This document shows positions 1 through 61,648 of a stretch of DNA of 61,648 nucleotides, one piece after another. Both the position numbers and the translations under genes were made by a program. Source of the stretch: Bacteroidota bacterium (GTDB taxonomy: Bacteria > Bacteroidota > Bacteroidia > Bacteroidales > FEN-979); NCBI GenBank assembly GCA_037131145.1, contig JBAXRP010000003.1, positions 1 through 61,648 of the forward strand, written 5' to 3'. Within the stretch, counting starts at the first letter, position 1. The number at the start of each line of letters is the position of its first letter. The notes beneath the pieces are model-generated. The model was not told the origin of the DNA. It worked only from the letters and a program-made list of their open reading frames with translations, and ran no database searches.

Positions 1-2004
1 GGAACGTTCCTTAATTTAAAGTTTAAATATAATGGAATAATCCCCGGGTTTGTCAACTTTATTGGAATGAGCCAGTTTACCAATAATTTTTACCAACCCA
101 TAAATGTGGGATTTTCAAATTCCACAATTTCTCCGGGTGTTGATTTGCCAAATGCAACTGTTACAATTGGAACAGTTACTGGTAATGTAAATGATTTTGT
201 TGAGATACCTATTGATATTATTAACGGTTATCCAAACCCATTATTGGGAGCTGCAACTATGTTTATTGGGTTTGACGAGTCTAAACTATCCTTTATTGGA
301 GCAGTGAATAATATTCACAATGCGACTGTCAATCTTACCGGTAATCAGATTGGTATTGCATGGGTCGATCCCAGTGGTGTAAACCTCACAGGCGTTTTCC
401 TTAAACTTAAATTTCAATATCATGGTGGTGGTGGTAATAGTTGTAGTTCGGAGGTTTATTTTAAAAATGATAATCTTACGATTCAGCCTTGTGAACTTGC
501 AAATAATCTTGCTGAATTTGTTCCTGGTAACTGGGTAAAAGGAGGTGTGAATCTTAGTTTGGCACAACCTGTTATTAATGGACCTCCAGCCCCACCGGCT
601 AACTCAACTGCTTATTATTCTACTGATATTGGCATGATTAACTATAACTGGATAGTTTCAGGGGGTATAATAGTTACAGGTAATGGAAGTAATTCTATTA
701 CTGTTGATTGGGGCGCGGTTGGACCAGGATCTATTTCTGTAGATTATAATAACGCTGGTGGATGTTACCTTACTTATACAAAGACAATTATGAAGTTATC
801 TGGTTCTCCAATAACAAATATTGAGGGTTATGTTACTTATGATAATTTGGCCTCACAAGGATTGAACGGTGTAAATATCACTTTGTTTAATTCTTTGGGT
901 GTTCAAGTTGGTATTCCCGTTTCAACATATACAAATGTAGGCAACGGATTTTATAGTTTTATTGGCGTACCTCAGGATGCTTATACGATTGTGGTAAATC
1001 CGTCAGCTCCGTGGGCTGGTACGCCTGGCGTTAGCGCTCTTGATGCTTTAATTGATGAACTTCAGACCGTCGGCTTATTTAATCCTCCCTTATCTGGAAT
1101 TAGGTTAGCCGCAGCCAATGTTGACGGAGGTTCTTCTGTTAATTCAACAGATGCTTTAAATATTAAAAAGCGCATCATTGGTGAAATTTCTTCATTTCCT
1201 GTCGGCGACTGGGTGTTTAATAACGGAATCATTAATGCTTTTAATAGTCCGGTTTCAAACTATAATTTTAAAGGGTTATGCACTGGCGATGTGAATGGTT
1301 CTTACAACTTGATTGCCAATAAATCTGCAACCGTTTTTGATATTGTAGAAGATGATATTCAGACAATTACTACTAATGAGTGGTTTACCTATAATATTAA
1401 AAGTGCTGTAAATTCACAACTTGGCGCTATGACTTTGTTCCTTGCTTATGATTATACCCGCTTTGAAATAGAGAAAGTAAATACGAACATGGTGGGTTTA
1501 AAATCATCAATAAAGAATGGTAATGTTGCCGTTGCATGGTCTAACCCTTCAGCAGGCTTGATTGGTGTCGGGGATGTGATTCTTTCTTTTCGTATTAAAG
1601 CAAGACAACCAATAACTAACCCTGGTTGTATTTTTACAATTATGGCAGAATCTGAATTGGCTGATCCTCTTGCAAACATTATAAATACGTTCAAGTTTCA
1701 AATGGCGAAGGTTATTAGTAACACGAACCAATTCAGTTTTACGACATCCCCAAATCCATTCCGCAATTCTACAAACATATTATTTTATCTTCCGGATGGA
1801 GGGAAAGCAAAATTTTCAATAACCAATCTTGTTGGCAGACAAATTTGTGTGCTCTTTGATGAAATAGTTTCTTCAGGGAATCATGTCGTTTTATTCGATG
1901 CAAATAAATTCAATTTAACCCCAGGCATTTATCTTGGAAAACTGGAGTTTGAATCGCTAAATGAAAAAATTTCTACGGTTAATAAACTAATATTAACAAA
2001 ATAA
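1..2004 (+). CDS. 5'-truncated secreted multi-cohesin / PKD-like / transthyretin-like / dockerin / cohesin protein with T9SS type A CTD
   Basis: Frame is open from base 1 (GTFLNLKFKY...), so the true start lies upstream. Cohesin motifs (GAATMFIGFDESKLSF...FLKLKF), dockerin-like NVDGGSSVNSTDAL, CTD SPNPFRNST...GIYLGKL...KLILTK. Confidence 0.8.
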   Translation, partial: GTFLNLKFKYNGIIPGFVNFIGMSQFTNNFYQPINVGFSNSTISPGVDLPNATVTIGTVTGNVNDFVEIPIDIINGYPNPLLGAATMFIGFDESKLSFIGAVNNIHNATVNLTGNQIGIAWVDPSGVNLTGVFLKLKFQYHGGGGNSCSSEVYFKNDNLTIQPCELANNLAEFVPGNWVKGGVNLSLAQPVINGPPAPPANSTAYYSTDIGMINYNWIVSGGIIVTGNGSNSITVDWGAVGPGSISVDYNNAGGCYLTYTKTIMKLSGSPITNIEGYVTYDNLASQGLNGVNITLFNSLGVQVGIPVSTYTNVGNGFYSFIGVPQDAYTIVVNPSAPWAGTPGVSALDALIDELQTVGLFNPPLSGIRLAAANVDGGSSVNSTDALNIKKRIIGEISSFPVGDWVFNNGIINAFNSPVSNYNFKGLCTGDVNGSYNLIANKSATVFDIVEDDIQTITTNEWFTYNIKSAVNSQLGAMTLFLAYDYTRFEIEKVNTNMVGLKSSIKNGNVAVAWSNPSAGLIGVGDVILSFRIKARQPITNPGCIFTIMAESELADPLANIINTFKFQMAKVISNTNQFSFTTSPNPFRNSTNILFYLPDGGKAKFSITNLVGRQICVLFDEIVSSGNHVVLFDANKFNLTPGIYLGKLEFESLNEKISTVNKLILTK

Positions 2005-2014
2005 CAGGAAAACA

Positions 2015-2048
2015 ATAATAGGGAGGCTTTATTGCCTCCTTATTTATT
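2015..2048 (+). terminator. Intrinsic terminator hairpin
   Basis: GGAGGC-tttatt-GCCTCC stem (2022-2039) flanked by A-rich and T-rich tracts, just after the stop at 2004. Confidence 0.65.
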
Positions 2049-2061
2049 TCAGAGCAGATGC

Positions 2062-3135
2062 ATGAATAGGCTATTAAATTGCTTTGCCTTAACTATTTGG
2101 AATATACTTTTTTTTGCCTTATTGGGGTTAAATCCTTGTGGAAGTAGTTTTGCTCAATCACCAATACTGTCATTAGGAAATATCGGAATTTGTAATTCTG
2201 AATCTTTAATAATGCCTTTAAATGGTAAGAATTTAGCAAATATTGGAGCAATGACATTGTTTATATATTTTGATGATGAAAAATTATTATTTCATTCATT
2301 GGAGAACATTAATCCGGTGATTATAGGATTGCAGTTTAATGTGTTAACTTATCCTTCATGTATTAGTATCGTGTGGAGCAATACCAAAGGAGTTAATTTT
2401 TATGATAGCAATTTACTAAACCTTAAGTTTGATGTTATAAACTCTTCTGGAAATATTAGATTTGCAATTGATAGTTGCGAGATTGCCGTCGCAAATATCC
2501 CGCCAGAGATTATTTCTGTGGAATATTCCAATGGATCATTTTATCCTGGAGATCCCATTATTACTGGAAATCCTGAAAATTTAACTGTTTTATATAATTC
2601 AAATGCTCATTTTAATTTAACTTCAACTGATGCTACAGGATATCTTTGGCAGGAGAGTGTAGATGGTGGAAGTTCCTGGATTGATTTACGGGATGGTGTT
2701 GCTTATTCTGGCACAACTGGTGCGGATTTAGCAATTTTGAATGTTCCTGCAACCTTCAACAATAACCGGTACCGTTGTGCTGTTACAAAGGCAAATTGTA
2801 GTCTTTATTCTGAGGATGCGCTGCTTTCAGTTGATTCGTTGTCGAGGATTAGTGAAATTGGTTATTCGGGAATGATAATTTATAATTTTCCTAATCCTTT
2901 TGCAGAAAGTACCCGATTATCTTATTATGTTCCGAAATCTGGAGAGGTTACTATCGAGTTCTTTACTGTAGCGTGTAATCGTTTAATTACAATTATTAAG
3001 GGATTTCACTTGCCAGGGCTGTACACCATTGAATTAAATTTAGTATATTTGCCCAATGGATTATACCTATGCAGATATAAATTGGAAACGAATCAAGTAA
3101 TGGGTTTAAAAAATTGTAAACTAACAAAGAATTGA
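2062..3135 (+). CDS. Secreted cohesin + Ig-like domain protein with T9SS CTD
   Basis: ATG 2062 preferred because TTG 2032 lies in the hairpin. Signal peptide, cohesin (IGAMTLFIYFDDEKL), Ig domain (YLWQESVDGGSSW...YRCAVT), CTD FPNPF...GLYLCR. Confidence 0.75.
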   Translation: MNRLLNCFALTIWNILFFALLGLNPCGSSFAQSPILSLGNIGICNSESLIMPLNGKNLANIGAMTLFIYFDDEKLLFHSLENINPVIIGLQFNVLTYPSCISIVWSNTKGVNFYDSNLLNLKFDVINSSGNIRFAIDSCEIAVANIPPEIISVEYSNGSFYPGDPIITGNPENLTVLYNSNAHFNLTSTDATGYLWQESVDGGSSWIDLRDGVAYSGTTGADLAILNVPATFNNNRYRCAVTKANCSLYSEDALLSVDSLSRISEIGYSGMIIYNFPNPFAESTRLSYYVPKSGEVTIEFFTVACNRLITIIKGFHLPGLYTIELNLVYLPNGLYLCRYKLETNQVMGLKNCKLTKN

Positions 3136-3199
3136 TAATTGTTTAAATTTGATATATTAATAAGTCCCTTTATAGTAATTAACGAAAATAATATCCACC

Positions 3200-5377
3200 A
3201 TGATGAGAAAAGGTACTTTAGTTATTCTGACGTTTTTGATCATTAGAGCGCTATCTTACGGACAATATACTGCAATGTTGCCGAACATGGTTGCAAGTCC
3301 TAATGAGAATATTGGAATGGATTTGAATGTAACAGGGTTGAATACTAATAACATTGCTTCAATTCAATTTTATATTCAGATTGATCCTGCGGTATTAACA
3401 TTTCAAAATGTAACAAATTTTCAACAAGCGGGTCTGATGGTGGGTTTCATTAATGGAAATACTATTACCATTGTTTGGACCAGCGGAAGTCCTAAAAACT
3501 TTCCTAATGGAAGACTATTAACCTTGAATTTTAAATACAATGGGTTGACAAGTCCTACATCCTTCATACCTTTGAATTGTGAAGTTGTTAAACTTGTTGG
3601 ATCTATACCTGTTATACTTACTGGAACTTTTACCAATGGGTCGGTAACTCCTTTTCCAGGTAATCAGGCAAAAGCGAAACTGGATAGTTTGTTATATGCA
3701 CCCTTGGGTTTAGATACAGTTTCTTTGAAATATACTGGTTTCATTGGAAATAATCTTTTACCTCTACCGGTTGGCGCGATTACCCAGCGAATTTCTTATG
3801 ATCAAGTAAAGCTTACTTTTGTTGGTGTAACTGGTATTGGAAATCTTGCTACTGGGTTTAATGTAAATGTTGCCACAGGAATTATTACTATAACTTGGAC
3901 GAGTATTGCAGGAAAGAATATTAATTATCCGGGTAATATGTTTAAAATTATTTTTAGTTATATAAATGCTTCTCCAGCAAACGTAAATTTTAGTACTGGA
4001 TGTGTAATAGAAACTACTTCGCCTGTTACAAATATTCCTGTATCCTATTTTAACGGGTGCGTTTTACCGCCACCGGTTGTAACATCTTATGCTTCTTTTG
4101 CAAATGTACCTGGAGGAATTCAGGGGCAAACAATAGATGTTCCGTTGAACTTTTTGAGTATGCCATCGAATACATCAAACTTTAATTTGAATATTTTATT
4201 TGATAGTCCAAGGTTATCTTTTGTTGGATTAGTGGGTACTCCCATTCAACCGGTAACTTACAATGTAAATGGAAACTTGATTTCAATAACGAATTCATAT
4301 CCACTAACACCTAATCCATCAATTAATGGTCAGTTTCTCAAATTGCGATTTGTTTATATGGGTGTGGGTACAGCAAATGTGAATTTTGCAAGCGGATGCC
4401 AATTTTCGAATGGCGCTCCAATCGGGGTAGGTTACACAAATGGTTCTGTTACGCCAGCGGTAGTTGTTGGCAATAATGCCACTATTGGGAATATTACCCC
4501 TTCCGCTCCAGGAGCGGTTTTAGTGCCGGTTACTTTAAGTGAAATGCCAATTAATGTTGGCGCTGTTACAATGTTCATTGGCTTCGATGCTTCTAAGCTT
4601 ATCTATACCGGCTGTACAGGAATAAATAACCCTTATGGCGCAAATGTTAATCTTAATGGCGGTATTATTAAAATTGCTTGGGCAAGCACTAATCCACCAA
4701 ATCTTAACGGCTCTCCTTTTGTCAATCTTCAATTTACTTATGTATGTGGTTCAGGAGCCTCAGGTAGCGCTGCCAGTGTGTATTTTACTGATAATGGTAT
4801 TAGCGAATATTGTCGGATTGATTCTTTATCAGGAAAAATTATTCCAACGAACTGGCATGATGGGGGTGTAAATTTAAATGTTACTTTCAAGATTAGCGGC
4901 ACATTAAAATATAACAGTGATCCAAATCCCCGAATCCCTTTAGTTGGATACACGGTAAAGTTATTAACTTTTGAAAATGTCTTGGTTTCATCAACAGTTA
5001 CTGATGGTTCCGGTTATTTTGAATTTTTTACGTCCAACGGAAGTTTTAAGCTTGGTGCAGCTCCTCCTTCATTATATAATTATTACTCTGACTTGGATGA
5101 CGTTTTAGCAATGTTACAATATACTGTCGGCGAACCTATCCCTTTTTTCAATGATTTACGTTTATTAGCTGGTGATGTAAACGAGAATGGTGACATAGAT
5201 CTTGATGACGTTGTTGATGTTCTTCAGCGAGGAGTTGGTGAAAAATTGCCTGATTATACTGCGCCTGACTGGGTTTTCAGCGTAAAACTTGTTAACTGTA
5301 GTTGTGCTGATGTTCCTAATCAAAATTTCATGGGATTAAACACAGGTAATGTTTTGGGAACCAATCCCACTCCGTAA
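3200..5377 (+). CDS. Scaffoldin-like protein: signal peptide, 4 cohesins, transthyretin-like domain, C-terminal dockerin-like domain; no T9SS CTD
   Basis: Four ~130-aa repeats with a (F/Y/I)DxxxLx(F/Y) core ending NGSV/NGCV/DGGV; dockerin GDVNENGDIDLDD. Confidence 0.8.
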   Translation: MMRKGTLVILTFLIIRALSYGQYTAMLPNMVASPNENIGMDLNVTGLNTNNIASIQFYIQIDPAVLTFQNVTNFQQAGLMVGFINGNTITIVWTSGSPKNFPNGRLLTLNFKYNGLTSPTSFIPLNCEVVKLVGSIPVILTGTFTNGSVTPFPGNQAKAKLDSLLYAPLGLDTVSLKYTGFIGNNLLPLPVGAITQRISYDQVKLTFVGVTGIGNLATGFNVNVATGIITITWTSIAGKNINYPGNMFKIIFSYINASPANVNFSTGCVIETTSPVTNIPVSYFNGCVLPPPVVTSYASFANVPGGIQGQTIDVPLNFLSMPSNTSNFNLNILFDSPRLSFVGLVGTPIQPVTYNVNGNLISITNSYPLTPNPSINGQFLKLRFVYMGVGTANVNFASGCQFSNGAPIGVGYTNGSVTPAVVVGNNATIGNITPSAPGAVLVPVTLSEMPINVGAVTMFIGFDASKLIYTGCTGINNPYGANVNLNGGIIKIAWASTNPPNLNGSPFVNLQFTYVCGSGASGSAASVYFTDNGISEYCRIDSLSGKIIPTNWHDGGVNLNVTFKISGTLKYNSDPNPRIPLVGYTVKLLTFENVLVSSTVTDGSGYFEFFTSNGSFKLGAAPPSLYNYYSDLDDVLAMLQYTVGEPIPFFNDLRLLAGDVNENGDIDLDDVVDVLQRGVGEKLPDYTAPDWVFSVKLVNCSCADVPNQNFMGLNTGNVLGTNPTP

Positions 5378-5415
5378 TTCATTTTCGATTTGTTATATAT
5401 AAATTCGATACAATT

Positions 5416-7467
5416 ATGAAAAACAAATTCAAATATTTTAGGAATACAACGATTATTTTATTCATGTTAGTTGTATCTCAGATTGTTATTGGTCAGGCTC
5501 CTGTTGCAACAATTAACTATAACGCTACAGGTTTGGTTCCTGGGTCAACAATATCAGTACCACTGACTTTGACCGGTACTCAGGTTGGAAATTTATCTTT
5601 CGTGATTTCATATGACAGGGATATTCTAACTTATGTTGATTATACAACAACTTTACCGTTAGGAGCCGTTGGGAACAACTTTTCTTATTTAGGTCAATTG
5701 TATTTGAGGGCGGCTTCTGTTAGTGCTAGCGGGGTAACTTATACGAATCAGACAATATTCACTTTCAACTTTATTTACAATGGAGGTTCAACAAACATTA
5801 GTTTTTTTAACATTGCTACTGCTACAAATCAAACTGCTAATTGGTTTACGTATATAAAAGCGAATCCGTATAATATTATAAATCTGGCATCTGTTTTCAA
5901 TAATGGATCAGCAAGTGGCGAGTATGATACTCTTACATCTGTTACTGGTGGCGGCAATTGGAGTAATCCGACAACGTGGCAGGAAAATTATCCTTCAGGG
6001 TTAAAAAAACCGACCCGGGCGTGTAACGTGATTATTACTGCAAATGAGGTTGTTGACACTACAACAGTTTCATTAGGCAGATGTAATAACCTTACAATTA
6101 ATAATGGTGGCAAACTAACTTTGCCTTTCGGTAAATCGTTAACCGTTAATGGATCTTTTACCATCGAATCAGGTGGCTCTTTTGTTGATCAAAATCAATC
6201 AAGCGCTTTTTCTGCAACTGTGAAAAGAGCTATTACCGGTAATTATGCTGGTGGTGGAAATCCTTTGCCCACAACAATATGGCACTATGTTTCGGCTCCT
6301 ACCTCAAATGCTACAATTGGTACATTTCTTGGCTGTTTATTGAATAAATGGACAGAAAATTCTGCAGGTGGAACATGGGATACACTTTGTCTCCCGCTAA
6401 CTTTACCATTAGAGGTAGGGCGAGGATATTCTGTGGCGGCCTACAGTAATTTTGGCAATGCGGTTTTTTCTGGACCCCTTAATACCGGAAATCTGACCAT
6501 AAGCGGTTTAACTAACTCTAATCCAAACCCAGGTACAGGAAACGGTTATTATGGGTACCATCTTTTAGGAAACCCATATCCCAGCGCTTTTAAATGGGAT
6601 AATGCCATTGTTTTGGCACCACCTCAGGTTGATGGCGCTGTATATCTATGGAATGGGTATAATTATATTTCAAAAACACAGGCTATGGGTTATCAAATTC
6701 AAGCTGAACAAGGTTTCTTTTTTCATGTGAATGCCTCGGGTGGTTCTGTTACTATTCCAAATGGAAATCGGGTTCATTCCGATAGCTCTTATTTGAAAAG
6801 TAGTATCGAAAACCAACTAACACTTACTGTTAATGGAAATGAATATGTGGATGAAACTTCTGTGATATTTAATGATCAAGCCACTCCGGGGTTCGATGGA
6901 GAATATGACGCGTATAAATTATTTGGTATATATAATTGTCCTCAGATATTTTCAATTCTTTCTGATAATATTTTATCAATTAATACATTACCAGATATGA
7001 TTTCTCAACCTGTTGTTCAAATTGGTTTTAAATCAGGTACTACCGGTTCATTTACACTTAATACCTCTGGCATTGAAACGTTTGCATCAGGGACTGATCT
7101 CTACCTGACAGACCTGCTAACAGGGAAGGTTCAAAACTTAACCTCTAATCCGGTTTATATATTTAACTCTGCACCGGGTAATACTGAACATAGGTTTGAT
7201 TTGCATTTTGCACCGGTGGGGATGAATGAAACAGGTAATAATGTTAAATTGAAAATCTACTCTTTTGATAATAATGTATTTGTCAATATTCAGGATGATT
7301 TACAAGGTAGCATTATCATTTATGATTTGCTTGGAATGGAAATTGTGAAAAAAGCAATAGAATCCAAAACTTTGAATAAAGTCGAAATTAGTTCACCTGG
7401 AGGATATTACCTTGTAAAAGTCATAACAGATAAAATATCTGCAACTGAAAAGGTATTTATCCGATAA
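5416..7467 (+). CDS. Secreted protein with N-terminal cohesin, GNW/LGNPYPS-type region and T9SS CTD
   Basis: Signal peptide; ISVPLTLTG...ISYDRDILTY cohesin; WHYVSAP, LLGNPYPS and FDGEYDAYK motifs; CTD IYDLLG...GYYLVKV...KVFIR. Confidence 0.8.
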   Translation: MKNKFKYFRNTTIILFMLVVSQIVIGQAPVATINYNATGLVPGSTISVPLTLTGTQVGNLSFVISYDRDILTYVDYTTTLPLGAVGNNFSYLGQLYLRAASVSASGVTYTNQTIFTFNFIYNGGSTNISFFNIATATNQTANWFTYIKANPYNIINLASVFNNGSASGEYDTLTSVTGGGNWSNPTTWQENYPSGLKKPTRACNVIITANEVVDTTTVSLGRCNNLTINNGGKLTLPFGKSLTVNGSFTIESGGSFVDQNQSSAFSATVKRAITGNYAGGGNPLPTTIWHYVSAPTSNATIGTFLGCLLNKWTENSAGGTWDTLCLPLTLPLEVGRGYSVAAYSNFGNAVFSGPLNTGNLTISGLTNSNPNPGTGNGYYGYHLLGNPYPSAFKWDNAIVLAPPQVDGAVYLWNGYNYISKTQAMGYQIQAEQGFFFHVNASGGSVTIPNGNRVHSDSSYLKSSIENQLTLTVNGNEYVDETSVIFNDQATPGFDGEYDAYKLFGIYNCPQIFSILSDNILSINTLPDMISQPVVQIGFKSGTTGSFTLNTSGIETFASGTDLYLTDLLTGKVQNLTSNPVYIFNSAPGNTEHRFDLHFAPVGMNETGNNVKLKIYSFDNNVFVNIQDDLQGSIIIYDLLGMEIVKKAIESKTLNKVEISSPGGYYLVKVITDKISATEKVFIR

Positions 7468-7503
7468 TCAAATACATAAGCTGACAATTAAAATCTACAG
7501 AAT

Positions 7504-7758
7504 ATGAAAAAAATACTGACTTATTTTGTTATCGTCTTTTTGATTTCTCTTTCCTTTTTTAGTATTGCCGATAATCCGGGACCTCCTCCTCCTCCTGGCG
7601 GCGGCGGGCCAGGAGGTGGTGGAACACCGGTAGGCGCACCTATTGATGGAGGAATAGGGATCCTTCTGGCGCTTGGTTTGGGATACGGAGGCATGAAACT
7701 ATTTCAGTCCAGAAAAGATAAGGATTTTGATTCAGAAATAGAAAAGATAGAAGAATAG
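7504..7758 (+). CDS. Small Pro/Gly-rich PID-CTERM sorting-domain protein
   Basis: Signal peptide, PPPPPGGGGPGGGG linker, APIDGG followed by a hydrophobic helix and basic residues. Confidence 0.8.
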   Translation: MKKILTYFVIVFLISLSFFSIADNPGPPPPPGGGGPGGGGTPVGAPIDGGIGILLALGLGYGGMKLFQSRKDKDFDSEIEKIEE

Positions 7759-7832
7759 TCGTCGTTTTCTTGTTACTAGGATTATGGTTTACCTATCAGT
7801 ATGATTATAAATATTCTTTCTGTGATTCTCAG

Positions 7833-7867
7833 AATTGACCTTATTGTTGTTTTCAATAAGGTCAATT
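7833..7867. repeat. Perfect 14-bp inverted repeat (terminator or operator)
   Basis: AATTGACCTTATTG-ttgtttt-CAATAAGGTCAATT. Confidence 0.75.
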
Positions 7868-7910
7868 AATAAATAAACTATTCACAATATTTACAATTAA
7901 TTTTTTGGTT

Positions 7911-8342
7911 ATGAAGAAAATATTTGCTATATCGGCATTTTTGTTTATGGGGTTTTTTGGATATTCACAAGAGTTAAAACCTGAAATGGTTCCACAAAAA
8001 ATATTGGACAGGTTTCATCACGCATTTCCTCAATCTGTTGATCTTCCTGTGTCTTGGGTGAAAGAGAAAGGTGATTATAAAGCTACTCTCACAATTATGG
8101 ATGCTCCAGCGATAATGGTTATTGATTCACTTGGGAAAACCAAACGAATTGAAAGAAAAATCAATGAAATTTATTTGCCAAAAAATGCAAAAGATTATTT
8201 AAAAAATTTAGATTCTAATTATCAGGTTATTACAGTTACAAAGATTGTTGATGAAAAGGACAAGGTAACTTATAACACCACTGCGAAGATAAAGACCAAT
8301 TTCACTTTCGACGATAAAGGAAAAATTTCTAATCCAAAATAA
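7911..8342 (+). CDS. Exported PepSY-like/BLIP-like small protein
   Basis: Signal peptide MKKIFAISAF; VPQKILDRF..FP and LPKNAKDYL repeats typical of PepSY_like proteins. Confidence 0.55.
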   Translation: MKKIFAISAFLFMGFFGYSQELKPEMVPQKILDRFHHAFPQSVDLPVSWVKEKGDYKATLTIMDAPAIMVIDSLGKTKRIERKINEIYLPKNAKDYLKNLDSNYQVITVTKIVDEKDKVTYNTTAKIKTNFTFDDKGKISNPK

Positions 8343-8359
8343 GAACAGTTTCATCATTC

Positions 8360-10135
8360 TTATTTGTTAATAATTTCTTCTGTTCCTCCGAAATATTTAT
8401 ATTGATTTGCAAAGTAAATAGCAGAATCATTGTTTTTTGCATCATAATAATAATATAGACTGAGGCTTTTATATGCATCCTTTAGATCTGGTTTGTTTTT
8501 GATTGCCCTTCGCCACATTGATGCTGCGCTTTGTTTTTCTCCTTTAGTTATTAAAAATAATCCTAAATCATAAGCGGCAAGACCGTTTGATGGATCATTA
8601 TTTAAGGCCTCGCGACATCGGGCAATAGCTTTATCTATTTGATTATTTTTAAAAAAAACGCACGATGATTCGATACAAAAAAGAACAAAGTTGGCGCGTG
8701 CTTCGTTGTCACTATACCCTTGATTAAATGCTGAGGCAAAATAACTATATGCTTTTTCATAGTTTTTTTTATCAGTGTAATAAATCATTCCCAAATTATA
8801 TCTGAAGATTGGATATGTTTTTACACTATCTGCGCGAAGGAGTAGTTTCTCATAATTATTAAAATCTTTCTGCTTAAAATAATATCTTCCCAAAAAGTAG
8901 GGAAACCATGACCTTTCCGGGGCATAATTAATAGATGAAGACCAAAAACTGACAGCATCTTGATATTTTTTTTGCTGGAGAAAATCATAAAATATAAATA
9001 AAGCCAAAATAGTTAATATTATTAAACTGGTTTGTTTTGTTTTCATTTCAAACCATCTTTCCGGAAGCAGACCCAGAAGCATGATTATAAATCCAATTGA
9101 GGGCAAATAGATACGGTGAAGAAGATATTCAAAACTGTCGTCAGCAGAAGTAAGGCGAACGAACATATTGGGAAAACAGAAACCGAGAAACCAAACTGAC
9201 CCGAAAAGGATTAAAATAGTTTTCTGATTGTGTTTTTGTTTAAAAATAATAAAAAAAAATGCGATGATAATCAAAATACCTGCAATTGTATATCCAGACG
9301 AAAAAACGGGAGTTACAGGGAGATTAAAAGGAAAAATAAGCCGAGTAATCCCCTCAGGAAGAAAAGGCAGGTTATGCATTAAAGGTGATAATCCAACCTG
9401 ATTGTCAGCCCGGTGATCAATTGTAATATCCCTCATGTAAAACCAAAAAAGAAATACACCCAACCATGACAGGTAAACCGGAATTCTTTTCATAGTAAAA
9501 AACTTTTCCTTTTTTATCAGCGTAATAAAAATGAAAAAGAACGGAAGAAAAATGGCGGATTCTTTTGAAAAAAGTGCGCAGGCAAAAAATAATACATGTA
9601 AAATCAGGAAATTATATTTTTGATCTTTAAAATATTTCATTAAAAAAATAATTGTGAGAATGGAATAAAGCGTGACCAATAAATCTCCTCGTGCCGGGAT
9701 CCAAAGAACAGCATGACCCATAACCGGGTGAACAGAAAAAATTAATGTAATGATCAGTGATTGGGATTTGCTGAATTGTAGTAACTGTAGCAACCAAAGA
9801 AGACTCAGACATACCATAATGTGGTAAAACAGGTTCGAAAAATGATAAATTGCAGGCGAAACGCCACCAATTAGGGCATCTATCATAAAAGATACATTCA
9901 TTAATGGCCTATAATATGGACTTCTGTTTGCAAAAAAAGCATCGCTATGGAAAGCAGTTCCAATGTTAGACAGGTTGCTTAGCTTTTCAAAGTTTCCAAG
10001 AATGAGAATATCATCATCAAAATAAACAAAACCAAGCTGAATTGCCGATATATATACAATCAGCGGAACAACAATAACGAAAATGACACTGTAGCGATAA
10101 ATGTCAAACCGGTTAACCTGTGCTTTTTGTTTCAT
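8360..10135 (-). CDS. TMTC-like GT-C membrane glycosyltransferase with C-terminal TPRs
   Basis: FVYFDD, YYRPL, HPVMGHAVLWIPARGDLL and SKE motifs; multiple TM helices; TPRs. Confidence 0.8.
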   Translation of the reverse strand: MKQKAQVNRFDIYRYSVIFVIVVPLIVYISAIQLGFVYFDDDILILGNFEKLSNLSNIGTAFHSDAFFANRSPYYRPLMNVSFMIDALIGGVSPAIYHFSNLFYHIMVCLSLLWLLQLLQFSKSQSLIITLIFSVHPVMGHAVLWIPARGDLLVTLYSILTIIFLMKYFKDQKYNFLILHVLFFACALFSKESAIFLPFFFIFITLIKKEKFFTMKRIPVYLSWLGVFLFWFYMRDITIDHRADNQVGLSPLMHNLPFLPEGITRLIFPFNLPVTPVFSSGYTIAGILIIIAFFFIIFKQKHNQKTILILFGSVWFLGFCFPNMFVRLTSADDSFEYLLHRIYLPSIGFIIMLLGLLPERWFEMKTKQTSLIILTILALFIFYDFLQQKKYQDAVSFWSSSINYAPERSWFPYFLGRYYFKQKDFNNYEKLLLRADSVKTYPIFRYNLGMIYYTDKKNYEKAYSYFASAFNQGYSDNEARANFVLFCIESSCVFFKNNQIDKAIARCREALNNDPSNGLAAYDLGLFLITKGEKQSAASMWRRAIKNKPDLKDAYKSLSLYYYYDAKNNDSAIYFANQYKYFGGTEEIINK

Positions 10136-10216
10136 TATAAGAAGTTATGAAACGTTAAAAGTATAAATATTTTTCAATCGTAACAAATTTTGTAACTTCG
10201 CTGATGAATAAGGCTT

Positions 10217-12775
10217 ATGAGAACAACCTTCCGCATTAACACAATCCTTTCATTTCCTGTATTCTGGATTGGATTAATCAGCATTTTTACATTTATTGCA
10301 TATTACCCGGCGCTGCATGGAGCATTTACGAATTGGGATGATATGGTTTACGTAAAAGAGAATCCATATATAAAAACCATCTCTGTTGGCAATTTGAAAG
10401 CGATTTTTTCAACTAATTTTATGGGAAATTATCATCCTTTAACGATGATTTCTCTTGCTATTGATTATCAGATTAATAAATTCAATCCGTTTGGATTCCA
10501 TCTGACTAATCTTTTTCTTCATATCCTAAATTCAATATTGGTATTACTTGTTATCAGGAAACTTACAGGGAATTTATTAATCGGAGCTTTTGCCGCATTG
10601 ATATTTGGAGTCCATGCCTTCCATGTGGAATCGGTTGCATGGATATCGGAAAGAAAGGATGTATTATATGCTGGTTTTTATTTATTAACATTATTATCTT
10701 ATCTTGAATTTACTGCCAAATCCGGACTAAAATGGTATCTATTGAGTCTGTTTATATTTTTATTAGCCTGTTTATCTAAGGGTCAGGCTGTTACCTTAGG
10801 AGTTTCATTGATTTTAGTTGATATTTTCTTAGGACGTAAGTGGGCTTCTTTGAAAGTCCTTATTGAAAAGGTCCCGTTTCTAATAATTGCATTTGTTTTT
10901 GGAGTTGTTGCCATCAAAGCACAGGCCGGAGCTGATGCTACCATTATGGCAAATTTCCCTATTCAGCAGCGGTTTGCATTTGCTTCGTACGGACTTGTGA
11001 TGTATATATTGAAACTATTGATTCCTTTTAAATTATCTGCTTATTACCCTTATCCAATTATCTCTGATGTTGGTGAGGTTCCATTGGTATATTGGTTGTG
11101 TATAATTCCTGCAATTGTATTATTTGTAGGGTGGATTATTTCTTATAAACGCTCAAAACCGGTTTTTTTTGGGATAGGCTTTTTTCTTGTGAATATTGTT
11201 TTTCTCCTTCAACTCCTTCCTGTCGGGCGTGCTATAATGGCTGATCGTTATGTTTATATCCCATCTATTGGCTATTGTTTCCTTATTGGATGGTATCTTA
11301 ATGATTTTAAATACATTAATTCCCGGGTGACAGCTTTTATTATTATTATTCCTTATGTTGCATTATTAGGCTTTCTCACCTTTCAACGAAGTCAGGTTTG
11401 GAAAAATTCCGTAATCTTATGGAGTGATGTTCTGGAAAAGAATAGCCAGGTTACGATTGCATGGTATAACCGAGGTAATCTTTGCATGGATTCTGCGGAT
11501 TATCATGGCGCTATATCTGATTATACTGAGTGTTTAAACGTTGACAATAAATATTGGAAAGCTTATATAAACAGAGGCAATGCAAAGAATGAACTAAAAA
11601 ATCACATCGGAGCTATTGAAGATTTCAATGCAGTTCTCAGACTGGATTCTTCTTCCTTAAGGGCTTATGTAAACCGTGCAATGTCGTTTCAAAAGCTATT
11701 GGATTACAACAACTCTCTGAAAGATTTCAATAAGGCACTCAGTTTAAAACCGGAACAGGTTGAAATATATACGAGTCGGGCAAACCTGAAATTTGAAATG
11801 AAGGATTATCAGGGAGCAATCAGCGACCTTACCGAGGGCTTGCGCATTAATCCTAAATATGTTGTTGGTTATTTGAACCGTGCAATAATAAAGAAAAACA
11901 CCAAAGATTTAAAAGGCGCTATCGAAGATTACAATAAAGCAATTGAGCTTGACCCCAAAAACAGTGATATAATTAATAATAGAGGAAATTTACAATTTCA
12001 GATAGGAGATACCAGTAGCGCTTGTAAAGACTATTCGGAAAGCATTCGTATAAGCCCGGAACAGTATCTCGGTTATAAAAATCGCGGCGCTTTGAAGTTT
12101 TCCATGGAAAAGTTTGATGATGCGTTGGCAGATTATAATATTGCAATTCGTCTTAATCCTTCTTCCGGAGAGTTACATTATAACCTGGCCTTGGTTAAAC
12201 AAAAGAAAAATGATCAAGCCGCCACGTTGTCAGAGTATAAAAAAGCGGTAGAATTGGATCCAATTTATGCTTCAGATGAGTTCAGGCAAAAGCTTGGAAT
12301 AAAATCAAATGAAATTGAAGGGTTTCAACCCTCACAGTTTAATGAACAGGGAAAGGCAATGGAGTCGAAGGGCAATCTTCAGGAGGCATTAACATTATAT
12401 AAAAAAGCTGTGGAATTAAAACCAGAGTTTGCTGAAGCCTGGTATAATCTGGGCAATATCTATGGTAAAACAGGGAAGTATGCTGATGCCATGCAGTGCA
12501 TGGATAACGCTATTCGCTTTAAAAAGGATTATGCCGAAGCCTTGTCAAGCAGGGGAATCGCTTATGCCAGTATGGGTAAAGTGAATGAGGCGCTCAATGA
12601 TTTATCATCTTCAATAAAAGCAAATCCGAAATGTGCTGCGGCATACTATAACAGGGCAATTGTATATCTAACCAATGGAAATAGAGAATCAGCCTGTACA
12701 GATTTGAATAAAGCAATCGAACTGGGCTATACCGCCGCCTACCAAATATACCAGAAAGAGTGTCAAAAAAAGTAA
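10217..12775 (+). CDS. TMTC-like GT-C membrane glycosyltransferase with long TPR array
   Basis: FTNWDD, NYHPLT, HVESVAWISERKD, ADRYVYIPSIG; more than 10 TPRs (AYxNRG). Confidence 0.85.
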   Translation: MRTTFRINTILSFPVFWIGLISIFTFIAYYPALHGAFTNWDDMVYVKENPYIKTISVGNLKAIFSTNFMGNYHPLTMISLAIDYQINKFNPFGFHLTNLFLHILNSILVLLVIRKLTGNLLIGAFAALIFGVHAFHVESVAWISERKDVLYAGFYLLTLLSYLEFTAKSGLKWYLLSLFIFLLACLSKGQAVTLGVSLILVDIFLGRKWASLKVLIEKVPFLIIAFVFGVVAIKAQAGADATIMANFPIQQRFAFASYGLVMYILKLLIPFKLSAYYPYPIISDVGEVPLVYWLCIIPAIVLFVGWIISYKRSKPVFFGIGFFLVNIVFLLQLLPVGRAIMADRYVYIPSIGYCFLIGWYLNDFKYINSRVTAFIIIIPYVALLGFLTFQRSQVWKNSVILWSDVLEKNSQVTIAWYNRGNLCMDSADYHGAISDYTECLNVDNKYWKAYINRGNAKNELKNHIGAIEDFNAVLRLDSSSLRAYVNRAMSFQKLLDYNNSLKDFNKALSLKPEQVEIYTSRANLKFEMKDYQGAISDLTEGLRINPKYVVGYLNRAIIKKNTKDLKGAIEDYNKAIELDPKNSDIINNRGNLQFQIGDTSSACKDYSESIRISPEQYLGYKNRGALKFSMEKFDDALADYNIAIRLNPSSGELHYNLALVKQKKNDQAATLSEYKKAVELDPIYASDEFRQKLGIKSNEIEGFQPSQFNEQGKAMESKGNLQEALTLYKKAVELKPEFAEAWYNLGNIYGKTGKYADAMQCMDNAIRFKKDYAEALSSRGIAYASMGKVNEALNDLSSSIKANPKCAAAYYNRAIVYLTNGNRESACTDLNKAIELGYTAAYQIYQKECQKK

Positions 12776-12776
12776 A

Positions 12777-15239
12777 ATGAAGCCACCATCAAAGCATAAA
12801 AAAACACACCATCCAACTAAAGTTCCCGAACAAGGTAATTCAAAAAGGAAATCTTTAGATCATTTTTTTCTTTATTCATTTATCATCCGAAATAGCTTTC
12901 TGATTGGCATCAGCCTAGTTTTTGCTTTGATTCTAATAATTTTCCATAATTTTTTATTTGCCAATCTGTATTATCTTTTCAAAGACATTGGAAGTGATTC
13001 ATTAAACTGGACGTATCCATCTTACCTTCATATATCAGAGTATCTTAGAACAGAGGGTTTCCCTTTATGGTCATTCTCGCAGGGGATGGGGCAAAGTGTT
13101 GCGAATAGTATGAATGATCCTTTTTCCTGGCTGGTTTATATCGCAGGAGCCGAAAACCTTGCTTATTCAATGATCTGGATGGAGGCGCTGAAAATTTTGG
13201 TTACAGCCGTTTTGTTTTATCATTTTCTTCGTTATTGGAATTTATCCGGTGTTACCAAGGTTATCGGTACTGTCCTATATAGCTTTAGCGGGTTTATGAT
13301 TGTTGGAAGTGGCTGGACTATTTTTTCTACGGAAGCATGTTACCTGGCGCTTTTATTACTCAGCTTTGAGCGTCTGTATAAAAATGGTTCCTGGTACCTG
13401 TTCCCGATTGCAGTATTATTGATTACAATCCTACAGCCCTTTGATCTTTATCTCTATGGACTTTTTCTGTTTTGCTATTTCTTACTGCGACATCTTACAA
13501 GCGAAGAATCCAGCTTAAAAAGGTTTTTTAAGACTCTGGGTCAAATTGTAGTTTTCGGACTTCTCGGGCTTATGATTAGTTGTTTCTTCCTTGTTTTTTT
13601 TATTCAAATTATTATTGATAGTCCAAGAATTGGCGGTAGTTCCTCCTATTTTACTCAATTATTTTCTCAACCTCTGTTTTTTACAGAAAAATCCATTTAC
13701 TATACAACATCCATTTTACGATTGTTTCACAATGATTTAATTGGAAATGGCAGCAAGTTTTACGGATGGTACAATTATCTTGAAGCGCCAATGTTCTATA
13801 TTGGAATTTTTCCTTTGCTTTTATTTCCACAGATATTTTTTTTAGAGGGGCGCAGGAAAAAAGTTGGTTATGCGATTTTTTCAGGGTTATTGCTATTCCT
13901 TCTGATATTTCCATTTTTCAGATATGCTATCTGGCTTTTTTCAGGCGATTATTTCAGAGGCTTTTCACTTTTCATTTCTGTGCCACTTTTGTTATTTGGG
14001 CTGTCAGCCTTCAGCGCTTTTGATAATGGAAAAAAAATAAACCCATACATACTTATCGCAACTGCTGTAGTATTGATTTTCCTCCTTTATTTTCCCTATA
14101 CCGGAGCTGATCAGATTATTCGGAGTGATATTCAGAGTGACGTAAGGAATTTTATTGTCATCTATACAATTATTTTATTGTTGTTTACAATTAAAACATA
14201 CAACCAGATTCTTAGTGTTGTTTTAATGTTAATTATCATTATCGAAGCCGGTTATTTTAATTATAAAACACTAAAGGAAAGGGATGTGCTTTCACGGCTG
14301 GAGATGAATCAGAAAATCGGGTATAATGATTTTGGAATTGACGCTATTAAAAATATAAAATCGTATGATAAACAATTTTTCAGAGTAAACAAGGATTTTT
14401 CCTCCAATCCCGCAATGCATACAAGTTTTAACGATGCAAAGGCACAGGGTTTTTTTGGAACACGTTCGTATTATTCTTTTAACCAAAAATATTATATAAG
14501 GTTTTTGGAGGAAATGCTCATAATTAAAAAAGGAAGTGAAACCATGAGCCGCTGGTCAATCGGACTATCAGGACGACCCTTGTTGCAGATATTGGCAAGC
14601 ACAAAGTATCAGTTAATCCGAGGAACTATTCTTCCGCCATTTACCATTCTGTACGATTCATTAAACATGTTTGGCGATGTTAAAGTGTTGAAAAACAGAA
14701 ATTATTTACCACTTGGGTTTACCTATAATAATTTTCTTCGACTGAGTGTTTTCAGGAAGGCATCAACTCCACAAAAGGAATTCATTCTTCAAAAAACCTG
14801 TGTTATTGATGATTCACTATCAAACTACTTTGAATCTTTTCCCGGCTTCTCAATGACTGATACTGTTTCGCGTTATAGTATTCTCGATTTATCACATGAT
14901 GTGATAAAAAGGAAAGAGGATACATTAAATATTACAAGATTCACTGAAAATCGTATTGAAGGAACCATAAATCCAAAAACCAAAAAAATCTTGTTTTTTA
15001 GCATTCCGTATGATCGCGGATGGCATGGAAAAATTGATGGCAATGAAACAAAACTGTTTTTAATAAATATCGGGTTTATCGGTATGATAGTTGAACCGGG
15101 ATTTCATAAAATTGATTTGTATTATCGCCCACCTTATTTTTTTGCCAGCATGATGGTTTCGGTATTCGGGTTATTGATTTACCTGAGCGCTATTGTCGGT
15201 AGCCGGTTTTTGATTTATCGTAAAAGAAGTAAAAACTGA
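12777..15239 (+). CDS. YfhO-family membrane protein (GT-C glycosyltransferase)
   Basis: Polytopic N-terminus (DIGSDS, PLWSFSQGMG); C-terminal FFSIPYDRGWHGKIDG...GFHKIDLYYRPP typical of YfhO. Confidence 0.85.
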   Translation: MKPPSKHKKTHHPTKVPEQGNSKRKSLDHFFLYSFIIRNSFLIGISLVFALILIIFHNFLFANLYYLFKDIGSDSLNWTYPSYLHISEYLRTEGFPLWSFSQGMGQSVANSMNDPFSWLVYIAGAENLAYSMIWMEALKILVTAVLFYHFLRYWNLSGVTKVIGTVLYSFSGFMIVGSGWTIFSTEACYLALLLLSFERLYKNGSWYLFPIAVLLITILQPFDLYLYGLFLFCYFLLRHLTSEESSLKRFFKTLGQIVVFGLLGLMISCFFLVFFIQIIIDSPRIGGSSSYFTQLFSQPLFFTEKSIYYTTSILRLFHNDLIGNGSKFYGWYNYLEAPMFYIGIFPLLLFPQIFFLEGRRKKVGYAIFSGLLLFLLIFPFFRYAIWLFSGDYFRGFSLFISVPLLLFGLSAFSAFDNGKKINPYILIATAVVLIFLLYFPYTGADQIIRSDIQSDVRNFIVIYTIILLLFTIKTYNQILSVVLMLIIIIEAGYFNYKTLKERDVLSRLEMNQKIGYNDFGIDAIKNIKSYDKQFFRVNKDFSSNPAMHTSFNDAKAQGFFGTRSYYSFNQKYYIRFLEEMLIIKKGSETMSRWSIGLSGRPLLQILASTKYQLIRGTILPPFTILYDSLNMFGDVKVLKNRNYLPLGFTYNNFLRLSVFRKASTPQKEFILQKTCVIDDSLSNYFESFPGFSMTDTVSRYSILDLSHDVIKRKEDTLNITRFTENRIEGTINPKTKKILFFSIPYDRGWHGKIDGNETKLFLINIGFIGMIVEPGFHKIDLYYRPPYFFASMMVSVFGLLIYLSAIVGSRFLIYRKRSKN

Positions 15240-15387
15240 CCATTTAAACTTTATTTGAGAACACTTTGCCAGCGGTCATACCAGATTTTCTTTGGGAATG
15301 GTTCAAGGAAAAATATGAGATTATCTATTCTCAACTGGATGGGTTTATACATTTGGCGACAATGATTTGAATGTAAAATTTCAGAAT

Positions 15388-16173
15388 ATGAAAGAGTTAG
15401 AAATTTGCAAAAAAGAGTGTCTTTTAGAAATATTAAGGTTATATAAAAAAGCAAACGCCGGACATATTGCCGCTTCTCTTTCATGCCTTGATATTTTAAT
15501 ATTGTTGTATTTCAGACAGATGAGCGATCAAGATCATTTTATTCTATCAAAAGGTCATGCAGCTTTGGGCTTATATACGGTACTTTCAGCATCTGGAAAA
15601 ATTTCACCGGATGAACTGGAAACTTTTTATGAAGATGGCACCAAGCTGGCTGCTCATCCTCCATGTAGTGGATTATTAAATGGTATTGTTTTTGGGACAG
15701 GCAGTTTGGGGCATGGTTTATCACTTGCAGCCGGAAAGGCTTTATCTACTCGTTTTACCGGTAACAAAGCCAAAGTTTATTGTCTTTTATCAGATGGAGA
15801 TTGCAATGAAGGATCTACCTGGGAAGCAGCTTTATTTGCAGGCCATCATAAATTAAATAACCTTATTGTAATCGTTGATAATAATGGACTTCAAGGGTTT
15901 GGAAGTACTCTTGATGTACTTGACCTGACGCCTTTAAAAAGCAAATGGGAGTCTTTTAATTTTGATGTGTATATAGGCGAAAACGGAAATGACCTGGAAT
16001 GTTTACAAAAGGTATTCAATTCTATCAAATATGATGATTTTAGGCCAAAATGTATTATTGCAAAAACTATAAAAGGCAGCGGCGTATCGTTTATGGAGAA
16101 TAAAATGGAATGGCATTATCTGCCCATGACTGACGAACAGTATTCTCAGGCAATAAAACAAATAACTTTCTGA
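15388..16173 (+). CDS. Transketolase, N-terminal (TPP-binding) subunit
   Basis: AGHIAASLS, ILSKGHA, GSLGHGL, SDGDCNEGSTWEA, IVDNN. Confidence 0.9.
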   Translation: MKELEICKKECLLEILRLYKKANAGHIAASLSCLDILILLYFRQMSDQDHFILSKGHAALGLYTVLSASGKISPDELETFYEDGTKLAAHPPCSGLLNGIVFGTGSLGHGLSLAAGKALSTRFTGNKAKVYCLLSDGDCNEGSTWEAALFAGHHKLNNLIVIVDNNGLQGFGSTLDVLDLTPLKSKWESFNFDVYIGENGNDLECLQKVFNSIKYDDFRPKCIIAKTIKGSGVSFMENKMEWHYLPMTDEQYSQAIKQITF

Positions 16174-17087
16174 TGCGTAAGGAGTTTGCAAGAACTATTG
16201 AGAAAATAGCAGGAGACGATTCCCGAATTATTTTTCTTACCGGCGATCTTGGCTTTATGGCGTTAGAAGGCGTAAGAGACATTATGGGAAGCCGTTTTAT
16301 AAATGTTGGCGTAGCTGAGCAAAACATGATATCTCTTGCGGCTGGTTTGGCTTCCGAAGGACTCATCCCATTTTGTTACACCATTGCTCCATTTGCCGTT
16401 TTCAGACCGGCAGAGCAATTACGGTTGGATGTTGGGCTACACAATTTGAATGTAAAAATTGTTGGAAATGGAGGTGGGTATGGTTATGGAATCATGGGCG
16501 CAACACATCATGCGCTGGAAGATATTGCAGTAGTTTCCTCATTCCAGAATTTTCACTGTTATATTCCATATTGCAACGAAGACGTTCAGGGAACAGTTCA
16601 CGCGATGTTGCAGTACGGTGGCCCTTCCTATTTAAGGTTAGGATTTGGCGTTGTTCCTCCTTCTATTTTCAAAACTGATTTTGCTCCAATCAGGAAGCTT
16701 GCTTCTGGTGATAAACTGACAATTGTTGGACTTGGTCCGGTAGTGTTAAATGCATGGAAAGCCATTGAAAAACTTGAGGATTATTCTTTAGCTGACTTGT
16801 TTGCTGTTAGTGAAATGCCATTAACTCAATTATCCGAGGAATTAATGATGAGTCTTAATCGCACGAAAAAGCTTTTAGTCATCGAGGAACATGTTAGCAG
16901 AGGTGGTTTAGGAGAAAACCTTGCTTTATTTATAGTAAAACATCAATTAAATTGCCAGTTTATTCACAGATTTGCGTTAGGCTATCCAAATGGGTTGTAT
17001 GGAAGTCAAGACTATCATCAAAAATTAAGTGGATTAGATCAACAATCTCTTGCTACTGATATTCAAACACTTTTAAGATTAACATAG
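16173..17087 (+). CDS. Transketolase, C-terminal (pyrimidine-binding) subunit
   Basis: LTGDLG, NVGVAEQNMI, THHALED, IEEH; start overlaps the upstream stop (TGATG). Confidence 0.9.
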   Translation: MRKEFARTIEKIAGDDSRIIFLTGDLGFMALEGVRDIMGSRFINVGVAEQNMISLAAGLASEGLIPFCYTIAPFAVFRPAEQLRLDVGLHNLNVKIVGNGGGYGYGIMGATHHALEDIAVVSSFQNFHCYIPYCNEDVQGTVHAMLQYGGPSYLRLGFGVVPPSIFKTDFAPIRKLASGDKLTIVGLGPVVLNAWKAIEKLEDYSLADLFAVSEMPLTQLSEELMMSLNRTKKLLVIEEHVSRGGLGENLALFIVKHQLNCQFIHRFALGYPNGLYGSQDYHQKLSGLDQQSLATDIQTLLRLT

Positions 17088-17088
17088 T

Positions 17089-19107
17089 ATGATGGATTCT
17101 ATATTATATAAAAATACATGGGAATCTGAGGAAATTGAGGAAGCGGGGAAGTTATCTGGGCCTGTTTTAATTGTGGGCGCTTCAGGTTTTATTGGCGCAA
17201 ACCTGTTTTTTACTTTGAGCCAATTTCGTAAAGATGTTTTTGCATGTTCACGAAATCCGCAAAAATCATGGCGACTTTCAGGGGTTGATTCTAAAAGTTT
17301 AATTAACACGGACATCACCAATTATGACCAGATAAAAAAAACCGTGAATGACCTTAGACCACAAACTGTTTTTAATTTATCGGCTTATGGAGCTTATGCG
17401 AGACAGGCAGATACCGAAAAAATTCATCAGACAAATTATTTCGGGACACTCAATCTTATCCGCGCTTTATCAGAAACCGGATGCAGCGCTTTTGTGCAGG
17501 CTGGTTCTTCTTCGGAATATGGGCTCAATTGCAATTTTTCTGATGAGACATCTGAACTGATTCCAAATAGTGATTATGCAGTAACCAAGGTTAGCGCAGG
17601 CTATCTTATCAAATATTATGGGAGAGTACATGGATTTCCCTGCATTAATTTGCGCTTATACTCGGTTTATGGTCCTTGGGAAGAGCGTGACAGATTGATT
17701 CCTGTACTGATTACTAATGGTCTTAAAGGGAAATACCCGCATTTGGTGAACAAAGAAATTTCCCGTGATTTTATATATATTGATGATTGCACTTATGCAT
17801 TAGTGAAAGCAGCAACGATTGCATGTAAAAATTACCCTGGAGAATCTATAAACATCGCTTCAGGGGTTAAAACGACTTTGGAAACCGCTGCATTTACTGC
17901 GAAAAATATTTTTAACATCAAAGAGGATCCTGATTTTGGCTCTATGGCAAATCGAAAATGGGATTTGCCGCAATGGTACGGAAACCCTGAATTGGCAAAG
18001 AAGTTGATGGGATGGACGTTTAAAAAGCAATTTAATGAAGGACTCAGACTGACAATTGCATGGGAAAGGGAAGCTGAAACAAAGCTTAAATATGTAACGG
18101 TTCCGCTTAAAGAAAAGAAAATTTCTGCAATTATTGCATGTTATAAAGACGAACAATCAATTCCGGTTTTATTTGAAAGGCTTACAACAGTTTTTCAGAA
18201 GAGTTTTTACGATTACGAAATTATTTTTGTTAATGATTGTAGTCCTTTTATGGATGAAGCAATTATCTATCAATTGTGTCTGAATGATAATCATGTTATT
18301 GGAATCTCTCATTCCAGGAACTTTGGTTCACAGTCCGCATTTATCAGTGGAATGGAAATAGCATCAGGTGATGCTGTAGTTGTTTTGGATGGCGACGGTC
18401 AGGATCCACCTGAAATAATTAAAGACTTTATTTTGAAATGGGAGGAAGGTTATGACATCGTTTATGGACAACGGATAAAACGTAAAGCGCCACTTTACAT
18501 GCAGGTTTTATACAAATGGTTTTATCGGTTATTCAAGAATATTTCTGATATTGATATACCGGTAGATGCCGGTGATTTTTCACTCATTGACCGAAAAGCA
18601 GTCGGGTATCTTCTCCAATTCCCTGAAAAGGATATTTTCCTTCGGGGATTACGCGCCTGGATTGGATTCAGGCAGGTTGGAGTTCCATACATTCGACCTG
18701 AGCGTCTTTTTGGTAGCACAACTAATAGTTTCCTGAAAAATATCTGGTGGGCAAAAAAAGGAATTTTTTCATTTAGCACAAAACCGCTACAGTATATTCA
18801 AGCGATTGGGGTTGCTATATTTATTGGCACTTTAGGGCTTTCAATCTTTTATATAATAAATTATTTAATCAAACCCCCACAAGACGCCAAGGGAATTACT
18901 ACTATTATAACAATAATGCTTGGGTTAGGAGGCGTTCAACTTATTTCAATCAGTCTTCTTGGAGATTATATCGGTAAGATCATAGAAGAAGTTAAGAACA
19001 GACCTAAATATATAAGGGATAAAATAATTTACAATAGCAAAATATATTCTGCTCCTAAAGATATTAATAAAGTTATTAATGAAATTCAGAACAATAAAAA
19101 TTTGTAA
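17089..19107 (+). CDS. Fusion of NAD-dependent epimerase/dehydratase (extended SDR) and GT2 GtrB/Dpm1-like polyprenol-phosphate glycosyltransferase
   Basis: GASGFIG, GSSSEYG, YAVTK; then VNDCS, SRNFGSQ, LDGDGQDPP, GDFSLIDR, two TM helices, RPKY. Confidence 0.9.
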   Translation: MMDSILYKNTWESEEIEEAGKLSGPVLIVGASGFIGANLFFTLSQFRKDVFACSRNPQKSWRLSGVDSKSLINTDITNYDQIKKTVNDLRPQTVFNLSAYGAYARQADTEKIHQTNYFGTLNLIRALSETGCSAFVQAGSSSEYGLNCNFSDETSELIPNSDYAVTKVSAGYLIKYYGRVHGFPCINLRLYSVYGPWEERDRLIPVLITNGLKGKYPHLVNKEISRDFIYIDDCTYALVKAATIACKNYPGESINIASGVKTTLETAAFTAKNIFNIKEDPDFGSMANRKWDLPQWYGNPELAKKLMGWTFKKQFNEGLRLTIAWEREAETKLKYVTVPLKEKKISAIIACYKDEQSIPVLFERLTTVFQKSFYDYEIIFVNDCSPFMDEAIIYQLCLNDNHVIGISHSRNFGSQSAFISGMEIASGDAVVVLDGDGQDPPEIIKDFILKWEEGYDIVYGQRIKRKAPLYMQVLYKWFYRLFKNISDIDIPVDAGDFSLIDRKAVGYLLQFPEKDIFLRGLRAWIGFRQVGVPYIRPERLFGSTTNSFLKNIWWAKKGIFSFSTKPLQYIQAIGVAIFIGTLGLSIFYIINYLIKPPQDAKGITTIITIMLGLGGVQLISISLLGDYIGKIIEEVKNRPKYIRDKIIYNSKIYSAPKDINKVINEIQNNKNL

Positions 19108-19110
19108 AAA

Positions 19111-19842
19111 GTGACAACAATCAAGAAAAATGTTACTGTTTTTAACAGTGATGTTGAGGCTAACCAAGGCTACAAATATACTACCAATACAAAGTTTTCA
19201 TCCGTTGTATCAAATTTACGATTGACAAACATAACCCTTGAAAGCATTCCGGCAGGCGTGAAATCATTAATTGATATTGGTTGTGGCGATGGTACTTACA
19301 CTTATGAACTTTATAAGGCAAGAACTGATTTAACCATTGCGGCTACAGATCCTGCTACTAAAGCAGTAGAACTTGCGAAGCAAAATTATTCGAATATTGA
19401 TTTTTTCCCTTCTAATATTTTGGTGCCAGAAAGTTTTGCCAACAGACATTATGATATGGCAGTTATCAGAGGTGTTTTACACCATTTATCAGATCCGAAA
19501 AAAGCCATTGAAAACACATTAGACCTTGTCAACTATATGTTAATCATAGAACCAAATGGGAATAATCCTGTTTTAAAATATATTGAAAAACATTCGGCAT
19601 ACCATGTTGAGCATGAGGAACAATCCTTCACAACAAGCCAATTAAAAAACTGGTGCGGCGATGCCGGATGGCAGATTTCTTCCATTCAATATGTTGGGTT
19701 TGTTCCTTTTTTTTTCCCAACGTTTTTGTCGAAAATGATCTATTTTTTCCAACCATTTATGGAAAAAATTCCAATGCTAAGGTTTTATTTAAGTGGACAA
19801 ATAGTAATTCTTTGCCAAAAAAATAAAAATGGGAAGCGTTAA
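19111..19842 (+). CDS. Class I SAM-dependent methyltransferase
   Basis: LIDIGCGDG, GVLHHL, IIEPN; GTG start. Confidence 0.85.
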   Translation: MTTIKKNVTVFNSDVEANQGYKYTTNTKFSSVVSNLRLTNITLESIPAGVKSLIDIGCGDGTYTYELYKARTDLTIAATDPATKAVELAKQNYSNIDFFPSNILVPESFANRHYDMAVIRGVLHHLSDPKKAIENTLDLVNYMLIIEPNGNNPVLKYIEKHSAYHVEHEEQSFTTSQLKNWCGDAGWQISSIQYVGFVPFFFPTFLSKMIYFFQPFMEKIPMLRFYLSGQIVILCQKNKNGKR

Positions 19843-20539
19843 AGACGACCGAGGTTATAATCAAGGTTTTAAACCAGGAAAAACTTTAACAATTCGAACT
19901 CAGCGACGATGTGCCTGGATGATTCAACAGATGGATTCGTCGAATCAAAAGGATATTCTGGAAATTGGATGTGGAACGGGTGAGTTGTCATCAATTCTTG
20001 CTGAAAAAACAAATCACCATGTTTTAGGGACAGATCTTTGCGCTCCTTTTATTAATCAGGCAGGGCTAAATTATAAACGCCCAAACCTTCAATTTCAAGT
20101 ATTGGATTTTCATAATCCACAGCGCCTGGGAGAAAAGAAATTTGATTACATCGTGGGAAACGGTATTTTACATCATCTTTATACTAATCTCGATAATTCG
20201 CTGAAAGCCCTGAGCAATCTACTAAAGGATGATGGGAAATTACTTTTTATTGAACCAAATATTTATAACCCCTATTGTTTTATTATTTTTGGAACAACTC
20301 CTTTCTTCAGAAAAATGGCTAACCTTGAACCCGATGAAATGGCTTTTTCAGGTAAGTATATTACCCGTTTGCTGAAAAAGCAAAACTACTCTGAAATAAG
20401 TGTTGAATATCGGGATTTTCTATTGCCAAATACTCCGACATTTCTGGTCAATCCGACAATTGCAATAGGCTCTGTTTTAGAAAAGATTCCAATAATAAAA
20501 TATTTAAGCCAATCAATTTTCATTTCTGCAAAAAAATGA
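19829..20539 (+). CDS. Class I SAM-dependent methyltransferase
   Basis: ILEIGCGTG, GILHHL, FIEPN. Confidence 0.85.
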   Translation: MGSVKDDRGYNQGFKPGKTLTIRTQRRCAWMIQQMDSSNQKDILEIGCGTGELSSILAEKTNHHVLGTDLCAPFINQAGLNYKRPNLQFQVLDFHNPQRLGEKKFDYIVGNGILHHLYTNLDNSLKALSNLLKDDGKLLFIEPNIYNPYCFIIFGTTPFFRKMANLEPDEMAFSGKYITRLLKKQNYSEISVEYRDFLLPNTPTFLVNPTIAIGSVLEKIPIIKYLSQSIFISAKK

Positions 20540-20573
20540 ATCTTCTATTTCAAAGATGCATTTCCTTTCAACA

Positions 20574-20946
20574 GGTGGAGCTGGAGGGATTCGAACCCTC
20601 GTCCAAACAAGTAGCAAAAGCGCTTTCTACATGCTTAGCCTTTTATTAATTGTCGGGAACCGGCTGGTAAAAAGCAAACCTACCTGATCCTTAGTCCCTG
20701 TTTTTTCACCCAGACGGCAGAACAACGCCCGGATTATCTCAACTTTTGCGATGCCTCATCCGAAACACCGTTGAGAAAGGTTTTTCGGGAGACAAGACGC
20801 GCCTAATTTCTAAAATTAAGCAGCAAGTCTGTATGAGTAATTGTCGCCGTTTATAGGCATTGAGAACTGACTTTTTACGAGGTCGGCTCACGAACACTCG
20901 GCATGCTTACGATCCCACTTCCCTGCTGTCAAAACCGGTCAGCCCC
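20574..20946 (-). ncRNA. ssrA: tmRNA; tag peptide (A)GDNYSYRLAA at 20848-20816
   Basis: Minus strand starts GGGGCTGACCGGTTTTGACAG and ends GGACGAGGGTTCGAATCCCTCCAGCTCCACC; internal reading frame ends LAA-stop. Confidence 0.95.
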
Positions 20947-20963
20947 ATGGAATTATCAATTGG

Positions 20964-20971
20964 CAAAAGTA
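20964..20971 (-). promoter_or_regulatory. Bacteroidetes -7 promoter element for ssrA
   Basis: TACTTTTG matches TAnnTTTG, ~18 nt upstream of the tmRNA 5' end. Confidence 0.7.
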
Positions 20972-21037
20972 GTGTTTATTTTATTGTACCAAGGTGGTTC
21001 AGACTATTTGTATTGCAAATACTTTCGTGAAATAAAT

Positions 21038-22747
21038 TCATTGGTTTGCTTTATCAATTTGTTGCAGAAGTTTGCCTGCCTCTTCGTTTCCGGGATATAA
21101 TCTGAGAACTTTCAAGCAATACACTCTGGCGCTGTCGAAATTCCTTTTGTGATAATTGGCAACGATAAGGTTGAAATTGGCATTCAAATTATCAGGGGAA
21201 TGCGTGAGGTATTTCTTAAAATCTGCAATAGCTGAATCATGTCTATCGAGTTTATCTGTACAAAGAATGCCCCGGTATATATAGGATTCATATTCTTTCG
21301 GATTGAGTTTGATCGTATTGGAATAATCGGCAAAGGCAAGTTCATACTTACCGATATGGTCATATATTATACCTCTGTTCTTGTACAATGAAAAATTTGT
21401 GGAATCAATCTTCAATCCATCAGTCAGGTCATTAATAGCCTTATCATATTGTTTGTTTTCATTAAAAATAAATGCTCTGTTAATATATGCTGAAATACAT
21501 CTTGGATTTTTTTCCATCACATCGGTCCATAACGACACACTGTCTTTCCATACCAGGTTGCGATTCCATGTCAGGAAAATTAGAAATAAAATCACCACAA
21601 TTCCGGTAGTATCAAGTATTTTTTTCCTTTTTACAGCAATAGACTGCCGCTTTTTCCAGAAAGAAATTGCGGCGATTGTGGCAAAACCTATGTAAGGAAT
21701 GTATGTGTAACGTTCGGCGACAAAAGCAGGTCCTACTGGCAGGAATTGCAACACCGGGAAGATTGTGAAAAGAAAGAATAACAGTCCAAAAGTAATATAA
21801 TTATCATTTTTCCATGTTTTCCATAATGCAAAGGCAATTAGAATTAAAATTAGAGGCGAAAAATATATATAAAATGGAACATCTCCCTGAAGCGTAACAG
21901 GGTAAGTATAAACAACTGTCTGATAAAATGGAAACAGGAATTTTATTATGTAAATGAAGATTCCATAAGGAGCATAAAAAAGGGTTTGAAACAGAGGTAT
22001 TTCCAGCGGGTTAATGAAGTTGCTTGCCTTCTGGGCAAAAACGGCGATGATGCCAAAGATGAGAGATAATATTAAAAAAGGAATTTTTTCCAGAATTGTC
22101 TTCCAGGTAAATTTTCGGGATAAGAAATAGTCTGTCAGAAACAGTACTAACGGTAAGGTAACGGCTTGAGCTTTTGAAAGCAATGAAAAAACAAAGAAAA
22201 TGAGCGTAAAAATGAAAAATGATGTTTTGCAATTGCGTACGTAATACAAATATGAAATTAATGAGAGAAAGAAATAGGCTGTATAAAGCAGGTCTTTCCG
22301 CTCAGAAATCCAGGCAACAGATTCTACATGCATAGGATGAATTGCAAAAAGCAAAGCAATGGTGACAGCAATATTTACATTCTTTTTCAACAGGTGGAAA
22401 AAAAACACGTAAACGAGAAAGGAATTAACAAGGTGCAATATCAGGTTATGAAAGTGGTAACCTTGTGCAGATAATTTAAAGAGATGATAATCAAAGGAAA
22501 AGCTCAGGATTATAAATGGATGGTAATTTCCCATAAAATAAGTTGAAAATATTTTCCTGAAGTTTACCAAGGAAAAGGCAGTAATCATATCATTGTTCAT
22601 GATGTAAACAATGTCGTCCCAATTTACAAATTCGTTGTTCAGGGATGGGAAGAAAGCTATTAAAATGGCAAATCCCAATAGGAGAATTTTCCAATTCAAC
22701 AACTTCGCTTCTTTTAGGCTGATCTTCTTTTTATTCGCCATAATCAT
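21038..22747 (-). CDS. TMTC-like GT-C membrane glycosyltransferase with TPRs
   Basis: FVNWDD, FMGNYHP, HPMHVESVAWISERKD, AERYTYIPYIG; close paralog of 10217..12775. Confidence 0.85.
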   Translation of the reverse strand: MIMANKKKISLKEAKLLNWKILLLGFAILIAFFPSLNNEFVNWDDIVYIMNNDMITAFSLVNFRKIFSTYFMGNYHPFIILSFSFDYHLFKLSAQGYHFHNLILHLVNSFLVYVFFFHLLKKNVNIAVTIALLFAIHPMHVESVAWISERKDLLYTAYFFLSLISYLYYVRNCKTSFFIFTLIFFVFSLLSKAQAVTLPLVLFLTDYFLSRKFTWKTILEKIPFLILSLIFGIIAVFAQKASNFINPLEIPLFQTLFYAPYGIFIYIIKFLFPFYQTVVYTYPVTLQGDVPFYIYFSPLILILIAFALWKTWKNDNYITFGLLFFLFTIFPVLQFLPVGPAFVAERYTYIPYIGFATIAAISFWKKRQSIAVKRKKILDTTGIVVILFLIFLTWNRNLVWKDSVSLWTDVMEKNPRCISAYINRAFIFNENKQYDKAINDLTDGLKIDSTNFSLYKNRGIIYDHIGKYELAFADYSNTIKLNPKEYESYIYRGILCTDKLDRHDSAIADFKKYLTHSPDNLNANFNLIVANYHKRNFDSARVYCLKVLRLYPGNEEAGKLLQQIDKANQ

Positions 22748-23729
22748 TAAAGGAAAGAATTGTATTTACGAACTTTGAAATATCATAAGGGGTGTGAAAA
22801 ATATGATGGAGTTCGGCGATAATAGGGAAATGGTTTTCAACAATAATTTTTTTAGACATTTCTGTATAAAAAGTATTGACAGCAGTTTTTCCTTCTAAAA
22901 CCAGGTCGTGTGAGATATGTTCACTAAAGAAACCCTTACCGATAAGTAGTCCAAAAGTGCGGTTACGGCTTAGGTCATTTAAAGCCGTAAGAGTGAAATC
23001 GCCGTATCCACAGTAATTGAACAAAGTTTTCTCGCGCCCTCCGAACCATTGTAACACGCTTCGCATCTCCCTGAAGGCTTTGGTAAGAATCATAAACCTC
23101 AGATTTGGCGAGTTGAATTGTGCATCAACTATACCGATGACAACGGCATAGATATTTTTCAGGATGCTTAGCAGTTCAACGCCGAGAATGTCATCAGAAT
23201 AATCAAGATGAATACTTGTGCTTTCAAATAAAAGTGAGATTTGTGAAATATCAAGATTTTGCTGGTGACCAAAAGTAAGCCCGGTTGGCAGTCGGTTAAT
23301 AATTTCCCTTGCAAAACCAGGTCCTTTAAGGGCGCTAACCCTGTTTGGTAAAATTTCCAATAAACATTCTATAATCGTCTTACTTCCATAGCCGAAGCCC
23401 TTAGCAAGATTTATAAAATGGGCTTCCGGTGGCAGATGAGTTCGAATGGTTTTGAGGTAATCAATCATGACTACCGAAGGAACTGCCAGAAATATAATTT
23501 CGCTATGTTCAAGAAGTTGGTTATCGGTAGTTGCATGAAGCCCTTTATGCAAACGAATTGTTGGAAAGTATCTGGAATTTAAATGGTTAAGATTAATGTC
23601 AGTGACAGTGTCTGGTTCGATAGAGTGAAGAAGAATATTTTCCCGCTCAGTTTCAGCAAGGATATTTCCCAAGGCAGTGCCAATGGTTCCAGCGCCGATA
23701 ATTGATACTCTGTATTGTTTGTTGTTCAT
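22731..23729 (-). CDS. gpsA: NAD(P)H-dependent glycerol-3-phosphate dehydrogenase
   Basis: IIGAGTIGTAL, LAVPS, AKG, GPGFA, GVEL..ILKN, GYGDFTLT, SRN, EG. Confidence 0.85.
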   Translation of the reverse strand: MNNKQYRVSIIGAGTIGTALGNILAETERENILLHSIEPDTVTDINLNHLNSRYFPTIRLHKGLHATTDNQLLEHSEIIFLAVPSVVMIDYLKTIRTHLPPEAHFINLAKGFGYGSKTIIECLLEILPNRVSALKGPGFAREIINRLPTGLTFGHQQNLDISQISLLFESTSIHLDYSDDILGVELLSILKNIYAVVIGIVDAQFNSPNLRFMILTKAFREMRSVLQWFGGREKTLFNYCGYGDFTLTALNDLSRNRTFGLLIGKGFFSEHISHDLVLEGKTAVNTFYTEMSKKIIVENHFPIIAELHHIFHTPYDISKFVNTILSFNDYGE

Positions 23730-23732
23730 AAT

Positions 23733-25958
23733 TTATTTCTTCTGATTTGCCGGAAATTCAAGGTGAAAACATGCGCCATTTTCATTGGATACAGATAATT
23801 TTCCCTCAACTTGTTGAACAAGGATGCTGATGATTTTTGAACCCATGGTTGCTGAGTTTTCCATTGTGAAATTTTCAGGTAACCCTATCCCGTTATCACA
23901 CACTGAAATGCAATATTTTTCATTATCAGCGGGTACGAGACTTACCGTAATAATTCCAGTCAGGCTTCCGGGGAAGGCATATTTGTATGCGTTGGTTAAT
24001 AACTCGTTAATAATTAATCCAACTGGAAGTGTCATCTCGATTGCAAGAGTACATTCGCTGATTTCAGTGATAATCTCTATTCTATTATTACTGAAGGAAT
24101 TAGAAATAATAAGGCAGAGATGTTGAAGGTAGGTATCGAACGGAATGGTGTTGATTTCTTGTGATTTATAAAGTTGTTCATGCACTAACGACATAGTACG
24201 TATTCTAAGTTTCAGATCAGCTAAGGAACTCGAAAGTTTTAAATCTGATGCCTCATCGCGCAACATATCCATCAGACTACCAAGAATAGCAAAATTATTT
24301 TTCACACGATTGTGGATTTCACGAAGCAGAGATTCCTTTTGCCTGGCATTCTCAGATAGTTCTTCCTCAAATCGTTTATTTTCAGAAAAGTCCCTGACCA
24401 CGGTAATAATTTCCTCCACAGAGCCAGTTGACAGATCAACTATTGGGTTTAAAATTGCTTCAGCCCAAAAAGAGGATCCATTCTTCCTGATTGCTTTGTA
24501 ATAATACCGAATAGGTTTTTTAAAATGAAGCATTTCAATAATTTTCTGACTAACTTTTGCCTGAAAAGAAGTTTCTACCAAATCAAGGGGGCTTTTATTT
24601 TTCATAATCTCCTCAACAGTAAATCCATATAATTTTTCACAGGAGTTACTTATGTATAATCGGCTAAGGTTGGCATTTAACAATGAAATGCTGTCGGTTG
24701 TATTTTCTGCCAGAAACCGATGTAGTTCCTCACTTTGTTGCAAAATGTTGTTGGCTTCAATGTTATCTTTTATTTCCTGAACTAACTGTTCGTTTAATTC
24801 ATTAAATCTGTTTTTTCTTCTTTGGTTACTTCGGGTAAGTAAGTCGAGAACAAAAATAAGTGTCAGGAATCCCAGGAACGTGACTTCGAAACCCAATGTT
24901 TGTATTTTACGATTTTTTATCTGAAGATTCTGAATAAGAATTTTCTGTTTTGTTAGCTCATTTTGAGTTTCATTTTCATTAATTGATTGATTTGCCTCCA
25001 GAATAAGAGTTTCAGAACGATTTTTTTCAAGACTCAGCTTAATTCTGTATTCAATACATTTCTGAAAATAATCGTATGCGTCCTGATAGCGTCCTTCAGA
25101 AATTGCAAAATCTTTCATTGCAACGTAAACTGTCGCCAGATAATAGGACTGGTTTAACGGGATAGCCAGGTTTAAAGATTTATTGATATAATAATGCACA
25201 GAGTCATTTTTTCCTAAAAATCCGTAGGCTTCGCCAACATTAAGGTAAGAGGAAGAAAGCAGAGAGATATTGCCTGTTTCTTTACGGATATGCAATGCTT
25301 TTTTGTTGAAAATAAGATTTTGGGTATAATTCCCAGTGGTATAATAGATATTTGCAATTCGAGTATAAAGTATGGCAATTTCCGTAAGGTTATTTTCATC
25401 CGAGAACGAATCAATAGCTTTTCTGTAAAGATAGCCCGCTAAATCAAATTGTTTTTTTTGCCGATATGCATCTCCGATTGATTTTAGCACAAAGCCTTTA
25501 AGGTTCGGATTCGTGGTATTGTTAAAAAATGAAAGGCTAAAATAGAGTGTCCGAATGGCTAAATCATATTGCTTAATTGCAAGGTAATAGTTACCATATA
25601 AGTAAAAAACTTTGGTTTTGGATGATAAATCAGAAGTTTTTGTTGCAAGTTCTGAAATAATCATAAGATATTTTTCAGCCAGTTCAAAATTCCTTATTGA
25701 TATGAATAAAGCAATGACGCGACCATAGTAGTATATTTGATTTCTGATATCTCCGGTTTGTCGAAATATTTCGATGCATTGATAAATCTGCTGAAGGGCT
25801 TTTTCATAATGTTCGTTTTCAGAGTAATAATTAGCTAATTGCGCCAATGAGTCGGTTTGATGAACGATGGTCAAGGAATCTTTAACTGCTTTGAAATCTT
25901 TAGAGCTACCAAAAAAAGGGATGCAAACCGTGAAACAGATTAATATGAGCGCCTTCAT
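23733..25958 (-). CDS. Sensor histidine kinase: periplasmic TPR, TM, PAS, HisKA_2, HATPase
   Basis: REIHNRVKNNF, LVHEQLY, NELLTNAYKYAF, DNGIG; start probably at 25958 (ORF is open to 25991). Confidence 0.85.
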   Translation of the reverse strand: MKALILICFTVCIPFFGSSKDFKAVKDSLTIVHQTDSLAQLANYYSENEHYEKALQQIYQCIEIFRQTGDIRNQIYYYGRVIALFISIRNFELAEKYLMIISELATKTSDLSSKTKVFYLYGNYYLAIKQYDLAIRTLYFSLSFFNNTTNPNLKGFVLKSIGDAYRQKKQFDLAGYLYRKAIDSFSDENNLTEIAILYTRIANIYYTTGNYTQNLIFNKKALHIRKETGNISLLSSSYLNVGEAYGFLGKNDSVHYYINKSLNLAIPLNQSYYLATVYVAMKDFAISEGRYQDAYDYFQKCIEYRIKLSLEKNRSETLILEANQSINENETQNELTKQKILIQNLQIKNRKIQTLGFEVTFLGFLTLIFVLDLLTRSNQRRKNRFNELNEQLVQEIKDNIEANNILQQSEELHRFLAENTTDSISLLNANLSRLYISNSCEKLYGFTVEEIMKNKSPLDLVETSFQAKVSQKIIEMLHFKKPIRYYYKAIRKNGSSFWAEAILNPIVDLSTGSVEEIITVVRDFSENKRFEEELSENARQKESLLREIHNRVKNNFAILGSLMDMLRDEASDLKLSSSLADLKLRIRTMSLVHEQLYKSQEINTIPFDTYLQHLCLIISNSFSNNRIEIITEISECTLAIEMTLPVGLIINELLTNAYKYAFPGSLTGIITVSLVPADNEKYCISVCDNGIGLPENFTMENSATMGSKIISILVQQVEGKLSVSNENGACFHLEFPANQKK

Positions 25959-25997
25959 GTGGTAATAGATCGAAAAGTTAAGACTATTCAAATAAAA

Positions 25998-27257
25998 TTA
26001 GATTAAAAGGTTATTGACTTTTGCATATTCAATTAATTTATAGAATACAGGGGCGGCATCGTGATATTTAATCTTTATAAAAACCGTATTGTGAAACAAT
26101 ATTGAAACCTTAAAATTAAAATGTTTATTAATCCAATTGAGGTTTTCAAAAAATAAATTGACATTAAAAGATTCTCTATGGTTGATAAAGTTATTATCCA
26201 TGAAAAAAAGAGGTATTTCAATACAATCATAAGATTTATGATTGTTAAAGTCAAACAGATGAAAAGGGCCGCATATACCATTTCTAAATCCATAATCGTT
26301 CGGAAAGCCCAGAGTATAGTCAGTCTTTATTTTTAATTTTTTAAATATTTCCGGGGTGGTTCTGATATCAAACTTTAAAAAATGCTGACGATTAATTTTT
26401 GATGTTTTTGGGCAGGCTTTTTCTAAAGCATTAATTTGTCTTTCAAACTCCTGACTATTCTGAAAAGTATCATAACCGGCGTGCAAACCAATACTGGCAT
26501 TATTCTTTAAAACATCTGAGAAAATATTTTGCATTTTACTTGAATGGACATCGTAGTCTCCATCCTTTTTTGATTTATTACTTAGGAAAAAGAATACAGA
26601 TGGTATCTGGTTTTGCTTCTCAAAATGTAATAATTTATACAACGCTTGGGTATAATAATCATAAGAACCAAAGAGTTTTTGTTGTAAAGCCTTCATTATA
26701 GGCAATAAAGCGGTACTTTTCTTTGACCGTAGGCTAACACCTATCATCTCCATCCACCCGCTGTTCAAACGGTCAATATCATGAGTAACTATTATTTGTG
26801 ATTTTGCTTTTGTTCCAAGCGATTTTTTTTGTACGGCAATATTAAATTTTTTCAGGTGTTGCGCCAACAGGTCAAAATAAATATTGACAATAGGTAAATG
26901 AAGGAAATTGAATCGGTATTGAAGTGATTTTACAAGGGGAAAACGTTGATGAATATCCCTTTCATGTAAAATATATTCCTGTAGCCCACTCAGAAAAAGG
27001 AAACCATTTATGAAAGGATCGAATTTTAACATGTTCTCCGATTCATCGGCATTTGAATACATGAAAACAGGTATCTTTTTCGTTTCAAAAGTAAACCAAA
27101 ATGGATCAGGATTTTGAAGTATGTTTGTAAATTCAATCAACGATACAGAGTTATATTGAATGAAATAGTCTGTAATAGAAATATTTGAAGATAATTCATA
27201 GTAATCTCTGAAATGACCTTCCATGTAATTATAAATTGCCTGCCTGTTAAGATACAT
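25998..27257 (-). CDS. Polysaccharide deacetylase family protein
   Basis: VTHDID, IGLHAGY, RQHFL, DYTLGF...GFRNG, EIPL..MD, LFHN. Confidence 0.8.
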   Translation of the reverse strand: MYLNRQAIYNYMEGHFRDYYELSSNISITDYFIQYNSVSLIEFTNILQNPDPFWFTFETKKIPVFMYSNADESENMLKFDPFINGFLFLSGLQEYILHERDIHQRFPLVKSLQYRFNFLHLPIVNIYFDLLAQHLKKFNIAVQKKSLGTKAKSQIIVTHDIDRLNSGWMEMIGVSLRSKKSTALLPIMKALQQKLFGSYDYYTQALYKLLHFEKQNQIPSVFFFLSNKSKKDGDYDVHSSKMQNIFSDVLKNNASIGLHAGYDTFQNSQEFERQINALEKACPKTSKINRQHFLKFDIRTTPEIFKKLKIKTDYTLGFPNDYGFRNGICGPFHLFDFNNHKSYDCIEIPLFFMDNNFINHRESFNVNLFFENLNWINKHFNFKVSILFHNTVFIKIKYHDAAPVFYKLIEYAKVNNLLI

Positions 27258-28716
27258 TTGAAGCGAGTTTGATTCTGATTGCAGAAATCAGATGAATAAT
27301 TTGTTTTTTGTATGAAAAGTACATGAGTATTGAAATTACCACGGAAGGAATCAGCCATAAAAGGTAAAAATTAATTGGATTCCAGAGTTGCACCAAAGTT
27401 GCTCCGACCATTAAAAGGAAAAAAACTACAGGTAAAATAATGATTTTAGCCCAGTTATATTGAATCGGGAAATGTCTTAAAGATATTACCGAGATAAATG
27501 TTGTCTGAATAATTTTACTTAAAGCAGAACTGATGATAAGGCTCCAGATACCAAAAACGGGAATCAGGAAAATATTCATCAGAATATTAATAATTGTTGA
27601 GACAAAGAAAACCCCTGGCAGATATATTGTCTTCTTTAAATAATACAGTGGGATAGCAAAAATCAAATACAATAAACGAAAAATATACAACACGGAAATT
27701 GCTCCCAAATAGATAGAACTTGTCCGATATTTAATGTCAATTACGAAATCAATAATTATCTGAGCAAGAAAAATAATACCGATCATACCAGTTATCGAGA
27801 TTACAATGAGCAAATGAGCGTTTGTTCTGATGCTTTCAATATAATCTTTAGGTTTGTTCTTCATCAACTCGTTAAATTCAGGGGTTATATGAGCATTTAC
27901 GGCAGTCAGAAGCATGTCAACCACAATAGTCAGGTTAAATGCCATTTGATATAAAGCTAACTGGTTTGTCCGGCACGTTAAAATGTTAAAAACGAATTGG
28001 TCAGAAAAAGTTGACAGCCAGTACAGTCCATTGTAAAATACTATCGGCAAGAAAAAAAACCATTCCTTATAAATATATTTCAGCTTAAAACTTAATTGAA
28101 ATGATTTTTTCGACCTGATATAAAATAGGAGGATTATTAATGCAATCCCGGCAAATCTGCCAATAAACGTACCGAGTATTTTGTTGTTAAATGCGAACAA
28201 ACCAATTGAGGAACCAATTATCTGAAAGAAGAAAATCAGAATGGAGAAGATAAAGTTTTCTTTATTGTTGCGCTCAACTCGTAAAATACTTTGTATGACC
28301 CGGGTAAATGAGAGGTTCAATGCGTTAAGGGTTACTATTCCCAGTAATATTTGATAATCAGGGATTGTATTGTTAAAAAGTTGACGGTTAATATCAGCAT
28401 TAAAGGGAAATAGCAGGAGCAGAAATATTACAGTAAGAATTAAAAAGCAACTGAAAATAGTTCCGTAAAACTCTTTCAGTTTATTTTTATCTTCCTGGTA
28501 TTCATAATAAAACCGTGTAATTAATTGATCGGCGCCGAATGAAATAAAAATGAATATAAGATTAGTATAAAGATTAATTAAGTTATAAATCGAAAATTCA
28601 GCCTCAGTAAGGTAATTCGAATAGAGTTTAATCATCACAAATCCAGCTAATGGAGGAAGGATTTGAATAAGAGTAAAGAAGGCAGTTTGGGAAAAAAATT
28701 GTTTTACTCTATTCAT
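27247..28716 (-). CDS. wzx: Wzx-type oligosaccharide flippase
   Basis: 489 aa, ~12-14 TM helices, N-terminal YSNYLTEAEF, C-terminal NILMNIFLIPVFGIW. Confidence 0.8.
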   Translation of the reverse strand: MNRVKQFFSQTAFFTLIQILPPLAGFVMIKLYSNYLTEAEFSIYNLINLYTNLIFIFISFGADQLITRFYYEYQEDKNKLKEFYGTIFSCFLILTVIFLLLLFPFNADINRQLFNNTIPDYQILLGIVTLNALNLSFTRVIQSILRVERNNKENFIFSILIFFFQIIGSSIGLFAFNNKILGTFIGRFAGIALIILLFYIRSKKSFQLSFKLKYIYKEWFFFLPIVFYNGLYWLSTFSDQFVFNILTCRTNQLALYQMAFNLTIVVDMLLTAVNAHITPEFNELMKNKPKDYIESIRTNAHLLIVISITGMIGIIFLAQIIIDFVIDIKYRTSSIYLGAISVLYIFRLLYLIFAIPLYYLKKTIYLPGVFFVSTIINILMNIFLIPVFGIWSLIISSALSKIIQTTFISVISLRHFPIQYNWAKIIILPVVFFLLMVGATLVQLWNPINFYLLWLIPSVVISILMYFSYKKQIIHLISAIRIKLASNVS

Positions 28717-29776
28717 TTATTAACTCTATGAATTGTTTTCTAAAAATACCGGAATGATAATACTGCTGATAAAACTGAATAGATCGTTTTTGAATCTGGT
28801 TGTAAAACGATTGATCTAAAACTAATTGATTGATTCCTTGAACATCGTCGAGCATTATGCCACAACCAGCTTTGATCTTTTCTTCTGTTTTGGTTCTTTT
28901 ATTTCCAACAAAAGGAATTCCTAACGATAGATAATCAATTTCTTTATTCGCTTCCTGCACCGCATAACTGAAATGAATCGGATGGATAAGACTCACGCCT
29001 ATTAATTGATGCGATAACTGCAAGATTGATAAAGCGCGTTTTAATTCATCTTTCGACAAGCGGTCATAAAAATGAATATTTGCTTTCCCATTTATCATTT
29101 CTGCAACCTCCTTTTCTGTGATGTTGCCAAAAATGAACAAGGGGAGCTTATAATTAGCAGACAAGGCAACTGCATCGCGCGCTCCTTTGTCGGTTGTAAA
29201 TAAGCCAAGGTAAATAAAGGCTTTGGGTAAATCGGGAGATTGACGACATTCCATACTTTCGAATGGAGAGGAGTATAAGCCAACAAAGCACTTTTCCGAA
29301 TTAAAATACTTTTGTAATTCGTAACCATTCACAATAACAAAGGTCACATATTTTGCGACCAGTTTTTTTTCAATGGCAGTAATTAGAAACTTAACGAACT
29401 GTTCGATAAATTTGAAAAAACCAAGTTTTCTGCGAATTGCATATAGGACCAGATCTATATTGAAATCGAGTGTTTCGTAAATTACTTTTTGCTTTTTTGT
29501 TGAAGAAAAGAGAACCAGCGGCAGCAATGATAAATCATAAATAATTACAATATCAAAAGACTTTAACTTCTTTTTAAACCGGAATATTTTATCCCATTTA
29601 AAAAATTTTAACGATAAAATGTTGATAATCAAAAACCACAGATTGGGATTGGAATTATCCTGAAAGACGCTTGTCTGGTAACCATTCTCTTGTAATATTT
29701 GTTCTTCCAGTTCGATGCGTGGATGGCGCGTATTAGTGTAAAATGAAGTAAAGAATGCTACTTTTTGCGCTGTCAT
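28709..29776 (-). CDS. Glycosyltransferase (GT-B, GT4-like)
   Basis: HPRI, IYLGLFTTDKG, ANKEIDYLSLGIPFVG. Confidence 0.65.
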   Translation of the reverse strand: MTAQKVAFFTSFYTNTRHPRIELEEQILQENGYQTSVFQDNSNPNLWFLIINILSLKFFKWDKIFRFKKKLKSFDIVIIYDLSLLPLVLFSSTKKQKVIYETLDFNIDLVLYAIRRKLGFFKFIEQFVKFLITAIEKKLVAKYVTFVIVNGYELQKYFNSEKCFVGLYSSPFESMECRQSPDLPKAFIYLGLFTTDKGARDAVALSANYKLPLFIFGNITEKEVAEMINGKANIHFYDRLSKDELKRALSILQLSHQLIGVSLIHPIHFSYAVQEANKEIDYLSLGIPFVGNKRTKTEEKIKAGCGIMLDDVQGINQLVLDQSFYNQIQKRSIQFYQQYYHSGIFRKQFIELINE

Positions 29777-30438
29777 TGCGAAGATTTAAGGATAACCAAA
29801 TAGTTTGGAGAAAAATACCGGATCAAACGATAAAGGATTTGGCTGATCAGGTTAAGAGCCTTTTGGTATAATTTTGACGGTTTACTGTAAAAATGCAGCC
29901 ATTTAAAACCAATTAGCTCCAAACCGGATCTTTCAGAAATTTCAAGCATATTAATAGGATCAATATAACAGGTATGTTCAGGATGATATGATGGGGCTTT
30001 AAACAATATGATTGAAAAAAACTGTTTAATACTGAATGGGTTAGGAGTGGTAATAATAATCTGACCATCAGGGTTTAAGAATTTTTTATAAAAAGTCAGA
30101 AACATACCCACATTTTCAACGTGTTCAATTACGTCTGACATAATGATTCTATCAAAATTCAGACATAATTCTGTCAGTTCATTTGGAGTTACAATTTTAT
30201 AATTCAGTTTCAGCGCGTTAAACTTTTTCAATTCAGTTTCATTGACATCAACGCCAATCAACGATCTGGCTTTTTCTTTCCATCTGGCATGTAGCCAAAG
30301 TGGGGAATAATAATCAAAATCCTGACCCAGACAGCCTACATCCAGAACATCACTTTGGTATATCAATGATGAAATAAGAGCGCTTTTGTGTTCAATCCCC
30401 GCTTTTTTAAATTGCCCAATTCGTTCTTTTTTATCCAT
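29773..30438 (-). CDS. Class I SAM-dependent methyltransferase
   Basis: VLDVGC, DVIEHV, IITTPN. Confidence 0.85.
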   Translation of the reverse strand: MDKKERIGQFKKAGIEHKSALISSLIYQSDVLDVGCLGQDFDYYSPLWLHARWKEKARSLIGVDVNETELKKFNALKLNYKIVTPNELTELCLNFDRIIMSDVIEHVENVGMFLTFYKKFLNPDGQIIITTPNPFSIKQFFSIILFKAPSYHPEHTCYIDPINMLEISERSGLELIGFKWLHFYSKPSKLYQKALNLISQILYRLIRYFSPNYLVILKSSQ

Positions 30439-31123
30439 AGGATTGTATTATCATCAGATATATTTTTGGTTTTAGCGCAATAGTTTGTTTTAAAAGATCC
30501 AGTTTTCCTTGTCCATCACTTTTATGAAATGCGTGTAATGAATTTGAAGGAAAAATTATTCTTGCCATGAAACCGTTTCGTTTGATCAGAGCGATTAGAT
30601 TTTTCAACTCTTTGCGGGTGTGCAAATGCCAGCCGGTTGGCGATGCTCCCGAAAAATCAGTAAATGATGTAATCATAATGATCCCGTCGGGAAGAAGCAA
30701 TTGTTTGCAAATTTTAGTAATTCTTTCGCATTGAAGCGAGACATCCTTAACATTAAAATCGGAGAAGCCAATTGCAGAAATAAAATTATACTTAGAGCTA
30801 ACCGAACCGACTTCAGAACATGTGAAGTTGAGCTTTTCAGGGAGTGAATTCAGTAATGAAGCGACTTCTATCGCTTTTGAACTGAAATCAACACCCAGCG
30901 TAAACTTGAAATATAAACTGAGCGCGAAAGTTTTCAGTCCAAACCCACATCCCAAATCAATACAAGTTTGAGAATTGAGATCTGACAGATTGAAAAGTTT
31001 TTCTGAAGATAATAAAGACAGCCAACTGTCAATTTTATTTTTCTCAACTGAATAGCCTGGAAGACCTTCGAAACCGGAGTATTTTTTGTTATAAAACTCT
31101 CGTACATCTTTCTTTTGGTTCAC
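30431..31123 (-). CDS. Class I SAM-dependent methyltransferase
   Basis: IDLGCGFG, GVDFS. Confidence 0.8.
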   Translation of the reverse strand: MNQKKDVREFYNKKYSGFEGLPGYSVEKNKIDSWLSLLSSEKLFNLSDLNSQTCIDLGCGFGLKTFALSLYFKFTLGVDFSSKAIEVASLLNSLPEKLNFTCSEVGSVSSKYNFISAIGFSDFNVKDVSLQCERITKICKQLLLPDGIIMITSFTDFSGASPTGWHLHTRKELKNLIALIKRNGFMARIIFPSNSLHAFHKSDGQGKLDLLKQTIALKPKIYLMIIQSYG

Positions 31124-31161
31124 CGTAATAAATAATTTTTGTTAGAATAAATTAATACACT

Positions 31162-32136
31162 CTATTTCTGGGGCTTAACGCCATTAAAGTATCTTTTTTT
31201 ACTATTTATATCCCCTTTTCCGGCTGAAAAAATGGATGCGTTCAGTTCAAATCCTAAAATCAGACTTAGCGCGTTAATGTATATCCATACAAGCACAATC
31301 ATCAAAGTTCCCAGCGAACCGTATAGTGCATTGTAACTGGAAAAATTGTCAACATAAAAATTAAAGCCAAGAGTTGTAATAATAATAAGGGATGTTGCGA
31401 GTAATGACCCTGGTGAAATGAAACGATAATTTTTTCGTTTTGCAGGAGCGAGATAATAAACTATGGAAATTGCCGTCAGCAGTAAAGCGAGAATAATCAA
31501 CCAGCGAAGCAATTCCAAAAGGAATACAATAAAGCCGCTATTTTTAATAAAGTCGGGAAGAGCAAACATAAGCAAAGTTGACCCGAAGGTCATCAAACCG
31601 ATTGCCGTAATTAATAACATGCTGTTAATTAGAACTATAAATATGGAGATGAAATACTGACGAATTCCTGTTCTGACTTCGAGTTCGTGATAAGTATTGT
31701 TGAATGCTTCAATCAGGCTGTTTACTCCATTGGTTGAAAAGTACAGCGATAATATTAAATTCAATATCAGGATACTGCTTCGAGGTCGTGTTACGATATC
31801 AATTATAGTATCTTTGACTGATTGGTATGCCAGATTTGGCATAAAATCCTGAATGATGCCAAGTAATAATGGCTGAAAGTCTTTGATTGGAATAAATGGA
31901 ATAATATTGAAAAGAAAAATCAGGAAAGGAAAAATTGCAAGGAAAACAGAATAGGATATTGCTGCGGCTCTTGAGTTAATATAGCCTTCTGTAAGTCCGC
32001 GAATAAAGAAAACGGCTACATCATACAAAGGAATTCCGTCAAATCCGGGTAAAATAATACGTCTCGACGTCTTTAACCCCCAGGAAATTAACCAAAGAGA
32101 TAAAACCCATTTTGAAAGACGTTCATAAACAGACAT
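31162..32136 (-). CDS. YihY/virulence factor BrkB family membrane protein
   Basis: RAAAISY..FLAIFP, YNALYGSLG, LGFELNASI. Confidence 0.9.
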   Translation of the reverse strand: MSVYERLSKWVLSLWLISWGLKTSRRIILPGFDGIPLYDVAVFFIRGLTEGYINSRAAAISYSVFLAIFPFLIFLFNIIPFIPIKDFQPLLLGIIQDFMPNLAYQSVKDTIIDIVTRPRSSILILNLILSLYFSTNGVNSLIEAFNNTYHELEVRTGIRQYFISIFIVLINSMLLITAIGLMTFGSTLLMFALPDFIKNSGFIVFLLELLRWLIILALLLTAISIVYYLAPAKRKNYRFISPGSLLATSLIIITTLGFNFYVDNFSSYNALYGSLGTLMIVLVWIYINALSLILGFELNASIFSAGKGDINSKKRYFNGVKPQK

Positions 32137-32182
32137 AGATAATAAATACTATTTTAAAGCAATACCAGTTCATTAATTTATA

Positions 32183-33016
32183 TTAACGAGCCTTCAAACT
32201 CATATCGAGACTGTTAATATGATGTGTCAAAGCGCCTACAGAAATATAATCAACGCCGGTTTCGGCATAGGAACGCAACGTTTCAAAAGTAATCCCGCCG
32301 CTGGCTTCGGTTTCAAATCGGTTACCAATTTGAATAACTGCTTTTGCCAGGTCTTCGGGAGAGAAATTATCAAGCATGATTCTATCAACCTGTCCAAATT
32401 CGAGCGTTTCCGTTAATTCGGTAAAATTTCTCACTTCAATTTCAATTTTCAAATTCCGACCGGTTTTCCTGAGATAATGTTGAACGGATATTATAGCCTT
32501 TGCAATTCCGCCGGCGAAATCAATATGGTTATCCTTAATCAAAATCATGTCATAAAGCCCCATTCGATGGTTATTTCCTCCGCCGGTTTTTACGGCGTAT
32601 TTTTCAAGTTTACGAAGCAAAGGGGTCGTTTTTCGAGTGTCAAGAACCTGTGTTTTCAAACCGGCGATCTGATGAACCATTTTATTGGTGGCGGTGGCAA
32701 TTCCGCTGAGTCGTTGCATGAAATTCAATACGAGTCGTTCGGCATTGAGAATTGACGCTTGTTCGCCATAAACCATAAATACAACATCGCCAGGGTAAAC
32801 GAGTGCGCCATCGGTTTTAAAAATATCTAAGTTAAGTGATGGGTCAATTCGATGAAAAATGCGTTTCGCAATATCAACTCCACAAATAACGCCTGAATCC
32901 TTGATCAATAATTGCGCTTCGCCAATTGACCCAACAGGGATTGTAGCCAGTGTGGTATGATCGCCATCGCCAATATCTTCAAATAGCGCCTGGTCAATAA
33001 TTTCATCAATAGTCAT
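32183..33016 (-). CDS. nadC: Nicotinate-nucleotide diphosphorylase (carboxylating)
   Basis: EDIGDGDHT, LDTRKTTP, IKDNH, IMLDNF, EASGGI, ISVGALTH. Confidence 0.97.
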   Translation of the reverse strand: MTIDEIIDQALFEDIGDGDHTTLATIPVGSIGEAQLLIKDSGVICGVDIAKRIFHRIDPSLNLDIFKTDGALVYPGDVVFMVYGEQASILNAERLVLNFMQRLSGIATATNKMVHQIAGLKTQVLDTRKTTPLLRKLEKYAVKTGGGNNHRMGLYDMILIKDNHIDFAGGIAKAIISVQHYLRKTGRNLKIEIEVRNFTELTETLEFGQVDRIMLDNFSPEDLAKAVIQIGNRFETEASGGITFETLRSYAETGVDYISVGALTHHINSLDMSLKAR

Positions 33017-33071
33017 AAAAGGATCGTAAAAAATTCAAAATGAAAGTCGGTCAATTGGCGTATTTACAGGA

Positions 33072-33479
33072 CTAACTATCCTGAATCTGGAATTGCTGGA
33101 CAAGATTCTGACCTGCGACAGCTTTTATCAGGAAGTAGATTCGGTATATTTTTTTTGATGTTTCGAGACTGCCAATTGTGTATTGTGATCCATCGGGAGA
33201 AGAACCTTGCTTGGTAATTTTGAATGTTTTAACCGGATTTTGCGAAAAAAATTCTTTCAAAATCTGTCCTGCCTGAGCTTTGCTGTAAATATCATCATAA
33301 CCTGGAACTGTAAGATCAATCATCGCATTGAAATATTTGGATACATCCTGGGCATTGCCTGCCTGGATGGCAGAAGCAACCTTATTTGCTGTTTCTTCCT
33401 GACCGGAAAAGGCAGAAGTACTAATCGCGAGTAAAGTTGTCAGCAGTAAAATATTTGAAAGAAATGAACGTTTTTTCAT
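33072..33479 (-). CDS. DUF4783-family exported protein
   Basis: AIQAGNA..YF, YSKAQAGQILKEFF; position next to nadC as is usual in Bacteroidetes. Confidence 0.8.
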   Translation of the reverse strand: MKKRSFLSNILLLTTLLAISTSAFSGQEETANKVASAIQAGNAQDVSKYFNAMIDLTVPGYDDIYSKAQAGQILKEFFSQNPVKTFKITKQGSSPDGSQYTIGSLETSKKIYRIYFLIKAVAGQNLVQQFQIQDS

Positions 33480-33514
33480 GTCAGTAGATTATGGAACTCT
33501 TAACTCTTTTGGTA

Positions 33515-33522
33515 CAAAAGTA
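33515..33522 (-). promoter_or_regulatory. -7 promoter element for the DUF4783-nadC operon
   Basis: TACTTTTG on the minus strand, 36 nt upstream of the start. Confidence 0.55.
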
Positions 33523-33538
33523 CAAAATTATATGAAGA

Positions 33539-34012
33539 ATGAAGATTAAGCTGATTCTCCTCGGCAAAACGGATGAAGCCTGGCTTCATTCAGGTATTGA
33601 AGAGTACAGAATTCGTGTAAACCGCTATATTCCTTTTGAAATTGTTGAGATTCCTTCTCAAAAGAATCAGGTTTCATTATCTCATCCCGAGTTGAAAATG
33701 AAAGAATCGCAATCTGTTGAACGATATATAAGACAGGGAGATGTGGTGGTGCTTCTTGATGAACGGGGTAAGGAAATGCGGAGTGTTGGATTTGCCGGTT
33801 TTTTGAACAAATATTTTGTTTCCGGGGCTAAAAACCTTGTCTTCGTTGTAGGAGGCGCTTTTGGATTTGACGAATCTTTCAAAAACAAGGCCTCCTTTAT
33901 ATTATCACTTTCTCAAATGACTTTTTCTCATCAAATGGTACGGTTATTCTTTACCGAACAACTTTACAGAGCTCTCACTATTCTTAAAGGGGAATTATAT
34001 CATCATGAATAA
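33539..34012 (+). CDS. rlmH: 23S rRNA (pseudouridine1915-N3)-methyltransferase
   Basis: LLDERGK, VGGAFG, SLSQMTFSHQMVRL..EQLYRA..I..G..YHHE. Confidence 0.97.
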   Translation: MKIKLILLGKTDEAWLHSGIEEYRIRVNRYIPFEIVEIPSQKNQVSLSHPELKMKESQSVERYIRQGDVVVLLDERGKEMRSVGFAGFLNKYFVSGAKNLVFVVGGAFGFDESFKNKASFILSLSQMTFSHQMVRLFFTEQLYRALTILKGELYHHE

Positions 34013-34032
34013 TTGGTCAATCTTGATTTATT

Positions 34033-34111
34033 TTAACATTTATTTAAGAAATGGTTAACAAATATTAACATCAACAGGTATAAAGAAATTCTACCAACTT
34101 TTATAAATTTG
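34033..34111 (+). promoter_or_regulatory. moxR-bat promoter with TTAACA direct-repeat array and TAAATTTG -7 element
   Basis: TTAACA/TTAAGA at 34033, 34044, 34055 and 34065; TAAATTTG at 34104-34111. Confidence 0.6.
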
Positions 34112-34131
34112 CACACTCAAAAATATTCAAT

Positions 34132-35124
34132 ATGGTTGAAACTGACATTAAAGAATTAAATGAGCGGATCCAAAAGGAGAGCGCATTTGTTGACCTGCTG
34201 ACCATGGAAATGCATAAGGTCATTATTGGTCAGAAACAGATGATTGAGCGCCTTATGATTGGTTTACTTGCTAATGGGCATATTTTGCTTGAAGGCGTTC
34301 CGGGATTGGCAAAGACGTTGGCAATTAAGTCGTTGGCAAATTGTATTGATGCGAAATTCAGTCGGATTCAGTTTACTCCCGACCTGTTACCTGCCGATTT
34401 GCTGGGTACGTTGATATACAGTCAGAAAAATGAAGAATTTAAAATTCGCAAAGGACCTATTTTTGCCAATTTTATTCTTGCAGATGAAATCAATCGCAGT
34501 CCGGCAAAGGTTCAGAGCGCTTTACTTGAAGCCATGCAGGAACGGCAGGTTACTATTGGCGATGAAACTTTTGTTCTTCCTGAACCATTTCTTGTTTTGG
34601 CAACCGAAAATCCGATTGAACAGGAGGGAACCTATCCTTTACCTGAAGCTCAGGTTGATCGTTTCATGCTGAAGGTTGTAATTGGTTATCCTGATAAAAA
34701 AGATGAAAAACTGATCATCCGACAGAATATTGGTAATGAGTCATTCAGCACTTCAAAAATCATCAAACCTGAAGACATTCTTCGCGCAAGGGCAATCGCG
34801 CGTGAAGTTTATCTTGACGAGAAAATTGAGAATTATATTACGGATATTGTCTTTGCAAGCAGGTTTCCGGGGGATTATAAACTAAAGAAGTTTGAAGGGC
34901 TTATAAGCTACGGAGGATCTCCGAGAGCCAGCATTTATCTGGCTCTGGCGGCAAAGGCATTCGCCTTTATCAAGCGTCGCGGATATGTAATACCAGAGGA
35001 TATTCGCGCTGTTGCTCATGATGTTTTGCGCCATAGAATCGGACTTACTTATGAGGCTGAAGCAGAAAATATTACTTCCGAAGATATAATCAACGAAATA
35101 TTAAACACGGTTGAAGTGCCATAA
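34132..35124 (+). CDS. moxR: MoxR-family AAA+ ATPase
   Basis: LEGVPGLAKT, RIQFTPDLLPAD, LADEINR, NPIEQEGTYPLPEAQVDRF. Confidence 0.95.
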   Translation: MVETDIKELNERIQKESAFVDLLTMEMHKVIIGQKQMIERLMIGLLANGHILLEGVPGLAKTLAIKSLANCIDAKFSRIQFTPDLLPADLLGTLIYSQKNEEFKIRKGPIFANFILADEINRSPAKVQSALLEAMQERQVTIGDETFVLPEPFLVLATENPIEQEGTYPLPEAQVDRFMLKVVIGYPDKKDEKLIIRQNIGNESFSTSKIIKPEDILRARAIAREVYLDEKIENYITDIVFASRFPGDYKLKKFEGLISYGGSPRASIYLALAAKAFAFIKRRGYVIPEDIRAVAHDVLRHRIGLTYEAEAENITSEDIINEILNTVEVP

Positions 35125-35128
35125 TCAG

Positions 35129-35180
35129 ATTTCGTTTTTTCGTTTTTTCGCTATTTCGCTATTTCGTTATTTCGCTATTT
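35129..35180. repeat. Intergenic 8-nt tandem repeat (A/T)TTTCG(C/T)T x6
   Basis: ATTTCGTT TTTTCGTT TTTTCGCT ATTTCGCT ATTTCGTT ATTTCGCT ATTT. Confidence 0.85.
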
Positions 35181-35189
35181 TCAATAATT

Positions 35190-36065
35190 ATGGAATCTGC
35201 AGAACTTTTCAAGAAGGTTCGAAAAATCGAGATTAAAACCAGGGGACTGAGCAATCAGATCTTTTCGGGCGAGTATCATTCAGTATTTAAGGGTAGGGGA
35301 ATGGCATTCTCTGAAGTCCGCGAGTATCAGCCTGGCGATGATATTCGGAGCATTGACTGGAATGTAACGGCCAGGTTTAACCATCCTTATATAAAGATAT
35401 TTGATGAGGAGCGGGAACTTACGGTTATGTTACTGATTGATGTTAGCGGATCAAACCATTTTGGAACAAGGAAAACTCTTAAAAAGGAAGTGATTACTGA
35501 GATTGCAGCAGTTTTAGCTTTCAGCGCTATTCAGAACAATGACAAGGTTGGAGTGATATTTTTCAGCAAAACAGTTGAAAAGTTTATTCCTCCAAAGAAG
35601 GGTACTTCACACATTTTGAGAATTATTCGTGAGTTGATTGAATTCAAGCCAGCGCAGCAGGGAACAAACCTGACGGAACCTTTAAGGTTTCTCACAAATG
35701 CGATAAAGAAACGTTGTACTGCCTTTATGCTTTCCGATTATATGAACCGGGATTTTGAGGATGCAATCAAGATCGCCAATAAAAAGCACGATCTTATTGC
35801 TGTCAGGGTTTATGATGAGGGGGAGACCGAACTTCCTGATGTAGGATTAATTTATGCAAAAGACGCAGAAACCGATAAACATCGCTGGATTGATTCATCG
35901 GACAGAAAGGTGCGGAGGCAATATAACAATTGGTATAAAGCCCATAATGAATTTCTGATGGATACTTTTCGCAGGAGTGGCGTGGATGTTGCCAAAGTTG
36001 CGACAGATCAGGACTATATCAAACCATTGATGAACCTTTTCAGAAAAAGAGGGGCAAGACGTTGA
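35190..36065 (+). CDS. DUF58 (vWA-like) protein
   Basis: GEYHSVFKGRGMAFSEVREYQPGDDIRSIDWNVTAR. Confidence 0.95.
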   Translation: MESAELFKKVRKIEIKTRGLSNQIFSGEYHSVFKGRGMAFSEVREYQPGDDIRSIDWNVTARFNHPYIKIFDEERELTVMLLIDVSGSNHFGTRKTLKKEVITEIAAVLAFSAIQNNDKVGVIFFSKTVEKFIPPKKGTSHILRIIRELIEFKPAQQGTNLTEPLRFLTNAIKKRCTAFMLSDYMNRDFEDAIKIANKKHDLIAVRVYDEGETELPDVGLIYAKDAETDKHRWIDSSDRKVRRQYNNWYKAHNEFLMDTFRRSGVDVAKVATDQDYIKPLMNLFRKRGARR

Positions 36066-36072
36066 ACGAAAA

Positions 36073-37047
36073 ATGAAAAGTGAAAAGAAATACCCGGATA
36101 TGCACATTGTAAGATTAAACATTCTGATTGTCTTTCTATGTTTACAGTTTTCCGCTCTTTTTTCACAAGAGGTAAGCGTAACTGCAAAACTTGACACCAA
36201 TGCAATGCTAATTGGCGACCATGTTGGGTTAACGCTTAAATTTTCAGGACCGTCTGCTGTTAAGGTTCTCTGGCCTTTTATTCCTGATACAATCCTTGGC
36301 AATATTTCGGTTATAGGTCGTGGAAAAATAGATACAACCTTTTCCGAAGATCGGAAATCGGTGACATTTTCTCAGGAGTTTAATATAACATGTTATGATT
36401 CCGGTTTTTATACGATACCTCAGATACCGTTTCAGTACAGATTGACGCCTGATACAACCCGACTTTCCGGTACATCAGGGTTGTTACTTCTTGCGGTTCA
36501 TACCGTGAAAGTTGATACAACACAAGCGATCAAACCTATTATCGGACCTTTAAAGGTTCCTATCACTTTCAGGGAAATGTTGCCATGGCTTCTTGCAGGT
36601 CTGGCAGTCATTCTAATTGTGATATTTATTATATGGTATATTTCAAAACGAAAGAAGAAACAACCGGTACTTCAGTTTAAGGCTAAAGTTGTTTTACTGC
36701 CACATGAGACTGCATTGCAGGAACTTGAAAAACTCAGGACCAAAAAGTTGTGGCAGTCGGGAAAAATAAAGGCATATCATTCAGAACTTACTGAAATACT
36801 CAGAAAATACATTGAGGATCGCTTTCAGATTCAGGCGCTTGAGCAAACCAGCTCTGAAATCATTCAAAATCTCCAGAACAATCCGGTTTGTCCACATACA
36901 ACTCTTGACCGTTTAAATGATTTGCTAGTACATGCTGATATGGTAAAATTTGCCAAGGCTCAGCCAGTGGCTTCGGAAAATGAGCGGAGTCTTACAGAGG
37001 CGATCACATTCATTAATGAAACAACAGGTATATCTAATCATGCTTAA
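36073..37047 (+). CDS. bat-operon membrane-anchored protein (BatD-like N-terminus)
   Basis: AKLDTNAMLIGD, single TM, LWQSGKIKAYH, ADMVKFAK; lies between DUF58 and batA. Confidence 0.8.
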   Translation: MKSEKKYPDMHIVRLNILIVFLCLQFSALFSQEVSVTAKLDTNAMLIGDHVGLTLKFSGPSAVKVLWPFIPDTILGNISVIGRGKIDTTFSEDRKSVTFSQEFNITCYDSGFYTIPQIPFQYRLTPDTTRLSGTSGLLLLAVHTVKVDTTQAIKPIIGPLKVPITFREMLPWLLAGLAVILIVIFIIWYISKRKKKQPVLQFKAKVVLLPHETALQELEKLRTKKLWQSGKIKAYHSELTEILRKYIEDRFQIQALEQTSSEIIQNLQNNPVCPHTTLDRLNDLLVHADMVKFAKAQPVASENERSLTEAITFINETTGISNHA

Positions 37048-38035
37048 ATCAATAACATTTGCCAATCCGGGATTCCTTTTTCTCCTCGCGCTGATACCGG
37101 GGCTGGTAGTGTGGTATTTTTACAGGCGAAGACAACGGTCGGCTGTAATACAGATGAGCAGCCTGGAAGGATTTGCTTCGGTGGGAAATAATTTTAAAAT
37201 AGTTGTTAACCAAAGTCTGTATTTCATACGACTGATTGCTTTGACATTTTTGATCATCGCGCTGGCGCGTCCTCAAACCAGTCTGAGCCGTCAGGATATC
37301 AGCGTTGAGGGGATTGATCTGATGATTGCTCTTGATGTCAGCGGTTCCATGCTGGCGATGGATTTCAAACCTGATCGTCTTGAAGCGGCTAAGGATGTTG
37401 CCAGTGAGTTTATTGATGGCCGCCAGAATGATCGAATCGGACTTGTGATTTTCAGCGGAGAGACATTTACACAATGCCCGTTAACAACTGATCATGCTGT
37501 TTTAAAGAATCTTTTTCGCGATATACATAGCGGTATGATTGACGATGGGACAGCGCTGGGAGATGGTTTGGCAACGGCGGTTAATCGTTTGAAAGGAAGT
37601 AAAGCGGTAAGTAAAGTGATTATTCTTTTAACGGACGGCGTGAATAACATGGGATCTTTGGATCCCCGTTCGGCAGCCGAAATTGCAAAGCTTTATGGCG
37701 TTCGAATTTATACCGTAGGGATCGGAACGATCGGTCAGGCTCCTTACCCTGTTCAAACCCCTTTTGGCATGCAAACCCAGATGATGGAGGTTAAAATTGA
37801 TGAGCCATTGCTAAAAGAGATTGCCCAGATGACAGATGGGAAATATTTCAGGGCAACGAATAATGCCAAACTGAGGGCAATTTATCAGGAGATTGACAAG
37901 ATGGAAAAATCGAAAATTGACGTCACTGAATTTAGAAAGAAAAAGGAAGAATTTTTGTCACTTGTTTTAATTGCCTTGATTTTACTGATTCTTGAAACTG
38001 GTTTGAGATATCTTTACGTTAAAAATATTCCCTGA
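37040..38035 (+). CDS. batA: vWA domain protein BatA
   Basis: IALARPQ, DVSGSM, LLTDG; ATG 37040 overlaps the upstream gene. Confidence 0.92.
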   Translation: MLKSITFANPGFLFLLALIPGLVVWYFYRRRQRSAVIQMSSLEGFASVGNNFKIVVNQSLYFIRLIALTFLIIALARPQTSLSRQDISVEGIDLMIALDVSGSMLAMDFKPDRLEAAKDVASEFIDGRQNDRIGLVIFSGETFTQCPLTTDHAVLKNLFRDIHSGMIDDGTALGDGLATAVNRLKGSKAVSKVIILLTDGVNNMGSLDPRSAAEIAKLYGVRIYTVGIGTIGQAPYPVQTPFGMQTQMMEVKIDEPLLKEIAQMTDGKYFRATNNAKLRAIYQEIDKMEKSKIDVTEFRKKKEEFLSLVLIALILLILETGLRYLYVKNIP

Positions 38036-38079
38036 TTCTTTAAAATCGTAAATGTTTAACAATCATATAATACAAGCCC

Positions 38080-39108
38080 TTGTTTAAGTTTGCACATACA
38101 TATTATTTCTATTTTTTAGCCCTGATTCCGGTCTTTATTGCGTTGCTGACCTTTTTCCTCCTTTGGAAAAAAAAGGCGATTGCCCGTTACGGCGATATGA
38201 ATGTAATCCGTCAATTGATGCCTGAATATTCCGGCGGAAAGATAATTATTAAATTTTTGGGGATAATGCTGGCTATGGTAGCTCTGATTTTCGCTTTGGC
38301 TGATCCGCAAACAGGTTCTAAAATTGAGAAAGTCAAGCGCAAAGGCATTGATCTGATGATTTGTCTCGATGTGTCAAATTCGATGATGGCGATGGATATA
38401 AAACCAAACCGCATTGAAAGAGCCAAACAATCCATTATCAGGCTGATTGATAATTTGGAAGGCGACCGTATCGGAATAATTGTATTTGCCGGTAAAGCTT
38501 ATACACAATTACCGATAACCACTGATTATGCGGCTGCCAAAATGTTTACCGAGATGATTAATACCAATATCGTCCCAACCCAGGGAACTGCTATTGCTCA
38601 GGCTATTGAACTTGCCGTAAATGGTTTCGGTGATACCAAACACAACAGAGCCATCGTGATTATTACCGATGGAGAGGATCATGAAGGAAATGTACTTGAA
38701 CAAGCGGAACTTGCTGTTAAGAAGAATATTACTATTTACGCCATTGGTATGGGTTTGCCTGAAGGAAGTCCTATTCCTGTTTACGATGGAAATGTTCAGG
38801 TAGGATATAAAAAAGATCGCGATGGGCAAACGATTATGAGTAAACTCGACGAAACTTTATTGCAACAAATTGCCAGCGTTGGGAAAGGAATGTATGTGCG
38901 GGCAACCACTAGTGAAACCGGGTTGAGCAAAATTTTTGAAGATATCAGCAAAATTCAGAAATCGGAAATTGAAGAGAAGCAATTCAGCGATTATGAAGAT
39001 CAGTTCCAGTACTTTGTGGGGATTGCAATTTTATTGTTAATCCTCGACTTGTTTGTTTTTGAACGAAAAACCAGATGGATAAAACGTTTTCAGCCTTTCC
39101 GGGCTTAG
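38080..39108 (+). CDS. batB: vWA domain protein BatB
   Basis: DVSNSM, LPITTDY, ITDGEDHE, SKLDE; TTG start. Confidence 0.92.
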   Translation: MFKFAHTYYFYFLALIPVFIALLTFFLLWKKKAIARYGDMNVIRQLMPEYSGGKIIIKFLGIMLAMVALIFALADPQTGSKIEKVKRKGIDLMICLDVSNSMMAMDIKPNRIERAKQSIIRLIDNLEGDRIGIIVFAGKAYTQLPITTDYAAAKMFTEMINTNIVPTQGTAIAQAIELAVNGFGDTKHNRAIVIITDGEDHEGNVLEQAELAVKKNITIYAIGMGLPEGSPIPVYDGNVQVGYKKDRDGQTIMSKLDETLLQQIASVGKGMYVRATTSETGLSKIFEDISKIQKSEIEEKQFSDYEDQFQYFVGIAILLLILDLFVFERKTRWIKRFQPFRA

Positions 39109-39139
39109 TCAACCACCAACTGATATAGAGAAAGCGTTA

Positions 39140-39841
39140 ATGAAGCGTATAATGATGAAAACTAAACTGATAATTGCACTAATTCTGTTTACCGGGTTTA
39201 TTGCTTATGCCCAGAAGGAAAATACCTTACTTAGGAAGGGAAACAGCAATTTTGATAATGCCAATTATAAAGAGGCTGAAAAGGATTACCGGAAAGCGCT
39301 TGAGATAAACAAGGAATCTGTTAAAGGGCAGTTCAACCTGGGGGCTGCTGTTTATAAAAACAATAATTTTGAAGAATCAACAAAGATATACAGCAACCTG
39401 GCTGATAAGAAATCTGACCACGATGTGCAATCGAAGGTATATCATAATCTTGGCAATTCACTTTTTCAGTCAAAAGAGTATGAAAAAAGCATTCAGGCGT
39501 ATAAAAATGCGTTAATAAATGATCCCAAAAATCTCGATACAAAATATAACCTGGAATATGCCCGAATGATGTTAAAGAAGCAGCAACAACAGCAGCAGCA
39601 ACAGAATAAAGACGATAAGAACAAGCAGGACGAGAAAAAGGATCAGAAAGATAAAAAGGAACAGAACGATAAGCAAAAGAACCAGGATTCGCAGAAACAA
39701 CCCCAGGATCAGCGAAAAATCAGCAAGGAAGATGCAGAACGAATGCTCGAAGCATTGAAAAATGACGAGAAGAAAACGCAGCAAAAGGTGAAAAAACAGA
39801 AGGCAAAAGTTCAGGTTGTTGGCGTTGAGAAAGATTGGTAG
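39140..39841 (+). CDS. batC: TPR protein BatC
   Basis: TPRs, Q/K/D low-complexity tail, C-terminal EKDW. Confidence 0.9.
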   Translation: MKRIMMKTKLIIALILFTGFIAYAQKENTLLRKGNSNFDNANYKEAEKDYRKALEINKESVKGQFNLGAAVYKNNNFEESTKIYSNLADKKSDHDVQSKVYHNLGNSLFQSKEYEKSIQAYKNALINDPKNLDTKYNLEYARMMLKKQQQQQQQQNKDDKNKQDEKKDQKDKKEQNDKQKNQDSQKQPQDQRKISKEDAERMLEALKNDEKKTQQKVKKQKAKVQVVGVEKDW

Positions 39842-39865
39842 AGTAATTCCACATAGAGTGACCGT

Positions 39866-41734
39866 ATGTTAAAAAGATTAAGTATAGTTTTCCTTGTTTT
39901 CATTGTCGCCATAACATCTGCAGGATTTTCGCAGGATGTTCAGTTTACCGGCCAGGCAAAACAAGTGGTTTCTCCGGGAGAGACTTTTACTCTCGTATAT
40001 ACTCTTAATGCCCAGGGTAGTGGATTTCAGGGACCGAGAATTCAGGGATTTGATTTACTCAGTGGTCCAAATACAAGTACCAGTTCGAGCATCAGGGCTG
40101 TGAATGGAAGGACAACAATGACAATTACCTATTCATTTACATACCTTCTTCAGGCAAACCGGGAGGGAACTTATGATATTCCTGCGGCAACTGTGAATGC
40201 CAATGGGAAACAGATTTCGTCAAATATTGTCACAGTTAAGGTCGCCAAAAGCTCTGCGGCATCGGGGAGTCCTGGTCAGGCAGGAGGTCAGAATCGCAGC
40301 GGCGCTCTTCGTTCGGGCGCTGAATCAGGAAACATTAATGATGTTTATGTCAAAGCTTTTGCATCAAATTCAAATCCAATCCAGGGCGAAGGAATAGTTG
40401 TCACCTATAAGGTTTTTACGAAAGTTCCGATTGCTCAAATAAATATCAGCAAACTTTCATCGTTTTCAGGCTTCTGGTCTCAGAACCTGATGAAGGAAAA
40501 TGATAAATTACCTCAGACTACACAAATAATTGACGGTGAGCAATATGTGGTAGCCGACATTAGAAAAATTGCGCTTTTTCCATTAAAAAGCGGGTCTCTC
40601 GTTATAGACCCGCTTGAACTTTCCTGTGTAGCTCAGGTTCGACGACAAACCAAAACAAAGACCGGCGATCCTTTTTTTGATGATTTTTTTAATGATTCTT
40701 TTTTCAATTCCGGCGTTGCCAATGTAGAAAAAAACCTGAAGTCAAATCCGGTAACTATTAATGTACGTCCTCTTCCAAATGAAGGAAAACCTGTTGATTT
40801 CAGCGGTGCAGTGGGGAGCTTTACTTTTACTTCAGAAATTGATAAAACCCGTTTAAAAACCAATGAGGCAGTAACGCTTAAATGTACTATCAGCGGACGT
40901 GGTAATATTCAACTCATAGATAAAATGAATGTTACCTTTCCGCCTGATTTTGAATCTTACGATCCGAAAGTGACAAGTAATATTCAGACGGCAGCTTCGG
41001 GTATATCTGGAAATCAGATTTTTGAATATCTTCTTATCCCTCGTAAACCCGGTAAATTTATTATAAAACCCATCCTTTTCAGTTATTATGATTTGGATAA
41101 AAAGCGCTACGAAACACTGTCCAGCCCCGAGTTTACTCTGGATGTTGAGAAAGGGAGCGGCGAAGCAGCTTCAATACAAAGCTATTCCGGGGCAAATAAG
41201 GAAGATATCAAATATATCGGCAGCGATATCCGGCATATTAAAGAAGGAGTTTTCGAATTAGAACCAGTGGGATCCAGGTTTTTCGGCTCACTTTTATTCT
41301 GGGCGCTTTTGATAATCCCTGTTTTTTGTTTTATGGGTTTTGTGGTTTTGTGGCAAAAAATGGCAGCCCGTCGTAGCGATACCGTTCTGATGAAAAATTT
41401 AAGGGCAACGAAAACTGCCCGTAAGAGATTACATAGCGCAGAACAATTTCAGAAAACCGGACAACAGGACGATTTTTATATTGCGATATCTCAGGCTATA
41501 TGGGGATATCTTAGTGATAAATTCGGCATCGCTGTTTCTGAATTAAGTATAGATTCTGTCCATGAAGCCCTTAGGCAGAAAAGCGTTGAAGAATCGCTTA
41601 TAAATCAATTTATTGAAACACTTAACAATACTGAATTTGCCCGGTTTGCGCCCGGTGAAAAAACGGTGAACATGGAAAGAATCTATAATGAAGCGCTTGA
41701 AGTAATTTCAAAAATGGAACGAGGTTTGCGATAA
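39866..41734 (+). CDS. batD: BatD protein
   Basis: GFDLLSGP, FSGAVG, GRGNIQL, FESYDPK, EFARFAP. Confidence 0.92.
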   Translation: MLKRLSIVFLVFIVAITSAGFSQDVQFTGQAKQVVSPGETFTLVYTLNAQGSGFQGPRIQGFDLLSGPNTSTSSSIRAVNGRTTMTITYSFTYLLQANREGTYDIPAATVNANGKQISSNIVTVKVAKSSAASGSPGQAGGQNRSGALRSGAESGNINDVYVKAFASNSNPIQGEGIVVTYKVFTKVPIAQINISKLSSFSGFWSQNLMKENDKLPQTTQIIDGEQYVVADIRKIALFPLKSGSLVIDPLELSCVAQVRRQTKTKTGDPFFDDFFNDSFFNSGVANVEKNLKSNPVTINVRPLPNEGKPVDFSGAVGSFTFTSEIDKTRLKTNEAVTLKCTISGRGNIQLIDKMNVTFPPDFESYDPKVTSNIQTAASGISGNQIFEYLLIPRKPGKFIIKPILFSYYDLDKKRYETLSSPEFTLDVEKGSGEAASIQSYSGANKEDIKYIGSDIRHIKEGVFELEPVGSRFFGSLLFWALLIIPVFCFMGFVVLWQKMAARRSDTVLMKNLRATKTARKRLHSAEQFQKTGQQDDFYIAISQAIWGYLSDKFGIAVSELSIDSVHEALRQKSVEESLINQFIETLNNTEFARFAPGEKTVNMERIYNEALEVISKMERGLR

Positions 41735-41760
41735 TCAGGCGCATAAATAATAAATACTTA

Positions 41761-42540
41761 ATGAAAGTCAGACAAGTAAGTTTTATGAAGTTCGTGGGCG
41801 TTTCAATTATTTTTATCCTTTTCTCGTTGCTTACTTATGCAATTGATCAAAAGGAACTTATATTAAAAGCGAATAAAGCCTATTCAGTGGGTTCCTTTGC
41901 AGAGGCTGCTGAATTGTATTCCAAAGTTGCCGAGGCAGGTTACGAAGCGCCGGAATTGTATTATAATCTTGGCAATGCCTACTTTAAAATGCATGATTTT
42001 GCACAAGCAATTTTATGGTATGAGCGCGCAAAAAGGTTGGATCCGGGTAATGAAGACATTAATTTTAATCTGAATGTTGCCAATACGAAGATTTCAGATA
42101 AGATTGAACCATTGCCTGAGCTATTTTATAAACGATGGTTTTACGGTCTGGTTCTGCTTTTTCCTGTTGACACTTGGTCAACTCTTGCTTTAATTATTTT
42201 ATTCGCCGGATTAGCAGGGCTTGTTTTATTCCTTGTTTCACGTGTGATGATATTAAGAAAGATAGGATTTTGGTCAGGAGTAACGCTAATTTCAGTTTCA
42301 TTGATTTTCATTTTTCTGGCGTGGAGCGGAAATCGTTATTTGACTTCAACCTCGTATGCTGTAATATTCTCGCCAACAATAACAGTAAAGAGTTCTCCTG
42401 ATGAAAAAAGCACGGATCTTTTTGTGGTTCATGAGGGAACGAAAGTAATCCTTCTGGACAATATCAGCGGCTGGTACGAAATCAGAATCGCCAATGGAAG
42501 CGTTGGCTGGCTACCTGTAACCGCAATGGTAAAAATCTGA
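41761..42540 (+). CDS. batE: BatE (TPR + SH3)
   Basis: YYNLGNAYFK, AILWYERA, LFVVHEGTKV, GSVGW. Confidence 0.92.
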   Translation: MKVRQVSFMKFVGVSIIFILFSLLTYAIDQKELILKANKAYSVGSFAEAAELYSKVAEAGYEAPELYYNLGNAYFKMHDFAQAILWYERAKRLDPGNEDINFNLNVANTKISDKIEPLPELFYKRWFYGLVLLFPVDTWSTLALIILFAGLAGLVLFLVSRVMILRKIGFWSGVTLISVSLIFIFLAWSGNRYLTSTSYAVIFSPTITVKSSPDEKSTDLFVVHEGTKVILLDNISGWYEIRIANGSVGWLPVTAMVKI

Positions 42541-42736
42541 TATTCTCACGATTTACCCGCTGTTTCTACTGATTTGCAGAAGAAAAGCCCTAACTGGTAA
42601 AATAATTTTGCTGGTTATTCTTTTTACTTTATATTTGTTCGTTAAATAACAGTCGGCAATTTTTGCTGTTAATTGTTGATTTACAACGGTAAACAAATTT
42701 CCAAAGCAAGATTTATAAGTATAAAAAACGGATGAT

Positions 42737-45547
42737 ATGAGAAGAAACTATTTACCTTTTGGCTTGATTTCAGTTTTTCTGGGACTTTCCATGCTTTTTA
42801 TTTCTGTAATGTCGGTATCTGGGCAAACCGGGAACCTGAATCAGGAAAAAATTGATAGATTGCGATGGGAGAGCATACGCGCCAATCAGCATACAGGGGT
42901 TGTTAATCCTATGGATGCTTTGAAAGCCCACCAGCAGGCTGAAGGGTTTCGTACAAAATCAACTGAAGCCGCTATGAACCTAAGCTGGATCAATGCAGGA
43001 CCTGATAATTATCCAGGACTTGTATGGAGCGCTATTTTTGATAAAACTGATCCTAAAGGTTTAACTATCATTGCAGGAACTGAAGCGGGCGGTATCTGGA
43101 AATCAATAAACCTTGGACTGACCTGGACGCAAATGGCGGTGGAAAACAATGCGTCGTTGCGGGTATCCTCATTAGTTCAAACAACAAGTGGAACCATTTA
43201 TGCTGCCACGGGTATTATGAATTGTAAAGTTGTTACTCTTGAAGGAAATGGCATTTATAGGTCTGAAAATGGTGGAACTTTTCAGGCAATTCCCGCAACA
43301 CAAGGTAATTCTGACTTTTTCGGAGTTACCAAATTAGCGGTTGATCCAATATCAAACCGTGTTTTTGCAGCTACTTTCGGCGGCCTCTATTTTAGTGATA
43401 ACGGAAATGATTGGAGCCTGGTAAAACCTGGCTATGCGATGGATGTTTGTGTTGGTTCTGATGGCACTGTTCTTACTGCGGTGGGCGACTCTGCGTATAT
43501 CTCCAACGGTGGCAACCTTTCCTCATGGGTTACCCTGACTACAGGAACGCCTGATATGCTTCCTAAAAGTGGTATAGGATGGATGGTATTTGCTATTGCG
43601 CCTTCTGATCCTAATATATTATATGCAAGTCTTGCCAATACTGATGGGAGGTTACTCAGCATTTTCACTTCTATTAATAAAGGCGCAACCTGGTCGGTAA
43701 TTTTCCCGAACAATCCCGCTTTCGAACCGTTTGGTGGCGCCGGGTGCTATGCAAATACATTAGCAGTTTTTCCTGATGATCCCAATAAAATCTATCTTGG
43801 AGGGATATATATGTGGTATGGACGCAGAATTCAGCCATCAGGATATTTTAACTGGGAAATGGTTAGCTATGGCGCATATTCTCCATGGTATCCTAACAGT
43901 GCGCCAGCTTTACTTCACTCTTTCATGTTTCGCCCAAACTACAATAACCAAATTGTACTTGCCACCGATGGAGGCGTTTGTCTTGGAACCAATGGCGTTA
44001 ATGGGTTAGAATTCCAAACCAGTAATAAAAATTTGTCATCGAGTCAGTTTTATTCACTTTCATTCTCAACAAAGAAAAACTTTGTAATGGGAGGCGGTAA
44101 AAATATAGGGTCGCTTGCTTTGGGTTTCTTTTATCCCACATTGACAAATGGACCTCGCGATGGGTTCCCTTTGTTACAACCTCAAGGGCTTTACATGGGT
44201 TCTAACGGTGGAACTGGCGTGTGGTCAAACCTTAATTATAATATTGGTGTATTTACGGTTCGTTCAACAACCTCTACATTCCAACGCCAGGATTTCCGGG
44301 ATCTTACATACGTCAACGATTTTATGAATGGAATTACATCTGTTTATACTGATTACAGCCCAATGCATTTGTGGGAAAGCTTCAAATTTTCACAAACCCG
44401 CGACAGCGTCAAAGTCTTTGCCTACTCAAAACCAATTCCCGCCGATACCCTCCTTAATGTTGAAAGCGCCAACGGAATTACTTTTCCTTATATGACCACT
44501 GCCCCAATAGCACAAGGCGACAGCATCCTTGTTGCTGATCCCATCGCCAGCAGGTTTTTCTTTTATGGCAATAAAGCCACAATTGGTTATGGCAAAGGAA
44601 TTTTAATGTCCAAGGATATGCTGAAATTTAATAAAGATTCTGAGTATTTTATTATTCTCAAGGATACTGCTACAAATGGAGATGTAATTTCCACTTTTGC
44701 CGTATCTGCAGATTTGAATACACTGTGGGCTGGCACCCAAAAAGGCTGTCTTTATCGCTTAACCGGGCTTATTAATGCCTACGACTCTGCAACCGCTAAC
44801 GTTTTCAGTTCGGAATGTAAAATCGCTATTAATGCTTTCTCCAATACTCCTTTTACCGGACGTTATGTAACCTCAATATCCATCAATCCATCAAATACCA
44901 GTCAGGTACTGGTCACGCTTGGCAATTATGGAAATCAGGATTACGTATATTATACTACAAATGGCGACGCTACTTCGCCAACCTTTTCCTCTGTTCAGTC
45001 GAATCTTCCAAAGGCTCCTGTATTCGCTGGTCTTATCGAACTTCATGGAAATAATGCAATCGTTGGAACCGACGTTGGCGTGTATAGTACAAACGGAATC
45101 AACACAGGTAATCCGGAATGGGGAGCCAGTATGGAAAATATTGGCGATGTTATTGTCACCGATATCCGTCAGCAGGTGATGCACGATTATCATATTCTTA
45201 ACTATGGCGTAATCTACCTCGCATCTTATGGCCGCGGAATATGGATGGATACAACCTATTATACTCCTGTTGGAATTGAACCTGTTAGTAGCGTTGCCGC
45301 TACATCAAATACGCTGGCGCTTACCCCAAATCCAGTGAAGGATCAGGTGAATATCAGCTATTCAGTTAACATTGCCGGAAATGTCGAAGTATTGGTTTAT
45401 GACATTACCGGACGTTTGGTTCTAAATTATAATTTTGGAAATCGCCCCAAAGGAATTTTCAATGGAACACTCAATGTTGCTACGCTTCCAGCCGGAAGTT
45501 ATCTGATGCGGGTTGGATCGGCAAGTGGAAAGTTGATAAAGTACTAA
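42737..45547 (+). CDS. T9SS-secreted BNR/Asp-box beta-propeller (VPS10/glycosyl hydrolase-like) protein
   Basis: W..AGPDN, GGIWKSINLGLTW, GIYRSENGG, SINKGATW, ASYGRGIW; CTD TPNPVKD...YDITG...GSYLM. Confidence 0.8.
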   Translation: MRRNYLPFGLISVFLGLSMLFISVMSVSGQTGNLNQEKIDRLRWESIRANQHTGVVNPMDALKAHQQAEGFRTKSTEAAMNLSWINAGPDNYPGLVWSAIFDKTDPKGLTIIAGTEAGGIWKSINLGLTWTQMAVENNASLRVSSLVQTTSGTIYAATGIMNCKVVTLEGNGIYRSENGGTFQAIPATQGNSDFFGVTKLAVDPISNRVFAATFGGLYFSDNGNDWSLVKPGYAMDVCVGSDGTVLTAVGDSAYISNGGNLSSWVTLTTGTPDMLPKSGIGWMVFAIAPSDPNILYASLANTDGRLLSIFTSINKGATWSVIFPNNPAFEPFGGAGCYANTLAVFPDDPNKIYLGGIYMWYGRRIQPSGYFNWEMVSYGAYSPWYPNSAPALLHSFMFRPNYNNQIVLATDGGVCLGTNGVNGLEFQTSNKNLSSSQFYSLSFSTKKNFVMGGGKNIGSLALGFFYPTLTNGPRDGFPLLQPQGLYMGSNGGTGVWSNLNYNIGVFTVRSTTSTFQRQDFRDLTYVNDFMNGITSVYTDYSPMHLWESFKFSQTRDSVKVFAYSKPIPADTLLNVESANGITFPYMTTAPIAQGDSILVADPIASRFFFYGNKATIGYGKGILMSKDMLKFNKDSEYFIILKDTATNGDVISTFAVSADLNTLWAGTQKGCLYRLTGLINAYDSATANVFSSECKIAINAFSNTPFTGRYVTSISINPSNTSQVLVTLGNYGNQDYVYYTTNGDATSPTFSSVQSNLPKAPVFAGLIELHGNNAIVGTDVGVYSTNGINTGNPEWGASMENIGDVIVTDIRQQVMHDYHILNYGVIYLASYGRGIWMDTTYYTPVGIEPVSSVAATSNTLALTPNPVKDQVNISYSVNIAGNVEVLVYDITGRLVLNYNFGNRPKGIFNGTLNVATLPAGSYLMRVGSASGKLIKY

Positions 45548-45571
45548 ATTTCATAATGTTCTCCCAGCAAT

Positions 45572-45607
45572 AAAAAAGGCGTCAGATTCATTTCTGACGC
45601 CTTTTTT
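45572..45607. terminator. Bidirectional intrinsic terminator
   Basis: AAAAAAGGCGTCAGA-ttcatt-TCTGACGCCTTTTTT between convergent genes. Confidence 0.9.
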
Positions 45608-45638
45608 GTATTCCAACCTCAACCCTTATTTCCTATTA

Positions 45639-46268
45639 TTAACCAATAGACTTTTTAAATTCCTGCAAAATTTGAATGTCAGAATCTTTAATATAGCCAA
45701 TTTTGGCTGCGGTTTGAATCAGAATATCAAAGTCGGTAAGCGTAATTAGGGGACAATGACTATCAAGAAATGATTTTTCAGCTTTTGCAAGGTTATAAGT
45801 GAAAATCGCTACCATTCCTTTAACGTTACACTTTGCATTTCTGAGAGCTTCCACGGCATTTAAACTGGAACTTCCGGTTGAAACAAGATCTTCAACAACA
45901 ACAATGCGCTGTTCCTCACGAACTTCACCTTCGATCTGATTGGAAAGTCCATGGGCTTTTTTCTCCGAACGAATGTAGGCAAAGGGTAATCCCATCTCCT
46001 GAGCAATAAGAACCCCTTGGGCAATCCCGCCTGTAGCGACGCCGGCAATGGCTTCAGGTTCAAAATTACTTTCGCTGATAGCTTTTACAAAATGCTGCCT
46101 TATAAAAGTTCTGATTTCAGGGTAGGAAAGTGTTATTCTGTTGTCACAATAAATAGGTGATTTAATACCTGACGCCCAGGTAAACAGATTATTCGGACTT
46201 AGTTTTACAGCTTTGATTTTTAATAATAATTCGGCTGTTTTTATGGCAATTTCTTTATTATAAAGCAT
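45639..46268 (-). CDS. pyrE: Orotate phosphoribosyltransferase
   Basis: FTWASGIKSPIYCDNR, VVVEDLVSTGSSS; ATG 46268 lies downstream of TACTTTTG at 46293-46300. Confidence 0.97.
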   Translation of the reverse strand: MLYNKEIAIKTAELLLKIKAVKLSPNNLFTWASGIKSPIYCDNRITLSYPEIRTFIRQHFVKAISESNFEPEAIAGVATGGIAQGVLIAQEMGLPFAYIRSEKKAHGLSNQIEGEVREEQRIVVVEDLVSTGSSSLNAVEALRNAKCNVKGMVAIFTYNLAKAEKSFLDSHCPLITLTDFDILIQTAAKIGYIKDSDIQILQEFKKSIG

Positions 46269-46346
46269 AATATTAATATCATTTAGACTTGGCAAAAGTA
46301 ATAATTTTTCTTTTAGGGTCTATGGTCGAATGGATGGCGGTCAGGA

Positions 46347-47072
46347 ATGGAAAATGAGTTATTTTTGAGGGAAAATTTGCGTAAAATGACCATTTTTCTG
46401 AATGAGAGGGTTATTCGTTTCGTTCCGGATTATCCGGATAAGGCTTTGCCGACTGATTTGATAGCCAAATATTCGTCAGTTTCCGAGTTTCGACAAGTAT
46501 GGTTGGATTTTCAGCGGGATGAAAAATTCGACACTTTAATTATTATTGATAAGAATACATCAAAGGAGTTTTATGAAGCCGGGGCAATAATTAGTTTAAA
46601 TGAGCTATCTGAGTTTTCCGGCGCGTTTAAAATATTTTTATCTTTCTTTAAGTATGTTGGTGCGGCAGGCGGATTAGTTAAAAATGAAAAGAGCGAATTT
46701 CTATTTATTTTTCGGCTTGGTTTCTGGGATTTACCAAAGGGTAAAATTGAAAAGAAAGACTTTTGCAATAACAACCTGGAAAACGTTTCACGCAGAGCCG
46801 CAGTAAGGGAGGTAATGGAAGAGACGGGACTCGATAGGGTTGAGATTATTCGCCAACTGCCATGCACCTGGCATATTTATGAACATAAAAACAAACAGGT
46901 ACTTAAACAGACCTTCTGGTATGAAATGGCTGCAAGTAGTCAACTTTTACTTATTCCGCAAACCAGCGAAGGTATTTATCTTGTAAAATGGACTTCTCCC
47001 GAAAATCTGCCTTCTATTTTGGCGCTTACATACAGGTCGCTCAGGGAGTTATTGGTTCCATTGGTGTTATAA
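46347..47072 (+). CDS. NUDIX hydrolase
   Basis: AAGGLV, WDLPKGK...AVREVMEETG. Confidence 0.9.
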   Translation: MENELFLRENLRKMTIFLNERVIRFVPDYPDKALPTDLIAKYSSVSEFRQVWLDFQRDEKFDTLIIIDKNTSKEFYEAGAIISLNELSEFSGAFKIFLSFFKYVGAAGGLVKNEKSEFLFIFRLGFWDLPKGKIEKKDFCNNNLENVSRRAAVREVMEETGLDRVEIIRQLPCTWHIYEHKNKQVLKQTFWYEMAASSQLLLIPQTSEGIYLVKWTSPENLPSILALTYRSLRELLVPLVL

Positions 47073-47073
47073 G

Positions 47074-47760
47074 TTAAAGCTCGTCGGCATTAAATCTAAA
47101 TCCCAGTCTTTTTCCGGTTTTGATTGCCATTGCATCGAGAGTGTTCTGGATTTCGGTTACCGTCACCTGTTTAATTGTATCGAAAGGAGGCGTTAATAAG
47201 TCGAAATTCAAAGTGTATTCAATGGAAGAATGGAGAATCTTCTGAACTGCTTTGCGGTCGAGAACACTTCCCTGAAAATTATTGTAAAGAAGTCCGATCT
47301 CACGCTTTCCTTCGATAAAATAATGATTTTCACGGTTTACAAAAATTCGCGCGATGCAATACCCTTCGTCGGATGTACGGTTGTACTTGAATGAATCGGC
47401 AAGAAAGTTGAAAATGTGGATTATACCACAATAAGAGCGGCTTTTATCATCACGGATATAGCTGCTTTTCATCACTACATGATCGCGTGGAATCTCGAAT
47501 ACATTTGAATGCATAAAGAAAATCAGGATATCTGAGCCGAATTTCAACTGGAATGAAAACTCTCCCTGCTCGCTGTATTCAAAAGGCAGCGGATAATCGG
47601 CTTTTTTTAATGCTGTTTTATGAGTTCTGACAAAACTGTCAATCTCCTGTTTGAATGATCCGAACACATCAAGCGTTCTTTGATAAACCTCCTGTTTCAG
47701 ACAGCTTTTAGTAATAATTGCCTGAATAAGGGCTTTGGATCCTTCTGATTGTGATTCCAT
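47074..47760 (-). CDS. Hypothetical protein, probably conserved in Bacteroidetes
   Basis: Intact 228-aa ORF (FFMHSNVFE, RIFVNRENHYFIEGKR); no function recognised. Confidence 0.7.
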   Translation of the reverse strand: MESQSEGSKALIQAIITKSCLKQEVYQRTLDVFGSFKQEIDSFVRTHKTALKKADYPLPFEYSEQGEFSFQLKFGSDILIFFMHSNVFEIPRDHVVMKSSYIRDDKSRSYCGIIHIFNFLADSFKYNRTSDEGYCIARIFVNRENHYFIEGKREIGLLYNNFQGSVLDRKAVQKILHSSIEYTLNFDLLTPPFDTIKQVTVTEIQNTLDAMAIKTGKRLGFRFNADEL

Positions 47761-47804
47761 TGTGGTTCTCGGTGAAACCTTCGTGAACTTCTATGTTGCA
47801 AAAA

Positions 47805-48638
47805 CTAAAACTCGTCAGGTAGTCGCTTTAAATCCTCATTAGTAAACACCGGACCATCCTTACAGACATAAGTGGAGCCGATGTTGCAGCGTCCGCATTT
47901 TCCGAGGCCGCATTGCATTTTCATCTCAAGGGTGGTGATGATGTCGGGATCGGCAAAACCGAGCTTTTTGAGTGACAGGATTGTATATTTAATCATAATC
48001 GGCGGACCGCAGGTGATTACCTTGGTGTTGGCGATTTCAGGTTTTACAACCTCTTCGAGTATTTTGGGAACCACGCCAACATTTGAAGTCCAGGTATCTT
48101 CCGGTTTATCAATGGTCAGAATCACCTTGATAGATTTGTTATCCTGCCACTCTTTGATCTCGTCCTTGTAACACATATCGGCAGAAGTGCGGGCGCCGTA
48201 TAAAATCGTGAAATCCTTGTAATCGCTGCGATTGTCAATGCAATATTGAATCAGGGAGCGTAGTGGCGCTAGCCCGATGCCGCCGCCTACGAAAAGCAGA
48301 TTTTTTCCTTTGAGATCCTCCAGCGGGAACCAGTTTCCATAAGGTCCGCGGATACCAACTTCATCACCCTCTTCAAGACCAGTGTGAATGTCGGCAGTTA
48401 CAATTCCCGCCCTTTTGATAGAGCAATCGAAGTAACCTTTCCGTGTTGAGGAGGAAGCAATACAAAAAGTGCATTCCCCCGAACCAAGCAGGGAAAATTC
48501 CACAAACTGACCCGGCATCCACGTGAAGTTTTCCATACACCCCTCTTCCCTGAATTTCAGGCGATAGGTTCGAACGTCGGGGGTTTCCTGGATAACTTTG
48601 TCGATCTTGCAGATCATGGGTACTAACAACTGTTCCAT
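47805..48638 (-). CDS. flxA: FAD/NAD(P)-binding oxidoreductase with 2Fe-2S cluster (FlxA; HydG/AsrB/PyrK-like)
   Basis: PGQF, RGPYG, GGGIGLAP, CGPPIM, MQCGLGKCGRC...CKDGPVF. Confidence 0.85.
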   Translation of the reverse strand: MEQLLVPMICKIDKVIQETPDVRTYRLKFREEGCMENFTWMPGQFVEFSLLGSGECTFCIASSSTRKGYFDCSIKRAGIVTADIHTGLEEGDEVGIRGPYGNWFPLEDLKGKNLLFVGGGIGLAPLRSLIQYCIDNRSDYKDFTILYGARTSADMCYKDEIKEWQDNKSIKVILTIDKPEDTWTSNVGVVPKILEEVVKPEIANTKVITCGPPIMIKYTILSLKKLGFADPDIITTLEMKMQCGLGKCGRCNIGSTYVCKDGPVFTNEDLKRLPDEF

Positions 48639-48680
48639 AGTCTTTTATTTCACCCCACCCCAGGTGGGAACCATTCAAAA

Positions 48681-48732
48681 TTCTATTGTTCTATTGTTCG
48701 AGTATTCTTTATTCTTTATTCTTTATTCTTTA
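48681..48732. repeat. Intergenic 8-/7-nt tandem repeats
   Basis: TTCTATTG x2, TTCGAGTA, TTCTTTA x4; the last unit includes the flxB stop codon. Confidence 0.8.
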
Positions 48733-49788
48733 TTTCCCATTCGCTCCCGTCGCCACCTGATTCACCACCTCAAAAATGCTGATATTCACCGGACAAGAAG
48801 TAGTGCATTTACCGCAACCCACACAAAGGTTCTCACCAAAGCGCTCCTTGTAGTAAACGAACTTGTGCATTGCGCGTTGCCTCCAGCGGCGGTACTTGGC
48901 AGGGCGCGGGTTGTGACCTCCAGCCATGAGGGTAAAATAACCGTTGTTGCAGGAGTCGTAACTCTTGTAACGAACGCCGGTATCCCTTACCTTTTCATCC
49001 GAGATTTTAAAGCAATGACAGGTTGGACAAACAAACGCGCAGGTATTGCAACTAACGCAGTTTGCCGATACGTTCTCAAACTCAGGTGTGTCGAAGATCT
49101 TAGAGAGTTTTGAGTTCACTTCGGCATAGTTCATCTTTAAACGGAAAGAAGTCTCGAAGGCCATGTACTGCTTCTTAAGCTCAGGGTTGGCGGAATCTTC
49201 AGTGACGTGTGACAGGTGACGGGTGAAATCCTCCGAAAGAAATTCCACACCTTTATTTGTTCTTGGCGTTATATAGATCTTCCCATCCGTTCCGTTCACG
49301 ATCAGCACATCCATGGCATTAAGATTCTCCACGTCATAATCGAGCGAGGTGCAGAAGCAATGAATTGCAGCATTGTCGCAGCGGGTTGAAATGACAACGG
49401 TATTCTGGCGGCGTTTCTTATAGTCCGTATCAATGTAATCCCAATTGTAAACTTTGTCCAAAACCTGCAGACTGCGAGCGTCGCAATGTTTCATACCAAT
49501 TATCACGCGCTTTCCGGCGAGAGGATCTTCGTCGGTCTCCATCACATCAGTACCGGCGCTGGTTGCAGTATATTTCATGATCTTTGCCGACCGCGGGAAG
49601 AAGAGCGGTTTGGCGCTCATGGTTTTCTCGATGGGCGAATTGGGATCACAGGCCGAAAGGCTGGTCACCAGTTTGAAATCGTATTTCCCGAATTTCTCGA
49701 CCGGGGCGTAGGTCTCATTTTTGGCTATTACAGCTTCATAAAATTTCTGCAAGCCTGCTTTATCTGTTATAAATATTTCAACGCTCAT
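48730..49788 (-). CDS. flxB: 4Fe-4S dicluster protein FlxB (AsrA/HydB-like)
   Basis: HCD, CFCTS, CVSCNTCAFVCPTCHCF, CVGCGKCTTSCP. Confidence 0.85.
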   Translation of the reverse strand: MSVEIFITDKAGLQKFYEAVIAKNETYAPVEKFGKYDFKLVTSLSACDPNSPIEKTMSAKPLFFPRSAKIMKYTATSAGTDVMETDEDPLAGKRVIIGMKHCDARSLQVLDKVYNWDYIDTDYKKRRQNTVVISTRCDNAAIHCFCTSLDYDVENLNAMDVLIVNGTDGKIYITPRTNKGVEFLSEDFTRHLSHVTEDSANPELKKQYMAFETSFRLKMNYAEVNSKLSKIFDTPEFENVSANCVSCNTCAFVCPTCHCFKISDEKVRDTGVRYKSYDSCNNGYFTLMAGGHNPRPAKYRRWRQRAMHKFVYYKERFGENLCVGCGKCTTSCPVNISIFEVVNQVATGANGK

Positions 49789-49802
49789 AATTCAGGTTCG
49801 GA

Positions 49803-50666
49803 TTACATAATAAAATCATCGGGATCCTTCATGCTGTATTTGTAAAACGCACCGCGATCGCCTTCGTGAACGCCGGCAAGGTGTTCCTGGAAATTCTCGT
49901 AGATCACCTGCTCGTTCTGCTTATGCAGCAGATGAAGTGGCAAATGGCTCGGACACGCTTTCTCGCAGTTTCGGCAATCAACGCACCGACCGGCCAGGTG
50001 CAACGACCAGGTCATCAGGGCATGGAATGCTGAAGATGTTGTGTTGGCGCCATTATACAACGTGGAGGTCTCCTGATCAATGCAGCATTTTGCACAATAG
50101 CAGAGCGGACAGGAGTGGCGACAGGCATTGCAGCGGATGCAGTTCTCGAACACCTCCTCGAAGTATTCCCGCCGTTGGACGAGATCTTTGGATCCGAGTT
50201 CCTGAACATCCGCATTTATTTTGTAGATCGGGGTCTCAGACCCTGATTTACCCGGATTTCCAACCATCTCATCGGCCACAACAGCATCGGGAAACATGCA
50301 CTCCACGCAGTTTTGCATCTTTTTCCCTGCATCGTCCACAACTCCATCGCAGGCGATGCCGACCACATAGAGTTTCTCACGTTTTACCTGGCTTTCGGTA
50401 AGCAGAAGGTTCAGCGAGCGACTGTCGCAGCCCTTCACCACGAGTCCCACGCGCTTGTTGCGTGTATGCTCATGCTTGAGGTAGTTGGTTAGGTTGAAAA
50501 CCGATTGATCGTTGAATACCAGTCTGAAAACATCTGCCGCCCCGGTAATGATCGCCGGAACCTGGTTATTGTCGAACCCGGTCAGGCGGTAACCAACAAA
50601 AGCATCAATCTTATCTTCGGCAAAGAGCTTCGCGGCGATCTCCTGGATTTGTTTCGTGTAGTCCAT
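49803..50666 (-). CDS. flxC: 4Fe-4S protein FlxC
   Basis: KGCDSR, CIRCNACRHSCPLCYC..C, HLAGRCVDCRNCEKACP. Confidence 0.8.
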   Translation of the reverse strand: MDYTKQIQEIAAKLFAEDKIDAFVGYRLTGFDNNQVPAIITGAADVFRLVFNDQSVFNLTNYLKHEHTRNKRVGLVVKGCDSRSLNLLLTESQVKREKLYVVGIACDGVVDDAGKKMQNCVECMFPDAVVADEMVGNPGKSGSETPIYKINADVQELGSKDLVQRREYFEEVFENCIRCNACRHSCPLCYCAKCCIDQETSTLYNGANTTSSAFHALMTWSLHLAGRCVDCRNCEKACPSHLPLHLLHKQNEQVIYENFQEHLAGVHEGDRGAFYKYSMKDPDDFIM

Positions 50667-51148
50667 TATTTCTCGAAGTTTTCTTTTTTATACAAATGAA
50701 GCGGTCCGAGTTTCTTAATATCCTCGGTAACCTTGGCTACCACTTTGGCGAACTTGGGACCTTCGGCAGCCGACACCCAGGAAAACTGTATGCGGTTTTC
50801 ATGATAACCGATGAAGTTCAGCAGTTTCTTGGTCACCAGAAAACGGCGGCGGGCGTAATAATTTCCGCTGATATAATGGCAATCGCCGGGATGGCATCCC
50901 GAAACGAGCACTCCATCGGCAGTAGTTTGTAGCGATTTGATCAGGAACCACGGATCCACGCGCGACGAACACGGTACGCGGATAATGCGAATGTTGGGCG
51001 GATACTGGATGCGCGATGTCCCGGTGAGATCCGAACCGGCATAAGAACACCAGTTGCAAAGAATACCCATGATTACCGGTTCCCAGTTTGGCGGAGCAAC
51101 GATCTCGGGCTTTTCGATGCTTACAAGTTGATTTGTTACTGCTTCCAT
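50666..51148 (-). CDS. flxD: MvhD-like 2Fe-2S subunit FlxD
   Basis: CNWCSY, RVPCSSRV, GCHPGDCHY, WVSAAEG. Confidence 0.92.
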   Translation of the reverse strand: MEAVTNQLVSIEKPEIVAPPNWEPVIMGILCNWCSYAGSDLTGTSRIQYPPNIRIIRVPCSSRVDPWFLIKSLQTTADGVLVSGCHPGDCHYISGNYYARRRFLVTKKLLNFIGYHENRIQFSWVSAAEGPKFAKVVAKVTEDIKKLGPLHLYKKENFEK

Positions 51149-53121
51149 CAGATTGAAACTATCTCGTTAATTAATTGAGGATCGGTAAAACCAGCCAGAT
51201 TGATTGCCATGCTGCGGCAAATTGCTACGCATGAACCGCATCCCTGGCAAACGCCTTCGTTGATCTTTGCAACCGTGCGAAGTTCCTTTGAACCATGACC
51301 CATTGGAACCTCGTCGGTGACGATGGCGCCGTAAGGACAAACCTTTACACAGTTCTGGCATCCTGAACAATATTCGTTGTTGATGGTGGAAACCATCGGG
51401 TCTTTTTTCATCGTATCGCCAGCGAAAAGTCCGCAAACCTTGGCGGCACATGCCGAAGCCTGCGCTACAGTTTCGGGAATGTCCTTGGGCGCCTGAGTAC
51501 AACCGGCAAGGAAAATACCGGCTTTGGCGGTCTCCACGGGGCGAAGTTTTGGATGCGCTTCCGACAGGTAACCATATTTATCGTAAGAAATACCAAGCAA
51601 CCTGGCGAGATCGGGATTGTCTTTGGGAGCAATCACAGCGGTGGCAAGCACAACAAGGTCGGCTTCCACTTCCACAACCTGACCGATCTGGGCATCTTCG
51701 CCGCGAACCATCAGTTTGTCGCCTTTTTTGTAAATTTTTGAAACACGTCCGCGGAGGTAGGTTGCTGCGGTATCCATCTGCGCTTTCTTTACAAACTCTT
51801 CGTATCCCTTGCCGGCTGCGCGGATATCCATGTAGAAAACATAAGCATGCGAATCGTGGACTTTGTGGTGCAGCAGAATGGTGTGTTTGGTGGTGTACAT
51901 GCAGCAAATCTTCGAGCAGTACTCAATTCCCTTTGCTTCGTCGCGGGATCCGATGCACTTGATGAAGACCACATTCTTTGGAACCTTGCCGTCAGAAGGT
52001 CTTAACGGAAGTCCGTTAGTTGGTCCATTGGCAGAAACCATTCGTTCAAATTCGAGCGAAGTGATGATATCCTTGAAACGGCCAACGCCATACTCTTCAT
52101 AAGGTTTGGGATCCCACATGTCGTAACCGGTCGCCACAACCACGGCGCCGATCTCGCGTTCGATGATCTCGTCCTGCATCTTGTAGTCAATCGCTCCTGG
52201 CAGACATACCTTGGCGCAGATCCCGCACTTTCCCTTGGTTAGCATGGTGCAGTGTTCGGCATCGATCACCGGTTTGTTGGGAACCGCTTGCGGGAATGGC
52301 GTATAGATCGCCTTCCGCTTGTCAATGCCCATGTTGTATTCGTTGGGAACCTTTACCGGGCACTTTTGCCAGCAGGCGCCGCAGCCGGTACAGGTTTTGA
52401 AGTTTACATAAGACGCCTTCTTTTTGATCTTTACTTTATAATTGCCAACGAACCCTTGCAGTTCGAGCACTTCCGCGTAAGGGATCAATTCGATGTAAGG
52501 ATGTGAAGCAACGTCCACCATCTTTGGGGTGAGTATGCACTGCGAACAGTCTAATGTTGGGAATGTTTCATCCAACTGCGCCATTTTTCCGCCGATGGAT
52601 GGGCTTTTTTCAACAAGTACAACCGGGATGCGGGCGTCGGCAATGTCGAGAGCTGCCTGAATACCGGCAATCCCTCCGCCGATCACGAGTGCGCGTTTGG
52701 TCACAGGAACTGAAATTTCATGCAACTGTTCGTTGGCAATTGATTTAGCTACCGCCATGCGGATCAGATCGCAAGCCTTTTCGGTTGCGGCTTTTTTATC
52801 TTTCTGGTGAACCCAGGATGAGTGTTCGCGGATGTTTGCCACCTCGAGAAGGTATGGATTCATCCCGGCGTCCGAAAGGGCTTTCCGAAAGGTCTTCTCG
52901 TGCATGCGCGGCGAACAGGCAGCCACCACGATGGAGGTGAGCCTGTGCTGAGCGATGGCATCCCGGATCTGTTGCTGACCGGGATCGGAACACATGTATT
53001 TATAGTCGATGGCAAATCTTACGTCGCGGATCCGCCTGGCTTCCTCAACCACCTGCGGCACATCCACGTAGTCGGCGATATTGGCGCCGCAAAAACATAC
53101 GAAAACTCCTACTCTGGCCAT
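51148..53121 (-). CDS. hdrA: Heterodisulfide reductase subunit A
   Basis: GVFVCFCG.NIA, AACSPR.HE, IGGGIAG, TFPTLDCSQC, CSKICC, ferredoxin motifs. Confidence 0.97.
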   Translation of the reverse strand: MARVGVFVCFCGANIADYVDVPQVVEEARRIRDVRFAIDYKYMCSDPGQQQIRDAIAQHRLTSIVVAACSPRMHEKTFRKALSDAGMNPYLLEVANIREHSSWVHQKDKKAATEKACDLIRMAVAKSIANEQLHEISVPVTKRALVIGGGIAGIQAALDIADARIPVVLVEKSPSIGGKMAQLDETFPTLDCSQCILTPKMVDVASHPYIELIPYAEVLELQGFVGNYKVKIKKKASYVNFKTCTGCGACWQKCPVKVPNEYNMGIDKRKAIYTPFPQAVPNKPVIDAEHCTMLTKGKCGICAKVCLPGAIDYKMQDEIIEREIGAVVVATGYDMWDPKPYEEYGVGRFKDIITSLEFERMVSANGPTNGLPLRPSDGKVPKNVVFIKCIGSRDEAKGIEYCSKICCMYTTKHTILLHHKVHDSHAYVFYMDIRAAGKGYEEFVKKAQMDTAATYLRGRVSKIYKKGDKLMVRGEDAQIGQVVEVEADLVVLATAVIAPKDNPDLARLLGISYDKYGYLSEAHPKLRPVETAKAGIFLAGCTQAPKDIPETVAQASACAAKVCGLFAGDTMKKDPMVSTINNEYCSGCQNCVKVCPYGAIVTDEVPMGHGSKELRTVAKINEGVCQGCGSCVAICRSMAINLAGFTDPQLINEIVSI

Positions 53122-54065
53122 TATTCAACCTCGCTTTCTGCTTCAACAGCTTTTTTGGGTTTCTTGATCTTTTCTGTTTCGGGCTCGATCTTCCCGATGT
53201 TGGCAAGCGCCCCTTCCACGGGAACGATGTGCTTGCTGAACATCATATCCTTTTCCGGCATCCCGAAGGCCAAAGCCATGAGTTGCGTGAAGTAGAAAAT
53301 CGGAATATCGAGCTTTTTTCCGGTGTGCTTTTCAATGTCGGGTTGCCGCATGTCGAGATTCGACTGACAAAGCGGACAAGCCACAACAATTGCATGAGCG
53401 CCGCTCTCCTTTGCCATTTCAAGGATCTGTCCGCTGAGGTTGATCACTACTTCCGTGTTTGAAATAGAGAAAGAGGCGCCGCAACATTCGGTCTTGTAAT
53501 CGAATTCGGTGGCTTTGGCGCCGAGCGCTTCCACGATCTGATCCATGGATATTGGATATTCGGGGGAGTCGAAATTGGTGATGTTCTTTGGGCGGGTAAG
53601 CAGGCAGCCGTAGTAACAGGCGAGCTTCATCCCGGCCAGTGACTTTGTGACTTTTGCCTTGATCGCCTCCAGTCCCACATCCTCGTAACAATATTGCAGC
53701 ATGGATTTCACTTCTACCTTCCCTTCGTATGTTCCCTCTTCAATTACGGTGGTGTTAATCTGTTTGGCTAAAGCAGGATCGGCATCCATGTGGTGTTTGG
53801 TCACTTTCAGCCGCTGGTAGCAGGAGGCGCAGGGGATTGCCATGGTGGTGTTGTCGAGTTTTTCTGCAAGTACCAGGTTCCTCAGCGGAAGGGCATACGC
53901 GAGCGTTTCGCTCATGGTATGGGCAGAGGTGGCGCCGCAGCAGTTCCAGTCGGGGAGTTCCTCCATTTCAACATCGAGGCTCTTCATGACCATCTTCACG
54001 GTCTTGTCGAATTCCTCGCTGGTGCCATGCGCGGAACAACCCGGGAAATAGGTTAGTTTCTTCAT
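53121..54065 (-). CDS. hdrB: Heterodisulfide reductase subunit B
   Basis: YFPGC, WNCCG, YYGCL, ECCG, CPLCQ.NLD. Confidence 0.95.
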   Translation of the reverse strand: MKKLTYFPGCSAHGTSEEFDKTVKMVMKSLDVEMEELPDWNCCGATSAHTMSETLAYALPLRNLVLAEKLDNTTMAIPCASCYQRLKVTKHHMDADPALAKQINTTVIEEGTYEGKVEVKSMLQYCYEDVGLEAIKAKVTKSLAGMKLACYYGCLLTRPKNITNFDSPEYPISMDQIVEALGAKATEFDYKTECCGASFSISNTEVVINLSGQILEMAKESGAHAIVVACPLCQSNLDMRQPDIEKHTGKKLDIPIFYFTQLMALAFGMPEKDMMFSKHIVPVEGALANIGKIEPETEKIKKPKKAVEAESEVE

Positions 54066-54077
54066 ATTTTGAATGAA

Positions 54078-54650
54078 TTACTGATGCTTCTTTTCTAATT
54101 TTTCGGCTAATTTGAACATGCGCTGGATGGCTTTTGCGCTCTTGACCGATTTCACCCCCAGCGGGATTTTGCCTTTCAGCAGGGCTTTCGGCGCCAGGTG
54201 CATGTCTTTGAACAGGTTGCGGGTACGGATGTTGAACTCGGCCATCATGCGGAGTTCATAGTTGCGGCCGTACCGTTTGATCATATCGAGGAAGATCTTG
54301 TGGAATGTCCGGATCTCTTTGACTTTTGTTGAATCGTTGATATAGTTTTGTTCGATGGCTATATGCCGTATAGCCTCCATCACAGCCGGAATTTCGATCT
54401 CGCGCGGACACCTTCCCGAACAGGCCGAGCAGGTGAGGCAAAACCAGGTGGAGTTGGCCATCATGGTCTCATTTTTCAGCCCCAGCTTGACCATCTGCAT
54501 GATCTCGCGCGGAGGAAAATCCATGTACTGCGACACCGGGCAGGTGCTCACGCACTTGCCGCATTGGTAACATTCCAGTACGTTGGCGCCGCTCCTTGCG
54601 TTGACTTCGGGCAGGAAAGTGTTTGGTCCCTGTGTTCCAAGAATTATCAT
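54078..54650 (-). CDS. hdrC: Heterodisulfide reductase subunit C
   Basis: CYQCGKCVSTCP, WFCLTCSACSGRCP. Confidence 0.95.
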   Translation of the reverse strand: MIILGTQGPNTFLPEVNARSGANVLECYQCGKCVSTCPVSQYMDFPPREIMQMVKLGLKNETMMANSTWFCLTCSACSGRCPREIEIPAVMEAIRHIAIEQNYINDSTKVKEIRTFHKIFLDMIKRYGRNYELRMMAEFNIRTRNLFKDMHLAPKALLKGKIPLGVKSVKSAKAIQRMFKLAEKLEKKHQ

Positions 54651-54684
54651 AGCACAGTTTTATGTTGTTAATCAACTAACAGCG

Positions 54685-54692
54685 CAAAAGTA
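54685..54692 (-). promoter_or_regulatory. -7 promoter element for the hdr-flx operon
   Basis: TACTTTTG 35 nt upstream of hdrC. Confidence 0.6.
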
Positions 54693-54724
54693 AAAAAAGA
54701 TTCTTTTGGAAAGGTTCTAAATTT

Positions 54725-55030
54725 ATGGGCTGGGTATCATCCGGGACACCTGAAAGCGACGAAGCAGACATTCCTGGTTTGTTGGTTGACGAATATGAAA
54801 AGAAACATTATCCAATATCGTCCCCTGACCCGATTGAAGCCATAAAAATCAGAATGCAGGAACTGCAACTGAAGCAGGTTGACCTGGTTGATGAAATCGG
54901 TGGGAAAAGCAGGGTCTCCGAAATTCTCAACAGAAAGCGCAAACTCACTTTGGAAATTATTCGCAAATTAACAAACAGGTTGAATCTTTCAGCCGATTTG
55001 TTGATCATGGATTATCAGGTTTCGAGATAA
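54725..55030 (+). pseudogene. higA: N-terminally truncated HigA-type antitoxin (Xre HTH)
   Basis: GTPESDEAD...YEKKHYPI..PDPIEAIKIRM...KSRVSEILNRKRKL; usual N-terminal helix absent and no higB upstream. Confidence 0.7.
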
Positions 55031-55260
55031 TGGCAGAAATTTGCTTCCCGGCAAACATAGAATAATTAACTGAGTTTACCCATGCCTTCCTTCAGGATTT
55101 AGTGATAATAAAACCTTTTCCTTTCTATAATCCTGTCATTAAAATACTGGCAGGGAGATGCCCAGGAAGATAGGAACTGAAACTTTAATGTCGGATGCCT
55201 TAGTTTATGCCCTCAGGATAAATCCCGGGTTTGCCCTTCAAACTCATTAGCTTAGAGATA

Positions 55261-55317
55261 CGGGGACTAAAGTCCCCCGGGGGCTAATTGGCGTACTGCC
55301 GGGGACTTCAGTCCCCG
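55261..55317. repeat. REP-like inverted doublet of palindromes
   Basis: CGGGGACTAAAGTCCCC ... GGGGACTTCAGTCCCCG. Confidence 0.8.
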
Positions 55318-55493
55318 AATAGCCGACAATATATCGGAAGACTCCCAACCCCAGGTTTTAACATGGGGGCATTACAAAGGGCATCCTGCCCAAAAGGAGT
55401 CAGCCTCAAACTGCGACCCTGATCACCCGGGAGTTCAAGAACTTCTCCCTGAGTTAGATGGCAGGGTTTGAATAAAAGATGGAATTTCGGCTG

Positions 55494-55898
55494 TTACATG
55501 GTCCAATTTGCAAGTTCAAGACCTTGTACTCGATTGAAGTGATCTGAATTGTTGGTTACCAGTTGCAATTTGCTTGTAATCGCAATACCTGCAATCAAAG
55601 TATCTGTATGGACAATTTCAGTTCCCTTTTTTCTAAGGTCGGACTGAATGCTGGCAGCGGTTTTTGCCATACGCATTGTGAGCGGTATTACTCTGTTTAA
55701 TAGTACAAAGTCTTCAAATTTTGCCAATTGTTTCCTTGCGTCTTTATATAACAGTCCGTTGAGAATTTCGTAATAGGTTATAACGCTTAAATTTATGAAA
55801 CCATAAGCCTTAAGGTGTTCGTCAACTTTATCTATCACTTGCGGATTGCCCCGTAAAAACTCCGATAGGATATCGGTATCAAGCATGGATGGTTTCAT
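55494..55898 (-). CDS. vapC: VapC PIN-domain toxin
   Basis: MLDTDIL, SVITYYEI..G, DTLIAGIA, LVTNN..HF.RV.GL..NW. Confidence 0.9.
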   Translation of the reverse strand: MKPSMLDTDILSEFLRGNPQVIDKVDEHLKAYGFINLSVITYYEILNGLLYKDARKQLAKFEDFVLLNRVIPLTMRMAKTAASIQSDLRKKGTEIVHTDTLIAGIAITSKLQLVTNNSDHFNRVQGLELANWTM

Positions 55899-56137
55899 CT
55901 GTTTTCAATATTCCGGGCAAAAAGTTCATTCCTGACTTTTTTAGTATGGTTCAGAAAGTCCGCATTATCCTCGCTGCTCATATCGCCAAAAGCTCCGCCA
56001 AAAGAGAGAATTTTCTTTCTTGAGTTATCTGTTATTTTTGTTGCCGGGGTCATGGAATGAATAAACTCATAAATTTCTTCCAACCGGTTAACCGGAACAT
56101 CTTTAATCTCTTTTATTATGGTGTTTATCGTCAGCAT
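55895..56137 (-). CDS. Putative cognate antitoxin (VapB-like)
   Basis: 80 aa; ATGA overlap with vapC; TATCTTTG promoter element at 56156-56163. Confidence 0.7.
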   Translation of the reverse strand: MLTINTIIKEIKDVPVNRLEEIYEFIHSMTPATKITDNSRKKILSFGGAFGDMSSEDNADFLNHTKKVRNELFARNIENR

Positions 56138-56237
56138 GGTTGTCTGATTTTATATCAAAGATAAAGAAAAAACTGACTGCTTATTTTGGCATCTTAAAAA
56201 GGTTGAGAGGCAGATCAACTGCCGTTTGAAGAGTTTT

Positions 56238-56295
56238 GGGCTGAAGCCCGATGAATAAAACATCGAGACGCGTTATTCGCAGCCTAAAGTCTGCG
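56238..56295. repeat. REP-like palindrome pair
   Basis: GGGCTGAAGCCC (56238-56249) and CGCAGCCTAAAGTCTGCG (56278-56295). Confidence 0.6.
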
Positions 56296-56361
56296 GTAAA
56301 CGGTAGGCTAAATATTTTCTGATTATTTTTCAAGAATTCTTGAAAAAGATTGCCAGAATTA

Positions 56362-56706
56362 TTACAACTCAACCCCGTTTAAAGCTTTAATGATTTTCTC
56401 AAGAATACTGATAGGTCCAATATACTTTTCTAATTCTGCAACCGCAGATGAGGTGTCAAAATCTTCCTGTATAATCTCAGGAAATAGGTCGAGAAATATT
56501 TTGAGAAATAAATCTTTTTACCCATGACTGCCCTTTGGGTTTAAAAACTCCGTTAAAATCGCTGAATGAAGCCTCACTTCGTTCGTTTCAAGTTGCAAAG
56601 TTTTAAAAACGTTAAAGTTCTCGCCCGAAAATTGGAAGATCAAGTCATAGTGTTTTTGAAGTGAAGCAACTTCTTTCAATAATACTTCTGCATAAGGAAT
56701 ATCCAT
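56362..56706 (-). pseudogene. Disrupted PD-(D/E)XK nuclease-family gene (N-terminal fragment)
   Basis: GENFNVF...NEVRLHSAILTEFLNPKGSHG, in-frame TAA at 56518-56520, then KDLFLKIFL...EKYIG; catalytic part missing. Confidence 0.7.
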
Positions 56707-56793
56707 AATGTTCTGGTTAATTATTGAGGTTTCTTTTCCATGAAATATAAATAACGTACTGGTTGGTTTACAGATCAATTATTCGTGAAACTA

Positions 56794-57321
56794 CTATAAA
56801 ATATCAAACCATTCAATAATATTCCCAATTGATGTTTTATTGCTTGCCCAAAGCACAACCCTCCCGCATGCCACCGCATCCTCCAGCGCATCATGATGCC
56901 GGAATTCTATCCCCAACTGCATGGCTAAGTTAGCCAGATTGTACCCGCCTTCAAGATTGACCCAGGTTTTTCGGGCTACCTGAACAGAATCGAGCCATTT
57001 TACATCAAAAGGTTCCAGTCCGTATTTATCAAAGGCTTTCCCGAAGGCAACCCGGTCGAAGGGCGAATGATGCACCACGATTTGGTTTTCGAGCATTTGA
57101 CGGAGAATCGGGTAAACTTTCGGAAAAGTTGGCTTTCGTTTCACCATTTTGGGCGTGATGCCGTGGATTTCAATGAACCGCCAATGGAAATAGTCCTGTG
57201 GATCGATGTATGACTTCCAGGTGTCAACCAATGACCCATCTTCAAATACCCCAATGCCGATCTGGCAGATGGTGGATTGATCAGGGTTGGCGGTTTCGAC
57301 GTCGAGTGCGTAGAATTTCAT
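56794..57321 (-). CDS. DEDDh 3'-5' exonuclease (DNA pol III epsilon-like)
   Basis: ALDVETAN, HGIT, FDR, HHDALEDA; TACCTTTG at 57413-57420. Confidence 0.9.
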   Translation of the reverse strand: MKFYALDVETANPDQSTICQIGIGVFEDGSLVDTWKSYIDPQDYFHWRFIEIHGITPKMVKRKPTFPKVYPILRQMLENQIVVHHSPFDRVAFGKAFDKYGLEPFDVKWLDSVQVARKTWVNLEGGYNLANLAMQLGIEFRHHDALEDAVACGRVVLWASNKTSIGNIIEWFDIL

Positions 57322-57548
57322 GTTTTTATTTTTACGACCGCCGCAGCCCGGATTTGCAGTTGATGAACGCTGATGTTTTCTGATACCATGACACGGTGTT
57401 TTATTTCGGGGTCAAAGGTAAGGCACGGGGACGACAAAGGGTGACGTTGGGGAATCGAAGCCTTTTACAAAAAACTCAAAACTATTTACTTTTGTGGGAA
57501 AAATCCAATTCTTTAAATATACGCCATTAGTAATAGTGAATTATTGCA

Positions 57549-57574
57549 TATATTTGCATTGGCAATGCAAATAT
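57549..57574 (+). promoter_or_regulatory. Promoter (TATATTTG) overlapped by a perfect 12-bp inverted repeat
   Basis: ATATTTGCATTG-G-CAATGCAAATAT at 57550-57574, immediately before ATG 57576. Confidence 0.65.
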
Positions 57575-57575
57575 T

Positions 57576-58826
57576 ATGAATTCAGAAATTCTTCAGCAGG
57601 TCTTAGCCGACCAAAAGCAAATGGTGGCAAGAAAATACCGGGGCGTTCCGAGAATGGTAAACCTGTCCATGCACCGGCAATCGGATATGATCACCGTAAT
57701 ATCAGGAGTAAGGCGTTCGGGCAAATCAACGCTCACGCTTCAATTGGCCGATCAATATCCTGCTTTTCATTTCATCACCTTCGACGACGAGCGATTGATA
57801 AACTTCACCGTCAACGATTTCAATGCTCTGTTGATCGAGATGAAAAGGACAGGCGATGCTAAAACCATTGTTTTGGATGAGGTACAACTTGTTCCGGGGT
57901 GGGAACGATTCGTCAGGCGGTTACATGACGAAGGTTACAAGGCAATCATCACAGGAAGCAATGCAAAACTTCTCAGTTCTGAGTTGGCTACACACCTTAC
58001 CGGCAGATATCTGAAAACCGAACTCTATCCTTTCTCATTTGCCGAATATCTCCTTTTCAAAGGAATTGATCCTGCGGATAAATCGAGTGACAATGCCGCC
58101 CGTATTCTCACGGCATTCGACGATTATCTTTTAAATGGCGGATTTCCGGAGTATTTGAAATCAAACGAGCCGGAAGTTTTAAAGAGGATTTATGATGATA
58201 TTGTTTACCGGGATTTGATCGTTCGTTTCGGGATCAGGAATGTTACGGCGTTTAAAAATCTGGCACAGTATCTCTTTACCAATTTCTCTGGTGAAACAGG
58301 TTATCTTCCCCTGGCATCTTTATTGGGCATTCAAAGTTCGGCGAGCATTAAAGAGTATTTTTCCGTTCTGACTGAGGGATACTTGATTTTTGAACTGACA
58401 AAATATGACTTTTCGCTGAAACGCCAATATGCCTCGATCCGGAAAATTTATGTGATTGACAATGGTTTGCGAAATGTTGTATCCTTTCGCACATCAGCAG
58501 ATTCGGGTCGTTTGCTCGAAAATACAGTTTTTCTTGAATTGAAAAGACGAGGGTTTGAAGTTTGGTACTACAAGACCGGCAATAACCGCGAAACAGATTT
58601 TCTGATAAACCCGGCGAATCCAATGTTGATTCAGGTTTGTTACGAAATGCAAAATCCAAAGACAAGGAAAAGAGAGATTGATTCTTTGTTGGCTTGCATG
58701 AAAGAGGTAAACAGCGCCGAGGGATTGATCCTGACTAAGAATGAGGAAGAGGCAATTGAAACGGGAAATGAGACGATTAGGGTGGTTCCTGTTTGGAAGT
58801 GGTGTTTGGGAGCTGAAAAGATATGA
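57576..58826 (+). CDS. AAA_14 ATPase with DUF4143 domain
   Basis: GVRRSGKST, LDEVQ, TGSNA, GGFPE, KIYVIDNG, LLEN.V, ETDF, IQVCY. Confidence 0.92.
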   Translation: MNSEILQQVLADQKQMVARKYRGVPRMVNLSMHRQSDMITVISGVRRSGKSTLTLQLADQYPAFHFITFDDERLINFTVNDFNALLIEMKRTGDAKTIVLDEVQLVPGWERFVRRLHDEGYKAIITGSNAKLLSSELATHLTGRYLKTELYPFSFAEYLLFKGIDPADKSSDNAARILTAFDDYLLNGGFPEYLKSNEPEVLKRIYDDIVYRDLIVRFGIRNVTAFKNLAQYLFTNFSGETGYLPLASLLGIQSSASIKEYFSVLTEGYLIFELTKYDFSLKRQYASIRKIYVIDNGLRNVVSFRTSADSGRLLENTVFLELKRRGFEVWYYKTGNNRETDFLINPANPMLIQVCYEMQNPKTRKREIDSLLACMKEVNSAEGLILTKNEEEAIETGNETIRVVPVWKWCLGAEKI

Positions 58827-58838
58827 TAACCTGAGCGC

Positions 58839-60173
58839 CTATTGCCTAATAAGTTTTACCGTTTCAGCCCTTCCATCCGTGACCACCCGGATAAAATAAA
58901 CGCCCACAGTCCTCTCTGACAAAGAGAATTCATGTTTACGTTCTCCATTGAGCGTTTCAGAATGTAACTTTTCACCCCTGATTCCAAAAACATAAACCTG
59001 AAACTTAACCGGAATTTCCCCTTTTAAATCAACAATGAATTTTCCTGTTGTAGGGTTCGGATATATTTTTACCGATGAATTTTCTGAAACCATAGAAGGT
59101 GTTGATGTTATCTCATTCTCCATTAACACGGCAGGCATTGTCGGCGTTTTGCAAAATGGGCCTCCCGGTGAAATCTGACCAAGCATATAACCTCCGGATT
59201 CAACAATTGTATTGGGAAAATAGATGATCTTCTCCCCGGCGATCATTGTACCGATTCCTCCGGTCTGAATGGTAAATGTGGCGCCGTTTCCGGCAACAGT
59301 AATGGTTTGAAGCGCATCATAACAGTTGGTTTGTCCATTAGAAATAGTTCCGGATGATATTGCCGTCTGTTCCGTTGGTCCCACGAATGTGAATTGCGCG
59401 CTTACAACGCCGCTCCATTGACCGATAACATCCCTGAACTGGATATGGATCCAATGATCGCCAATTGACAAGTTACCGGCATAAATGTTTTGAACAAATT
59501 GATACGGGTTTACCGGTGTTGGTAAATTTTGACTCACCATGGCTGAATTTGTCATGTCGAACCAATACCGGTATCCTGAGATTAAATTGTTTGTGAAAGG
59601 AGAAACCCCGATTTTGAAGATTACCGCTGTGATTACCGAACTCCATTGATCAGAATCATCCTTGTACCTGATATGAAAATTGTGAAGTCCCAATGGTAAT
59701 GATGCCGTAGTAAGGACTGTATTCAAAATATAGGTCGGCTGGGGCGTAACCGACTGGACAACTTTAGCCGAATATTCATTGTCAAACCAGTATTCGTAAG
59801 CAATAAGTTCTCCTCCGGTGGCAGGTAATGCCGGTTGTTTAAAAAAATATTTACTTATTACCGAACTCCATTTCCCTGTATCATCTTTGAAGCGGAGATG
59901 GAAACAATGCAATCCGATTGGCAAACCAGGGGTTGGGAGACCCATATTCAGCGTAAATGGATTGCCTGATCCGGAAAATCCGGTTACCCGTTCGGAATAT
60001 TGATCATCGTACCAGTATTCATAAACCGTCAACATCCCGCTGCTGTTATCATTCCCAATGGTATCACCGATGAAAATCTGATACAGTGGAGAATACCGGT
60101 TCAGCGAAAAAACCGTACAATGAATATGTATTAGGAACAAAATAATGATTACAGAAAATATTTTTCTCTTCAT
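58839..60173 (-). CDS. T9SS-secreted protein with three YxYWFD repeats
   Basis: Three Y(E/R)YW(Y/F)D...G.H..H.(R/Q)(F/Y)(K/R)D...WS repeats; CTD IYPNPTTG...GVYFIRV...KLIRQ; ATG 60173 gives a signal peptide. Confidence 0.8.
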   Translation of the reverse strand: MKRKIFSVIIILFLIHIHCTVFSLNRYSPLYQIFIGDTIGNDNSSGMLTVYEYWYDDQYSERVTGFSGSGNPFTLNMGLPTPGLPIGLHCFHLRFKDDTGKWSSVISKYFFKQPALPATGGELIAYEYWFDNEYSAKVVQSVTPQPTYILNTVLTTASLPLGLHNFHIRYKDDSDQWSSVITAVIFKIGVSPFTNNLISGYRYWFDMTNSAMVSQNLPTPVNPYQFVQNIYAGNLSIGDHWIHIQFRDVIGQWSGVVSAQFTFVGPTEQTAISSGTISNGQTNCYDALQTITVAGNGATFTIQTGGIGTMIAGEKIIYFPNTIVESGGYMLGQISPGGPFCKTPTMPAVLMENEITSTPSMVSENSSVKIYPNPTTGKFIVDLKGEIPVKFQVYVFGIRGEKLHSETLNGERKHEFSLSERTVGVYFIRVVTDGRAETVKLIRQ

Positions 60174-60222
60174 AATGAATCCCTTTATCCTTGTGAATGC
60201 AAGAGTTATTATCAAATCAATA

Positions 60223-61206
60223 TTAATGATCCTGAGCTGCAACTTTTATATTGACGTTCAGATTCCCGCTTTGGTCCGTGGCTCCGGAAATATTTTTATA
60301 CTGAAAATGGGGATTAAAGGGCACGGAGCCATCCTTCCACGGATACAATCCACCGTAAATGCCGATATCAGTCCCGTCGGTTCCTGCATTCTTGCCGGGG
60401 CAGTTTGGTTGTAAATGGTAATCGTCGGTATAACTAAAGGTATTGCTGTTTTGGTTAACAAAAATGGTGTTCCATGGCTGATTCACGATATTATTTGTCC
60501 CGACATTGGTCCCGAACGGAAAAGTAAAATTTCCGACAAACAAATTATTATTAAAGGTTGAATTCGAAACAAAACTGATATCGTAAGGCCACCGAAAAAC
60601 ATTATTCTCAAACAATGAATAAAGTCCGGTAATCCAACTATGAAAAATATTATTTTTAAACATGGTGTTGGCATTTACGGATGTAAAGTTCATACTACAG
60701 AAGATAATATTGTTAAAAAACGAACAATCGTGAAAACTTCCATTAAAATTATTTCCTTGAAATATATTCTCAATAAAAGTAAAGTTGCTATAGGATTGAT
60801 TCAAATCAATATTGGCTAATATATTACAGCGGGATACAGTATATGAGGTGACCGTGTCATTTGTACCTTGTATTCTTCCTGTAATATAAACACCTGTCAG
60901 GCTTCCATTATCAGCTCCTGCTGCCAACACTACGTTACCGATTAATGATGTTGAAAAAGTAGCGAGGGTCGAATCGGGATTATGTCCGACGCCGATAATG
61001 TGCAGGCGTTTATGGATTGGTTGGCTTATGTTCCATGAGCCTCCGGGGATATAGATGGTATCGCCGTTTTGTGAATGGACAATGGCGCTGTCAACCTGCA
61101 GGTAAAAAGCAGGGGCGCCGCCGTTTTGAACGGCAATAAGGTTTTGCGCGGTAATGCTGGTAAATGCTGCCAATAAGAAAAATGCAGAGATGATGAATTT
61201 TTTCAT
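60223..61206 (-). CDS. Secreted right-handed beta-helix protein
   Basis: Signal peptide, GDTIYIPGG, repeated (F)xNNIF, DYHLQ...AGTDGTDIGIYGG. Confidence 0.75.
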   Translation of the reverse strand: MKKFIISAFFLLAAFTSITAQNLIAVQNGGAPAFYLQVDSAIVHSQNGDTIYIPGGSWNISQPIHKRLHIIGVGHNPDSTLATFSTSLIGNVVLAAGADNGSLTGVYITGRIQGTNDTVTSYTVSRCNILANIDLNQSYSNFTFIENIFQGNNFNGSFHDCSFFNNIIFCSMNFTSVNANTMFKNNIFHSWITGLYSLFENNVFRWPYDISFVSNSTFNNNLFVGNFTFPFGTNVGTNNIVNQPWNTIFVNQNSNTFSYTDDYHLQPNCPGKNAGTDGTDIGIYGGLYPWKDGSVPFNPHFQYKNISGATDQSGNLNVNIKVAAQDH

Positions 61207-61331
61207 GGAATTTGTCTTTAACGGGTTAATACTTTTGATGAAGAAGGAACCGTTTTGATCATCGGGATAGGCAATGGAAATTTACGCGAAAAGATGTAAA
61301 ATATTTTAGAGATACCAATTTTGAGTAATCG

Positions 61332-61648
61332 TCAATTGGATTTGACCCAATGAAACACATCCCTGATTAAGCACCACCGATGAATTGTTGTTCCGGTCTG
61401 GATTCCATCCATCCATTGTTTTTCCTGCCCGGCAGAAAAACCTTCCGTTTTCTTGAGATCAAGCCAATAGTCGAGGTAGCGTGCGATCTGCCCGGCTCCC
61501 GGCGGCATAAAGTAGGCAAATAAAAAAGGGCTTCCAAAGTCGGCAGGCGCCACGGCAGTGTAACCGGGGCGGGAACGCGCATAAGCCCTTGCCTGTACAA
61601 GTGTCCAAAGCGCCATATCAATTTCGGGTCGTTTTGTCATCTCAAAAT
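61332..61648 (-). CDS. C-terminal fragment of a substrate-binding-domain protein (possibly a cation:dicarboxylate symporter-PBP fusion)
   Basis: Frame is open to the window end; YLDYWLDLK and terminal RWCLIRDVFHWV motif. Confidence 0.55.
   Translation of the reverse strand, partial: FEMTKRPEIDMALWTLVQARAYARSRPGYTAVAPADFGSPFLFAYFMPPGAGQIARYLDYWLDLKKTEGFSAGQEKQWMDGIQTGTTIHRWCLIRDVFHWVKSN

Follow-up and report, generated by a model that had tools for sequence, protein, structure and literature searches.

The question raised by this locus is whether cohesin-like and dockerin-like domains encoded side by side in a member of the Bacteroidota are genuine and, if so, what they might hold together. 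The window, that is, the whole stretch of DNA analysed (61,648 nucleotides), belongs to a freshwater Bacteroidales genome, and its positions 1-7467 carry, on the + strand, four tandem genes, all for secreted proteins. As a preliminary description had proposed, domain searches, alignments and AF2 models place nine cohesin-like domains, of which eight are complete and one is truncated at the contig end, and two dockerin-like modules (ORF1 and ORF3) in the four products, and family searches find no catalytic family in them (none at E <= 1 or E <= 0.5). The cluster had been reported as 1..7758; it is larger, extending upstream past the contig end, and conserved neighbours are also found downstream. 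The genes are as follows.

1..2004, + strand: ORF1, 5' end open, as window base 1 is the contig start
2062..3135, + strand: ORF2, listed as 2032..3135, ATG at 2062 preferred
3200..5377, + strand: ORF3, 725 aa
5416..7467, + strand: ORF4, 683 aa
7504..7758, + strand: ORF5, 84 aa
7905..8342, + strand: ORF6, 145 aa, secreted
8360-10135, - strand: ORF7, membrane protein
10217-12775, + strand: ORF8, membrane protein

The repeats are real cohesins. The eight complete domains align with common motifs (MAFFT), and an HMM made from them recovers nine stretches in the window, three, one, four and one in ORF1 to ORF4 respectively (in ORF1 at aa 1-48, partial, 51-195 and 440-586). With Pfam Cohesin (PF00963, cut-off 24.1 bits), ORF1 (31.8 bits) and ORF3 (72.5 bits, four stretches) score above the cut-off, and ORF4 does so only when a 170-aa piece is searched by itself (24.9 bits; whole protein 21.3, under the cut-off). 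ORF2 has no match to the Pfam model; its cohesin resembles those of ORF3 (BLASTP, 2-3e-8). Against solved structures, all 27 rows matched by the cohesin profile are cohesin-bearing chains (1g1k_A, 5.3e-15; 2vn5_A, 1e-14). The modelled cohesin near the ORF1 C-terminus aligns with 2vn5_A (Z 12.2, rmsd 2.3 over 120 residues) and with many other cohesins; one of the best fold matches (Z 11.8) is 2xdh_A, a non-cellulosomal cohesin from an archaeon. The suggested paralogy of ORF1 and the 3200..5377 protein holds (BLASTP, 34% identity over 237 aa, E 1.4e-31), and the motif pair quoted for it comes from cohesin 4 in both proteins.

The two helical segments are likewise real dockerin homologues, although both fall short of Pfam Dockerin_1 (cut-off 22.9 bits; ORF1 13.1-17.1 bits, ORF3 no match). 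Profile and fold searches do identify them: a 48-row dockerin-segment profile retrieves only dockerins from PDB sequences (31 rows at E <= 0.1; best match 4uyq_B, 5.8e-11), and with the AF2 model of the ORF3 segment (pLDDT 84.6) the first 23 rows listed by Foldseek are dockerin chains (TM 0.39-0.74, most 0.5-0.74; probability 0.47-0.99). The second ORF3 loop is canonical, DxNxNGxxDxxD, with positions 1, 3, 6, 9 and 12 invariant in six orthologues. The first calcium loop of ORF3 is degenerate ('YYSDLDD' + 'GNVLG'; in most modules 'WGGxNxTD' + 'GDVNG'), which, like the low Pfam scores, counts against a plugging role. Each dockerin sits inside a transthyretin/CnaB-like sandwich, for which only about 80-94 residues align across model range 9-168. 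The profile of the module also matches X-Doc chains (2b59_B, 2.7e-6; 4wi0_B; 4u3s_B), in an uncertain register.

ORF1 in the window is the 3' part of a gene of about 1034 aa, of which the full-length form (P0014) has four N-terminal cohesins and an orthologue (L035) carries a signal peptide. Its parts are:

1-144, + strand: end of cohesin 3
151-585, + strand: cohesin 4
598-768, + strand: PKD_6
805-1320, + strand: sandwich plus dockerin module, dockerin insert 1000-1203
1324-1758, + strand: cassette cohesin
1750-2001, + strand: T9SS CTD

The last three form a cassette, dockerin module, then cohesin, then CTD, which also ends giant adhesin-like proteins across the genome; no description of this fixed three-part unit was found in the literature searched. 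The C-terminal ~90 residues fold like the CTDs of PorU, mirolase and PorZ (Z 9.2-11.2). Within the cassette, dockerin and cohesin are adjacent in one chain (three-domain AF2 model m71cc02bfcf0d, pLDDT 88.5, pTM 0.77), which counts against plugging in trans, and the dockerin may thus be occupied in cis.

The remaining three proteins are built from the same domains in other combinations:

before 2158, + strand: ORF2 N-terminal signal peptide
2158-2571, + strand: ORF2 cohesin
2572-2886, + strand: ORF2 Ig-like middle part without family match
2887-3132, + strand: ORF2 weak T9SS CTD
before 3263, + strand: ORF3 N-terminal signal peptide
3263-3676, 3665-4093, 4082-4477 and 4469-4900, + strand: ORF3, four different cohesins
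4883-5374, + strand: ORF3 sandwich plus dockerin module, dockerin insert 5063-5263
before 5497, + strand: ORF4 N-terminal signal peptide
5497-5943, + strand: ORF4 divergent cohesin
5935-7251, + strand: ORF4 domain of ~440 aa
7270-7464, + strand: ORF4 T9SS type A CTD

Since the TTG at 2032 falls within a hairpin with a T-run behind it, the ATG at 2062 is most likely the real start of ORF2, giving 357 aa. All ORF2 orthologues have the cohesin-Ig-CTD layout with custom HMMs; the Por_Secre_tail score of ORF2 itself (15.3-17.3 bits) is under the 27-bit cut-off. The ORF4 CTD passes TIGR04183 (25.6 bits, cut-off 23), and the fold of aa 174-612 is common to C-terminal parts of Bacteroidota T9SS proteins with other heads (TM 0.73-0.80). 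The host, a member of the Bacteroidota as proposed, has genes for the T9SS pore SprA and for two PorU sortases. T9SS anchoring, also proposed previously, fits ORF1, ORF2 and ORF4, which have a CTD, but not ORF3, for which a family search finds no CTD of either type (nothing at E <= 1); it therefore does not account for the passage of ORF3 across the outer membrane, a point against a surface role for this protein. ORF3 stops at the dockerin module, as do 14 of 14 orthologues or paralogues examined (0-2 residues beyond, no CTD), and might remain periplasmic.

Relatives conserve the cluster. Of 24 same-genus genomes, 22 contain ORF3, and all 18 related loci fetched have the same gene order: a giant adhesin ending in dockerin, cohesin and CTD; a cohesin-Ig-CTD protein; either a four-cohesin protein with dockerin, cohesin and CTD or a second cohesin-Ig-CTD protein; then cohesin-Ig-CTD, four cohesins plus dockerin, and cohesin-stalk-CTD. 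Of 301 genomes sampled across the order, 85 have the dockerin module, and 71 have both module and cohesin (14 and 7 genomes have one only), a co-occurrence that is partly trivial because the cassette contains both. At L074 and L075 (2 of 11 loci), which belong to two other families of the order, a gene whose product stops at the dockerin module again has a gene for a protein with an N-terminal cohesin next after it. A census of the genome itself gives 17 ORFs with the dockerin module and 26 ORFs with 48 cohesins; by Pfam, 27 of these proteins show SprB, Kelch plus beta-helix, YDG, PKD/CARDB and HYDIN-Ig heads and no glycoside hydrolase. RNA-library contigs of at least 99% identity cover ORF1 to ORF5 (two runs, one study), which points to transcription of the cluster, although these libraries and the DNA runs share their samples and RNA libraries can hold DNA.

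Downstream, ORF5 follows ORF4 in all 12 related loci with sequence beyond ORF4. It has a signal peptide, a Pro/Gly-rich stretch and a PID-CTERM-like sorting signal (NF046080, 26.5 bits, cut-off 26), and neither cohesin nor dockerin. ORF6 is a conserved neighbour with no family match. ORF7 and ORF8 each combine a PMT_2-like part (PF13231, 27.1 and 26.6 bits, cut-off 26.1) with TPR repeats and, from these matches, are likely glycosyltransferases; they are kept beside the cluster in relatives, with synteny also on contig C192, and may have a functional tie to it.

We consider it about an even call, and the likeliest of the readings weighed here, that the cluster is a plug-and-socket kit organising giant adhesins, as cargo, at the cell surface, and not a cellulosome. 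Signal peptides would take all members into the periplasm; those with a CTD (ORF1, ORF2, ORF4 and the giant adhesin just upstream in relatives) would pass the outer membrane via SprA and be attached to the surface by PorU sortase. ORF2 (cohesin-Ig-CTD) and ORF4 (cohesin on a 440-aa stalk, then CTD) would be anchors with one socket each. ORF3 would be an adaptor scaffold, its dockerin plugging into an anchor cohesin, possibly that of ORF4, and its cohesins presenting four position-specific sockets, with ORF1 as a self-anchored form of this scaffold. Giant adhesin-like proteins would plug in via the cassette, into scaffold sockets or the cassette cohesins of one another; adhesins, not enzymes, would thus be clustered at their bases. 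We infer that the self-assembling lattice suggested earlier could form through such cohesin-dockerin binding.

It is rather unlikely, in our estimation, that nothing is plugged at all, the cohesin-like sandwiches being stalk, spacer or ligand-binding modules of adhesins and the EF-hand insert a calcium-dependent stiffener. Many non-cellulosomal cohesins and dockerins reportedly have no known partner. The burial of the dockerin in a CnaB/transthyretin-like domain and the typical adhesin repeats that head the cassette proteins would also suit such a role. However, the dockerin module recurs alongside cohesins in fixed cassettes and in clusters, ORF2 and ORF4 have little beyond one cohesin, a stalk and a CTD, and ORF3 is four cohesins and one dockerin with nothing more; these layouts fit anchoring and adaptor scaffoldins and make little sense as adhesins. 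The cohesin positions also stay distinct across the genus. A quick tree built from 78 cohesins places ORF3 positions 1-4 in separate clades (support 87-99), each sister to the same ORF1 position, and gives cassette, ORF2/B and ORF4 cohesins clades of their own. Such position-specific clades speak for distinct sockets.

Less probable again is that the cassette dockerin binds its adjoining cohesin, giving a compact basal unit for folding, T9SS recognition or sortase processing, with ORF3 and the single-cohesin proteins as accessory chaperones or competitors. Cassette length and order are constant in 33 of 33 related cassettes aligned, the cassette always stands immediately before the CTD, and the three-domain model suggests a fixed mutual arrangement; but ORF3-type proteins have a dockerin without a cassette cohesin, and this layout, together with the excess of cohesins over dockerin modules in the genome (48 versus 17), argues for partners in trans.

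The absence of enzymes noted previously applies to the cluster and does not extend to the genome as a whole: on contig C369 lies a gene for an S8 subtilase (Peptidase_S8, 170.7 bits) whose C-terminal dockerin is canonical (Dockerin_1, 38.1 bits). A cellulosome-like (e.g. protease-bearing) surface complex, in which dockerin-bearing enzymes from other loci dock onto the scaffolds, is nevertheless improbable, as enzymes are a small minority (~5 of 101 public cassette rows, among them Peptidase_S8 in P0055, P0085 and P0091, lipase-like P0044 and an alpha-amylase domain in P0099; 1 of 33 own-genome proteins scanned) and in this genome the modules were seen with neither a CBM nor a glycoside hydrolase.

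The proposed adhesin-organising kit has its closest parallels in the clostridial cellulosome, whose solved cohesins and dockerins are matched in fold and profile. ORF3 is laid out like CipA (type I cohesins, C-terminal X-module plus type II dockerin), with cohesins followed by a beta-sandwich and dockerin; ORF2 and ORF4 resemble SdbA, with one cohesin and a surface-anchoring tail; and anchor genes follow the scaffoldin gene, as with SdbA, Orf2p and OlpB. In contrast, the host here is Gram-negative, anchoring is by T9SS CTD rather than SLH repeats, there are no CBMs or dockerin-bearing CAZymes, and the cargo is adhesin-like. Whereas clostridial scaffolds carry near-copy cohesins, each scaffold here has four old, unlike paralogues, and the dockerin lies within a CnaB/transthyretin-like domain to which the chain returns. 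Use outside cellulose breakdown is shared with the Ruminococcus bromii amylosome (dockerins and cohesins of R. bromii are among the structure and profile matches), the Clostridium perfringens toxin/glycosidase complexes and the archaeal cohesin 2xdh; these systems assemble enzymes in Firmicutes or Archaea, whereas here the cargo appears to be mainly adhesin-like T9SS proteins of Bacteroidota. With T9SS type A cargo (head, Ig-like domain, CTD, as in Porphyromonas gingivalis gingipains, PorU and PorZ), ORF1 shares a PorU/mirolase/PorZ-like CTD and a beta-sandwich domain directly before it, but this domain is a cohesin, with a dockerin-bearing sandwich ahead.

The source genome bin, of which the window is contig C3, comprises 4.99 Mb in 546 contigs (92% complete, 4% contamination). 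The contig starts at window base 1, so its first gene, ORF1, is cut. ORF1 to ORF5 are consecutive on the + strand and are followed further along by two genes for membrane proteins:

1..2004, + strand: ORF1, cohesins and terminal cassette, open at the 5' end
2032..3135 as listed, + strand: ORF2, single cohesin; TTG at 2032, likelier start ATG at 2062, giving 357 aa
3200..5377, + strand: ORF3, four cohesins and a terminal dockerin module
5416..7467, + strand: ORF4, N-terminal cohesin and T9SS C-terminal domain (CTD)
7504..7758, + strand: ORF5, small membrane-helix protein
within 8360-20536: ORF7 (- strand) and ORF8 (+ strand), membrane proteins with C-terminal TPRs and a PMT_2-like part (27.1 and 26.6 bits, cut-off 26.1)

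The TTG of ORF2 lies inside a hairpin that is followed by a T-run, which makes the ATG the likely start; the resulting length is that of the orthologue in the related locus L035. Between ORF1 and ORF2 (window 2005-2061), the short GC-rich inverted repeat and T-run resemble a weak intrinsic terminator, and are nonetheless spanned by an RNA-library contig covering 271-2166. As read from the sequence, the N-termini of ORF2, ORF3 and ORF4 are hydrophobic and signal-peptide-like, followed by Gln. The N-terminus missing from ORF1 is present in a 1012-aa database copy (P0014), and the L035 orthologue of ORF1 begins with a signal peptide.

The 8 complete cohesin domains of the cluster align with motifs in common, and an HMM made from them finds 9 stretches in the window, one of which is the last part of a cohesin that the contig boundary truncates. 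The preliminary description was therefore right in counting about nine cohesin-like domains. Counting full-length ORF1, which has 4 N-terminal cohesins in P0014, there are 11 cohesins across the four genes, 9 of them wholly or partly in the window. With Pfam Cohesin (PF00963, gathering cut-off 24.1 bits), ORF1 scores 31.8 bits and ORF3 72.5 bits over 4 stretches; taken as pieces, ORF3 gives 32.1, 30.5 and 26.2-27.9 bits, and just 19.2 for its third cohesin. The N-terminal piece of ORF4 reaches 24.9 bits (whole protein, 21.3), and PF00963 has no match for ORF2 or for the ORF1 cassette cohesin, both of which are detected by our HMM. When a 48-row cohesin profile was compared with PDB sequences, all 27 matches at E <= 0.01 were cohesin-bearing chains (best 1g1k_A, 5.3e-15, and 2vn5_A, 1e-14). 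An AlphaFold2 model of ORF1 aa 262-667 (34 sequences, pLDDT 88.5, pTM 0.77) has a cohesin fold in the cassette cohesin (aa ~442-576), the weakest of the nine by sequence and the one domain of nine to which the fold evidence applies. It matches 2vn5_A (Z 12.2, rmsd 2.3 over 120 residues), 2xdh_A (Z 11.8), 4uyp_A (Z 11.8) and about a dozen more cohesins, as well as 6kgf_A with Foldseek (TMt 0.70).

Pfam Dockerin_1 (PF00404, gathering cut-off 22.9 bits) is below cut-off in the window, with 13.1-17.1 bits for ORF1 and no match for ORF3. Elsewhere in the genome it has 10 matches over the cut-off, in homologous modules, one of them the ORF3 paralogue on contig C192 (27.5 bits). In the alignment, both window segments are part of a conserved module of ~165 residues, which runs from a beta-sandwich through 'WGGxNATDAL' and its helix, a short helix, 'AADVNxSxxINxTDAL' and its helix, 'FPxGDWxF' and two strands to 'GLCxGDVNGSY'. 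The sandwich (model residues 9-72 and 143-168) resembles CnaB and transthyretin-like domains (8bdw_A, Z 10.4; carboxypeptidase D domain II 1qmu_A, Z 10.0). Since the alignment takes in only 80-94 residues of a 160-residue range, the three helices (85-95, 105-111, 121-131) are left as an insert. A profile of the insert only (A5, 48 rows) was compared with PDB sequences, and every one of the 31 matches at E <= 0.1 is to a chain with a dockerin (4uyq_B, 5.8e-11; 1ohz_B, 2.5e-9; 3ul4_B, covering profile positions 8-62 of 67). The AlphaFold2 model of the ORF3 insert (aa 622-688, pLDDT 84.6) has helices at 11-21, 31-37 and 47-57. Its Foldseek rows 1-23 are all dockerin chains (TM 0.39-0.74, mostly 0.5-0.74; rmsd 1.8-5.0; probability 0.47-0.99), including 2ccl_B (TM 0.69/0.74) and 6kgd_B (rmsd 1.8 over 49 columns), and the fold is the three-helix one of dockerins; the E-values of at least 0.14 are as expected for a domain of 67 residues. 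Thus, on profile and fold matches, each of the two segments is a dockerin homologue set inside another domain. The two dockerin-like domains initially proposed are upheld by the A5 profile and the ORF3 fold, with Pfam scores below the cut-off.

The second calcium loop of ORF3 is canonical. Only loop positions ~6-12 and the helix are found in the first repeat of the module, and 'GDVNGSY' follows the last sandwich strand, its 'GDVNG' having exactly the loop residues of positions 1-5. In the window ORF3, both halves of the first repeat are degenerate, and the 7 ORF3 orthologues without 'WGG', a single clade, also have a degenerate C-terminal motif ('GNVLG', 'GDVLG' or 'GDVAG'). These residues and the joint degeneration of the two motifs suggest that the first calcium loop may be split into 'GDVNG' and 'WGGxNxTD' halves.

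ORF4 is the sole window protein that passes a T9SS CTD profile (TIGR04183 on its tail, 25.6 bits, cut-off 23). ORF1 is just under the cut-off (21.3 bits), and the 15-17 bits of ORF2 are likewise below its own cut-off. The ORF2 tail is identified in all orthologues by our own CTD HMM, and residues 316-406 of the ORF1 model match the CTDs of PorU (6za2_B, Z 11.2), mirolase (8qb1_A, Z 10.2) and PorZ (5m11_A, Z 9.2). No CTD was found in ORF3 by profile scan (TIGR04183 / PF18962), and 14 of the 14 orthologues and paralogues of ORF3 type examined stop 0-2 residues past the dockerin module. The genome carries T9SS genes, with SprA on two contigs (1769.8 and 851.3 bits) and two PorU sortase genes (1342.8 and 1232.7 bits). 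The ~440 residues in the middle of ORF4 (aa 174-612, window 5935-7251) have no match in the Pfam copy used. Their fold matches C-terminal parts of Bacteroidota T9SS proteins in the ESM Atlas (TM 0.73-0.80), where the aligned part is labelled PF30702 and the heads are leucine-rich repeats, ice-binding domains, He_PIG or DUF285. From the modelled fold, we read the domain as a putative common stalk, with the cohesin as head. Many Bacteroidota surface proteins with unrelated heads have this predicted fold ahead of their CTD, and there are about ten paralogues in this genome.

Downstream, ORF5 (84 aa) has a signal peptide, a Pro/Gly-rich stretch, and 'APIDGG' with a membrane helix and a basic cluster; it barely passes the PID-CTERM profile NF046080 (26.5 bits over 18 residues, cut-off 26). 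It comes after ORF4 in 12 of the 12 related loci that continue past ORF4. A paralogue is present on contig C191, and an RNA-library contig lies over 7500-7753. The arrangement of ORF7 and ORF8 is one that we take to be that of TMTC-type protein glycosyltransferases. They are followed, up to window 20536, by YfhO, a split transketolase, an epimerase-GT2 fusion and two methyltransferases, and they stay beside the cohesin cluster both in relatives and on C192. Glycosylation of the scaffold proteins is a possibility.

Matches to ORF3 occur in 22 of the 24 genomes sampled from the same genus; of 16 other families of the order, only 1 has any. Scanning named genome records yielded 18 loci, from uncultured Bacteroidales, Bacteroidota, 'Draconibacterium sp.' and Prolixibacteraceae MAGs, in which gene order is conserved: a giant adhesin ending in the cassette, a cohesin-Ig-CTD protein, ORF1 or a second cohesin-Ig-CTD protein, ORF2, ORF3, ORF4, ORF5, ORF6 and the two PMT_2/TPR membrane proteins. 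Synteny had been proposed as a check on the cluster, and it is borne out in these fetched loci. L035 (best segment 93% identical) shows the region upstream of the window. A protein with SprB repeats and a cassette end, at least 984 aa long because it runs off the start of its contig, is followed there by a 350-aa cohesin-CTD protein. An apparent ORF3-ORF4 fusion of 1201 aa (L046:8960-12562) is an artefact, as a run of X (masked or gap bases) lies between its parts.

In a quick maximum-likelihood tree of 78 cohesins (142 columns), each of the four cohesin positions of ORF3 forms a separate clade (support 87-99) whose sister is the matching position of ORF1. Thus, ORF1 and ORF3 are block duplicates. 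Cassette cohesins form a deep clade with full support (100), cohesins of ORF2 and of the B type are sisters (95), and ORF4 cohesins form their own clade (92).

More widely, of 301 genomes sampled from the order, 85 (in 61 of 209 genera) match the module profile along its full length, often with many copies, and 78 match the cohesin profile. Both are present in 71 of these genomes, one only in 14 and 7, and neither in 209, a co-occurrence that is inflated by kinship and by the cassette holding both. Among 11 loci from other families, 8 have module-cohesin-CTD and 1 has module and CTD with the cohesin undetected; in the other 2, the protein ends at the module and the next gene encodes an N-terminal cohesin, as is the case for ORF3/ORF4. 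In a phylum-wide sample, the module is found in 46 of 401 genomes.

Within the source genome, a Pfam scan gives 36 matches for cohesin (E <= 0.01) and 24 for dockerin (E <= 1), 10 of the latter over cut-off. With our own HMMs, 26 ORFs together have 48 cohesins, and 17 ORFs have the dockerin module. Module, cohesin and CTD close large proteins with heads of SprB repeats, Kelch plus beta-helix, YDG, PKD/CARDB, HYDIN-like Ig or beta-helix, and several of the cassette-ending genes are followed by a four-cohesin scaffold gene. One such scaffold gene, on C157 and directly after a beta-helix protein ending in the cassette, encodes a 2190-aa protein with four cohesins, an SLH domain, DUF6531 and RHS repeats (L058:2484-9053). 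Contig C192 (L054, 8.8 kb) is a syntenic paralogue of window 3200-12772, with 44-63% amino-acid identity. Its ORF4 counterpart is interrupted by an in-frame TAA. C359 (L053) holds a third locus of the same kind; the possibility that C359 and C192 are two ends of one locus was rejected, as their overlapping cohesin parts are just 34% identical. The GC content is 0.33-0.39 in the window cluster, 0.415 on C192 and 0.426 genome-wide. The C192 and C359 loci may be true paralogues, or may belong to a co-binned relative.

One study has two metatranscriptome runs, made from the two samples that also gave the DNA runs; they contain 53% and 39% of sampled words of window 3200-7467. RNA-library contigs lie on ORF1 to ORF5 at >= 99% identity, with one of 1896 bases on ORF1, outside the stretch used for finding the runs. 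No RNA-library contig (runs X3, X4) lies on window 8672-20000; the DNA runs (X1, X2) cover 30 of 30 bins. Such a gap in coverage does not in itself count as a result. The cluster is present in the RNA libraries of one study, which is short of proof of transcription.

The domain identities, and architectures that mirror cellulosome logic with T9SS tails and adhesin-like cargo, lead us to favour the reading that the cluster is a surface scaffold that would organise adhesins, a view we hold with about as much belief as doubt. The complex prediction for the ORF4 cohesin (A4) and the ORF3 dockerin module (A3) gave 0.00 and 0.17 for a mark of 0.32, which counts neither way, and net charges show no clear complementarity between candidate partners. 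A purely structural role of the modules seems unlikely. Across 12 loci, ORF3 dockerin distances correlate best with those of the ORF4 cohesin (Spearman 0.70-0.74; partial Mantel given ORF7 0.66, p 0.0002), with values of 0.64 and 0.58 for cohesins 4 and 1 of ORF3 itself. These values come near the best one and all parts correlate, so co-evolution does not discriminate and was rejected as a means of picking the partner of ORF3. That the dockerin is instead engaged within its own cassette, where module and cohesin lie side by side, we consider quite improbable.

No catalytic family was found in the cluster proteins at permissive thresholds, nor any GH, PL, CE or CBM in the window proteins or in the 33 cohesin/dockerin proteins of the genome that were scanned; the dockerin-bearing CAZymes and CBM scaffoldin of a cellulosome are absent from this set. 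The single dockerin-bearing enzyme detected in the genome is an S8 subtilase on C369 (L085:2-3520, - strand), with a fervidolysin-like prodomain and a canonical, non-embedded C-terminal Dockerin_1 (38.1 bits). The early characterisation as enzyme-free thus stands for the cluster, but not genome-wide. Among 101 public cassette proteins, ~5 have enzyme domains, and names are limited to 'cohesin domain-containing', 'dockerin type I domain-containing' or 'T9SS type A sorting domain-containing'. Recruitment of enzymes by the scaffolds is very unlikely.

If the adhesin-organising scaffold is taken further, the cluster might be the core of an unrecognised T9SS machine that combines hitch-hiking scaffolds, ordered adhesins and a split EF-hand, although that these hold jointly is distinctly doubtful. 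Scaffolds without a CTD, such as ORF3, would exit by hitch-hiking on a CTD-bearing partner: the sandwich-embedded dockerin of ORF3 would plug into the ORF4 or ORF2 cohesin in the periplasm, and both would pass through SprA as one folded complex. The four unlike cohesins would in turn hold different giant adhesins in a fixed order. In the split EF-hand, positions 1-5 ('GDVNG') and 6-12 ('WGGxNxTD') would come from segments ~90 residues apart, so that calcium binding would lock the dockerin to the sandwich.

Cohesin and dockerin modules outside cellulosomes are already known; Peer et al. are said to have catalogued them in 2009, Bacteroidetes included. A report on rumen data has dockerin-bearing proteins assigned to Prevotella and Bacteroides (PMC6487960). 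The embedded dockerin, the fixed cassette and the anchor/adaptor cluster are apparently new, as searches of open-access papers and preprints found no title or abstract describing a T9SS-linked dockerin-cohesin-CTD cassette, and no account of a sandwich-embedded dockerin or a conserved anchor/adaptor cluster. The fixed cassette closes many giant T9SS surface proteins, and anchor-like and adaptor-like proteins are encoded beside cassette proteins in a conserved cluster covered by RNA-library contigs. If the binding is true, T9SS cargo would be wired into defined multi-adhesin assemblies, beyond one-by-one tethering. This would bear on attachment, gliding and particle colonisation by freshwater Bacteroidota, and would offer new orthogonal plug-and-socket pairs for Gram-negative surface display.

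Cohesin-dockerin pairing is the textbook route to enzyme complexes in Gram-positive anaerobes. The cluster is like a cellulosome in that ORF3 corresponds to a scaffoldin with a terminal sandwich-plus-dockerin, ORF2 and ORF4 to single-cohesin anchors, and ORF1 to a self-anchored scaffold, with dockerin-bearing cargo. However, it has T9SS tails where the cellulosome has SLH repeats, and its cargo is adhesin-like where that of the cellulosome consists of enzymes. Furthermore, the cohesins of clostridial scaffoldins are near-identical, whereas the four sockets of ORF1 and ORF3 have stayed different.
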